Below are positions 1 through 64,000 of a DNA stretch of 64,000 bases, in pieces; position 1 is the first letter of the stretch; every line of letters starts with the position of its first letter. A model generated the notes under the pieces. The model worked only from the letters and a program-made list of their open reading frames with translations. It made no database searches and was not told the DNA's origin. The stretch is from positions 960,001-1,024,000 of the forward strand of contig AL929603.2 in assembly GCA_000002445.1 (NCBI GenBank), written 5' to 3'. The DNA is from Trypanosoma brucei. Lineage: Eukaryota. The position numbers were made by a program, and so were the translations under genes.

Positions 1-296
1 CTATTTGTTGAATGACTGATCGTTTCCTGTACTACCTTTTTTTTATTTGAAGCTCAGGGTGAAGTGATGCGTTTCATTTGCATCATTATTAACAACAAGA
101 AGTTCAAAGAAAAGAAAAAAAAACGAAAGAAATAAAACAAAGCGAAAATAAAATAAAATAAAATAAAAAAAGAACAAAAGTAAAATCAAGTGGGAGAGCA
201 ATTCGTTTGTTTTGATTTGATTTGATTTGGTTTCATCTTATATTTTTAGTTCAACAAATAAATAAATAAATATGTTGCCTCAAAAGCGCGAAATGA

Positions 297-349
297 AAAT
301 GAATGAATGAATGAATGAATGTTAAAGAAACCCCGCCCCCCCCCCCCCC
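297..349. repeat. (GAAT)n microsatellite followed by a poly-C run of about 18 nt
   Basis: Direct reading: gaatgaatgaatgaatgaatg then ccccgcccccccccccccc. Confidence 0.9.
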
Positions 350-1191
350 AAAAAAAAAGAAAATAAAAAAATGACAAAAAAAAAACACAAACCTGCAATT
401 AAAAAAAAAAAACAACAAAACAACAACAACCCACTAAACAAAAAAAAAAGAAGAGAAATTGTAAAAAAAAAAAGGAAACAACACAAAATAAATAAATGTG
501 TTCATTTTTAGTAATAACAACAGGTAAGAGACAGAACCAAAGAGAGAGAGAGAGAGAAAAAAAAAAAAGGAGATGAAGAAGAAGAAGGGGGAGGGAGATA
601 ATTTTCCTTTTGCCATCCTCTACCTTCTTTTTTTTTCCTTTGTTCTTTAAAATTATTATTCCCTCTTATCCTTTTTCTCTTTTTGAAAAAAATAAATTAA
701 AAAAAAACAAAGTGAGTTTAAACAAAAAATAAATAAATAAATAAACAGGCGACGCGGCTCAAATTAAAAATGACTATTTTCCCTCCCTCCCTCTCTCTCT
801 CTCTTACTTTACTTTGCTTTGCTTTGATTTGATTTGATTTGCTTTTTCTTGTTTTAATTCTTTACAACAAGAGGAAAGTTCAGAAGTGGGAAAAGTGAGA
901 AAATGTTTGTTCTGCGCGCGTGTTTGTATTTAAAAGAAGCAACAAAAAAAATAAAAATAAAAATAAAAAAATAAAAAAAAAAGCGAGAAAAGAAAATAAA
1001 AAAGAAGACAACAGAAACAAGAAGCAAAAGAAGAAAGATGAAATGAAATGAAATGATATGATGTTTCGATTGGAAGGAAAATGAGGACATGCAGAGAAAC
1101 GGTTTTTTTTATTTAAAAAAAAAGAGGAAAATAAAGAGGAAGCTGAAGAAAAAAACAAAACAAAACGAGCAGACAAACGAATCAGTCATAA

Positions 1192-1222
<31 letters not shown>

Positions 1223-1265
1223 GTTGTGACTATTATTATTATTATTATTGTTGTTGTTGTTGTTA
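1192..1265. repeat. (ATT)n / (GTT)n trinucleotide microsatellite
   Basis: Direct reading: attattattatt... interrupted once, then gttgttgttgtt. Confidence 0.9.
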
Positions 1266-1659
1266 TGAATCTGAGTGGAATGCAGCATCAGCAGTAACAT
1301 CAACGAGAGAAAAAGGAAGGGAGATCAAAGAGACATGACAACACGAAATTAAAGAGAAGAAAAATAAAGATAAAAACGAAACAGAAAAGATGAAATGAAT
1401 GAATGAGAGAAAATTGAAGTTATTTCTCTTTTACCCAACGCTTTGGATTTTTTTTTTGTTACAGGTGATTATGGCGAAAAGCGAAAAAGGGAGAAGAGAA
1501 ACAACGGTTGCCAAATCCCAAATCCAAGCAGAGGGTTAAGAAAATAAAAGGAGAAATAAAAAAACAAAAACAAGTTGCCACTGAAGAGTTTTTTAAAACT
1601 TTCTTATGTTTGTCCCTTTGCCATTTCATTATTACCACGATCATCATATACGTATACAT

Positions 1660-1716
1660 GCAAATATATAAATATATAAATATATAAATATATAATTTAT
1701 ATATATATATATATTT
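1660..1716. repeat. (TATAAA)n / (AT)n microsatellite
   Basis: Direct reading: aatatataaatatataaatatataaatatataatttatatatatatatatat. Confidence 0.9.
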
Positions 1717-2749
1717 ATATTTATTTATGTGCGTGTTTCGCCGCATTTTCTTTCTTACTTTTCCGTCGTGTTTGTGCGTTTTTCCTCTTTCCTCTTTCCT
1801 CTTTCTTTTTTTTTTCTTCGTTTTGCTTTTTTTTATTTTTTTTAAAAATATAATTGCTCACCTCCCTCTTTCTTTCCTTCCTTCCTTCCTGTATTCTTTC
1901 CCTCTCTTCCACTTACCTTTTTTTTTTCTTTTTGGTGTGCGTTCCCTGAGGTATTTTTGAACGTTTTAGAGATAAACACCTCGGGCTGAAGTGAATAAAA
2001 AAGGAAGAAAAAGAAAAAGAAAAAAAAAGGAAGTAACAAATAAGGAGAAAAGGAGAGAAGGAAAGGAAAAGAGAAAAAAAGAGTGAGAGAAAAAGAAAAA
2101 GAAAAAGAAAAAGGAGAAAGAAGAAAACCCAAATTGAACGCGGAATCGCATATTAGAAATACGAAGAGGAGAAAATATGTTGACAATATTAAAATAAAAA
2201 TAAAAAAAAAAGCAACGACATATCATCATCTACAGCATCATCTCCATATGATTTAAAAATGACAGTGCCCTTCAGTGGCGTTTCTTTCTTATTGAATTTC
2301 AACAAATTCCTCATCTTTATCTGTTTATTTATTTATTTATTTATTCGTCCATTCACTTCCTCTCTCACTTGTCTGCCTTTTCTTTTCTTTTCTTTTCCTT
2401 TCTTTTTTTTTCCTCTCTAAATTTATGAATGCTTTGTTTCAATAATTTCTACAGTTGGCTTGTGGTACTTAGTGTGGATAGAATAGGAGAAAAGTACTTG
2501 CCAACATTTAAGGTGAAGATTTTTGTTGTTTTTTTTTTGATTTGTTTACATTCAAATTATAATTAGTTTCACATTTATTCATTTAAAGTTGTTGAATTAA
2601 ATCGGGTGCGATAGGGTATTACACACGGGAGCAAACGCATTACGGTGAATTGCTTAACGTGTTTGAAACTTTTGCTCTGACGAGAGTTCGGATAAGAAGT
2701 TGTGTTGTGTGGATTAGGACGGACAGACAAGAAAAAAAAAAAGAAAATT

Positions 2750-3745
2750 ATGTCAACAGAGGAACTCGTGCAGCGGGTTGTACAAATGCAAATGACGAGT
2801 CCTCATTTTGCGGAATATTGCGTTGCTCACGTCACAGATTCCAAACATAAGTTTTTATTCGATGCAACAGATAGTGAAGAGAGGCGACTTTACTGCGCGC
2901 TTCTTCAGAGGATGAGGGGGGGATTTATTAGTGACGAGTCGAGGGAATGTGCGGGAGCGACGGCGGCAGGAACGGAGCGTCAGCGGCAGCGGCATCGGCA
3001 TCGCATGTTAACATTATGGCAATCGCTATCACATTATTTTACGAGTGCTGGTGCCGCTGGTGCCACCACTTTTTGTAGTCGTGTGGCAGCCTCAGCTGCT
3101 GTTGTGTATGGTCCACATATGCCGCATATGTTTCGCAACATAAAGGATTTGGCTGCATTTGTTGAAATGGTTGATGCGGCCCCACGTGGTGAAGAACATC
3201 AGCGTGCCATTGTGCAATTCATGCGAGGGAGGCTCCCCATGACGGAGGTGTTTCTCCATGTGATGCTTCAGTTATGTGATGGTTACGTATATGAGGCCTG
3301 GTGCATGCAAGCGCAGAAACCCGTGGAAGAAATGTGCATGAGGGGCGGAAAAAACCAAAAAGAGGAGGAGGGAGGCAGCGCTTACGGTATGGCGAGTAGA
3401 CGAAAAGATGCTGCCAGTTGGAGCACAAACTACACGGCTCCATCTGATATTATGGTGGATGAAGCGGCGTTGCAGAAGGGCGGAACGGTGATTTTTCTCG
3501 CGAATATGTTGATGGCAGAACACGAGACATTTGGGCGACCGCTGCGGTATGGGGCGGTATTTGAGCATTATATTCTTCGTATGGTGCAGTTGTTGGCGAG
3601 ATATGCGATGGATGGTTCCGAGGCGTTGGCATTTGTGAGGGAAACGGTGGAAGTTTGGACGGAGGGAAATGTGTTTGCGCCCGCAACCCTGCAAGACATG
3701 CGTGATGCTGTTGGAATCAAAGCTAATGCGAATAATCACAGATAA
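2750..3745 (+). CDS. Hypothetical protein (about 331 aa)
   Basis: Long + strand ORF (2702..3745). I prefer the ATG at 2750 (MSTEELVQRV...) because the upstream extension only translates an A-run (KKKKKK). No domain recognised. It leads the same-strand polycistron. Confidence 0.55.
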   Translation: MSTEELVQRVVQMQMTSPHFAEYCVAHVTDSKHKFLFDATDSEERRLYCALLQRMRGGFISDESRECAGATAAGTERQRQRHRHRMLTLWQSLSHYFTSAGAAGATTFCSRVAASAAVVYGPHMPHMFRNIKDLAAFVEMVDAAPRGEEHQRAIVQFMRGRLPMTEVFLHVMLQLCDGYVYEAWCMQAQKPVEEMCMRGGKNQKEEEGGSAYGMASRRKDAASWSTNYTAPSDIMVDEAALQKGGTVIFLANMLMAEHETFGRPLRYGAVFEHYILRMVQLLARYAMDGSEALAFVRETVEVWTEGNVFAPATLQDMRDAVGIKANANNHR

Positions 3746-4013
3746 CCGGCTCTGCTTTTTTTCTTCTTTTGAGTGAGTGGAGGATCAGGAAGTGGAGAAG
3801 GAAATACGGCAACATATGCGAATTATATGGCGATGAAAAGCCAAAAAAAAAAGAAAAAGAAGCAAGTACCAATAAGGGAAGGAGGAGGAATCAATCAATA
3901 TAAATAAATAAATGTATATATATGCACATTTGCGATTGTGCGTGTATTGCCGTGATCCTGCCTTACTATAATCGTCGTCATTGTCACTGTTTTGAAATTC
4001 TACTTCCACTCTA

Positions 4014-4090
4014 GCCTTTATTTTTAACTTTCTTTTCGTAAATACAGCGCTTGTAAGTGGGCTGCTGCCACATATTTTCCTTTGATAATA
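4014..4090 (+). promoter_or_regulatory. Polypyrimidine tract / probable trans-splice acceptor region upstream of PRMT1
   Basis: Direct reading: ctttatttttaactttcttttcg...acag then tttcctttg. Trypanosomatid mRNAs are processed at AG dinucleotides downstream of polyY tracts. Confidence 0.45.
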
Positions 4091-4185
4091 AAGACAATAA
4101 TAGTAATAATAGCAGGACGAACGGGCAGCATTTGAGACGCCTTGTATTCACAAAAATAAGAAAAAGTGGTTTACCGCGTGCAACA

Positions 4186-5223
4186 ATGACGGTGGACGCA
4201 AATGCCGCCTCCAGCACTACAACGACTACAGATTATTATTTTGATTCTTACAGCCATTATGGAATTCACATGGAAATGTTGAAGGATTGCCATCGCACCA
4301 CATCATATCGTGATGCCATGTGGCGTAATGCGTACCTTTTTAAGGACAAGGTTGTGCTTGATGTTGGTTGCGGGACGGGAATCCTTTCTATGTTTGCTGC
4401 AAAAGCGGGTGCGCGGAAGGTGATTGGGGTCGACTGCAGTACTGTTGCCGTGCAAGCGAGGGAAATTGTAAGAGATAACGGTTTTGAGGATGTTATTACA
4501 ATAATTCAAGGTAAGGTTGAGGAAATACAATTGGATGAGAAGGTGGATATTATTATTAGTGAATGGATGGGTTACTTCCTACTTTATGAGTCTATGTTAA
4601 ACACCGTTTTGTACGCTCGTGATAATTTGGGTACTCCTGATGTGAAGATGTTCCCGGATAAAGCTAACATGCACGTATGCGGCATTACTGACGAGCAGTA
4701 CATCCAAGAACGCTTCAACATTTGGGACAATGTGCAGGGAATTGACTTTTCCTACTTCAAACGCCTAAGTTTCATTGAGCCGCTTGTGGACACGGTGGAA
4801 CGATCACAAATTGTTACCAATGTAGCACCTCTCGTTTCATTTGACATCAATACCGTAAAAGAAGCGGATCTTAGCTTCACATCGGAGTTTGCACTTGAGG
4901 CACAGGCCTCCCGCGGAAAGCGTAATGGTGGTAATAGCATTATTTATGTTCATGCGCTTTCTGTTCACTTTGACACGCCCTTCACCGCTGGTCATGAAGT
5001 GGTGATACTTGACACAACTCCATATTCCCCTCCCACGCATTGGAGGCAAACGGTTTTATATCTTTTTAACCCGCTTCGGATGCGTGCGGGAGAGCGAGCC
5101 ACCTTTCGCATGAAATGCAGCCCAAATGCACTCAATGGGCGAGATCTTGACATTTCACTTCATGTTGACTTCGAAGGGGCACTTCAGATTAGTCATTATG
5201 ACCAGGATTTTCGGCTGCGGTAG
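4186..5223 (+). CDS. PRMT1: Protein arginine N-methyltransferase, type I (PRMT1 catalytic subunit), 345 aa
   Basis: SAM-binding motif I VLDVGCGTGILSMFAAKAG. Double-E loop and PRMT signature ISEWMGYFLLYESMLNTVLYARD. THW loop (TPYSPPTHWRQTV). Starting at MTVDANAAS gives exactly 345 aa, the size I recall for TbPRMT1. The longer 4057 start runs through a polyY tract. Confidence 0.93.
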   Translation: MTVDANAASSTTTTTDYYFDSYSHYGIHMEMLKDCHRTTSYRDAMWRNAYLFKDKVVLDVGCGTGILSMFAAKAGARKVIGVDCSTVAVQAREIVRDNGFEDVITIIQGKVEEIQLDEKVDIIISEWMGYFLLYESMLNTVLYARDNLGTPDVKMFPDKANMHVCGITDEQYIQERFNIWDNVQGIDFSYFKRLSFIEPLVDTVERSQIVTNVAPLVSFDINTVKEADLSFTSEFALEAQASRGKRNGGNSIIYVHALSVHFDTPFTAGHEVVILDTTPYSPPTHWRQTVLYLFNPLRMRAGERATFRMKCSPNALNGRDLDISLHVDFEGALQISHYDQDFRLR

Positions 5224-5685
5224 AGGTACTGGGCGATTCAAGGGCGAAAGCAATAAAAAAAAAAGAAAAGAAGATAAAAAAGAAAAGGAAGAAAAGAAGG
5301 TTGTGAAGAGTTATCACGTCTTTGTGAATGTGAGCTATGGGGTGTGGGTGTGTGGGGAATTATGATTGATCGAAAGTGCATAAGAAAGAGAAAGAAAGAA
5401 AGGGAACGAGGACTAAAGGAGTTGGAGTTGATGTGGGGTTAGTAAACCATTGCAGCGACAACAACCATCAGCACAGTAATAATATTAACATAATGAATGA
5501 ATAACACGTATCGGGTGGTTTAAGGGCACAATTCGCCCCAATGGGATTAATGAGGGGCGGTTGCGTTTCCTCGGGAAACAAAAGGTGTGCAAATGAAACG
5601 ATGGGGATGATGCGGTTCCATCCACTTGTTTTGCTTGCGCGTTGTAGCAACGTATGTGAGTGCGTGATCGGCACCGAGGATTCAA

Positions 5686-5711
5686 ATATATATATATATA
5701 TATATATATAT
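5686..5711. repeat. (AT)n microsatellite
   Basis: Direct reading: atatatatatatatatatatatatat. Confidence 0.9.
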
Positions 5712-5953
5712 GTTTCTGTTCTCGTGCCTCTCCCTCGTTCTCACTGCTTTGTTTGTTTGCCACAAATTGAACCCCTCTTTTACCTTCTCCTTCCGCTCTT
5801 CCACTTCTTCGGAAAATAGAACGGCTTGGGTTCTTTAACTTGTAGTTCGATCAAGCGGTAACATTCCTCTCATTTCATTTGTTGGTATTCTTTTTATTAT
5901 TATTGTTATTATTTTGTTTTTCCTTTTTTTTTTCGTTGACGCTATTGTTATCG

Positions 5954-5973
5954 CGTGTGTGTGTGTGTGTGTC
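5954..5973. repeat. (GT)n microsatellite
   Basis: Direct reading: gtgtgtgtgtgtgtgtgtgt. Confidence 0.9.
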
Positions 5974-5991
5974 TGTGGAGAGTATTAGTGT

Positions 5992-6996
5992 GTGAATTTG
6001 AGTCCGTCATTAGCGTTAAAAAACATTTTGTCCCTGATGCATACCGATGACAAGCAGGCACAGCGGTATCCGAGAACGAGTGATGCTGCGCGGGTTCATT
6101 CCACCTTAAGAGTTGGACAAAACACATCCGATAAGGTTCCGTATGGCCGTTTGAGCAGTCAAAGCGGGCCCGGCACCCCACGCGGTGATTTGTTTCCGCC
6201 TTCCAATGGACTTTCAAAGGTAGAAGGGGAAGAGACACCAGCAGCAGGTGCATGGCAATACCCATCCGAACCCATGGCAACACCCAACACGCGATCGGTC
6301 CAGTTGAATGGTGCACTACCGGTTAAAAATGAAGAGGGAGAGACGAAATGTAGTGGTGATGCCATACGGGAGGAGGGAACAAAAGATGGAGGTGATGGAG
6401 TTATTATTGGAATAGATGCTGCTGTGGAGGCAGGAGTGTTAGTTGCAAACGAAGAGAGTGGCAAGGAGGATGAGAATAGGGAGAGTAATGTCAACAGTAC
6501 GCCTTGTGCCAGTGGCACCAATGAAACCATTGCTACTGCCACACCTACCCTTAGTAACGCTACCGCAGCTTCTGTTGTATTAACACCTGCAGTGCCTGCT
6601 TCCACTGGATTGCGTGCATCCAGGCGTTTGTTGGATTTCACGGGCTCCACAAACGTTAGTAATGGCCCTCGTGCCGCTAGTAGACTTTTCGACGTCAAAC
6701 CAGTGGGAGGCGGGGCTCAGGCGGCATCACAAGGGGTTGGATTTCTTCGTCTCTCCAAAACGGTTCCATCAGCAGCATCGCAAGCGGTGAGTGCTCGAAT
6801 GAGGACTTCTCGAAAAAATGGACCGACTCTTAGCGCCACTAGCAGGGGTCACAGCAGTACCGCTCATGAGAATCTCCCCTGCCGTAACGATTACACGTCG
6901 TTAAGGTTAAAGGAGCAACGGAGACGGGAATTGTACGCATGGAATGAAGAGTTACGGCGGCAGGATAAAAGTGACATGTCCGCTGATGCCGTGTGA
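5992..6996 (+). CDS. Hypothetical Ser/Thr/Ala-rich low-complexity protein (334 aa)
   Basis: Long + strand ORF in the polycistron. The composition is S/T/A/G-rich and disordered-looking. A 179-aa antisense ORF overlaps it, as expected for GC-rich low-complexity sequence, so coding status is uncertain. Confidence 0.4.
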   Translation: MNLSPSLALKNILSLMHTDDKQAQRYPRTSDAARVHSTLRVGQNTSDKVPYGRLSSQSGPGTPRGDLFPPSNGLSKVEGEETPAAGAWQYPSEPMATPNTRSVQLNGALPVKNEEGETKCSGDAIREEGTKDGGDGVIIGIDAAVEAGVLVANEESGKEDENRESNVNSTPCASGTNETIATATPTLSNATAASVVLTPAVPASTGLRASRRLLDFTGSTNVSNGPRAASRLFDVKPVGGGAQAASQGVGFLRLSKTVPSAASQAVSARMRTSRKNGPTLSATSRGHSSTAHENLPCRNDYTSLRLKEQRRRELYAWNEELRRQDKSDMSADAV

Positions 6997-7787
6997 TTAC
7001 TTTCCTCCTTTTCTTTTCTTTTCTTTTCTTTCTTTTCCTCCTTTTTCTTTTTAGTTTTTACCTTTTAGTGTGTGAATTGCTTGAAATGTCATGAGCGGGA
7101 ACGGCAGAGCTCCCTTTTTTTTTGTTTCCGAGGTTGTTGTTCTGCTTCGTTCCATCTCTCTGTACTTTTGCCCTGTTTAGCGTTTACATGTATGTGATCA
7201 TTTTAGTGCGTTAAAGCGTGCATGCGCAAACGTAGATGAAAAAAAAAGTATATAAATATATGTTTATTTATCAGTGAATGTGTTTGTGAGCCGTGGATTT
7301 ATTAGTGTTTGCGGTTATTATGATGTACGGGAGGGAACACGAAAAAGGGTACCGAGAGGAAGTAAAGGGAAAGTGCACACCTGTGAAGTGTCTTCTTTTT
7401 TTTTTTTTGAAGTGGAGAAGACGGGACGACGAAGTTTGAAAGTATTGTACCCTTTCTTTTTCTTTTTTCGCTATTTTACTAATTTGTTTATTTGTTTATT
7501 ATCTTTTTACATATTTACACGCATGTTTGAATCCTCCTTTCGTGCCACCACCCACTCTCGATGTGTTTTTCGGTGCTTTTTTTTTTGAACTCTTTCTTTT
7601 TTACTTTCTTTTCTTTAATTGCGTTGACCAAAAAAGAAAAAAAAACGTGAAGGGAAGGGAAGGGAAACGAAGAGAGAAACACAAACACATACATCTATTT
7701 AAAGTAACTAATAATAATAATAATAGCACTGTAATTACCATTTATTGTTATTATTGAGAGTTCCTTTTATTTATTTATTTTAGAGCC

Positions 7788-8324
7788 ATGAGCGGATTGC
7801 CTGGAAGTGGCACGCAATTACACAACTACTTTGATCTCATTGTTAACAGCGACCCGCGAGTTGCTTTTGATATTCTCCACCCCGCCGTGATGAATGCCAT
7901 TGAAAAAATGGAAAGGTCTCAACGTCGCAGTCATCACGCGGATGCAAATGATGATGATGAGGAAGAAGGAGAAGGTGAAGGTGAAGGCGAGGATGGTGAT
8001 GAATATGGTGAGGGCGGAGGTGATTGTCTGATGGGTGCTGCTGCGGTTAGTGCCAAAACAAATGAGGAGGCGACGGCAATAGTGGTGAATAATGACGTGA
8101 GGGCATGTTTTGTTATTCCGACACATCAATCAGTGCTTGACACGAGACATGTACATCAACCTGACTTGGCGGGCATGGAAGCATTTAACAGTCAAAAAAA
8201 TCATCACCTCGCCCATCAAGTGTTAGGACCAGCGTTAATGCATGAAGTGCAGAAGTTTGGGCTGCAAAAGCGAAGGCGGAATGAGGTGGAAGGTGTGGAG
8301 GAGGAGGACCAGTCGACGGAGTAA
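7788..8324 (+). CDS. Hypothetical acidic protein (178 aa)
   Basis: + strand ORF preceded by polyY tracts (7385..7470, 7540..7610). Contains an acidic run DDDEEEGEGEGEGEDGDEYGEGGGD. No domain recognised. Confidence 0.45.
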   Translation: MSGLPGSGTQLHNYFDLIVNSDPRVAFDILHPAVMNAIEKMERSQRRSHHADANDDDEEEGEGEGEGEDGDEYGEGGGDCLMGAAAVSAKTNEEATAIVVNNDVRACFVIPTHQSVLDTRHVHQPDLAGMEAFNSQKNHHLAHQVLGPALMHEVQKFGLQKRRRNEVEGVEEEDQSTE

Positions 8325-8525
8325 GCACTCGAATACGGATGGCGGGCGGTATGTGATATACACAAATAAATATAAATATATATTAAGGTTGCTGGTGTCA
8401 TACATGCACATGTGTGGAGTGTAGAATCGCTTGTTGCTGATGGATGAAAAGAGAAATTACATGGAGGGGATGCCGCTGTTCGTCGGGGTGTTAACTTGTA
8501 CATTAAAGGCCGAAGCTTTGTTGAA

Positions 8526-8559
8526 ATTATTATTATTGTTATTATTATTATTATTATTA
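8526..8559. repeat. (TTA)n microsatellite
   Basis: Direct reading: ttattattattgttattattattattattatta. Confidence 0.85.
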
Positions 8560-8762
8560 CTTTTTGATACCGCACCTCTTACCTTTTCTTCGGCTTTTTT
8601 ACCACCGTACTTTCCTCACCTGTATCAATGATGTGTTTGGCCTCTGATCCCTTCCTCTTGCTTTTCCACCCACAATTGCTTTGTTTACTGATAATTGGTA
8701 TGAACTGAACAGGACGGATCACAGGCCGCATTTTATCCCCGTTTGGCAGAAGGAGAAACGCT

Positions 8763-10679
8763 GTGGTGGGCACAACAGTTGCCATGGAGGAGTTGCGTAA
8801 ACGCGGTAATGAACTTTTCCCCACAGATCCTCGTGCCGCCGTTGTCATGTATCGGGAAGCAATTGATTTATACGATACGCTAAAGGACGCAGCGGGGGTG
8901 GATTCGGTTGCGGTGAAGGAGGAATATACCCGATGCGCTGGCAATGCACTCACTTGTTTGTTTAAGTTGGGGCAACATGAGGAATGTGCGGCATTGGCTG
9001 TGAAGGTGCAGCGTGTGAACCCCTTGATTGCGAAGGCGTATGCTTTTATTGGGCGTTGCATGCTTCTGGGAAATTTCCCTTCACTTCCAAAGCGACAATA
9101 TGGAATTGGTCCACTGCAGTATTTGTGTCGTGCCGTATATTTGCTCCCATCCATGGCGGAGTCCATGCGGCCTTTCATTGGTGAGGCTCTTGATAAACTC
9201 TTAGCTGAGATTTTGCCGCCAAAACGTGAGGGTAATGACGATGGCGAACAAACAATTGAGGAAGAGCCTTCCATTGAGGTGAAAGAGGGCGATTGTGGAA
9301 AATCTGTTGTGGCTGTCACGCGTCTGCCAGCCCATCTTGCGGTGAGTTCGACTTTACACCCTTTCAGTGTCTGTTCATTTGACGAGTCATGTGGTGTTGG
9401 TGTGTGTTATAACTGTGGAATTGTTTATCCCTTATCTGAGAGTGATGAACCGAAGGGTACAACCCAAAAGGATAAATATGCGTGTGGCCACTGCAAACTT
9501 GTGGGGTATTGCTCTGCGGAGTGTGCGGCTAAGCATCGAATTCAGCACGACAAGTACGAGTGCCGACTGTTGCAACGGTTGAAGAACATGCGGGATTCCC
9601 TGCAAGCATCTCATGAGGAGCGGGAGCGGGAGGGACAAGTCGTTTCCATCACGGACAGCGTTGACGAGTTTTTTACGACGGCTGTGCATTGCATCACCAC
9701 ATTGTCGGGCGTTAGGGTTCACCGTCCCGGTTACAACGCTGTGGAGCACCAGTTGGAGGGCCATCCTGTTGAAGTAGCGCAAAGTCTTGGAAATTTGGTG
9801 CGCATTGTGCATGAGCTGTTGGACGGTGAAAAGGAACATGGTGAAGTGGCGAGGCTTATTGGCGTTATTCGTTGCAACGCAATTGAGATTTGTGATGATT
9901 CAGGTCTAGGCGTTGGGCAGGCACTTCACGCGGCAAGTATTACGTCTTACTTCAATCATTCCTGTGCACCAAATTGTGCTATTCAGAGCGACGCAATTGT
10001 GACAACGCGTGTCGTTGAAGCTGGTGAAGAGCTCACCATTGCGTACATTCCGCAATTGTACTGGCCGACGGAGTTAAGGCGTGGGGAGCTCGCGGAAAAA
10101 TATTTCTTCCATTGCCGCTGCGTTCGCTGTTGTTGTTGCTGCGGTGGTGGCAGTGATGATCCATATGAAGCTGCCCTTACGGCAATGTTACGCTCTGGAA
10201 GTAACAAAGGTGGTATTGACGGCAAGAAGGATAGCGGTGATAGTGTCTGTGATACACACAGTAAACTAATCGGGGATGTTCAGCTGCTTTGCGGTCGTGT
10301 TCGTTCGAAAGATGCGTGTGATATCAGCAGGTCAGACAAGGATGCGTTACAACGTTTACTGCAGAAGTGTTGTGCTGAACTGTATCCTTTCCATTACCTT
10401 TGTCACGAGTTGCGTAATGCACTAACCTTCGTGTACACTGTTCTCGGTGATACGCGATGTTGTCTGCAGAGTTGCCTCGATGAGTTCCTGCTGTGGGAGT
10501 CCATCGTGCCTGGAGCTCATCCAGTGAAGCGTCTTAAATTATTGAATGCTTTACAGTGCTGCGAGGATCTGAAAGATACCGGAGATAACGGTGGTTGTAA
10601 CGCTAATGTGAGTGCCGGTTGTGGCGGCCTCACTTTACTGCCGCATCTACAGAAATTGGCGCAGGTTTATTACCTTTAG
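8763..10679 (+). CDS. SET and MYND domain-containing protein (SMYD-like lysine methyltransferase), 638 aa
   Basis: MYND zinc finger C-x2-C...C-x2-C...H-x3-H...C (CYNCG...CGHCKLVGYCSAECAAKHRIQHDKYEC). SET core NHSCAPNC...GEELTIAY. Post-SET CRCVRC followed by CCCCC. The N-terminus is TPR-like. An alternative start is at 8784 (MEELRKRG). Confidence 0.85.
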   Translation: MVGTTVAMEELRKRGNELFPTDPRAAVVMYREAIDLYDTLKDAAGVDSVAVKEEYTRCAGNALTCLFKLGQHEECAALAVKVQRVNPLIAKAYAFIGRCMLLGNFPSLPKRQYGIGPLQYLCRAVYLLPSMAESMRPFIGEALDKLLAEILPPKREGNDDGEQTIEEEPSIEVKEGDCGKSVVAVTRLPAHLAVSSTLHPFSVCSFDESCGVGVCYNCGIVYPLSESDEPKGTTQKDKYACGHCKLVGYCSAECAAKHRIQHDKYECRLLQRLKNMRDSLQASHEEREREGQVVSITDSVDEFFTTAVHCITTLSGVRVHRPGYNAVEHQLEGHPVEVAQSLGNLVRIVHELLDGEKEHGEVARLIGVIRCNAIEICDDSGLGVGQALHAASITSYFNHSCAPNCAIQSDAIVTTRVVEAGEELTIAYIPQLYWPTELRRGELAEKYFFHCRCVRCCCCCGGGSDDPYEAALTAMLRSGSNKGGIDGKKDSGDSVCDTHSKLIGDVQLLCGRVRSKDACDISRSDKDALQRLLQKCCAELYPFHYLCHELRNALTFVYTVLGDTRCCLQSCLDEFLLWESIVPGAHPVKRLKLLNALQCCEDLKDTGDNGGCNANVSAGCGGLTLLPHLQKLAQVYYL

Positions 10680-10741
10680 TGTTGGGAACATCATGTGCTC
10701 GACGTGAGTGGGGAGGGGGAATAAGAGTTATTAAATGACTG

Positions 10742-10765
10742 GTGTGTGTGTGTGTGTGGGGGGGG
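10742..10765. repeat. (GT)n microsatellite plus G-run
   Basis: Direct reading: gtgtgtgtgtgtgtgtggggggg. A second (GT)n lies at 10848..10861. Confidence 0.85.
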
Positions 10766-11015
10766 AGGGGGCTGATGAGCTGCGGTGGCCTTCGCAATCA
10801 CGTAACGTTTCACTTTTTTTCCCCTCACCCGCAGTGTTGTGCCACGAGTGTGTGTGTGTGTCCCGCTTCTTCACTTGTTCTCCCTTATTTATCACACAAT
10901 GAATGAAGCATGTTTGATTTCCTTCCTTTTGCGAACGCGTTATAAGGACAGGGTACGTCTGTCTTTTTTTTTTCTTTCTCTTACATTATTCTATTTGTTG
11001 TAAAAGCATACTTCC

Positions 11016-11492
11016 ATGGAAGGACAAAACTCAGTTTCTCTTCCTGATTTGGTATCCGAGGGCCAATGCAATGCGCCTGTGGTAATACATTCGCTGCCAG
11101 TGAAGACAAATTTCCGTGGGACAACAGATGTCACTGTAAACTTTACGCAACATACGGTACGTGGAGAAGGAGGCGAGCTCCGCAATGCATTACGCGGGCG
11201 TACGCTTATGGGACGTGAAGTAATATTGCCATCTTCATATGTTATTGCCTGCGCAAGTTTCACCAATAAACCTCCAATTGCGGAGGCGGGTGGGAGGAAG
11301 TCTGGTGGAGCTGCTGCCTGTTTTGATACCACTCAGCCGTCTTCAGCGCAGGTGGAAGCGGCAGCGGGGGACATGCGCATCACAGCCGTGGCTGAGAGTT
11401 TTTGCATATGGGAGCATGACAAGAAACCTGAGAGATCAGAGATGGTAACTCAGTGGCTGCGCTTGTCAAATGATCTGCACTGTTATGAGTAG
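11016..11492 (+). CDS. Possible small hypothetical protein (158 aa)
   Basis: ORF only. No motif recognised. An antisense ORF of similar size overlaps it. Weak. Confidence 0.25.
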   Translation: MEGQNSVSLPDLVSEGQCNAPVVIHSLPVKTNFRGTTDVTVNFTQHTVRGEGGELRNALRGRTLMGREVILPSSYVIACASFTNKPPIAEAGGRKSGGAAACFDTTQPSSAQVEAAAGDMRITAVAESFCIWEHDKKPERSEMVTQWLRLSNDLHCYE

Positions 11493-11762
11493 GAATGTTG
11501 GGTGTTCAGGAGGAAGTCACGTGGCTCATTTTCTTTCATTTGCATTACTGGTTCATGCGCTGCTGTTGGGTTATAGAATTAATGGCGGTGAAGGGATTCA
11601 CACACATGCAGACACACGTATATATATATATATATATCACATTCCTACACTCACGTGTTATTTCACCAATTATGCTTCAATTGAGTGGATGGGTAGGATT
11701 AACTACCTTGTGGTTTATGTTGTTGTTGTTCGAACGTATACCCTCAACAACAGGGCCCCAAT

Positions 11763-11830
11763 ACGAGGCATGTTTATTTGTGTCTGTTTCTTTTTTTTTT
11801 TTAAGATCTTTTTTTTTTCTCATTTGAGGA
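11763..11830 (+). promoter_or_regulatory. Polypyrimidine tract upstream of the FAM91-like gene (probable splice-acceptor signal)
   Basis: Direct reading: gtttatttgtgtctgtttctttttttttttttaagatcttttttttttctcatttgagg. Confidence 0.45.
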
Positions 11831-11902
11831 GGGTTGTCACGATCTCTGCATTTGATTTATTTAAGTACTTAGCCTTTTACTCCTTTCTCCTTTGAAGTAG
11901 TA

Positions 11903-14900
11903 GTGGTTTCCTGTGTTCAACCCGTTTTCTTTGTTATTGCAAGCAGGCCTTTACTGATGACCGCAAACTACCACACGGCGGAATTGCACCAGGCCCTGGG
12001 GGCCGGTGTCTCGTACGCGGAGCTTTGTTTTGCTCTGCAGCAGCGCATGTCTGTGGCTGAATATCAAGAGCAAGCCGTTCTCTTTGGAGCCATGCGCTAC
12101 TGGTCGTATCGGCGGCTGCCGAATTTTGTACGAGAAGATGTCTCTGAGGAAAAATACTACGTGTCAATGGTGCAGCACCTCAAGGCAAGGCTTCAACTTT
12201 TTCCCTACCCTCATGTGGAAGCTGTTGTACGGTACACTCACGAAACGCCACTTGTGTATTACACCGTGATGATTGCGGAGCTTCTGAAGAAGGAGCGCAG
12301 TTACGATACGCTCCCAAATTTCACCGCCGTGGACGTGCTTAATTGTATAGGAATTGGGCGGAACGAATACCTTGAGCTTACACGCGAAGTAAGGAGTAAA
12401 GTGCGATGGCATGTCAACAGAGGTTTTGTAAAGGACCATCTGCCCGCTCGCCTTCTTTCTACTATGGAATTAACACCCTTTTGCCGTGTGCTTCCTGTGG
12501 ATGGGTCGGCGGAACCGCGTAAGAAATCAGAGCTGACGAAGGAGGAGTTATTGATGCACAACCATTTGCTTCAGTGTTACAAGGACCAAGACAGTAAGGA
12601 CAGCAGTGGTGAAACGATTGTGAAGAACCCTGAGAACATAAGGTCCAAAAATGGCGGTAGTGGTGGTCCTGAAGTTAAGAAAGTTGAAGGCGATTTTGGT
12701 CGAATGGGTAGTCAATGCGGTGCTGTTTCTGCGGCATCTGCATCATCGCCAAGAACGCCACTGGGCGCGCCACCATCGGCTCACTCCGGTGCTTCTGTGG
12801 CTGCAGACGGCACTCCTATTGTGCCCTCACCGAAGTCTGCAGATGATGCGGCATCTATTGCTCATAGATGCTGTTATGCGTGTGAGTTATCAAGGGTAGA
12901 GCTTCTTGGTTTGTACCATAAGGGGCTCGTTTGCACTATATTGGATGTAAGCATCGAGGATCAAATTGTTGTGCCCCCACTGGAGCATTTCGTGATGAAT
13001 CGCACTTCCGACGACCCCATTGAAGTGTTGTTGTATAAGGTTCTTGGAACAATTGACGATCGTACCTCTCTAAGGCAGTTAGCCAAGCTTCTTGTACTTG
13101 AGGAGGAAGATCTGTGCTTGGCAGTGCAAATGTGTATCCGACTTCGCTTGGCGCAACCACGCACGAACCGCATACCTAAGGATTTCGAGCCCTTCGTCGA
13201 GCGTGTTCACACTTCATGGAGTGAGTTGGTGCAACCATTCCTCACAGAGGAATCTTCTTCCCCTGTTGCTGAAACTGAATCGACAGATGGTTTTGGCGTT
13301 ATTGTTGGTGATGATATTAACAGTGGTGCACTCGCTGACAGCTTGGTGGAATCCTCATGGCAGCCTTCAATAGACACTGAAGGGTTGGATATTGCTGTTC
13401 ATTTCGATGGGGATTGTATAAAGAATAGCAGCAACGAAGTGAACGTGCAGAGCATCATTTCTAATGCCTGTGGTACTGAAGGACAACCGGCGAAGCGACT
13501 GGTACTTTTGTACGACACGAGTTTGTTGGGGTTTCTCATGATGACAAACTTGAGTACCGACCCTTCGTTCAGGCAACACGTTGTGACGCTCTTCGAGATG
13601 GGAAAGCTCTCAGATGAAACTATGGGCGGTTTTATTGAAAAGCTGGAACAGGTACAAGGTGCCAGAGCGGAGTGTGGTTTATTCGGTGAAGCGGCGCAGT
13701 ATGTTCAGAATGTGCTTTCTCTCCGTGAGGTGGTGAAGAAGCTGCGACAGGTTGTTGGACCCGAAGGTGAACAGGGTTTGGATATGCTCAAAGTGGAATC
13801 CGTAAATGAGCAGGACCCAACGACGCGTTACTCCCTCCTTGCGCGGAATTACTGGGCCTACTTCGTTGCATCACCGGTAGCACAGGCTCCGCTGATTGAC
13901 GTTAGTATTAAGGGCGTGTATGGAAGTAGTGTGAGTCTCATGCCGTCGCCGTGGATGATGCTCTTTTTATACGAAAAGGTGCACATGGGACCACCTTCAG
14001 TTCTTTTGCCTGTTGGCTTGCCGCTCTTTGCTTGGCCGCCTGCATTACAAGATAGCAGGAAGCGTTGCGTGGCGAAGTTAAGGCTTCAGCCGTTCATGGT
14101 GAATGCTGAGGTCACGTATGCGGAGGTTGCCACGTCCCTTATTCTTGCGAATGAAATGACAGCAACAGCTCCACTCTTTGTGCAACGTGTTGTTGATGTT
14201 CCACTTGAAATACCAGCGCCTTCAGCCATGGCGGCTGCTGCTGCAGAGGCGGCATATGAAGACGGTGGTTTGGAGGGTGATGTGACGTGTGCGATGAATG
14301 GTGTTGTGGTGGAGTCGCCCTTTCACATGTTACTGACCGTGTTGGTCCCTTTTACCGCATCGGATGACGAGGCAGTCGAGTTACTCTGCAAAGCAGTGCA
14401 GCACAAGAAACCTTCAGTTGCGGCATTGCGTTTCATTAGTAACCAAACGCGTAACACAACCACGTTTACTCCCCAAGTTAACGATACCAACAACACAATA
14501 ATTAGTGAAGAGGGTGTAGCCAGTGACGGTGGGTGCGACACTCCCACTGCCGATGTTGAGGAATCCGACAAGGTTGTGACACCAAGGGCCAGTGCTTCCG
14601 TTATGGAGGAAACACACCCAATGATGTATGTTGAATGCTTTCGTAGTGCAGTAGAAGCATTGCAACTCCAGGACTCATTGGGACATTTTAACTTTCACGT
14701 TTCGTTGTATGAAGTAGGTAACACGTCAACGGATTCAGGTAATGCATATCTGTTTCGTGTGGACGCGGCTCACATTGTGGATATGGGCCTAGGTATTGCT
14801 TTAGCGGATCAGCCATGCTGTGAATTAATGGTAAAACATCTTGAAGGGTTGTTGAGTGAGTCGAGGATGGAGGCACATTCAAAAGCAATGTTGCAACTCT

Positions 14901-15136
14901 CGCGAGAGATGGGTAACTTTCTTGAGCGTCACTCAACCTTAACAACGACGGAGCGAGAACACATGGCATTGCAGTCAGCAGCCATTGCGGGCCCTCTCAC
15001 TCAACAACATGTAAGGCGTTTAGGTGAGAAGGGTAATAGCGGTGCTCCATTTCCAAATTGTGTGTTACTCTTCGATGGAGAACGCCTCTCCGCGATTGAT
15101 GACTGGGATCCGCTTGTGGAGTTGTGGCAAGTATGA
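11903..15136 (+). CDS. FAM91-family protein homolog (1077 aa)
   Basis: The N-terminal block ...MIAELLKKERSYDTLPNFTAVDVLNCIGIGRNEYLELTRE... matches the conserved FAM91 N-terminal region that I recall from human FAM91A1 ([29 protein letters not shown]). Long uninterrupted ORF. Alternative start at 11957. Confidence 0.75.
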   Translation: MVSCVQPVFFVIASRPLLMTANYHTAELHQALGAGVSYAELCFALQQRMSVAEYQEQAVLFGAMRYWSYRRLPNFVREDVSEEKYYVSMVQHLKARLQLFPYPHVEAVVRYTHETPLVYYTVMIAELLKKERSYDTLPNFTAVDVLNCIGIGRNEYLELTREVRSKVRWHVNRGFVKDHLPARLLSTMELTPFCRVLPVDGSAEPRKKSELTKEELLMHNHLLQCYKDQDSKDSSGETIVKNPENIRSKNGGSGGPEVKKVEGDFGRMGSQCGAVSAASASSPRTPLGAPPSAHSGASVAADGTPIVPSPKSADDAASIAHRCCYACELSRVELLGLYHKGLVCTILDVSIEDQIVVPPLEHFVMNRTSDDPIEVLLYKVLGTIDDRTSLRQLAKLLVLEEEDLCLAVQMCIRLRLAQPRTNRIPKDFEPFVERVHTSWSELVQPFLTEESSSPVAETESTDGFGVIVGDDINSGALADSLVESSWQPSIDTEGLDIAVHFDGDCIKNSSNEVNVQSIISNACGTEGQPAKRLVLLYDTSLLGFLMMTNLSTDPSFRQHVVTLFEMGKLSDETMGGFIEKLEQVQGARAECGLFGEAAQYVQNVLSLREVVKKLRQVVGPEGEQGLDMLKVESVNEQDPTTRYSLLARNYWAYFVASPVAQAPLIDVSIKGVYGSSVSLMPSPWMMLFLYEKVHMGPPSVLLPVGLPLFAWPPALQDSRKRCVAKLRLQPFMVNAEVTYAEVATSLILANEMTATAPLFVQRVVDVPLEIPAPSAMAAAAAEAAYEDGGLEGDVTCAMNGVVVESPFHMLLTVLVPFTASDDEAVELLCKAVQHKKPSVAALRFISNQTRNTTTFTPQVNDTNNTIISEEGVASDGGCDTPTADVEESDKVVTPRASASVMEETHPMMYVECFRSAVEALQLQDSLGHFNFHVSLYEVGNTSTDSGNAYLFRVDAAHIVDMGLGIALADQPCCELMVKHLEGLLSESRMEAHSKAMLQLSREMGNFLERHSTLTTTEREHMALQSAAIAGPLTQQHVRRLGEKGNSGAPFPNCVLLFDGERLSAIDDWDPLVELWQV

Positions 15137-15719
15137 AGTTTCTTTTTCTTTTGTCTTTTTAGGGAAGAGGAATTATAATGAAGCAATGTTTTGTTTTCTA
15201 TCTACTGTTTCTTTCTTTTTTTCCTTTTCCTTTTTTTTCTTTCAATTGGGCATGTCCTCACCTCCCTATGTTTTTTTTTGAACATTGGGCCATATAGTGG
15301 ATTGGTGCTTAGCCTCACCTCCCTTTTTTTTGTTTTCTGTAGGATGAAAAGGTACTTTTTTTGCAACCTCTCATCGGCGTTCATGAATGAAGTTATGAAG
15401 CCATGGAAGGCGGAAAACACAAAAACTTCTGCTGCTTTTAGTTGTTTACACGCACCTGAAGTTTTGTTGTTTTACATTGTTTATACGCCTCTGCCTAATT
15501 GTTTATTTGTCGTGGTTAACTTTTACGACTGCCATTCTTCCTGTTTGTTTTTGCTTGTTATTTAGTATTTGGTTGATTAGTGTTGCCGTGCGTGTGTGTA
15601 TGTGTTGGGAGTGTGAGTTATGCCCGCCTAATTTATTATTATTATGATTATGATTAAAATCGCTGTTACACCGCCCCTGCGGTTTGATGGATGTTCGCTA
15701 CTGTTGCTGTACTTATTCA

Positions 15720-15775
15720 TCGTAACCCCCCTTTCCCCATCTTTGTCCTTCTTTTATTTTTCTTTGCCATATGCA
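15720..15775 (+). promoter_or_regulatory. Polypyrimidine tract upstream of the Vps39-like gene
   Basis: Direct reading: cccccctttccccatctttgtccttcttttatttttctttgcc. A longer polyY-rich intergenic stretch lies at 15140..15360. Confidence 0.4.
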
Positions 15776-15843
15776 GCATGTAGCGGTTGAGGGGTATCGC
15801 AACCTTGTCTATTTTAGGTACCGAATTAAATATCCATTGAACA

Positions 15844-18800
15844 ATGTCGTCTTACGAGGCCTTTCGCCTACGTGAGTTGAAACAGAAGATTCCATACGTG
15901 ATTGAATCCATAACTACAGCAGGGAACCTTGTTTTTATCGGTACAAATGACGGTAAACTTATCGTTTACGAACTTTCCCCCAGCAAAGGGGATCTTCGTT
16001 GTTTGCATATTCACACGGCCAGACGGAAACACCCTATTCTCGCCACTATTCCCATTGTGGAAAAGCAGATTCTTGTTGCGGTTGCGGACGACGCAATTTT
16101 GGTGTTCCGATTGGAAGAGCCGATAACATCTGCAGCGACGGATCACCCGCGGGAGGATCAGTTGCAGGAGCTTAGTGCAATAACTGGAATGAAGGACATT
16201 ACCGCCGTGCATGTTAAGCGGCAAAAGGGAATATTTTCCATGGCGGTACTGCAACGCAAAAAGGTCAGCATTTATGAGTATAGGGAGCAGGGACAACGGC
16301 AGGAGTTTATACCAGTGAGGGATGGGTTGCAGGTACCGGATGGCGGAAAGTCACTTACGTGGGCCAGTCGAAATATTATGGTAGCACTTCGTCGTGAATA
16401 TCTTTTAGTGGATGTGGCGAGTGGCATGGTGGAGTGTCTTTACCCTACTAGTAATAGCAAAGGTGTCAATCCCCTTCTGTTGCCGCTTGACCCCGTGCCG
16501 GAGGTTCTCGTAGACAATGGAAGAGGTAACGGGGCGCGCGCCCTCCATGACGGAACAATTCTCGCCGGTAATGAAGCCAACACGTTGGTGTGGTCCTCTC
16601 CACCAAATGGTGCAACGTATGTTCATCCTTTTTTGCTTACAGTACACAGCAGTAGCGGACTGGAGGTGCGGTTACCGTTTGCGAGTACAACACGCGGCTG
16701 CTCGGAAACCACGCCGCTGGGGCAAAGCATTGGTTGTAAAGGAATTGAACGTATTTCCCATCGTTCATACGCTGACTTTGATGTGACGCTGCCAACTAAA
16801 AGTACGCCAGCCGATGCGTTTCGCAGAGATGTGACCATCGCAACAAGTAGCAGTGGTGGTAGTACCAATACGGTTTATTTGGTTGAGATGGTGCCGCCAC
16901 GCGAGCAGGTGATGGGTCTCATCTCCGCCAAACAATTCGAGTTTGGATTGTTACTGTATGAGCTTTGTGTGAATGAGGTAGAGGAGGCTTTGGCAAAAAG
17001 CATGCAAACTCATTATGCGCTGTGGTGTGTTTACAAGCGTGGGGATGTTAAGACCGCCATTTTGCGCTTCCGCGACGCACGGGTCGACCCTCGGTTGGTT
17101 ATTAGTCTCTTCCCCGGGTTTCTCACACAACGTGCGCGTGATGCGTGGCAGGTACCCGCTGATCTGAGCGAGTTGCTGTCGTCTTTCCGTGCGTTTGAGG
17201 GTGTTGTGTGCTCAAATGAGTCTGTGGATCTTCTTCTTGACTACGTGACTTCTCTCCGCCCAGAATATATTGCCGCTGGTAGCAGCGCGTCCGTGGGAAT
17301 GGATACGTCTCTCTACCCTGATGTGGATGTGGTGCTTGAGGCGGTCGATACGGCAATTCTGAGGGCATATGTTTTCTTGGGACAAGAGAAGGAGCTCTTA
17401 AATTTTTTGTGCACGGAAAACGCATGTGCTCCCAGGGATTCGGAGCAGTGTCTTTTGAAAGGTGAGCAATGGGTGGGGCTGGTGGCTTTATGGTACCGCC
17501 AGGGCTTACATAGCAGAAGTTTAGAGTTATTGAAGGAACTTGCTGTGACGGGGGAACCAACATGTAGTGCCATTGGTTCATCCGTAAATAAGGAAGGAGA
17601 AGGGATAGACACGGTGCCGAACACTATCCAGGATGATAATGTTATACGAGATTCTTTTAATGATGAGTTTCTCTCCGTGCTGCGGCGTCTGCTTCCCAAA
17701 GTAATGATACCTGAGCATGAGACAAGTGGTATATTTATTTCCCAGAGTGATATTTATAGCCACATGGAAGCGCCAATGGACCAAGAGGAGGACCTTCAGC
17801 AGTCGGCACGGTTGCTTCGGCGTTGTGTGGGTGTTGTGACGACAATTCTTTATTGCAGAAAACTTGCGTGGGACATACCAGAGACCCTCCAGTTGGTGGC
17901 GCGTCACGCTCTTTGGGTTCTGGCAAATATTCCACCACTGTGGTCAGTTATGTTATTTCCAGTAGACAAAATGACGGCTGAACAACAAGCCGCTGTGCTT
18001 CGATTAGTTCGCACCGACATGATGGGCGTTGGAACCACCAATATGCATGAGCGAGTGGTAGAGTGGTTATCTCTCATTCTTGGAAACCAATATGACACCT
18101 GCAGGGATGCGGCAATGCATGACGCCTACTGGAAAAGTTTGGTGGAAGTGGTGTTCGTTGAGGGCGAACAGGCGAAATCAGTGGGTGTTGGTGCTGAAAT
18201 TGAGGTGGAGGAAACCGAAATTAGGCAGAGGCGGAGGAAGGTGCTTTGTGACTTCTTGAGCTCTTCGTCTTTCATGAACCTTTCAGTTGTACGCGCGTAT
18301 TTGGAGCAGCCAACCGTGCGCTCTCAGGCATATCCCGAACGGGCAATAATTTATCAGCGCTTGAAGTTGCATGGGGAAGCCGTTCGCATGTGTCTCTACG
18401 AGATGAACCAATTGGAGGAGGCGAAGTACTATGCGATTCGGGCCAGCCGTGATGAAGAGGATGTATTCCTCGTGCTTCTTAAGGAATTACTTCGTCCCTC
18501 AACCGGTGCGGAGCCACGACTCGAGGAAGCGATGTCTATTGCGAGTACGTGTGGGAGTATTGAACCCCTTGCTGTTCTTGAGTTGCTGCCTGATAATACA
18601 CCCATTGCAGTTGTGGAGGATTTTCTCAGACGCTCGCTTTCCGTTGCTGCCATGCGGAACCGAAGTGCGGCCATTTACGCCAGCGTGTTAGAAGCCCGAG
18701 TGCGGCAGGCGGAAAAGGTGCTTGAGCTTGAGAAGTCGCGGCGAGTTGTAATCGACATCGAAAGCTCCTGCGCGGTATGCGGGAAGAAACTACGGCCGGG

Positions 18801-18930
18801 GACGGTTTTCGCCCGCTTTCCAAATGGCATCCTTGTGCATCACGTCTGCATAGATGATGAAAGTGTCTGTCCTGTTACGCATAAAGACTTCCGAAAGGGT
18901 GTTGAGGTCCTATTGCGGGAAGTGTTGTAA
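15844..18930 (+). CDS. Vam6/Vps39-like (CNH domain) vacuolar sorting / HOPS-CORVET-type subunit, 1028 aa
   Basis: The N-terminal region looks like a citron-homology (CNH) beta-propeller domain (IESITTAGNLVFIGTNDGKLIVYEL). The long helical middle is typical of Vps39/TGFBRAP1. The C-terminus has a zinc-finger-like motif CAVCGKKL...HHVC, as in Vps39/Vps3. Confidence 0.75.
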   Translation: MSSYEAFRLRELKQKIPYVIESITTAGNLVFIGTNDGKLIVYELSPSKGDLRCLHIHTARRKHPILATIPIVEKQILVAVADDAILVFRLEEPITSAATDHPREDQLQELSAITGMKDITAVHVKRQKGIFSMAVLQRKKVSIYEYREQGQRQEFIPVRDGLQVPDGGKSLTWASRNIMVALRREYLLVDVASGMVECLYPTSNSKGVNPLLLPLDPVPEVLVDNGRGNGARALHDGTILAGNEANTLVWSSPPNGATYVHPFLLTVHSSSGLEVRLPFASTTRGCSETTPLGQSIGCKGIERISHRSYADFDVTLPTKSTPADAFRRDVTIATSSSGGSTNTVYLVEMVPPREQVMGLISAKQFEFGLLLYELCVNEVEEALAKSMQTHYALWCVYKRGDVKTAILRFRDARVDPRLVISLFPGFLTQRARDAWQVPADLSELLSSFRAFEGVVCSNESVDLLLDYVTSLRPEYIAAGSSASVGMDTSLYPDVDVVLEAVDTAILRAYVFLGQEKELLNFLCTENACAPRDSEQCLLKGEQWVGLVALWYRQGLHSRSLELLKELAVTGEPTCSAIGSSVNKEGEGIDTVPNTIQDDNVIRDSFNDEFLSVLRRLLPKVMIPEHETSGIFISQSDIYSHMEAPMDQEEDLQQSARLLRRCVGVVTTILYCRKLAWDIPETLQLVARHALWVLANIPPLWSVMLFPVDKMTAEQQAAVLRLVRTDMMGVGTTNMHERVVEWLSLILGNQYDTCRDAAMHDAYWKSLVEVVFVEGEQAKSVGVGAEIEVEETEIRQRRRKVLCDFLSSSSFMNLSVVRAYLEQPTVRSQAYPERAIIYQRLKLHGEAVRMCLYEMNQLEEAKYYAIRASRDEEDVFLVLLKELLRPSTGAEPRLEEAMSIASTCGSIEPLAVLELLPDNTPIAVVEDFLRRSLSVAAMRNRSAAIYASVLEARVRQAEKVLELEKSRRVVIDIESSCAVCGKKLRPGTVFARFPNGILVHHVCIDDESVCPVTHKDFRKGVEVLLREVL

Positions 18931-19542
18931 TCAGGGAAGATAATGGTATAACTATATTTTGCTCTGTGTAAAATTTGGTGCTTCCGAGTCGTATGATGTG
19001 GGCACACGTGCGTGTTTGTGGAGGTGATGTTAAAAGAAATAAAGGAGGGGGAAACTGCATATGCTGTAAGGATATTCAGCTTGGAAACTGAAGAGCTTTC
19101 ATCACTCAAAGGTGAGATGTTTTAAACTTTCTTTGGCGTATGCTCCACCGCCTATGGATTCACTTAGGCCTCTCCCCCTCCTCTTTTCCCTTCTCTCTCT
19201 TACGCTCATTCATTCATTCATTCATTTTAATTTTTATGTGCGGGTTCTTGTGATCCGCATTGGTATTCTCACCTTCCACTTCAATGGCCGTGGTAAACCG
19301 CCCTCCTGCTGCGCGCCATTCATCTTTTTAACATATGTTTTACGATCATGTTGTAAGTGTGCTTGTGATTCAGTTTCTCTCTTTCTCTTCATTATTTCTT
19401 TCATATTTTCGTGATGCGCTACGCAAATATCCGCATTCGGAAATAACAATGCGAATTGTGCACAATAATAATAATAATAATATATAATATTAACAATAAA
19501 ATAGGCGAAGGCATTGAAGTGCTTTTTTTTCTTGGTGGGGGC

Positions 19543-21555
19543 ATGGCGGCCTTCTTCGGTTCGCTGGTAAAGTCTTTTATTCTTCCCAAGCCTTCTCCTA
19601 CTTATAGTGCAGACAAACACCCTGGTAAACTGGTGCATATACCGAGGGTTGACTGGGATACACGGAAGGAAAATGGCACCTTTACGTACGGGTTGCTACT
19701 GCTCGACACGGCTGCTAAATTCATCATCATCTACGCTCACACAAATGCCGTAGACGTTGCGATGGTGTTTGAAACAATGTCATATGTAAGTAAGCGTACC
19801 TCTACCTCTGTACTGCTTGTGGAATACACGGGTTACGGAATTGCATATGGTGAGACGACAGAGCGTTCCATGAATGAAGATGTGCTGTCGGCGTATTATT
19901 ACGCTGTGCGTCACATGCGGGTGCCCGCTGATCGCGTAGTGCTGATGGGCTGTTCCATCGGTACGGGGCCATCAGCTCAAGTATGTGCGCTTCTGCAAGG
20001 TGAAGAGGAGGTTCCAGCACTTCTTGTGCTTCAATCCCCTTTTACATCACTAAAGGAATGCGCAAATGATATGACGCCCAATGTGGGCTCAATTGTGGGC
20101 TACTTGGGTTATGATTGGTTTCGTACCATTGACGTGGTTGCGCAGGTGCGATGCCCCATCATTATTCACCACGGGCAATGCGATGATGTGGTGCCGTTTG
20201 AACACGCGCAGCAGCTAAAACGGACCATCGAAGAGGCAACACCACCCGGTGTAGTGGAGCTCCATGCGGAACCGAATCGCGGTCACAACGATCTTCCCAC
20301 AGAGAGCGCGAATCGTTTTATAGATAAGAAACTACGATCGTTTGGGCAGCCGCGATGTCTACAACCCAGATGCCGGCCCTATCATTTAGTAAACCCATCC
20401 ATTTACGAGTATCTCTTCTGCGTGAAAGAGCAACCCATAATCAACATGGAAGAACTTCTAAAGCACTGGAATGAAACTTTATCCATAGGTTCCTTCGCCT
20501 ATAAGCGAGAGAAGCTGTACGTACTTCTCACAGCTTCCGTGTCACTCTTCGCTATGCGATGTGCCAGGGCGTGGCAACATTACGCGGGAAGTCGGAAGCG
20601 GCATTACGGTAACAGTTATAGCGCCAGTTGCAATGGCAGTGTTGGTGTTGTTGGTGGTAGTGGTGGTAACGGTGATGGCAGTGGCAGCGGTGCAGAGGAG
20701 TTATATTGTGCTAAGGAGGATATCATTAAGAGGTGTTTAGCCTGTTGGGGAAGTCCTCTTGGTGCCTACTTAAGTGTACGTGGCCCTCCAATCCGTCACA
20801 AGATATTTGGCGTTCACTTGGATGTGTGTGTGGAGAATGTGGTGGCTAGCGATGGTATTAGCAATGAATCGGGTTTCCGTTCTTGTGGAGGCAATCCCTA
20901 TTTCCTGAAGCGTGATACAGGGGAGGCATACTTGAGCGTAGCGGAGTTGGAGTTTACGCATGGCTTAACAAGAAGCGTCGCTGCAGCCATGTCCACCGCT
21001 CCCACTCTTGGCGGTGAGGAAGATGAAATGGACGTGTTTCTTCAGAAGAATGTGGTTACGAGAATACAGACACAATGTGAGCGTGTGGTTGCGTTTCTTG
21101 ATAGTAATGAGTGGGAGAATATGTTGGAAGTTCTCGTGAGATTTGGCCAGCGAGCACCATCGTTTCTCAGCAGTAAAGCGCTGCAGTATTATTCGGAGTG
21201 CTCATCTCAGGCACGCTTCGGTGACAGTTGTGGGACCGGTGCCGCGTGTTGCGGTAATGATAGCGGCCCGGCACCACGCAGCGAAGTGATGGAAACCATT
21301 GAAGATGTTGATGAGTGGCTCAGGCCGTGGGTTGTTAGTCCTGACACGCGAATGCAATTGGGAACGGAGGTGCCTTGGGATTATTACCTTTTGAAGGCTC
21401 GTCTTTGTGTCATTGAATACACGCCGCTGGGACCCGATACGAGTTGGGAGGAGGCGCGACGCATTACTGACGCGTGGAGGGTTGTGAAGATAATTCATGA
21501 CCTCTTTTGTAGTTACTCCCGCCGTGTCCTCCACCCCTCTTTCAGCGCGTCATGA
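19543..21555 (+). CDS. Alpha/beta-hydrolase (ABHD17/FAM108-like serine hydrolase) with long C-terminal extension
   Basis: The N-terminal ~280 aa resemble the ABHD17 family: EYTGYGIAYGE...VLMGCSIGTGP (GxSxG nucleophile elbow), with candidate catalytic Asp and His further on (HHGQCDDVVP, GHND). The ATG at 19543 (MAAFFGSL) is preferred over 19456, which lies in an (ATA)n repeat. The remaining ~400 aa have no recognisable domain. Confidence 0.75.
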   Translation: MAAFFGSLVKSFILPKPSPTYSADKHPGKLVHIPRVDWDTRKENGTFTYGLLLLDTAAKFIIIYAHTNAVDVAMVFETMSYVSKRTSTSVLLVEYTGYGIAYGETTERSMNEDVLSAYYYAVRHMRVPADRVVLMGCSIGTGPSAQVCALLQGEEEVPALLVLQSPFTSLKECANDMTPNVGSIVGYLGYDWFRTIDVVAQVRCPIIIHHGQCDDVVPFEHAQQLKRTIEEATPPGVVELHAEPNRGHNDLPTESANRFIDKKLRSFGQPRCLQPRCRPYHLVNPSIYEYLFCVKEQPIINMEELLKHWNETLSIGSFAYKREKLYVLLTASVSLFAMRCARAWQHYAGSRKRHYGNSYSASCNGSVGVVGGSGGNGDGSGSGAEELYCAKEDIIKRCLACWGSPLGAYLSVRGPPIRHKIFGVHLDVCVENVVASDGISNESGFRSCGGNPYFLKRDTGEAYLSVAELEFTHGLTRSVAAAMSTAPTLGGEEDEMDVFLQKNVVTRIQTQCERVVAFLDSNEWENMLEVLVRFGQRAPSFLSSKALQYYSECSSQARFGDSCGTGAACCGNDSGPAPRSEVMETIEDVDEWLRPWVVSPDTRMQLGTEVPWDYYLLKARLCVIEYTPLGPDTSWEEARRITDAWRVVKIIHDLFCSYSRRVLHPSFSAS

Positions 21556-22544
21556 GTTGGCTGCAAACGCTGTGAGAGTAGTAAAAGTATACATGAAAGT
21601 TAATTAGGAGATAAGAAGGCAGAAAAAGGAAGGCTGGTGGCAATGGTGAAGTACGCGGGACAGTGCCATTGCCAATGGATCACATTCCGTGAAACCAGCA
21701 GCGGCAGTTACATAAGCGTAAAGCGGAACAATAACTAAGCAATCAGTTATGAGGCGCGGAATGAGGGGAAATAGCGATGCAGATAAGTTTAAAAGCAGGA
21801 AGAGCAACAAATAAATGTGCAAAATCCGCTCTGCGTGAGGCATACCCGCGTTAAAGGAGATTAAGCGAAAGGTTGGGTGGGAGAACCGGCTGCCTTCTTA
21901 TGCGGGGGTTTCCGACACAAGTTTCGCTTGTATGATCATCTCGCGGTTTCTTAATGGGCTCACTTCCACATGTCCGCTCTCTTTAAATGCACCTTGCTGG
22001 TCGTGTACCGCAGTTTCAAAGTGAACATATTTCCGTACCTCTTTCTTTTCCATTTTAGTCTTGTTTGTCCGTTAATTCGATGCAAAAGTTGCTTTCGTCG
22101 ATGCTCTCGTTGTTATTATTATTATTATTTGTTACAGTTGCCAGTTATTGCAATTTTTGTCTTGCCGTGGTCTCTGGATTTTGGAGTTCACGCGCTTATA
22201 TCTTCTCGCGCCGTTTTTTCGCTCACTCAATTTGTTTGTCTCTCCGCTATTTCTTCTATTTGTTTATTTATTTCGGCCTCCGCTACTGCGTTTGCTATTT
22301 CTATCCTTTCTTTTGACCTTTGTAGAAGGGAACTGTTGTAGTTTCTTTTTCTGTCATTGCGTCTTACTTCAGGGCGCGTAGCGGATACTCAATAATTGTA
22401 GTAGAGGCACGGGTCTCAACTCTGTGGATCTTCTCGCATAGAAAAGGGCAGAAGTATATACATTCATAAATAAATATATATATATATATATCAGCACAAG
22501 CATACAGATTGTAGCAAACTCCATATAAAATTTAAAACAGTTAA

Positions 22545-33368: not shown

Positions 33369-33543
33369 TTTGCTTCTACGTTACCTATTATATTATGTTT
33401 TCTTTTGTTTTTTCGCTTCTTTGTTGCTGCGTCTATTTGGTATAATATGCTTATGTATGTATGTTCATGTATGTGTTAATTTCTCATGAGATGTAAATGT
33501 TTTAAATTATCCCATATAAACTTGTTTTGTTTCTAGATAAGTA

Positions 33544-34662
33544 ATGAAGGTGGTATCACTTTTTCTTGCAGCGTGTCTGGCAGTATTGGGTGCTGTCAGT
33601 AAGGCAGTGACGGGGCAGCCTTCCGGTAAGGCCATGACACTCAAGGGAGCTGAAACATTATGCAATCTCAGTCATGCCTTGAGGGCCGTGAGTGCTAAGA
33701 CTCAGGACAAACAAAAGAATGCGACAGAAATGGTGGATAAGTTTCGGGAGTGGAGACATCGGCACGGTGTAAAGGGAAGGACATGGAGGGCAATAGTGCA
33801 GGGTTTGGAGAAGATAGGTGTTGTTAATGAAAGTTACATGGAAGGTATAAAGAAAACATATGCGGAAATGGAAAAGATAATGAACAATACAGACAAGGCT
33901 CTGCAGGTAATGGATACTAGTTTTTTAAACATTGTAAGAGTTTCCTATCATGTTGTGAATGCATCACTGTCAATAGGACAAGTGTTGAGGGATCTGGTAG
34001 TATTGTTTGAGCAAACAAAGGGAAGTGGAAACAATTGGTGCTGTTTGGTGAAGGAGAAAACTGCCTCTTCAGGAAATGGATGTGGAAGTGGGAGCGGTAG
34101 TGGAAGTGATGGCAAACACGAGTTGGCCGAGGCTCCAGAAGAGTGTAATATGTCTGTTACAAAGGATATGTCAGATTATGGTATACTTGCCACGCTAGAT
34201 AAATACACAAATAACCAAGATGTTGAATTAACAGTTAACGCGTCACCGAACTGCTGGATTATGGGTACGGAAGAGGTTGCAAATGGAGGAGCTGGATCTT
34301 TTATAGTGGGAACCACTGGAGGGTTCGTTACCTATAGCCAAGGTTCTGCCGTTATCCTGAAGTCTGGTGACATGGTGCTCAAACTTATCAGCAATTACAC
34401 TTCAATCAGAGACGGATATGAAAGTATTACAAAACAGTACCGTGATGTAGAGCCAACTCTTACTTCCTTTTCTGAGCATGAAAATAAACTAAAAAAATTG
34501 TTAACTCAGAGTCCGATGGTGCGTAGATATTTCAAGGAGAATGGAAGGAAACGCAAGGGAAGTGTCGATGACGATGATGTTATAGATGAAGAAGGATTTA
34601 CAATGAGGAAGCAACATACCCTAATGGGTTTAATGGCTTTTGCAGCAGTTTTGGTTATGTAA
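33544..34662 (+). CDS. Family C putative GPI-anchored surface protein, copy C1 (372 aa)
   Basis: Signal peptide MKVVSLFLAACLAVLGA. Helical-looking N-domain (GAETLCNLSHALRAV). (GS)n linker. Hydrophobic C-terminus MGLMAFAAVLVM. Paralog at 59645..60739 plus a fragment at 29447..29640. Confidence 0.8.
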   Translation: MKVVSLFLAACLAVLGAVSKAVTGQPSGKAMTLKGAETLCNLSHALRAVSAKTQDKQKNATEMVDKFREWRHRHGVKGRTWRAIVQGLEKIGVVNESYMEGIKKTYAEMEKIMNNTDKALQVMDTSFLNIVRVSYHVVNASLSIGQVLRDLVVLFEQTKGSGNNWCCLVKEKTASSGNGCGSGSGSGSDGKHELAEAPEECNMSVTKDMSDYGILATLDKYTNNQDVELTVNASPNCWIMGTEEVANGGAGSFIVGTTGGFVTYSQGSAVILKSGDMVLKLISNYTSIRDGYESITKQYRDVEPTLTSFSEHENKLKKLLTQSPMVRRYFKENGRKRKGSVDDDDVIDEEGFTMRKQHTLMGLMAFAAVLVM

Positions 34663-34792
34663 TTCAATGTTATATTTTATGCTACGGTTCTGTTATTGGT
34701 ATTGTGCGTTTGTGATACCCACTGCTTTTTTGTGTAATGGAGGGGATGTGTTTTTCCTCTTTTATATCTTTTGCCACATGTGATTGTAGGTA

Positions 34793-35767
34793 ATGAAAGT
34801 TACGATAGCGGAATTGGTTGTTTTGTTATTTTCTGTAATTTGTATTGATGGGAAGGAGGACAATGGGTGTACGTTGATAACAGATTATCACGGTGATGCA
34901 CCTTTAAGTGAGTCCGTGTGTTATCTCAGTTGCCTTTCGGATGCATTAAATAAATTGTACAGCGAGGGAGAGAGGAGGCTGTTTGTGAATGAGGAAGTGT
35001 ATGCAAATGCATTTCGTATATTGGATGATATGGAAGGAAGAGCAGGTGAAAGTGTTAGATATTTGAGTATTATTAGTGTTGCGATGGTAGAGGAAAATAA
35101 TAGGTTGGAAAAGCTTATATCTCATGGAAATGCAATGGGAGACCTTGTAGCTAAGGCTGGTGGATTATTTGCTGAGGTTAATGAAAGTGTGAGGGCAGTG
35201 AGGAAAGAAATACCTGGTGCCCTTATAAAAGTGAATAAATATTATACGGCTATTGCTGAGATCACAAGGACTGTGTGGGATGATGTTAAAGCTGTGGAAA
35301 GTGGAAAGCACGAATGTAAAGATCAAGAGTTTAGAGGTGTTAAAGAGTTTGACGTTACATGTGGAGATAACGCATGTCTGCTGGCACATGGTGTGAGTGA
35401 GGGCGCCCTCAAACATTATAAGAATGGGCTTCTTGAAATAAACGTGATGAGTGGTTCTGTGAGCAAATGCCTCAACTTACCACGCAATAACCTGTATTTG
35501 AATGGCGCGATAAATAGTTCCCACGGCTTGCTGAAGTGGCGCCAACACAGTGCCGAAATGTTCCAGCTTGAACTTAGAGTAAAGAATATTTTTAATCCCC
35601 TCGTCGCATCTTTTGCTGCTGGACAATCGTCTTCAGTACTTGCCGAAATGATGGCCAATATCACTTCGCTTTACTCTCGTTTCAACGAAGTCCACAGGAG
35701 TTTCACTTCTTTGCTAGTCAACCCCAATCTCACTGACACCGGGGATGGTATTGATTCCATTTTTTAA
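34793..35767 (+). CDS. Family A secreted/surface protein, copy A2 (324 aa)
   Basis: The first ~213 codons are nearly identical to A1 at nucleotide level. The 3' third has diverged (about 60% aa identity). Confidence 0.8.
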   Translation: MKVTIAELVVLLFSVICIDGKEDNGCTLITDYHGDAPLSESVCYLSCLSDALNKLYSEGERRLFVNEEVYANAFRILDDMEGRAGESVRYLSIISVAMVEENNRLEKLISHGNAMGDLVAKAGGLFAEVNESVRAVRKEIPGALIKVNKYYTAIAEITRTVWDDVKAVESGKHECKDQEFRGVKEFDVTCGDNACLLAHGVSEGALKHYKNGLLEINVMSGSVSKCLNLPRNNLYLNGAINSSHGLLKWRQHSAEMFQLELRVKNIFNPLVASFAAGQSSSVLAEMMANITSLYSRFNEVHRSFTSLLVNPNLTDTGDGIDSIF

Positions 35768-38700
35768 CGAACACGGTTATGAGCATGTTCTTAATACATT
35801 GTGTGTATGCGCCTACTTACGTGTCGTGTGTGTGTGTTTTGTGCTGGTGTGCGCCCGTGAAGTTTTTTTTCGCCTTGGAGGAGTAATAGCGGCGGTGAAT
35901 TTTCGACAATGGGTACGTGCATTGCGTTTCTACATGGCGTAGAAAATATTTCGTCTCATTTCTGTCGTGGTAATAAAGTCCCTAGTGTACTTTTAACGCA
36001 CTCGTGCATCCGGTCCGCGCTTTGTTTGTTGTGGTAATAAAAACCAGAGACCCATCTCAACTCTTTTTTTTTTTCGTGCCTCAACCTTGGATTGCCCACA
36101 AAGACTTAGCTATTTGTTGGTTAGGTGGCCAGGGCGTTAATATTTCCCCCAGTGTGCGTGATGTTTTTTAGTTTATGTTGGTGGGACAGAGTTGCCTCTT
36201 GAGAGGCAGCGACCGGGTGAATGCGGAACACTTGTGGTTCATGTGCGGCGAGTGAGCGGTTCTTTGGCTGCAGCGGTTAACGGCGGGGGCACTACGTGCT
36301 TGTTCGCTGTTGGCGGTTGGCCGCTGAACAACCATACAGGCCGTCGATGGATGGCGTTAAAAGTTCCTTATTTTTTCACCTTCATTCTATGGCACAACTT
36401 CTTATTGTTGAAGGGTCGCCTGGAATGTTACCTGACACACATCTTGGCATGCGTTCCCATAGTGATTGCCTTTGTTCAAACATTTTACCATAGATATATG
36501 GCGGCTGTAGTTCCCTCTGTACGTTGTCTGTGCTTTGCTCCCTGTTTGGGGTGCTTTCCATGCTCCTTTCCTTTCCCATTGATGCGCTTTTATCGTTAGG
36601 TTAGCCACTGAGCCGCGGCGCGATTGCAAAACGTAGGCGAAATGTGCAGGTAAAGCAGATCTTTGTTTCACATGGCTCCCCGTGGCGGGGACGCTTTGAG
36701 ACAGATGGACGAGACGACCTGCAACTTTGGTGGTCCCTTTTGTGAATCCCCCGATGCCCTTTCTGTGTGCTTCGCTGCTTCTTCACATGGCCGAAGTAAT
36801 GAATCCGGCGGCCCCACATCTTTTGTTTTCCTTTATCTTCTTGCTATTTGCAGAGAGTTTGAAGGTGCCAATATGCGTGACCCCAAGGCATGTGCACTTT
36901 CTTCCCTACACACATGCACACACACATCATCACATGGTTTTATGGGCCACCCCGTGATGCAGCCGATTCCTTGTTGTGGCATTTTACAGGTGCTTTTTAG
37001 ACCCGTGTCTACGCTTATGATGATTAGGTTGTTTGCAAAGAAGCTGTTCCTCATTCCTGATGATTTGTTTACCTTTCGGTTGAGGGGGCCCCTTCTGATT
37101 ATGAGCAGCATTGATCCAGGGAACGGATCGTTGCGGCACCCCGCAGGTTCGGAAAATGGCGTTTCACAATATCTTGTTTGTTTTCACTCTGGGGGTTTAA
37201 CTGTACAGGAACCGTCCCATTCATCTCGCTGGGTGGGGATATATTTTGCAGCGACTTAGCGCCACAGCGATTTACAAACGATCCACTGGGTCGAATGCCT
37301 GTGCCGCCTTTTTTTCCTGTTTTCCAACCATATTTCAACCAAACAGCTGTGCCACAGCGTCTGCTGTTGAGCATTTGAAGCCCTGACTATCAAGGCTAAA
37401 GTAAAAGACCCAGTTGATTCTTTAGTGTCCTCGCAATTGTTCCTTTTGTTGACTCGCAGAGGGCACTGATGAGGCGATTGACTGGAACGGTGCCACCTTT
37501 GTTGCAAGCTTGTTTACCTTGAAGATCGGTATTATAATGCCCTTTTATCAACCATTTTTGGTACTGCACTGTTATCCACGCATTGGCCCTATAACTTCAA
37601 TAGGCTTTATCTTTCTTTCCTCCCGAGGCCCTAAACTTCCTCTCCGTGCATATTATTTCCTGCAACTGCGGTTCCTGTGGGGAACTTACCTGACACTAAC
37701 AACAGTCCCTTCTTATAGGCAACTTGCGCCTACAGTTCCCCACTCGCGGCCACCTTGCTCTTGGGGCTTCCAGAACTTTTGTGGAACTCCTCCCGCGAAT
37801 CATGTAGCCGTCCCTTTATCGGTATTGTCCTCTTGACAACCATTTCTGATATGCTCCGTAACCTCGGTGTAAACGCCTCATTCAACGGCTCCCAGCCTTC
37901 TGATTCCATAGCCATTGTTTTAAATGTTTCTCCCCTCCACCCCTCAGGATGTTTCGTTGGATCGCACTTTTCACGTTACGTATCTTCGCACCCTCTTTTC
38001 TCGCATCACCAAGTTTCCTCATTCCACTTCCGATATTTGTCAGTTCTTTGCTCCAGAAGTGTTGCACCAGTCTATCTGTTTTAGGAGTTCTCGTTTCCGC
38101 TTTCATTCTCACCACAGACAGTAGCACTGCCTCCTTCACATCATCCGCTTCTAATGGGAGTATGACTGAACCTCTTTCTTCAGCCCACGCAGTCTGATTC
38201 GTTGGGGTGTTATCCAACCATTTTTTAAATAGCATGCGAATAATGCACGGCGGTGGTGGCAAAAATTGGCTTTATCAGCATTCACACTGACGTTTGGTTT
38301 GAGTGTGATTAAATTGCGATTGCTAGATATATAATGGCAGCGGGACTCGGAAAACACGGCGACAGAGATGTGACTTGCAAAGCATATTCCCACTTCTGTG
38401 AGGACGGATACCCCTCTTCCGTAGGAAAAACTTGCCGATCCCAGTCTGTGTGATCGTGAAATCGGTCTGAGCTCCCTTTCGTCCAGCCAAACTTGTTCCT
38501 CTTAACTTTCTTTTGGCATCCGAAAGAATTGTCGGGCCAACGTCCTTCTTAACGCCACCTCTATACAGTGGTGACGACAGACCACAGATGCCCAAAGAAG
38601 TGCGTTTGAATGCACAGAAGGATAAATAAATAACACTTTGAACTGCAGAGAACCGACGGCGTTCACCTTCCCATCTGTGTGGAAGATACCGGATCGTAGC

Positions 38701-41700
38701 ATCATGATGAAACCGCCAGTATCGTCAGGGAATAACAATATTATTACACAACTTAATAGCACCCCATTTTACAACATTCTCTTTTTCTAAGAATAGCGGC
38801 AACAATCGTCACCGTTATCACTTCAGACACAAGTTGCCATGGCACAGACCGCGACACCGTGGCAACAAGCAAGGATATTTAGAAAACGAACTGCGATGAC
38901 CAAATTTCACTGAAAACATACATGGCCATAGGCTAAACATATGCATGTGGCGGTATGCATTGCCACGGCTTCCGACAAAAATTCTGTCAAAACATCTGGT
39001 GTTTCTTTTTCTTTTTTGCGTCAAGTCACGCACCTACACGCCCACGGCGCTACACTTCCCATCCTCTCCCCAATTCTTATCCTCTTCTTGATGTTCATAC
39101 TTGTGTATTCGAAGTGCTTCTGGTACAAATTTGTGTGACACTCCGCCCTTTTCATATGTGGCGTTCTGGCGACTATCCTTAGGTAAAATATCCAAGTATT
39201 AAGAAAAAACTGCTTCATTGCAGACAAGAAAAATACAAGTGAGTTATCAACATGTCGACTAGGATGAATATGCATGATGATGAATACAAACAGAAAAGAA
39301 ACCACATTCAACGTTGCGGTGTAAGCAAAGTTTACAGAAACACAAAACACCAGGTGTGCCTAGCAATGTCTTTTATAACAGAGAAAGTAAGGTACAGAGA
39401 CGTCAGTGTATTTTAAATTACCCTAGTTTTAAAATATTGTTGAAACAAAGAATAGATACTGCCGCTACTCAATCGCAAGTTAGTGCTTTGTTTGCTCAAT
39501 CCTTATTCACGGAACGGCAACTAATACTTCGTCGCCTTAAAAAAAAATGAGTGAGTACGCTCCCGCAACTGGGACTGCGACTTCCTCCTGTCACTATCAA
39601 TGACTTTCATTCATTTCCGTTTGCGCTGCTCCTCTATGTCGCTTCTTCAACATCCTTCTCCCTATCGTGATGACGAAACGCGCGTTGATATAATTACTCA
39701 TGCATTTAGCGATATGTTTTTTTTTTTAATTGCCATGCCACATACCATTCTTATTATCCTCAAGTTCCTCGGCCAGCTCTTTGTTATCCTTCCATGCCTT
39801 TACCTTCTATTCCTTTTCTTTGGTGGTTACGGTTGGGGCATCATACCTTAGAAGCACCGTTGGGTACAAGTAAATTGCAGACGACGTGTTACCGTTAGTC
39901 TTCCCTAATTTTTAGCCTCTACTTTTTTTTTTTGCTAAGTGCCCCTTTATATTTCCGCTTTTCGGGGGGAAATCATTATGTCTACCCGAACTGTATACTC
40001 ACTTGCATTGGAGGTCCTCAGTTGTTTGCATTCGCAAAGATAAAGTGGAGTCGAGCTTTCGCAGCCTTTTGAAATCCTCGGAGTTTCGCTTGGTCGGATA
40101 AGTCAAGCGTCGTCACCCTTCGCATCCAGTTTTCCTTTGTGACCATATAGTCCCAAGTTAGTGTATTCTACCTAAAATATGTTAAGAACTGCCGATGTAC
40201 ATCCCTTTGAGCGCTTCTATCTATCTCCGAATGCTTTATTTAGTTCAAAGACTGACATCCTATGGGGCCCGATAACACGCGATTCATTCAGCGGGTACTC
40301 AAATACCATTAGCCGAAAACGATTAAGAGGAGAAATCAATTTCAAACTATTGAAGTGTTCCCACCTCACCAACGAACACCCGCTCCTGAATCAGTCCACG
40401 AACTAAGAAAGCTACCTTCTAAAGCATCAGGTCGCAGCGCCCAAGTTCCACTACCGCACAAAGTCCTCAGAGGCGTTACGAGTTAGTGCCCCCAAAGGCG
40501 AATTCGCACCAATTACTTAACATGAAGCGCCCTTAAACCCCAACTCAGCGATTGTGATAGAACGTGTCGTCGAATGTCGCCATTTCACAATGCACAGCGC
40601 GTGCGGCCGTAAGTGAACTTTGCACATACGCTCCCGACGGCCACTTTCCCAACTGCGAAGATCAAGCCGACTTCTACAGGGTCGTCTTGACCTAAAGGAA
40701 GAGTGTCAATAATCCAATTCAAGTTCATACCCTCCGCACCAACCGGAGTCTTTACGTCCCCTAGTTTCATTTTAGGGGCGATCGTCTGAGATGGACGTCT
40801 GCAACGTCAATAGTATTAAAGGTTTTCAAAACCAACGATAGCTTCGTTCTCGTCAGCAGCCGGCCCGATTTCCCGCTATATGGTATGCGACCCGAGCTCA
40901 TTTCCGGGGAAGAGAAATCCGAGGCCGGCGAAAGGCCGCAAAGCCAATCGCACACATACGGGAGGGTCGGTTCATGTCTTCCCTCCAGGCTGTTCACTTC
41001 AATCGCACTGAGCCGCCCAAGTTCACTTCTTGCCGAATGGAAATGTCTGTATTCGTGACGGTCAGTGCTTTACCTCCTTTCTTTTTGTTTTAGAGCGTGT
41101 CCACGCACATTAATTTCTTGTTCGCACCCGTGACTGAACACCCTGACGCCATTTAAACTATTCAATAGCAGTGCCCCAGGTTGCTGGCTAGAGCACGTAC
41201 TTCTTTTCCCTTTTTTCTTAAACAAACGCACACGCGTTCCGCTTCATCGCATCGGTTCAAGTTTTCGGAGTATTTAGTGCCGAGCGGCGATCGCCGTCTC
41301 ATGGCAACAGTGTCCCCGCTGCCGCCAACAGCTTCAGCGGTGTCAGCTGTGGTATATGAAGGCCGTCCCTTTGCTCTTTTCTTGGGTTGTGCGACCTTTT
41401 TTTTTTTTTCAGTCAGTCCATCTCTTCGAGGGAGGTTTCAGTTGCATCTTCAGCCGGTCCCTACAGGTGGGGCTTTCGGCTCCATTATTCTGTTTTCGCA
41501 GCGCTTGTTTGTGTTTTCGCGGTAAACTCATCCCCCATTCCTCGGGCGCGTAGCCCCCATCGCCGGTCACGGCGCTTGTCGATGCGCATCCATGCCCCTC
41601 CATACCCGTTTTTTAATTTTTTGTTTCTTTGCTTCCACACCGAGCCGCGTAGAATTCCTCGGCGAACTGTTTCATACACTCAGGTAGTTCCGGCCTCGAT

Positions 41701-44307
41701 TTTCCACGGGATGGCAGACCGAGCTTTAACGTGCGTGCGGCCCGCTGCTTACTTTCTTCCGGGTGATCGCGCCTCCTCATTTTTATCCTCCGGAGCAATC
41801 CTTCTATTTGAGGAACGGGTGTGCACTCCTCATAAAGCTTCAGAGTCTACCGTATGTCCAGTGGCTGGGCACTCGAAAGTGTTCGCGCCCTCTTGTTACG
41901 TTGAACCATTTTCAATCATCGAGGTGGCTCTTGAGGAACGAAGGAATCGCGTTGGTCGGATGAGTTGGTGCTTTCGTCTCTTCGCCATCAAGCTTCGCGG
42001 GGGCAATCCCACACAATTTCCGCCGCCAGCCAGCTCTGTGGAACACGTTCAAGTTTAAGTGGCATCTCGGCGCGAGTGGTGCTATCGAGGGTCTGTTGCG
42101 ATTCGCGTAAGGCTATACAAAGGAATTAAGGGTATGCAAGCACGACGCGGCTGGTCTTTGTGCCGCGTGTTGCCGTATTCGGAGCTTGCAGAACAGTGTT
42201 CTGCGTCCGTGGGAATTCCATTGGTCCCCATTTTCCTCCAAAAAGTCGGTGTAGTTTCGAACTAGATATTCGTCGGGCAGTCCGTGTGTGGCGTCTATGG
42301 GCCAGAGTGCCTCCACCCATTTATTTGGGAGCAACCTCATACGATTTGCAATTGGTGTTGTGTGCCTCTGGCCCTTGTGGGGAGGAATGGAGGCGTCCAG
42401 GTGACAAACCGGTGCGGCGCGCTGTGTTTCGCATAAGTACTGGATTTATTCACTGTTAGTTCTGGAGGTTGGCTAGTTGCTTGTGTGCGCAGTCAGGTCA
42501 GAAACTCGTTTTTTTTCCACATTCAGTGTCTGCGTGAAATGTATCAATGCCTCTTTATCAAATCTGTTTCTGGACACACTCCACAGTTATGGGTACGTCA
42601 GTGATCACCATGACTGCTCAAACCGAGCACCAACAGTAGAACCACCGCGATTTGCTGACGCAAGAAGAGGTTTCACTGAAATAGCCGGAGTGCGGCGTTC
42701 CATTTTCGAAGCCGAAAACATTAAGTGATCTGCGCGGGTTGGATGACGTTTACTTCATGGAGAGTGATTTCTTTTTTGGAAACTACAGATCAAGGTGGAT
42801 GCATGTCAAGAGTGCCCGTCAGTGTGGGAACACGAGTGCTGGCGTAGGTGAGAAAATGGGGGATGGAATTGTGGGATGTAACGACGAAACAAGAGGTTAG
42901 GTACTCTGCAAGAGTAGGTTGTTATATGTCCTTCTCTCTTGCTTCCCACTGCTGGACTGCTCATGTGAGCCCAATTGTTTCTGTCATGCTAACGTTGTTA
43001 GTTAACTTATCTGGAGAGTTGAACGTCTAATTCACTTCAAAAATAAGCAAAAGGGCGTATGCGAATTTGTTCCTTGTCGTTACTACACGCTCTACCCTCT
43101 CAAAGAGTAATTTGATTCCATATTATATCCTTTTTTGTTTGGCGAAAGGTGATACGACTCCCGTTCTGTTGTTGTTTACTTTGTTACGTGGTCGGGTGAT
43201 GTGTATGCACAGGTACTGCCTTGGAAGTGCAATTATACCTGTGACGTCTCAAACGTTCAGAACTCCGTTGTTTTCTGGTTATAAAACAAAGGCTGCGAAT
43301 CTACACTAATGCTGTTTTGTGGGTTACTTCGGTTTGCAGCTTGTTACAAGAGCAGTGTGCTTTGACGGTTTTTTAAATTCGCTTTATTTTTTTAATAATT
43401 ATGGGTTAAGTCATGATTGCGCGGTATTTTCAACAGTAGGTTTTGTTATTTTTACAGTTTGGAACAACAAATGAAGTGCTGAACACCCCTTTTTTGGTTT
43501 TGTATATATATATTTCTACTTCGTCACAGCACTTTAGAATTGTGTGCCGTAATGAGTAAGAGAAAAAATATGAGCTCTTCTTAAAATTATAAAAATGTTT
43601 TTGTGATTTCAAACAGCTTCGCGGAATGACTGTTGTGTACCATTTTCACCAAGTAAACATTTTTATGATTTCCTCTTTTTCCGCGCACGGCATACCTGTC
43701 CAACACGGGGTTTAGCACTGCACCAATAACTATCTTGAAGGTGTCGTACAGTTGTCTTTCAATGATTTAGTATTAGCAGGGGTAAGGTTGAGGTTCACGG
43801 GAGGGATGGGAATAGCCACATACAACATGTGTAAAGGAAACTGTCATACAATGCACTCAAGGATTATCTTGCAGTCATACGCGTCATTTGAACTTTGTGT
43901 AACCTTGTTGTACTGTTGAGTGCTTTTGTGCTACTTTTTTTCTCCTGTCTATTTCAATTAGTATGCGTTCTTTCTTTGTTGGAAGGTTAATGGGAGGTAA
44001 AGAGGCCTTTTTTAAACCTCGTATTCGCATTTAGCAGTCGGCACAATGTATATGCCTTCTTAACGTAGGTGATGCCAGGTACGTATATATTTTTGTGTTT
44101 ACGGTAGTCTGCGGTACAAGTAGACCAAGTGAACTGTGTGCTCTTCGATCATGACCAACAACGGCGCTCCATGTGTTTTGCAATATTTTTGTCGCTGGTG
44201 TTTCCACCGTACACTTGTTTCTTTCGATACCTTTTTTCAGCGAAAATTTCCACCCTTTTTCCCCTTTTTAGTAACTCATTTACTAGAGAGGCAAGTGAAA
44301 GCATAAC

Positions 44308-45123
44308 ATGACAACTGAAGAGGGAAAAGTAGAGACACCAGTGGCCAAAGGAGCGTTTAGCCCGACGCGCCACGTCATGTTTGCCGACGAGGTCACGGAA
44401 GTGCAACCACAACACAATGATATGAACGCCGGCAATGGGTTGGATGCTGTAGAGGGAAACCACACCAATCACGAGGAAGTGCCCCATCATTTGCGTCAAA
44501 ATTACGGCACCGGTGGCGATTCAAATGACAACGGTGAAGCGGGTGAAGGAGATTTCGGCCGTGGTAAAAGAGGTGGTCGTAATCGAAACCGTAGGCGTCA
44601 CAATGCGAAACCAATTTTGAAGGCTCTCGTGACGGAGGCCAATTCCGAAGCGGATGCTGAAGAGGACTTGCGCGTGCGCACGACACTTGTGGTAGCGGAA
44701 GAAAATGCCCAACGCCTTCGCGTTGAACATCAGGAACTTGAAGATCACGCTGATATTGGTTCACTCTTCAAGGCATCTGACAAGACCTTGTGGGGCCGTT
44801 ATTCACTAAAAGGTAAGCGAGTGATGAATACTTCCAGTGAAGAAGGCACTCCCATGAGATATTCGACAATGTGTGATGCTTCAACGACTTCAGACAACTT
44901 GAGCTGGAGAAATCAAGAGGAAATGCAAGACGCATCAACGCAAGCTGAATTTGAGGAGATTGTTGAAGACACACCGAGGGCCATCAGTGGTTCGGGTCCG
45001 CTGGCGAGATTACTTGGGGGGGTTGGTGGTCACCGTGACGAGTGGTATCGGCGTATTTGGAAATTATTTGTGCTTCTTGTTGTTCTTTTTTATGTGCGCC
45101 GGTTTGTTCCTCGGCTGCGGTAA
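44308..45123 (+). CDS. Hypothetical tail-anchored membrane protein (271 aa)
   Basis: ORF preceded by a polyY tract (44200..44280). Acidic/basic low-complexity N-region. Single C-terminal transmembrane segment IWKLFVLLVVLFYV. Lies inside the gene-poor tract. Confidence 0.4.
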   Translation: MTTEEGKVETPVAKGAFSPTRHVMFADEVTEVQPQHNDMNAGNGLDAVEGNHTNHEEVPHHLRQNYGTGGDSNDNGEAGEGDFGRGKRGGRNRNRRRHNAKPILKALVTEANSEADAEEDLRVRTTLVVAEENAQRLRVEHQELEDHADIGSLFKASDKTLWGRYSLKGKRVMNTSSEEGTPMRYSTMCDASTTSDNLSWRNQEEMQDASTQAEFEEIVEDTPRAISGSGPLARLLGGVGGHRDEWYRRIWKLFVLLVVLFYVRRFVPRLR

Positions 45124-47689
45124 CTAGTTTGTGATGCAGAGGCTGTGCCTTCTACGGAGTAACACTGTATATGACTGTATTTATCTGTGTCCTATTTGTC
45201 ATGCAACGCAACATGTAAGCGAAGCGGTTTCTCCTCAGTGCCTGCGATGTCAGACATGTTGCTCACTTAGTGGGGGTAGCATATATGTATATATTTGTGG
45301 TGTCATTTTCTTGCAAGACGGACGGTTTCACGTACTAAGAAAAAAGTGTGTGTGTTCGGGGTTAAATATTTCTATGCAGACAGCAGTGCCACGGTAGTTG
45401 GAGTCTCTGCTATTGAAGACTGAAAATTCAGCTTTAAGATAAGATATAGCAAAAAGAGAAAAGAGAACACTTGATCGAACTAAACAAATCACTATTGCGG
45501 AGGGCTTAGTCAGCGGTATCAATGCAAATAAATACATGTGCGTGCATACATATATGTGTATGTGAGTGAGCCGATTGCCGGCGTGCGTGGCGTAGGTAAA
45601 GGAAGGTGATCACATCACCCCCATTTTGCGAAGCGAGGAGAGCGCACAGTTCGGTTGGTTAGCGAGTAGGAGTAAAAATTGAAGGAAGGACCTTGTCATA
45701 CTTTGCATTATTTGGAAGTCATAGCACTGTTTCCCGCCCCATTCAAAAGAAAATTTGTTTACATGTTTCGTAACAGAGATAGAAACACGGTTTCCACTGT
45801 CGTCACCTCCTTCGTTTCAAACCCTATTTCATCCATTTGTTTCCTCTCCCTTTTCGATAGTTTGTGAAAGCCACAACCACCTTTTTTTGTACCTTAGTTT
45901 ACTCTCGTGTCACCACCGAGCTACCAGTTGCATGTCTGGCTAGGCATATGCCGACACATTTTTAGTGGAATCGCCGTTGACACAATTTGCCAATCAGTGT
46001 CTCAGTGCTTGGGTTATAAACGTGCATAACTCGGACACCGGACACGAGCTTGTGCTGAAAATTGTGTCCCTGTTGTCATCCAGAGGTTCAGGGAGTTTAC
46101 ATTTTGAAGAATGAGGGTCTTCGATTGACTTCCTGGGACGTATCGAATACGTCAAGCACAGTCGAATGCAGTAAAGCAGTGCCTTGTCGAGAATACATCG
46201 AGACAATGGCAGCAGACACACTACTCTACTTCATTTGGTAGTGTAGCATTATTTTTTTTATTTTTGTCCGAATACTTTCGTATCCCAACACCAGAGGCTT
46301 CTCGAGCTGTTTGCCTTGTTTTGGCTTATGGTGCTATGGTTGTGTGGCCAAGAAGTGAGGTCACAGTTCGCTAAGGGATGTGCACCAGCACGTTAACGGG
46401 GCGGGTATGGGTGCAGTTGTGTTGTATGCATACATCTGTCGGTGTGCCGAGTTATCCTATAGAGCGCAAACGCCAACCGGTGGGCCGGGAAGTAGAACAG
46501 GAGTGTTCATTTCGTTTGAGCCGGAGCGGAAGCAGTGGGTCACAGCACCCAGCTCAAAGAAGGGGAGTTAACTGAGGTGTGTGATTATTGAGAAAGGAAC
46601 TGAAATTGTTGGGAATTGAAGCATCCCGAACTTTCCCCATCCCTTTGGTCATCAGACAGCCGTAATGATTTTCCCACAATGGGCTCTGTGCAAAGTTCAT
46701 TTGCTCTAATGGCTGAGATGTGATTCTCGCCCTCGCGCGATCAGCGGGGAGGAACAGCACCGTTACATTGAGTTAGGAGCCATGTTTAGTTCAACTTTTT
46801 CTGTCACTGGGAGTTGATCAGAATGAGAGGATGTGATTTTTATTTCCCCTTAATGGTGTACATTATGTGCGACACTGGCGTGTGTCAATTTTAACAGCTA
46901 GAATCGTTGGTTTAATTTGCTGTGCGCTAATTAGAGTCGTCGTACGCTCAGGGAAAGGTGGCGCATGCTCTTCTGGGAAGGGCTGTTTCTCAACTAACCC
47001 AGATTAATTGGTTGCTTTGTTGGGTGTGTGTGTGTAATTCCTTTATGTGTTAATTCTCTAGTGAGGTATCTAGTGCTCTGCCGCTTGGTCACTGTCTCTG
47101 TACAGGTGTGGAAGTTGCCATCATCTGATGCCGACCACCCCGTTTCGATGTTAACAAAGACAGTGTTTCTTACACGCACCGGGAAAACACTATTTGATGG
47201 CGCGTTTACTTGACTAGCCCCATGCTTCTTACGGCCAGCGTATGTAACGCCTTCCAGGAATGGATGAACCGAATCGGAGGTGGCAGTGTCTTCAGCCACT
47301 TCGCAAGGGACTTAAAGGAACGACAAAGTTGTGTTGTATTGGTGGGGTTCTTCTTCCCGTATCTTCATTTGACCGTAAGTTTCCACGACTATTGAAGGGC
47401 TCTGTGTTGCGCAATTGAAAATGCGTGTTGTTATGCGATTCTGATATGCTTTTGTAGTCCCGTTTTACTGATTTTTCCTCCCCACAAAAGTGGAGGAGCA
47501 TCCCGTTTTTTTTTCTCGCCGGGGCCAGTCGCCGCTGGTGCGCTGCTGGCTTCTATGGTTGGCTGCCAGGTTCCGGAGCATTTAGTCCCTAAAGTTCCAC
47601 GGCAGCGAAGGATTGTGTCTCCCTCCTCTGTTAATCAGTGTCACCACCGGTGTGCATTTCCACGCTATTGCGCGTACGAAGACTCACTT

Positions 47690-47734
47690 GCTCCGTATCT
47701 CTTTCCCTTTATTTATTTAATATTGTAACCCCTT
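47690..47734 (+). promoter_or_regulatory. Polypyrimidine tract upstream of the LRR protein gene
   Basis: Direct reading: ctccgtatctctttccctttatttatttaatattgtaaccccttttgg. Confidence 0.4.
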
Positions 47735-47803
47735 TTGGTGGAGCATTTATTTCCATATAGGGTAGCATTTACCTTCAGTGAAATAAAAAGAACAAAGACA
47801 GGG

Positions 47804-50011
47804 ATGGGTGGTGTGGTCGGCAAGATACCTGTTCTGCTTCGTGGTGGTAAGACTGTGGATGGACTTAACTTCCATGGCATGGTACCCATTGATACGGAAG
47901 AGCTTACCGAATTGTTGACTGTGTTAAACTGTCGAGGATACGATACGAAGGTGGAAGTCCATCCTTTACCTGCTGGCTTTCCCCATACGGGTGAGGTATT
48001 CAGCACATATGAACTTGTACTGAGGGGTATAGTGCTTGAACGTGGTGATTTGGAGTTCATAGGAAATTATGCATCACTTAACAAACTGCATTTTATCGAA
48101 TGTTCGGGCTCATGCGACCTGGGTATGTTGTCGGGGCATTCGTTTCTTTCAGAGTTGCGCGTGGACGTTGATGGTGAAGTGAGCCATTATAAAGCGCTGC
48201 GGGAGCTCCCTTCGTTGAGAACCCTTTGGCTGCGCAACAGTAACATGACACTCACTGATTTCTTTCATGTGGGGGAAGTAGATACATTGGAAAGCCTTAC
48301 CCTTCGAGGAGCGTTGAACTTCAAGTGTCTGGAGGCTGTAGCGAGGTTGCCGCGGTTGAGGGCGCTGGATTTGAGTGAGACATTGGTCAATGATAAATGC
48401 CTCCACGCTATAAGCGCCTGCAAAACCCTGCAGCAACTTGGCCTCAGCTCCTGCAAGCGGCTGCGAGATGTTAGCCCCCTTACTCAGATTGCCAGTTTGG
48501 AGGAGTTGAACCTTAGTCACTGTGAAAATCTTAAGGAAGTGGGTGCCCTTTACAGACTTAGCCACTTATTTAGGTTAGACCTTAGGGGTGTGCACCTCAC
48601 TTATCGTGTTGTTTACAGTCTAAGCAAGTGCACGGGACTGACTGAGCTTTACGTTTCATCCTGCGAAGGGTTATCGGGCGTGGCTTGGCTTTCCAACCTT
48701 GAATCGCTAGGGGATTTGGATGTTCAGTGGCGTAAAAACTTGAAGCATACTGGGGACGTTCTTGCCTGCTTGCCGTTGCTACGAGTGCTGGATTTGAGCG
48801 GCACATCGATTAGCAACGAATCCCTTTGGAATATTAGTGAAAGTAAGCTTCTGAGAAGGCTTGACCTCTCGTTCTGTGGCGGTGTGAAAGATATAAGCCC
48901 GATATCAGATATTGTAACACTAGAAGAGTTGAATCTTAAGGGTTGCACGAGTATTACCGAAGGAGTGGATAAACTTGGAAATTTAGTGAATCTTCATATA
49001 CTGAATATGAGTAACACCCCTCTTCAATCCGGTTTTCTCTACAATATCAGCAGCATCGAAAGTCTCGTGGAACTTGATCTTTCTTCATGCTGGGGTGTAG
49101 CATCATTGGATTCTTCAGTGCAGACAGCGGTGCGTATGCGGAAGGGTTCCTATCCATTAGCGCGTCACATCGAAGGCATAAATGCGCTTGGAAGGCTCCC
49201 GAAACTTCGATTGCTAAACATGAGTAGCACTCCCGTAACAGATGAGTGCCTTCATGGATTGCAAATGTGCAAGAGTTTGGTGTGGCTCAATCTTTCTTTA
49301 TGTGCCAACCTCACGGATGTAAGTCCCCTTTCAAGTGTCAAAACACTGGAGGAAGTAGACCTCGGTTGTTGTGGAAACTTGAAGTGGGGTGCAGGTTCCC
49401 TCCGCCGACTGCCACAGTTACGCATCCTGGATTTAAAAAATACAGTCATTACTGATCACTGCCTTGGTGATGTCACTTACGGAGGGGGCGTGGTTAGTCG
49501 AATGTTGGGACGGTGTGGGATGGCTGACCTGAGTTTTTCTCGTTGGTCCATCCGTCGTGGTGGCAATTTGGTGAGGTTGGACCTCTCGTCGTGCTGGGGG
49601 CTCACTGATATTGCCCATCTGACAAGCATAACCACACTGGAGGAGTTGAGATTTACGGGATGCAGAAACTTAAAGGATGGTGTGGATGCCCTCGGCCAAT
49701 TACCAGTTCTTCACCTGCTGGACTTGAGTGGCACTTCCATAACCGATGACTCTCTCCAAGGATTAAGTACGTGTAGAAGCCTCGTCACGCTTAATATTTC
49801 GTCGTGCGCTAACCTAACAGATGTAAGTCCTCTTTCACGGATTTCATCACTTGAGGAACTAAACCTTCAGAAAAGCAAACATATCAGGAGAGGCATCGAT
49901 GAATTAGTGAGCCTTCCGCGTTTGTACCTTGTATATTTGTGTAGAGCAGACTTTAGCCGCGGAGTCGCAGAAGAGTTAGAAAAACGCGGTATTGTAGTTA
50001 AACAAATGTAA
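47804..50011 (+). CDS. Leucine-rich repeat protein, ESAG8-like (LRRP), about 735 aa
   Basis: More than 20 tandem ~25-aa LRRs of the trypanosome ESAG8/LRRP type (LxxLxLSxCxxLTDVSPLSxIxSLEELNLxxC). The N-terminus MGGVVGK has Gly2. No RING finger is visible, unlike canonical ESAG8. Confidence 0.85.
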   Translation: MGGVVGKIPVLLRGGKTVDGLNFHGMVPIDTEELTELLTVLNCRGYDTKVEVHPLPAGFPHTGEVFSTYELVLRGIVLERGDLEFIGNYASLNKLHFIECSGSCDLGMLSGHSFLSELRVDVDGEVSHYKALRELPSLRTLWLRNSNMTLTDFFHVGEVDTLESLTLRGALNFKCLEAVARLPRLRALDLSETLVNDKCLHAISACKTLQQLGLSSCKRLRDVSPLTQIASLEELNLSHCENLKEVGALYRLSHLFRLDLRGVHLTYRVVYSLSKCTGLTELYVSSCEGLSGVAWLSNLESLGDLDVQWRKNLKHTGDVLACLPLLRVLDLSGTSISNESLWNISESKLLRRLDLSFCGGVKDISPISDIVTLEELNLKGCTSITEGVDKLGNLVNLHILNMSNTPLQSGFLYNISSIESLVELDLSSCWGVASLDSSVQTAVRMRKGSYPLARHIEGINALGRLPKLRLLNMSSTPVTDECLHGLQMCKSLVWLNLSLCANLTDVSPLSSVKTLEEVDLGCCGNLKWGAGSLRRLPQLRILDLKNTVITDHCLGDVTYGGGVVSRMLGRCGMADLSFSRWSIRRGGNLVRLDLSSCWGLTDIAHLTSITTLEELRFTGCRNLKDGVDALGQLPVLHLLDLSGTSITDDSLQGLSTCRSLVTLNISSCANLTDVSPLSRISSLEELNLQKSKHIRRGIDELVSLPRLYLVYLCRADFSRGVAEELEKRGIVVKQM

Positions 50012-53000
50012 ACACTTGTACGAATTTAGTGAGTGCTTTCTTAGGGCTGACTCGGGGTTCTGCAGTTCATATCGGCGCTCTGCGTCCCTGTTCCCGTGTT
50101 ACTCTTGGTACAAGCTGCATCTCCCCTTTCTCCACTTCCCCAGCATTAGTTGCTAAATTTATATTCACTTATTATGTCAAAAGATCATTGGAGTGTTGTG
50201 CAGTTGACTTTGTAAACGCCCCTTTTTACAAAAGCATAGGTATGAGCTGGGCGTATCTCTGCGGTGCCAGTGGACGTGTATATGTTGATGGAGCAGTCGG
50301 CTGGTGTCAAACTTCTTTTTTTCTGGCGTTTTCACTTTGGTGCCGTTCTTCCTGGTGGGGCGGTTACCATCCCTCATGATGTACTCGTGTTCCTTCTTTC
50401 CCCTTCTTTTTCTTTTTCCTCACTTGGCGTCTGCCAAATAAAATCCAGGCAATATCCGAGATGCTTGTTGAATTTTCAACCTTACAACTGTGGCTTATAT
50501 GCTGCAGACGGTTAGGGTGCGCCCAAACTTGCCTGGAAATACTAAGACACTATACTTTGTTTTTTTTCTTTATCTATGCGAGTGGGCCTTCCTAAAAAAT
50601 ACGGTACCGTTTCGGCAGGCCCCGTGTGGTGAAGGGCTCCACATTTTGTGTGAGAACTGTCGATATCCCTCTTATCACCTGCTTTGATGTCTTACACATC
50701 TTGTTCTTTGCTTAGTTTTCCTTTTGTTTTATTAGGATCAAACTGTGAATCCAGCAGCTAGCCCACTGTACTGGGGGATTCACCGTGTTTGTTTGCTTGT
50801 GCGTGTGGATCCGTGCTTGTGTTGGGTGCTGTTGCTTTCCGTAAAGTAATCCTGAAACACCAAGGACTGATTTCGTAGGAACCATAAAAGCAATTTTGCT
50901 TCTTTGGAGGTGGGTATCACCATTTTAGTAGTTGCTTAGACACCTGTGATTTCTTTTTTGGGACATATGCGCGTTGCTATACGGTGACTGTTGAGGTTTG
51001 GCTGCCACTGCCTTAAAAAGCAAGAGGCTTTGAGCGGCATCATTCGCTGTGCCATCTTGTAGTGGAAGACTGGAATTTGAGTTTACTAACAACTAATGTG
51101 AGCTGCAAAAGCCGCATAGTTTGTGGGCACGCAAGAGTCTGTACGGTCGATCTTTACTCACCTGAAGTGTTTTTGTTTTGTTTTGTCGGTGTTTTTTTCC
51201 ACTCGATGTGCGGACGTTAAATCCTTCGAAGGGTTGTGTTTTCACACATGTGGTTGAGGTGAATTGTTTAAATTCTGGGATGTTGTGCGTGCAACACTAC
51301 CATCCATATCAGTGGATGGGAATTAACGGGGAGATACCAGGGTTCCTATGCATCATGTGAGCAATTGCTTTCCCTGCTTGCCTTCGGGTAATGACTTCAC
51401 AACGTACCTTGTGTCGTGTTTGGGAAAATATTCTAACATCTCTGAAGGGCGTCTGATGCGCGGGATGAGGGATAACACCATTCATTTTTGGCTTAATGGA
51501 ATAGTGATGGTACATTTATCCGCCATGTTCACACCATGAGAGAGGAAGCTACATCCCAACGAAATCATTCCACCCCCTACGATGGTCGATCATATATGCC
51601 AAAATGTTCTGTGGATCTTTAAATAATGAGTGAAACGTTTACTAAACTTCTGAAACCTTGTGCAGGCGAAATATTGAGTAGATCCAACGGAAATAAGATA
51701 TAGCTTACACACCTCATCGCTAAACGCCACAAAAGTTTCTGTGTGTGTGTGTGGTAAAGGAAACAAACACAGAAAAAAGGTATAGACGAGGAGAACCGTC
51801 TGTATTCTTGTATTTGAACAGTACAAAGTTCTGCGGCGGACACAACAGGTGTTCTGACGTTTTATGGCTGACAGAAGCACAACATGCTCAAGCAAGAAAG
51901 GATTCACCCCTGAAATAGAGGGTGTGGAGCTATGAACATCACAGAAGTAACAAGGCGAGGAAATTGTGCGCTAACATCGCAAGAGAACAAGGGCTCTTTG
52001 TTACACACGAAGGGACAGTACTCTGTAGTGTATACGGATGCAAATGCCCACAGAGCAACCAAGTGGGCGGTGCGCATCAATTAAAACCGGACAGCAACAA
52101 TCCAGCATCAGTACAAAGGCGGGCGCAACTTCAGTGCTCGTGCAAACAACTTAATACTGAAATGCGCGTTCTGCGGCATCTGTTCGGGGATGAAAAAAGG
52201 CCCTGCAATAAGTCAAGGGTTATAACCGTTGCAGTGAAGCGCTATCTGCAGGCATTCACGTCGTCAAAAGACAGTATGAACTTAATAAAAATAATGGAAC
52301 ACAAAATGTCAAAACAAGAACTAATCCAACTGTCCCAACGGATGGAAGAAATGCAGCAGCGGATTCTGTAAAGTGAACGTATTGCAATTTCGTGGATGTA
52401 CGAGGAGAGGCGTTGACTTTGAAAGCAAAAGCTCGACACTATCAAAAATCAACCGAAGGGAAACACCGCAAGTACAGAGCCATGATGGTAAGTGACAGAG
52501 GAAAGTGAAATACTACCAACTGATGCAACAGTTACTGTTGATGAAGGGGGAGCCCAATGCCCTCAGTACAAGCATTAACACGCATTGGTGAGTGGCGTGA
52601 TCAACCACCTCAAGAAAAATGTAGAACACGTACCTCGTTACCAAATATCAGAGTCCAACAAAATCGTCACGGAGCTTCGGTATTGAAGTATTGAGTCTGC
52701 GCTTGTTAAGCCCTCATTGCTATAGAAAAAACAAAATAACACCTTAACTTTTACTTGCAGTTGAGGAGCTGCCAACATAAGCCGGTGCTTTCTTCATGCG
52801 AAGGAAACATAACGCCTCAAGGGCTGAGAGTGTATCAAGTGTTGACATGCCTCCACCTTCGCCCAACGGAAAAGGGCGTAGGAGTTTCGAACTGAATTCC
52901 ACTAAACTCGTCACCGCGACGAGAGACTGACAACTTCCAAAAAACTGGCGGTGTGGTTTCCAAAGTTGGTACGATTGGAACGGGTTCTAGCCTTTACGCC

Positions 53001-53264
53001 TTTGCTGCCAACAAGTTTGTACGGGCTGTGCGGTGCGATGTATTGATTACGCACATCCCACAACCCAGCAGGTGCGAGATCGATGAGTAGTCCTAAGTTT
53101 TTCTTAACTTCCAAATATCCAGAATGGGAAAAGAACCCTCCCAGCGGAAATGTTTCTAAGCGTGCTCTGTTTATAATTTTTACACGAACGAAGCGAGAAA
53201 ATGGCGACTTATCTTCGTAACTACTTTTTAAGAAAGGAGTTTAATTACATAAAGTGGAACAAAA

Positions 53265-54302
53265 ATGTGGAAGAAATCAGTGGAATTAATTGTGGGCGTG
53301 ACTTTAGTAATGACATATGTGTCTAGCGCGGAGCAGGTTATACTTAATACGAAGGAGTTCCAAACGTTGTGCGGATTTGTTAGGTTGACAGAACAAATAA
53401 ATGAGCTACTGGAGCGAATGAAGGGAAAGCCTGGAGTAGATGTGTTACCTCTACAAAAAAAAGTCAAAGACATATTGTTTGGAACGCGAATTGGAGATGT
53501 GGGAAAAATGAATTGGGGATATTATAGAGAACTGGATTGTGGCCAAGATAGTGGAAACCATCAAACTAAAGGGGGAGAAGCTCTCATGAAAGATCTTGTT
53601 TGCTTGTGCGAAGGAACGGACCAGCAATCGCCACCCGGGGGACTTTGTTATGAGGGAAACACCAAAAAAAATAGCCGCGGCGGATGGAATAATGCAGGAG
53701 CCCACAGAAACACATGGACCAGTTTGAAAAGTGAATGTACAAGGGAACATGGAGAAGGTCTGTTAGCCGAGAGTGAATTTCAAGAGATGAAAAAGCAACT
53801 CAAAGAGCGGCTAAAGGAGCGTAAAGATATTCGTACAAGCGCACGTGAAGGCACGTTTTATACTTATGGGGGTAACACAAGCAATGGATTGCAGACGTGC
53901 AGTGGGGCAAAATCAGACAACGACGGCATTTGTGTAATGTATCCAAAGGAATCTGATGGGGACAACACGAGTGGTATTGAATGGCTTAATGAGCTTGAAG
54001 GTCTGGTGAAAGAAGTTGAGAAAATGAACAAGGATGAAAGTGCAGGTGGAAACACAAAACCAAGTACGGACGGGCAACCAAGCATGGAAAAAAAGCCAAA
54101 GTCAAATACAAAGCCAAGCACAGGGGAGAACTCACCAGCTAAGGGGTTAGAAGGATCACAAAAAGATGGAAACCCAAATGCGCAAACAACTACCAGTACT
54201 GAGAAAGATGCCACTACGGCAAGACCACCAGAAGAACAAAAGAGTTCGTCCAAAATTATTTTACAATTTCTATGGATATTTTTATTTTGGTTGTTTGTAT
54301 AA
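53265..54302 (+). CDS. Putative GPI-anchored surface protein distantly related to family B (345 aa)
   Basis: Signal peptide. Shares Cys motifs with family B (FQTLCGFVRL versus FETLCKIYRI; LVCLCEG versus FFCLCVGEA). Low-complexity T/K/P/S-rich stalk with a repeated NTKPST motif. Hydrophobic C-terminus ILQFLWIFLFWLFV. Confidence 0.6.
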   Translation: MWKKSVELIVGVTLVMTYVSSAEQVILNTKEFQTLCGFVRLTEQINELLERMKGKPGVDVLPLQKKVKDILFGTRIGDVGKMNWGYYRELDCGQDSGNHQTKGGEALMKDLVCLCEGTDQQSPPGGLCYEGNTKKNSRGGWNNAGAHRNTWTSLKSECTREHGEGLLAESEFQEMKKQLKERLKERKDIRTSAREGTFYTYGGNTSNGLQTCSGAKSDNDGICVMYPKESDGDNTSGIEWLNELEGLVKEVEKMNKDESAGGNTKPSTDGQPSMEKKPKSNTKPSTGENSPAKGLEGSQKDGNPNAQTTTSTEKDATTARPPEEQKSSSKIILQFLWIFLFWLFV

Positions 54303-55394
54303 ATTGGCTCACAATCCACCATCACGTTTTTTTTTGGAAAATTCATGTCGGTAGAGGAAGTAAAAAGTAGCTACCGTTGCAGGGACCAGGAGACAGGGTG
54401 GAGGGAATGGAGGAATAATTTTTCTTTTTTACGCCCATTTAAAAAGTTTCTCAAACTGGATAATTTCAATGCTCAATAAAGAAAATAATCCGTTCACACT
54501 TATTAGTAACAACAAAATTTGGGAAGAGTAAAAGCAACAGGGAGTGAAACGTAAACAAATAGGGAATAAGCTTTATGACTTTTGAGGTTAAGCGAATACA
54601 GATTTTAATATCGTTGTTGTGGAATTATGGAATCTGGAAAGACAAAATATATTAAAAGAACCGCGTTACATGTACACAGGAAGTGAATCTTACGAGGCTT
54701 GCAATTGGGCCCATTCAAACATAAGAAACAGAAACAGTGTGACCTCTCTTTGGAAGCTTAGTTGCAGCATTTAAGAATGGAGAGCAAATAGATAGTTATG
54801 TATACAGGAAACCACTGAAACTACGGTCAAGCCCAAGCGTGTTGGTGTGGCGATGAAACCGCCTGCAAGTGGTGAAGGAAGCGCGAACAAAAGGATTCAC
54901 GAACTTCGATCAAGTCTCAATTTAAAAAAAAATTGAAAGAACTAGATGTGTGTTTTTTCATTTAATTGGTAGGAGAGTGAAGCCACCAAAAGACATATTA
55001 TCTAAGTTGATTTTTATTTGTGTAACCCTGGAGTTCGAGGTATATGGAAAGTTGGGAATCGCGCGAGGAAGCTGAGGAGCATTCAAGGGAACTATGGGTA
55101 GAAGAGAGACTTGAATACACTGACGTGCGTAAATAATGCCTAACGAAAATGAGGTGAGCGTGTACTGAAAGCTATGGAAGGGGTACTCGTGGCGTTTGAG
55201 AGGCTTCTTCATGGCATGGAATAACTGGAATGACATGTGATAAATTAATTTACATGTGTTTACTCCGATACCAAAATAAAATTATAATTGATTACCATAT
55301 AGCATGAATAGACAAATGCATGTACATTGGTCTACTTTTTGTTTATTTTTAGTGTTTTGTACCATTTGTTTGGCTCAACCCCCGGAGGAAGGAA

Positions 55395-56174
55395 ATGCTC
55401 GGGCTTACAACAATCTTATTTTCGACACTAATAGTGATTGCATCAAGCGGTGAATCGAAAGCTTCAGTGGGCACTTCGGTCGCCGAGCAGAGATGCGATG
55501 GATACTGGGACTCCTCCAGTGGGGGCGGACGGTGCCGGCCTTGGAGTACGGGAGCAGTCGATCCAAAGACTGTAAGCACGCGGCAGACTCCAGTTTCCCC
55601 AGTTCTTAAAAGCCAGAAACCAGATGTGACCGGTGACGATGCCCAAGTACACAAAATGCAGGAGGGTGCTGCATCGAGTCCAATCGTAGAGAGTGGAGCT
55701 AGTCAATCGGCTCCTGGTACTGAGGAAACCTCTAACAAAGTGACCGTGCAACTAAGTGGTGTTGCAATTGGTGGCAGGAGTGACAAGATTGAACAGCCAT
55801 CTCTCAGCTCCCGAATCTCCGAGCCGGCGGCAAACGCGGCGACTGACTACAGCGAACAGAAAGTGGGTCAAGAAGGGCAGAGATTAGGAACTGCAGAGGG
55901 ACTAGAAGGCGCGAAATACAACGGCAGAGATGGTGGGAAAGAGGGGAAAAAGGTTTCAGAGGAGCAAACACCAGGGCCTGATAGCCGGCACGCCTTGCAG
56001 ATGTCGATGCGGGGCGCAGCTTCGCCGCGAGGGCATAGCCATATGGCGGGAGTCACGACAGATGATTTGGATGCGCAGGACCCAGCACAAAACAGTGCCC
56101 ATGAGAGGAGAAGCGCGGCGCAAAAAAGATGTGCAGTAGTGGTCGCCGCAGCGTTCAGCTTCATATGCCTTTGA
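55395..56174 (+). CDS. Small putative secreted/GPI-anchored Ser/Gly/Ala-rich protein (259 aa)
   Basis: N-terminal signal peptide MLGLTTILFSTLIVIASSG. Disordered, acidic, S/G/A-rich body. Hydrophobic C-terminus CAVVVAAAFSFICL. Confidence 0.5.
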   Translation: MLGLTTILFSTLIVIASSGESKASVGTSVAEQRCDGYWDSSSGGGRCRPWSTGAVDPKTVSTRQTPVSPVLKSQKPDVTGDDAQVHKMQEGAASSPIVESGASQSAPGTEETSNKVTVQLSGVAIGGRSDKIEQPSLSSRISEPAANAATDYSEQKVGQEGQRLGTAEGLEGAKYNGRDGGKEGKKVSEEQTPGPDSRHALQMSMRGAASPRGHSHMAGVTTDDLDAQDPAQNSAHERRSAAQKRCAVVVAAAFSFICL

Positions 56175-56689
56175 AACCCGTTGCTACAAGTCCGTGCATA
56201 AGTGTGCAAATGCCCAGTAAGGCGGGCGATGCGTGACACAGGGGCTGGACGGAGAGTCAGTAACTAAATCACAGCTTCGTTTACGAGAGAAACACGTGTG
56301 AAGCGTGATAACGACATAATTTTTGAAAGGACAGTGTGACAACAGGCGTGAATAACCCTAATGTAATCATGAGTAACGTGCAAGAGTGGAGTGAATGTCC
56401 TGAAAGGGAGGGAACCAAGTTAAAGTTCGTAATCTCATACAGCGAAAATGACACAATCGCAAGGGAATAAGCAGTAGACGGGTTCGATTAAACTAATCGG
56501 GTAAAACTCAGGTTCAATACTATTGGGAAGTTTGTGGTTGATGAACTTTTCAAAAGTGTAATGGACGTTGCTGCATATCAAAAGTTAACCTTATTGCGAG
56601 GATGCTGATGGCAGTCGTGAGGGCAAGCTGGATGAAATCGTAAATTTTAATTGTGGGGAATTTAGAGACCACCTTGTTAATCATATTTG

Positions 56690-56862
56690 ATCCCCTCATC
56701 GCACCTTTTGCTGCTGGACAACCGCCTTCAGTACTTGCTGAAATGATGTCCAATATCACTTCACTTTACTTTCGTTTCAACGAAGTCCACAGGAGTTTCA
56801 CTTCGCTGCTGTTCGACACGGGTAGCATTGATAATGTGAAAAGCACTAATTCTACCATCTGA
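56690..56862 (+). pseudogene. 3' fragment (about 57 codons) of a family-A gene
   Basis: It encodes ...PLIAPFAAGQPPSVLAEMMSNITSLYFRFNEVHRSFTSLLFDTGSIDNVKSTNSTI*. It is followed by the same ~1.2-kb spacer found after A1 (30758..32003). The upstream sequence is unrelated. Confidence 0.85.
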
Positions 56863-58091
56863 CAGATACTTTCAGATATTTTCCCTCGTTCCATAATAAA
56901 AATAACTTTACGCGTGCGTGCTCTCATCCTTTTCAACTGATAATTTCTTTATCTGGAGTGTCCCTATCTTGGTTATCTTAATTGTGAGTGGTAGTGACTG
57001 TGGTTGTCGCTCCACCATTTGTGTTGTAGGGTAGTGGGGTGTGTTAATTCTTTCTGCATGTGAAGTGAGGAAGAAATGTTTGGTTTTATGCCCACAAGAG
57101 TAGTTTTGTTGCCATTTATTTTTTGGTTATGCAAAGAACCTGTGTGCAGTGAAGATAAATGAGAATTCATTGAAAGGATGAGCGGTTACGTATGTAACAT
57201 CCGTTTTTTTCTACCAGCGTATCTCTAAGGATGGTGACTGGTGGGTGTGGCAAATGATCTAAATGGAGGTAAAAACAGGGAGGGTCACTCGTTATTTTGG
57301 AACTGTTCTATTTTTTGGTGTGTTGGTGGCTAACATAATATCCCATCATGTTACCATATAATCAGGGTCTTCAGTAATGAGCATAATTGTTTGAGACGGT
57401 GTTTTGAGAATGCAACTTTTATCTTTTCTAGTGTATGGCTTAAGAAAATGGATGGCAAGCGGTTGTGCATGTTCACAAAGAGAGGAGCAAAGGCTGTTGT
57501 CAATACCTGTATGAAAGGAGGAGGATGTGCTAAATGAAGCTCAGTAGCAAAGTTGTGTGCATTGGATAAGGGTAAGACATACATGCAAATTAAGCGCGTA
57601 ATCTATTAGAGAGTAAAGGCATAAAGTAACAACTGAAAGTAATGGGGTCAGAGGAGGGTATGGAAAAACATAGCATGAATGTGCAAGTACTCATTATGGT
57701 AGTGGAAGTGTTCATCTGAAGAGTAGATGAGCTCATTGAGAAACTCAAGAAAGCGGTAGCACAACTAAGTTGGGAAAGTGTAATTACCTGGCATGGAGAG
57801 TAAGGAAGTGAATATGTTGGATGAAGAAATTAGGAGAAATGGTGTAACGAAAAGGAGAATACCGCAGTTGTGAGGAAGTCTAACGTTGATATCCAGCTTC
57901 AGGCAAGGGAACTCATGTAACTGCGTGTTTCCGACGTGTGTTACGTTGTGTTGGGTGCTGCTGTAATTGGTTTGTGTCAGGCACTTTCAAGATCCGATAT
58001 TTGCTTGTATATGTCTGTTGAGTGTGTCTGCCAATATCAGTAATGACTGTAATGATAAGTTTGTGATTCTCTCTTTTTGACTAATTGATGT

Positions 58092-59468
58092 ATGAACAGG
58101 ATCACGATGAGGTATGAAATAGTGTTTACTGTTGGGCTGTTTGCGACTGTTTTATCTCCTTCCTTTCAGGGCGATATGGTTGGGTACAAGTGGGCCACAG
58201 AATCTATAAACTGGAGTGCGATTACCAGGCTCGTCGGCGTCAACGACAAGTACCACAACGCTGGTGAGTTCGAGACACTGTGCAGGATTTACAGAATTAC
58301 GCAGGCTGAAGCTCCACAACCTTCCTTTGAGAATCGCGAAAAGGAAGGAGAGATTATGAATAAGTTGGAGGAAATGGTCAAACAGACGGCGGGCGCTGGT
58401 GTTAATAACAGTTCAAGCAAGTCAGGTAGCAGCACAACAGCATATCAGGAGATAAGGAAACTACTTGAAAAAGCGAAAAAACTGAAGGAAGAAATTGAGG
58501 CGAATAGGACAAAAGCCTTATACGCAAGTCGTTCTGCTGAAGATAATATGCTGAGAGCTGTGTATGGCGACGCTGTGGATGTTGCAAGAAATGAGAATAA
58601 AACTCTAGAGCAAGCCATGAGGGGAAACAAATCACTGCTGTTCAATAATGTCGAAAATGCGGGCACGAGCTGCGGTTCTTATGGAGACAAGCTAGTTGGA
58701 AAGACACTAATTAATGACTTTTTCTGCCTATGTGTGGGAGAGGCTAAGAAAGTACAAATCAAGAAAAGTGTAGCAAAAGATGAATATGACCCAACCTATG
58801 ACGGTGTTTATAATGGGTTTAATTGTCCCTGCAAGGATGAGATGAGGAGACCGAGAAGTGGTAGTTGGACCATGATGGCTGAATTTTGTGTAAGTGGGGA
58901 GGATAATTGTAACCCTGAAAACATAAAATACAACTATACTGAGGCATGGGATGTGATCAGCAAAGCTTGTGTATACAAGAATATTGCATCGAATGTGAAA
59001 ACCTTAAAGAGTGCACTAGCTCACTTTGATTCACTAGTAAATTTGGAACAGGATAAATATCAGGTGAGGGGTATTCTTGGGTATGCAAATGCTGAAGAAA
59101 ACACTGATCACATATGTACGGGTCATACTGCTGGATTCACATGTGTTAGTTACAATCACACACTTGAAAATGGTGGGATTCCATGGTACAATCGTCTTAC
59201 TAACGCTACTGAGCAACTGCAAGAAATGGATAAATATGCCAAGGAGGCTGACAGTCATCTTCATGAGTTGGAAGAATACCAACATGAGGCAGAGGAAATA
59301 TTTCTTGAGGTGAAGCTAGGAGGTGATGCGGAGCTATGGAAAAGTAGCCAAGGTAAGGGTGATGGTGAGGGTGATAATACAGTGGTAGATAATGATGGAC
59401 TTACTCATTTGAATATTGCAACTGGGGGTTTTACATTATTAGTTTTATCTCTTATTTGTACGCTTTAG
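58092..59468 (+). CDS. Family B putative GPI-anchored surface glycoprotein, copy B2 (458 aa)
   Basis: Paralog of 32004..33368. Identical C-terminal 130 aa and GPI-type tail. N-terminal and mid-protein patches diverged. Alternative start at 58107. Confidence 0.8.
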   Translation: MNRITMRYEIVFTVGLFATVLSPSFQGDMVGYKWATESINWSAITRLVGVNDKYHNAGEFETLCRIYRITQAEAPQPSFENREKEGEIMNKLEEMVKQTAGAGVNNSSSKSGSSTTAYQEIRKLLEKAKKLKEEIEANRTKALYASRSAEDNMLRAVYGDAVDVARNENKTLEQAMRGNKSLLFNNVENAGTSCGSYGDKLVGKTLINDFFCLCVGEAKKVQIKKSVAKDEYDPTYDGVYNGFNCPCKDEMRRPRSGSWTMMAEFCVSGEDNCNPENIKYNYTEAWDVISKACVYKNIASNVKTLKSALAHFDSLVNLEQDKYQVRGILGYANAEENTDHICTGHTAGFTCVSYNHTLENGGIPWYNRLTNATEQLQEMDKYAKEADSHLHELEEYQHEAEEIFLEVKLGGDAELWKSSQGKGDGEGDNTVVDNDGLTHLNIATGGFTLLVLSLICTL

Positions 59469-59644
59469 TTTGCTTCTACGTTACCTATTATATTATGTTT
59501 TCTTTTGTTTTTTTCGCTTCTTTGTTGCTGCGTCTATGTGGTATAATATGCTTATGTATGTATGTTCATATGTGTGTTAATTTCTCATGAGATGTGAATG
59601 TTTTAAATTATCCCATATAAACTTGTTTTGTTTCTAGATAAGTA

Positions 59645-60739
59645 ATGAAGGTGGTATCACTTTTTCTTGCAGCGTGTCTGGTAATATTGGGTGCTGCCAG
59701 TAAGGCAGTGACGGAGCAGCCTTCCGGTAAGGCCATGACACTCAAGGGAGCTGAAACATTATGCAATCTCAGTCATGCCTTGAGGGTTGTGGGTGCTAAG
59801 ACTCAGGACAAACAAAAGAATGCGACAGAAATGGTGGATAAGTTTCGGGAGTGGAGACATCAGCATGGTGTAAAGGGGAGGACATGGAAGGCAATAGTGC
59901 AGGGTTTGGAGAAGATAGGTGTTGTTAATGAAAGTTACATGGAAGGTATAAAGAAAACATATGCGAAAATGGAAAAGATAATGAACAATACAGACAAGGC
60001 TCTGCAGGTAATGGATACTAGTTTTTTAAACATTGTAAGAGTTTCCTATCATGTTGTGAATGCATCACTGTCAATAGGACAAGTATTGAGGGATCTGGTA
60101 GTATTGTTTGAGCAAACAAAGGGAAGTGAAAATAGTTGGTGCTGTTTGGTAAAAACTGCCTCTTCAGGAAATGGATGTGGAAGTGATGGTAAACGCGAGT
60201 TGGCTAGCGCTCCAGAAGAGTGTAATATGTCTGTTACAAAGGATATGTCAGATGATGGTGTGTTGACTACGCTAAATAATTATAAAACCGATCAACCGGT
60301 TGAATTAACGGACAATAACAGCGCTAAGTGCTGGATCATGGGTACGGAAGAGGTTGCAAATGGAGGAGCTGGATCTTTTATAGTGGGAACTACTGGAGGT
60401 TTCGTTACCTATAGCCAAGGTTCTGCCGTTATCATGAAATCTAGTGACATGGTGCTCAAACTCATCAGCAATTACACTTCAATCAGAGACGGGTATGAAA
60501 GTATTACACAACAGTACCGTGATGTAGAGCCAACTCTTACTTCCTTTGCCGAACTTGAAAATAAACTAAAAAAATTGTTAACTCAGAGTCCGATGGTGCG
60601 TAGGTATTTCAAGGAGAATGGAAGGAAACGCAAGGGAACTGTCGGTGACGATGATGTTATAGATGAAGAAGGATTCACAATGAGGAAGCAACATACCCTA
60701 ATGGGTTTAATGGCTTTTGCAGCAGTTTTGGTTATGTGA
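59645..60739 (+). CDS. Family C putative GPI-anchored surface protein, copy C2 (364 aa)
   Basis: Paralog of 33544..34662. Shorter (GS)n linker. One divergent patch. Confidence 0.8.
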   Translation: MKVVSLFLAACLVILGAASKAVTEQPSGKAMTLKGAETLCNLSHALRVVGAKTQDKQKNATEMVDKFREWRHQHGVKGRTWKAIVQGLEKIGVVNESYMEGIKKTYAKMEKIMNNTDKALQVMDTSFLNIVRVSYHVVNASLSIGQVLRDLVVLFEQTKGSENSWCCLVKTASSGNGCGSDGKRELASAPEECNMSVTKDMSDDGVLTTLNNYKTDQPVELTDNNSAKCWIMGTEEVANGGAGSFIVGTTGGFVTYSQGSAVIMKSSDMVLKLISNYTSIRDGYESITQQYRDVEPTLTSFAELENKLKKLLTQSPMVRRYFKENGRKRKGTVGDDDVIDEEGFTMRKQHTLMGLMAFAAVLVM

Positions 60740-60871
60740 TTCAATGTTATATTTTATATGCTACGGTTCTGTTATTGGTATTGTGCGTTTGTGATACCCA
60801 CTGCTTTTTTGTGTAATGGAGGACATGTGTTTTTCCTCTTTTATATCTTTCGCCACATGTGATTGTAGGTA

Positions 60872-61855
60872 ATGAAAGTTACGATAGCGGAATTGGTTGT
60901 TTTGTTATTTTCTGTAATTTGTATTGATGGGAAGGAGGAGAATGGGTGCACGTTGATAACAGATTATCACGGTGACGCACCTTTAAGTGAGTCCGTATGT
61001 TATCTCAGTTGTCTTTCAGATGCATTAAATAAATTATACGCTGATGGAGAGAACAAACTGTTTGTGAATGAGGAAGTGTATGCAAATGCATTTCGTATAT
61101 TGGATGATATGGAAGGAAGAACAGGTGAAAGTGTTAGATATTTGAGTATTATTAGCGGTGTAATGGAAGGGAAACATGATAAATTGAAAAAGCTTATATC
61201 GTATGGAAATGCAATGGGGGACCTTGTAGCTAAGGCAGGTGGATTATTTGCTGAGGTTAATGAAAGTGTGAGGGCAGTGAGGAAAGAAATACCTGGTGCC
61301 CTTATAAAAGTGAATAAATATTATACGGCTATTGCTGTGATCACAAGGACTGTGTGGGATGATGTTGAGGCATTGGAGCGTGACAGTGATCCGAACTGCC
61401 ATGGCGAAAAAATTAAAAATGTTGGTGAGTTCCAAGTTACGTGTGGCGAACATTTCTGCCCACTAAAAGAAGGTGTTAACGAAAGTACTCTTCAGAAATA
61501 TAAGGATGGATGCCTTGAAATAAATGTTCAAGATAAGTCTGGCCAAATAAGTGAATGCCTTAACTTACCAAGGAATAGTTTGTACAAAAATGGCGCAGTA
61601 AAGTATTCAAGTGACGGAACGAATTGGTATGGAAACGGTAATACTTATTTTCAACTCAAACTCCACGTTCATAGTATGCTTTCCCCTCTCACAATTCCCC
61701 TTGGTGCTGGCCAACCACCTTCTGCACCCCTAGACATGATGGCTAGTATTACTTCCCTGTACTCTCGCTTCAACGAGATACACAAAAACTTTACTTCATT
61801 GCTACTTAACACCAATTTTACTGGAATTGTGAATAGTAGTAATTCCGATTTTTAA
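60872..61855 (+). CDS. Family A secreted/surface protein, copy A3 (327 aa), most divergent paralog
   Basis: Same signal peptide and first ~50 aa as A1 and A2. Conserved central block (AGGLFAEVNESVRAVRKEIPGALIKVNKYYTAIA). Otherwise about 55-60% identity. Confidence 0.8.
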   Translation: MKVTIAELVVLLFSVICIDGKEENGCTLITDYHGDAPLSESVCYLSCLSDALNKLYADGENKLFVNEEVYANAFRILDDMEGRTGESVRYLSIISGVMEGKHDKLKKLISYGNAMGDLVAKAGGLFAEVNESVRAVRKEIPGALIKVNKYYTAIAVITRTVWDDVEALERDSDPNCHGEKIKNVGEFQVTCGEHFCPLKEGVNESTLQKYKDGCLEINVQDKSGQISECLNLPRNSLYKNGAVKYSSDGTNWYGNGNTYFQLKLHVHSMLSPLTIPLGAGQPPSAPLDMMASITSLYSRFNEIHKNFTSLLLNTNFTGIVNSSNSDF

Positions 61856-64000
61856 CAAATGCATGTACGTACATTTCTTTACCTGTTAGCCAACGCGTTT
61901 GCATGCATGTCTGTGTTTCTGTGTGCCCGTGCTCGCTTCCCTCATAAGTTTATCTTGCCTTTCCGTTGCTGCATTTTTATGGGAAAAACTGCACAGTTGC
62001 GCGCTGGCAACGTAATAATATCTTGAACACGGATATTCATGTTTTCGACTACATGAGCAGTAAACATCTTGTCTGTTGCTCACATTCCGGAGGTTGCCTG
62101 ACTTTGTAGAAATGCCAAGCGGCCGCGGTATGTGCCTGTGGTCTCTGACAACGCCGATCACCTTGTTGTGGCGGCAGTGCCTGATACTCCGGCAGAGAGG
62201 AAAACAATATTTAGATTATCACCTGTGATATCGAGATGAAGTTGGTGGTCAATACGTGGTGACCAAAGCAGCCACGGCCAGAACCACTAGGGGTTCTTGA
62301 AGAAGCTATATTCTTTGTGTGCGTGTTCCTGCAGTTGTAAGCGCGCGAGCACGTTTTGTGTTAATTGAATCCTCTCGCTCTGAAGTGGGGGTGCCGGACA
62401 GATCCCAGTCTCCACTCATCACGTAAGCCAGCGGAGCAACGGGAGTTTCCACCACGGAGAATGACCTTCACTTTCGAAAGTGTTTCACAAAGATGTGATA
62501 GCCTTTGAGCGCACCCAAGGGACGCGCCTGAAGGTTGTGAACGTCACACTGTTCACCCTCTACGGTCGCAAGCACACAAGGTTTTGGCCCGTTTCAAAAT
62601 GAAAGGCTTCGAGGTGTCCGCACCCCTTAGGAGCATGATGGTTGTCGTCAAATGTCCAAAACAAATGAAGCCTTAGAAGGTGTAACCGCTACACTGCTGC
62701 GTACAAACGGCAAGGAGCTCGTCCTATCCTCTGCAGCATATTTTCCTGAAGGCTTCAACGCGATTACGGGAAGGCTGAAGCAACTGAGCGAGAATTTAGA
62801 GCCGCTGGTTATCAGTAAACGTTAACACCTACCATGATGTTTGAGAGTTCCATGTTTCAAAGGATCTGTGTGGTGGAATTCGATAGTTAACTAGCGTCTG
62901 TAACGGAGCTTCAGAGTTTCCCATAATGAAGCTCCAGCCCAGTAGAGATTAATTGGAGGCTGATTTCCTTCCGCAGGCATTACCTGAAATAGGGATGGCG
63001 AGGTAAATTAGCAGATGGCGGAGAATAGCTTCATTTACGATCACAGTTGTGTGGCTCTCGATGCTGAAGCAGTGAATGGCATGCAGGGAATATGTACGCC
63101 GCATACTCTTTGGGTCAGTGTATTTGTGGAAGAGTGAAAGCTGGCTGATTATATGTAATGAAAAGCAGGTGTCCTTTAGAAGGACAGAAAGGTGGTGAAG
63201 GGAGTGGATGAACTCAATGGAGCTATGCAGCTCTTTTTCTGGTCTCGTCGAGAACGATCCGTGGCGGCACGGGCACCGCACCACCAAACTGGGCGCCGAA
63301 CCGACAGTATTCGAAAAAGAAAATAAGACGATACTTGGACTTGACGAAGAGTACGGCTTTCACTTATTCAAGAAGGAACCCGCTTAATGAAACAGCTTTA
63401 GGGGCGTGGAGAGAGGACGATCCCGCGCCATCTACCGCGGAAAGAAAAAATTGGGTGCGCCTTAAACCAGCGCTCATACAGGTACCGTCATCCAGCATCG
63501 CTCTCGCGCAACGGGCAATCGCTCACGAACGGCAAGACGGCGGGTGCAAACCTTGGCGGATATTTATGCGAAGACTCTTGTAGTCACCCGGATCTGCATC
63601 CGATGGCAACGAACACTCTATTTGAACCGTTTGCACGCACCAAAATGACACAGGTCCTTTGGGACCTTTGCAGATGCGGGACGGCGGGGAGACGATGAGA
63701 TTCAGTGCGACGATTTGAAGGAGATGGACAGAGTCGGAAGATGGTATTAACAGCAACTCCGAAACCATTTCCTGGAACAGGCAAAACCCTTGAGTAGTGG
63801 AAGCGTGGAATCAACATTTGCTCCTGGAACAAAGCAAGCCGATTGAGGGGATTAAATCATTTTCCGTTGTGACGCTGGATGTCGCTGTGAATAAACTGAG
63901 GGAGAAGATGCTGATCTGGAGGTTTAAGAACCGTGTATAAGGATGGTTGCTGGTACAATAGTTCAATTTTGTTCCACAATAATCTATAACCAGCTTCGCT

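What the first reader, a model, noticed from the sequence alone, without database searches (positions are those of the whole stretch)
47735..61855. Gene order resembles a bloodstream VSG expression site: ESAG8-like LRR protein upstream of 455-aa GPI, 370-aa GPI and 325-aa secreted-type genes (candidate ESAG2-ESAG11-ESAG1-like order) at a chromosome-internal locus
In canonical T. brucei bloodstream expression sites, the LRR protein ESAG8 is followed distally by ESAG3, ESAG2, ESAG11 and ESAG1, then the VSG. Here an ESAG8-type LRR gene (47804..50011) lies upstream of cassettes in the order B (about 455 aa, GPI-type), C (about 370 aa, GPI-type), A (about 325 aa). As far as I recall, those sizes and anchoring match ESAG2, ESAG11 and ESAG1. 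If so, this would be a chromosome-internal, RNA-polymerase-II-transcribed paralogous block of expression-site genes (GRESAGs) kept in expression-site order. That bears on the origin of expression sites and on ESAG diversity available for recombination. The family assignment is an inference from memory and not verified.
Basis: inference. Interest (0 to 1): 0.75.

Follow-up and report, generated by a model that had tools for sequence, protein, structure and literature searches.

The report
Known ESAG2-ESAG11-ESAG1 island, T. brucei chromosome 1
This stretch is an already annotated, non-telomeric cluster of surface-protein genes on Trypanosoma brucei chromosome 1: its last three genes really are relatives of ESAG2, ESAG11 and ESAG1 in expression-site order, but the upstream leucine-rich-repeat gene is an ordinary conserved gene and not an ESAG8 relative.

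Summary
All ten ORFs tested match T. b. brucei TREU927 chromosome 1 proteins exactly. They are already annotated as LRRP, VSG-related, ESAG9, ESAG2, ESAG11 and ESAG1.

- B is 72-78% identical over its full length to expression-site ESAG2.
- C is 80% identical to the founding ESAG11.
- A matches Pfam ESAG1 at 1e-116.

The three genes form a roughly 5-kb module. It occurs twice in the window (89% nt identity, spacers included). It also occurs, aligned through its spacers, at five or more other non-telomeric loci.

The "ESAG8-like" part fails:
- The LRR protein has no RING.
- It is 26% identical to ESAG8, in the repeats only.
- It ranks about 87th among LRR relatives.
- It has a full-length, positionally conserved orthologue in T. 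congolense.

Nothing like 70-bp repeats follows ESAG1.

Non-telomeric ESAG paralogues (GRESAGs, "VSG/ESAG islands") are published. So is bloodstream-form up-regulation of two chromosome-1 ESAG2/ESAG11 clusters, which by order and naming I take to be these genes.

Verdict: real, ordinary and already known. One side observation: an LRR gene with a RING-type cysteine pattern does sit upstream of a 2-11-1 module, but on chromosome 3.

The parts
47804..50011 (+). Leucine-rich repeat protein (LRRP), 735 aa. It is a conserved core gene, not ESAG8-type, and not part of the ESAG module.
   Evidence: Exact match to CAJ16709 'LRRP, putative'. Pfam finds LRR families only, with no RING, and a RING regex finds nothing. 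It is 26% identical to ESAG8, in the repeats only. T. congolense has a 45%-identical full-length orthologue in conserved position.
53265..54302 (+). VSG-related (VR) gene, 345 aa, with a b-type VSG domain, a signal peptide and a hydrophobic C-terminus.
   Evidence: Pfam VSG_B 6.5e-28. Exact match to CAJ16712 'VSG-related, putative'. Hydropathy.
55395..56174 (+). ESAG9-family gene, 259 aa.
   Evidence: Exact match to CAJ16714 'ESAG9'. No Pfam family. Hydrophobic N- and C-termini.
56683..56853 (+). 3' remnant of an ESAG1 gene (aa 269-325). It marks the truncated upstream unit of a former tandem 2-11-1 array and the start of the duplicated module.
   Evidence: tblastn 54% identity, E 3e-14. The duplication boundary lies at 56693.
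56693..61859 (+). The 5.2-kb ESAG2-ESAG11-ESAG1 module (copy 2), spacers included.
   Evidence: 89.3% nt identity to 30588-35771. It aligns through its spacers to L001, L002, L003, L004 and L007 at 72-89%.
58092..59468 (+). ESAG2-family gene (non-ES copy, GRESAG2-type), 458 aa. Inferred to be Tb927.1.5100.
   Evidence: Pfam VSG_B 5e-27. Exact match to CAJ16716 'ESAG2, putative'. It is 72-78% identical to expression-site ESAG2 proteins CAQ573xx-574xx.
59645..60739 (+). ESAG11-family gene, 364 aa. Inferred to be Tb927.1.5110.
   Evidence: 80% identity over 100% coverage to the founding ESAG11 protein Q9Y021/CAB43348. Exact match to CAJ16717.
60872..61855 (+). ESAG1-family gene, 327 aa. Inferred to be Tb927.1.5120.
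   Evidence: Pfam PF03238 ESAG1, E 1.4e-116, 388 bits against a cutoff of 27. Exact match to CAJ16718.
29443..35771 (+). Upstream copy of the module with a partial extra unit: ESAG11 3' remnant 29443-29637, ESAG1 29771-30757, ESAG2 32004-33368, ESAG11 33544-34662 and ESAG1 34793-35767.

Best explanation
The region is one of the known non-telomeric 'VSG/ESAG islands' of T. brucei, on chromosome 1.

Its last three genes are non-expression-site paralogues of ESAG2, ESAG11 and ESAG1. ESAG2 is a GPI-anchored protein of the b-type VSG fold, ESAG11 is GPI-anchored and ISG-like, and ESAG1 is a signal-anchored or secreted glycoprotein.

These three genes travel together as a single module of about 5 kb. 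The module arose as a tandem array; truncated neighbouring units are still visible at both copies in the window. It has been spread by segmental duplication to several chromosomes and also forms the distal end of bloodstream expression sites. The shared order therefore comes from common descent of the whole module, not from selection for order and not from chance.

Copies have since been patched by gene conversion. Spacers are 96-98% identical, while coding parts are a mosaic of near-identical and 54-82% identical patches.

Inferred rather than shown here:
- The genes are read as part of the long + strand polycistron that begins among housekeeping genes.
- Their bloodstream-form mRNA enrichment comes from post-transcriptional control.

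The LRR gene upstream is an older resident of the site and unrelated to the module's history.
For: Identity of the locus: 10 of 10 ORFs match TREU927 chromosome 1 proteins exactly.

Family membership:
- ESAG1: Pfam E 1e-116.
- ESAG11: 80% identity over full length to Q9Y021.
- ESAG2: 72-78% identity to CAQ57xxx expression-site proteins, plus a VSG_B domain.

Module behaviour:
- 5.2-kb duplication within the window.
- Remnants of ESAG11 at 29443-29637 and of ESAG1 at 56683-56853, upstream of each copy.
- The same order at T. b. gambiense chr 11 (L001), chr 3 left end (L007) and T. b. equiperdum CM010678 (L004). Partial or cyclically permuted copies at L002 and L003.
- Alignments run through the spacers.

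Mosaic structure: spacers 96-98% identical against CDS 77-93%, dS 0.14-0.61, dN/dS 0.30-0.45, patchy sliding identity. This fits the recombination signal Jackson 2013 reports among non-ES copies.

LRR gene:
- No RING.
- ESAG8 is only the ~87th representative hit, at 26% identity.
- T. congolense has the orthologues of the 271-aa gene and of the LRRP in the same order.

Context:
- Every convincing ORF of 200 aa or more lies on the + strand, and housekeeping genes occupy 2.7-27.6 kb.
- There is no tandem repeat after ESAG1.

Literature:
- ES order and the 'ESAG2-11-1 cluster'.
- Non-ES copy numbers: ESAG1 21, ESAG2 18, ESAG11 12.
- 'VSG/ESAG islands'.
- Tb927.1.4890/4900 and Tb927.1.5100/5110/5120 up-regulated in bloodstream forms.
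Against: - No expression-site DNA could be fetched. Homology of the module to the ES 2-11-1 cluster therefore rests on protein identity and gene order, not on spacer alignment.
- Whether the ES module derives from core copies or the reverse is unresolved. In a crude NJ tree without support values, two CAQ-accession ESAG2 proteins group with the non-ES copies.
- Pol II transcription and post-transcriptional control are taken from the literature and from strand layout, not tested here.
- The mapping of Tb927.1.5100-5120 to these ORFs is inferred from order and product names.
Confidence: 0.9

Rival explanations
1. One reading: the whole stretch from the LRR gene to ESAG1 is a paralogous copy of the distal half of an expression site (ESAG8-ESAG3-ESAG2-ESAG11-ESAG1), kept in ES order at a core locus.
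For: - An LRR gene on the same strand lies 8 kb upstream of a genuine 2-11-1 module.
- ESAG8 and this LRRP share the same LRR type.
- An LRRP carrying a RING-type cysteine pattern lies upstream of a 2-11-1 module on chromosome 3, so such blocks can exist.
Against: - There is no RING.
- Identity to ESAG8 is 26%, confined to the repeats, and more than 80 other representative LRR proteins score better.
- The LRRP and its upstream neighbour are syntenic with T. congolense. This gene therefore has a positional orthologue outside T. brucei, whereas ESAG lineages are reported to be T. brucei-specific.
- VR and ESAG9 genes and an ESAG1 remnant lie in between.
- The duplicated unit starts at 56693, 6.7 kb past the LRR gene.
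- Upstream lie housekeeping genes, not ESAG4/5/6/7.
Confidence: 0.04
2. The island is a decayed former expression site, or a piece copied from an ES into the chromosome. On this view the ES module is the parent and the core copies are derived.
For: - Two CAQ-accession ESAG2 proteins cluster among the non-ES copies in the NJ tree.
- The VR + ESAG9 pair that precedes the module here is also reported inside one expression site, BES11/TAR122.
- The locus lies in the distal part of the chromosome arm.
Against: - Jackson 2013 reports reciprocal monophyly of ES and non-ES copies for ESAG1 and ESAG2, and no exchange between ES and non-ES copies.
- The window has no 70-bp repeats and no VSG. No tblastn or Pfam search for VSG sequence was run on 61856-64000.
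- The main ES ESAG2 clade is separate from the window copies.
Confidence: 0.1
3. The order match is coincidence: three unrelated surface-protein genes that happen to lie in the same order as in expression sites.
For: None beyond the prior that surface-protein gene families cluster in trypanosome genomes.
Against: - The same order and orientation occur at seven places: two in the window, plus L001, L004, L007 and, as partial copies, L002 and L003.
- The nucleotide alignments are continuous through the intergenic spacers.
Confidence: 0.01

Closest known systems
Genes related to ESAGs (GRESAGs), also called non-ES ESAG copies; 'VSG/ESAG islands' of T. brucei core chromosomes (Jackson et al. 2010, PMC2854126; Jackson et al. 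2013, PMC3605285)
   Same: - A non-telomeric cluster of ESAG- and VSG-family genes set among core genes.
- Conserved with orthologous sequence in another subspecies: 89-96% nt identity to T. b. equiperdum chromosome 1.
- A recombination mosaic among paralogues.
   Different: Nothing of substance. This is an instance of that category and is annotated as such in the reference genome.
The distal 'ESAG2-11-1 cluster' of bloodstream VSG expression sites (Hertz-Fowler et al. 2008, PMC2567434)
   Same: - The same three families, in the same order and orientation.
- 72-82% (ESAG2) and 80% (ESAG11) protein identity.
   Different: - The locus is not telomeric.
- Within the window there are no 70-bp repeats downstream and no VSG-sized ORF. 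No ESAG8 or ESAG3 lies upstream.
- ESAG11 is intact here, whereas Hertz-Fowler report strict conservation of ESAG11 as a pseudogene in most BESs.
- Transcription is presumably by Pol II within a polycistron rather than from a Pol I ES promoter (not tested).
The bloodstream-up-regulated ESAG2/ESAG11 clusters of Veitch et al. 2010 (PMC2837033): Tb927.1.4880-4900, Tb927.1.5100-5180 and Tb11.01.6210-6250
   Same: Clusters 3 and 4 of that paper are, by order and product names, the two cassettes of this window. The chromosome 11 cluster corresponds to L001 (PAG, PAG, ESAG2-like, ESAG2, ESAG11, ESAG1 fragment).
   Different: That paper reports expression. It does not discuss the ESAG1 member or the identity of the order with expression sites.
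ESAG8 and its closest core relatives, Tb927.1.3670 and Tb927.3.580 (Jackson et al. 2013)
   Same: The same class of cysteine-containing leucine-rich repeats.
   Different: - The window LRRP lacks the RING that Jackson 2013 calls diagnostic.
- It has orthologues in T. congolense, T. grayi and T. vivax.
- It starts with Met-Gly, as does its T. congolense orthologue.

Membership tests
ESAG2 family (b-type VSG-fold GPI protein) | VSG_B domain and full-length similarity to ESAG2 proteins encoded in expression sites | tested here: met
   Pfam VSG_B 5e-27. 71.5-78.4% identity over the whole length to eight CAQ573xx-574xx/B3GV.. ESAG2 proteins. That these accessions are the Lister 427 BES clones is inferred from the accession series and the names.
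ESAG2 family (b-type VSG-fold GPI protein) | N-terminal signal peptide and C-terminal GPI signal | tested here: met
   Hydrophobic N-terminus (KD 2.5) and C-terminus ending ...GGFTLLVLSLICTL (KD 2.6). This is a hydropathy test only; no dedicated predictor was run.
ESAG sensu stricto (any of ESAG1, ESAG2, ESAG11) | Located in a telomeric VSG expression site and co-transcribed with the VSG | tested here: not met
   Housekeeping genes lie upstream. There are no 70-bp-type repeats downstream. The orthologous locus lies about 68 kb from the end of the T. b. equiperdum chromosome 1 assembly. These are therefore ESAG-related (GRESAG) copies.
ESAG11 family | Full-length similarity to the founding ESAG11 (Redpath et al. 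2000; Q9Y021) | tested here: met
   80% identity, 100% coverage, E 1e-189. Accession CAB43348.
ESAG11 family | Signal peptide and GPI signal | tested here: met
   N-terminal KD 3.05. The C-terminus ...LMGLMAFAAVLVM has KD 2.6.
ESAG1 family | Match to Pfam PF03238 (ESAG1) above the gathering score | tested here: met
   388.3 bits against a cutoff of 27, E 1.4e-116, profile positions 1-226 of 227.
ESAG8 | N-terminal RING (C3HC4) zinc finger | tested here: not met
   - No RING family in Pfam for the whole protein or for its first 132 aa.
- The regex finds nothing, and there are only 3 Cys in the first 130 aa.
- Genuine ESAG8 (P0188) gives a RING regex hit at residues 10-45 and a weak zf-C3HC4_3 hit at 8.7e-5, below Pfam's gathering score.
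ESAG8 | Closest relatives are ESAG8 sequences | tested here: not met
   - No protein named ESAG8 among the 62 word-indexed hits at E 1e-10 or better.
- ESAG8 is about the 87th representative, at E 1.4e-30.
- BLASTP gives 26% identity, in the repeats only.
- The best hits are a T. congolense orthologue (45%, full length) and other LRRPs.
ESAG8 | Nuclear localisation signal | not tested
   No NLS predictor was available. The protein starts Met-Gly-Gly, which suggests possible N-myristoylation rather than nuclear targeting (inference).
ESAG8 | T. brucei-specific lineage (Jackson 2013) | tested here: not met
   The T. congolense contig CAEQ01000379 carries orthologues of the 271-aa gene (32%) and of the LRRP (45%) in the same order.
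Bloodstream expression site (as a locus type) | ESAG3 between the LRR gene and ESAG2 | not testable with these tools
   No ESAG3 sequence could be obtained. No ORF of 150 aa or more lies in 50.0-53.3 kb or 56.2-58.1 kb.
Bloodstream expression site (as a locus type) | 70-bp repeats and a VSG downstream of ESAG1; telomere | tested here: not met
   There is no tandem repeat in 28-64 kb apart from a TTA run at 28175. The largest ORF in the 2.1 kb after ESAG1 is 112 aa.
Bloodstream expression site (as a locus type) | Pol I-type ES promoter upstream | not tested
   No promoter sequence was available for comparison.
VSG/ESAG island of a core chromosome (Jackson et al. 2010) | Non-telomeric VSG/ESAG-family genes flanked by core genes and conserved as orthologous sequence between subspecies | tested here: met
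   Core genes lie upstream. T. b. equiperdum chromosome 1 has the same gene series at 89-96% nt identity.

The most novel reading that the evidence does not exclude
The link between an LRR gene and b-type-VSG-family genes could be older than expression sites. Three observations point that way:
- In T. congolense the orthologue of this LRRP is also followed by a VSG_B-domain ORF.
- On T. brucei chromosome 3 an LRRP with a RING-type cysteine pattern sits 3.2 kb upstream of a complete ESAG2-11-1 module that points to the chromosome end. This LRRP is presumably Tb927.3.580, which Jackson 2013 names among the closest ESAG8 relatives.
- LRRP and VR gene identifiers are neighbours elsewhere, for example Tb927.3.1490 and Tb11.02.1564/1566.

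The distal half of the expression site (ESAG8-[3]-2-11-1) might then have been copied as a block from such a core locus, and the chromosome 1 locus would be a sister arrangement.
Probability: 0.1. Interest if true: 0.5.

Novelty: already known. Interest (0 to 1): 0.15.

Why it matters
It matters little beyond confirmation. The genes have been annotated as ESAG2, ESAG11 and ESAG1 since the chromosome was sequenced. Non-ES ESAG copies have been counted and placed in phylogenies, and bloodstream-form expression has been published for the chromosome-1 clusters I equate with these genes.

Two points of modest use:
- The three genes move as one roughly 5-kb module with conserved spacers. This explains why the order is the same in expression sites and in core islands.
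- The better candidate for an 'ES-order block including an ESAG8 relative' is on chromosome 3, not here. Anyone tracing the origin of expression sites should start there.

Tried and rejected
- Exact-protein look-ups of TREU927 genes in the contig index failed for P0020, P0021 and P0010. The window's coordinate on chromosome 1 could therefore not be read directly. T. b. equiperdum and T. b. gambiense loci were used instead.
- Hall et al. 2003, the chromosome I paper, is not held under either id tried. What I say of it is from memory and is not used as evidence.
- I fetched a genuine ESAG8 locus (L008, at the end of T. b. equiperdum CM010679) hoping for a real ES reference. It has ESAG4-ESAG8 followed by a retroelement, with no 2-11-1 within 10 kb, so it was of no use.
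- Expression-site ESAG2 and ESAG11 proteins have no contig on record, so no ES DNA was available for spacer comparison.
- Rfam found nothing in the window.
- The T. congolense VSG_B ORF downstream of the LRRP orthologue shows no significant pairwise similarity to the VR or ESAG2 genes here. Positional orthology cannot be claimed.
- I considered overall positive selection as the cause of coding regions being more divergent than spacers. I rejected it because dN/dS is 0.30-0.45 and dS itself is high. A gene-conversion mosaic fits better.
Full report
**What the window is.** Ten ORFs from the region were looked up by exact sequence, and all ten are proteins of Trypanosoma brucei brucei TREU927 on a 1,064,672-bp record, chromosome 1. 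The sources name them as follows:
- 47804-50011: 'leucine-rich repeat protein (LRRP), putative'
- 53265-54302: 'VSG-related'
- 55395-56174: 'ESAG9'
- 58092-59468: 'ESAG2'
- 59645-60739: 'ESAG11'
- 60872-61855: 'ESAG1'

A second set lies upstream: ESAG1 29771-30757, ESAG2 32004-33368, ESAG11 33544-34662 and ESAG1 34793-35767. The first 27 kb of the window hold housekeeping genes, including an arginine methyltransferase, a SET/MYND protein, FAM91, Vps39, a hydrolase and a SpoU methylase. Every convincing ORF of 200 aa or more is on the + strand.

**Check of the observation.**
- B (458 aa) and C (364 aa) have hydrophobic N- and C-termini, as expected for a signal peptide plus a GPI signal.
- A (327 aa) has only the N-terminal hydrophobic stretch.

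**Family tests, independent of the database names.**
- A matches Pfam ESAG1 (PF03238) at 388 bits, E 1.4e-116.
- C has no Pfam family above threshold. It is 80% identical over its whole length to Q9Y021/CAB43348, the protein on which ESAG11 was founded.
- B has a VSG_B domain. It is 71.5-78.4% identical over its full length to eight ESAG2 proteins with accessions CAQ573xx-574xx. From the accession series and the names I take these to be the Lister 427 expression-site clones of Hertz-Fowler et al. 2008.

So the assignment B = ESAG2, C = ESAG11, A = ESAG1 is right. It matches the conserved expression-site order '...ESAG8, ESAG3, ESAG2, ESAG11 and ESAG1' (PMC2567434). Because the locus is not an expression site, the genes are ESAG-related (GRESAG, non-ES) copies rather than ESAGs in the strict sense.

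**Why the order is the same.**
- A self-comparison shows a 5.2-kb duplication, 30588-35771 against 56693-61859, at 89.3% identity including the intergenic DNA.
- Each copy is preceded by the truncated end of another unit: an ESAG11 3' remnant at 29443-29637 plus a full ESAG1 before copy 1, and an ESAG1 3' remnant before copy 2. Both copies are therefore pieces of a former tandem (2-11-1)n array.
- The same unit, in the same order and orientation, is found elsewhere:
  - T. b. gambiense chromosome 11 (L001): PAG, PAG, ESAG2-like, ESAG2, ESAG11, ESAG1 fragment, then a convergent strand switch.
  - The left end of T. b. gambiense chromosome 3 (L007).
  - T. b. equiperdum CM010678 (L004): ESAG9, ESAG1 remnant, ESAG2, ESAG11, ESAG1, the same layout as copy 2 here.
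  - In partial or cyclically permuted form, L002 and L003.
- Nucleotide alignments to these loci run through the spacers, at 72-89% over up to 6.3 kb.

The order is thus inherited with a roughly 5-kb module that has been copied around the genome. It is not a coincidence. Nor does it show that this particular locus mirrors an expression site.

**Mosaic structure.** Between the two copies in the window, the spacers are 96-98% identical. The coding regions are less alike: ESAG11 93%, ESAG2 89%, ESAG1 77%.
- dN/dS is 0.30-0.45 and dS is 0.14-0.61.
- Sliding identity alternates between 96-100% and 54-82% patches.
- This is the signature of gene conversion among paralogues. It agrees with the significant recombination signal that Jackson et al. 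2013 report among non-ES copies of ESAG1, ESAG2 and ESAG11.
- The same paper states that ES and non-ES copies do not exchange.

**The LRR gene is not ESAG8-like.**
- Pfam finds only LRR families in it, and nothing in its first 132 residues.
- A RING pattern search is negative, and there are only three cysteines in the first 130 residues.
- I recovered genuine ESAG8 through an exhaustive search of 1.84 billion representatives. P0188 (630 aa) has a RING pattern at residues 10-45, and its cluster holds CAQ57457 and CAQ57303 'ESAG8'. It is only about the 87th hit (E 1.4e-30).
- It aligns at 26% identity through the repeats only, starting at ESAG8 residue 115.
- The best relatives of the window protein are a full-length T. 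congolense orthologue (45%), a T. grayi protein (38%) and T. vivax proteins (about 30%).
- On the T. congolense contig the orthologue of the 271-aa gene (window 44308-45123) precedes the LRRP orthologue, as it does here. The gene is thus shared and syntenic with T. congolense, whereas ESAG lineages are reported to be specific to T. brucei.
- Jackson et al. 2013 name other genes, Tb927.1.3670 and Tb927.3.580, as the closest ESAG8 relatives, with RING and NLS as the diagnostic features.

**Other expression-site features.**
- No tandem repeats of the 70-bp kind follow ESAG1.
- The largest ORF in the remaining 2.1 kb is 112 aa.
- ESAG4/5/6/7 relatives are absent upstream.
- I could not test for an ESAG3 remnant or an ES promoter, because no reference sequences were available.

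**Position on the chromosome.** In the T. b. equiperdum chromosome 1 assembly the orthologous LRR gene is at 897-899 kb of 967 kb. The same VR-ESAG9-remnant-ESAG2-ESAG11-ESAG1 series follows, and then another VR-like gene. The locus is non-telomeric but lies in the distal part of the right arm.

**How it most likely works.** The proteins are surface or secretory glycoproteins.
- Gadelha et al. 2015 localised ESAG2 to the cell-body membrane.
- They localised ESAG11, tagged as a chromosome-internal copy, to the cell body and flagellum.
- Veitch et al. [quoted passage not shown] By order and product names these are the two cassettes of this window; that mapping is my inference.
- Transcription by Pol II as part of the long + strand unit, with stage control through the well-conserved spacers (UTRs), is an inference from layout and from general trypanosome biology. 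It is not shown here.

**Comparison with what is known.** Chromosome-internal ESAG paralogues (GRESAGs) are textbook knowledge.
- Jackson et al. 2010 describe 17 'VSG/ESAG islands' on core chromosomes.
- Jackson et al. 2013 count 21, 18 and 12 non-ES copies of ESAG1, ESAG2 and ESAG11.
- I did not find a sentence in the held papers saying that the core islands keep the 2-11-1 order. It is evident from the consecutive gene identifiers in published tables and from the reference annotation.
- The finding is therefore a correct rediscovery of an annotated feature with one wrong component.

**A side result.** On T. b. gambiense chromosome 3, 29-50 kb from the left end and pointing towards it, lies an LRRP whose N-terminus carries a RING-type cysteine pattern.
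- It is 98% identical to TREU927 AAZ10095 and is presumably Tb927.3.580.
- It aligns to ESAG8 from residue 21.
- It sits 3.2 kb upstream of a complete ESAG2-ESAG11-ESAG1 module.
- The RING in that protein rests on a pattern match and on Jackson et al.'s statement. Pfam gave no RING hit at E 0.01 or better.

Whether this block and the ES segment ESAG8-3-2-11-1 share ancestry as a block is open. It is the only part of this work that might interest a specialist.

Noticed in passing
L007 3068-12204 (T. b. gambiense FN554966, chromosome 3, 29-50 kb from the left end, reversed): An LRRP with a RING-type cysteine pattern sits 3.2 kb upstream of a complete ESAG2-ESAG11-ESAG1 module pointing to the chromosome end. 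It is 98% identical to TREU927 AAZ10095 and is presumably Tb927.3.580, named by Jackson 2013 as a closest ESAG8 relative.
   Followed up: partly
window 53265-56174: A VSG-related gene followed by an ESAG9-family gene sits directly upstream of the 2-11-1 module. Hertz-Fowler 2008 report that in BES11/TAR122 the ESAG2-11-1 cluster is replaced by a VR gene and a full-length ESAG9. The two may be related, but no BES11 sequence was available to test this.
   Followed up: no
L006 6985-8201 (T. congolense CAEQ01000379): Downstream of the T. congolense orthologue of the LRRP lies a VSG_B-domain ORF (Pfam 1e-24), possibly frameshifted at its 5' end. Its position is analogous to the VR gene of the window. 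It has no significant pairwise similarity to the VR or ESAG2 genes.
   Followed up: partly
window 56693-61859 vs 30588-35771: The intergenic spacers of the duplicated module are more conserved (96-98% nt) than the coding regions (77-93%). Within genes, identity is mosaic and drops to 54-65% at the 3' end of ESAG1. dN/dS is 0.30-0.45. This points to a gene-conversion mosaic, and perhaps to constraint on the UTRs.
   Followed up: partly
window 47804 and L006 2605: The LRRP starts MGGVVGK and its T. congolense orthologue starts MGNVLAS. The conserved Met-Gly start suggests N-myristoylation. The automatic ORF call from TTG at 47735 is probably too long.
   Followed up: no
window 36000-42000: About 6 kb has no convincing ORF and negative GC skew, inside a + strand cluster that otherwise has positive skew. 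It is conserved at 96% in T. b. equiperdum. Its nature is not determined; it could be a degenerate retroelement or a long UTR.
   Followed up: no
window 24448-25912: Two overlapping ORFs in different frames (24448-25101 and 25055-25912) each hit part of the SpoU methylase profile. The first hits the C-terminal part and the second the N-terminal part. This could be two paralogous genes, or the mechanical ORF starts could be wrong.
   Followed up: no
L005/L009 (T. b. equiperdum CM010672, chromosome 1): At the orthologous locus the ESAG2 and ESAG9 genes are split by frameshifts, while ESAG11 and ESAG1 are intact. These are either pseudogenes in that strain or long-read assembly indel errors.
   Followed up: no
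window 1-2000: The first 2 kb are very AT-rich (GC 0.29, against 0.40-0.50 elsewhere). Not examined.
   Followed up: no
L008 (T. b. equiperdum CM010679, last 23 kb): A genuine ESAG8 gene (84% identical to P0188) follows an adenylate-cyclase (ESAG4-type) gene at the very end of a chromosome assembly. It is followed by retroelement ORFs (endonuclease, reverse transcriptase) instead of ESAG3-2-11-1.
   Followed up: partly
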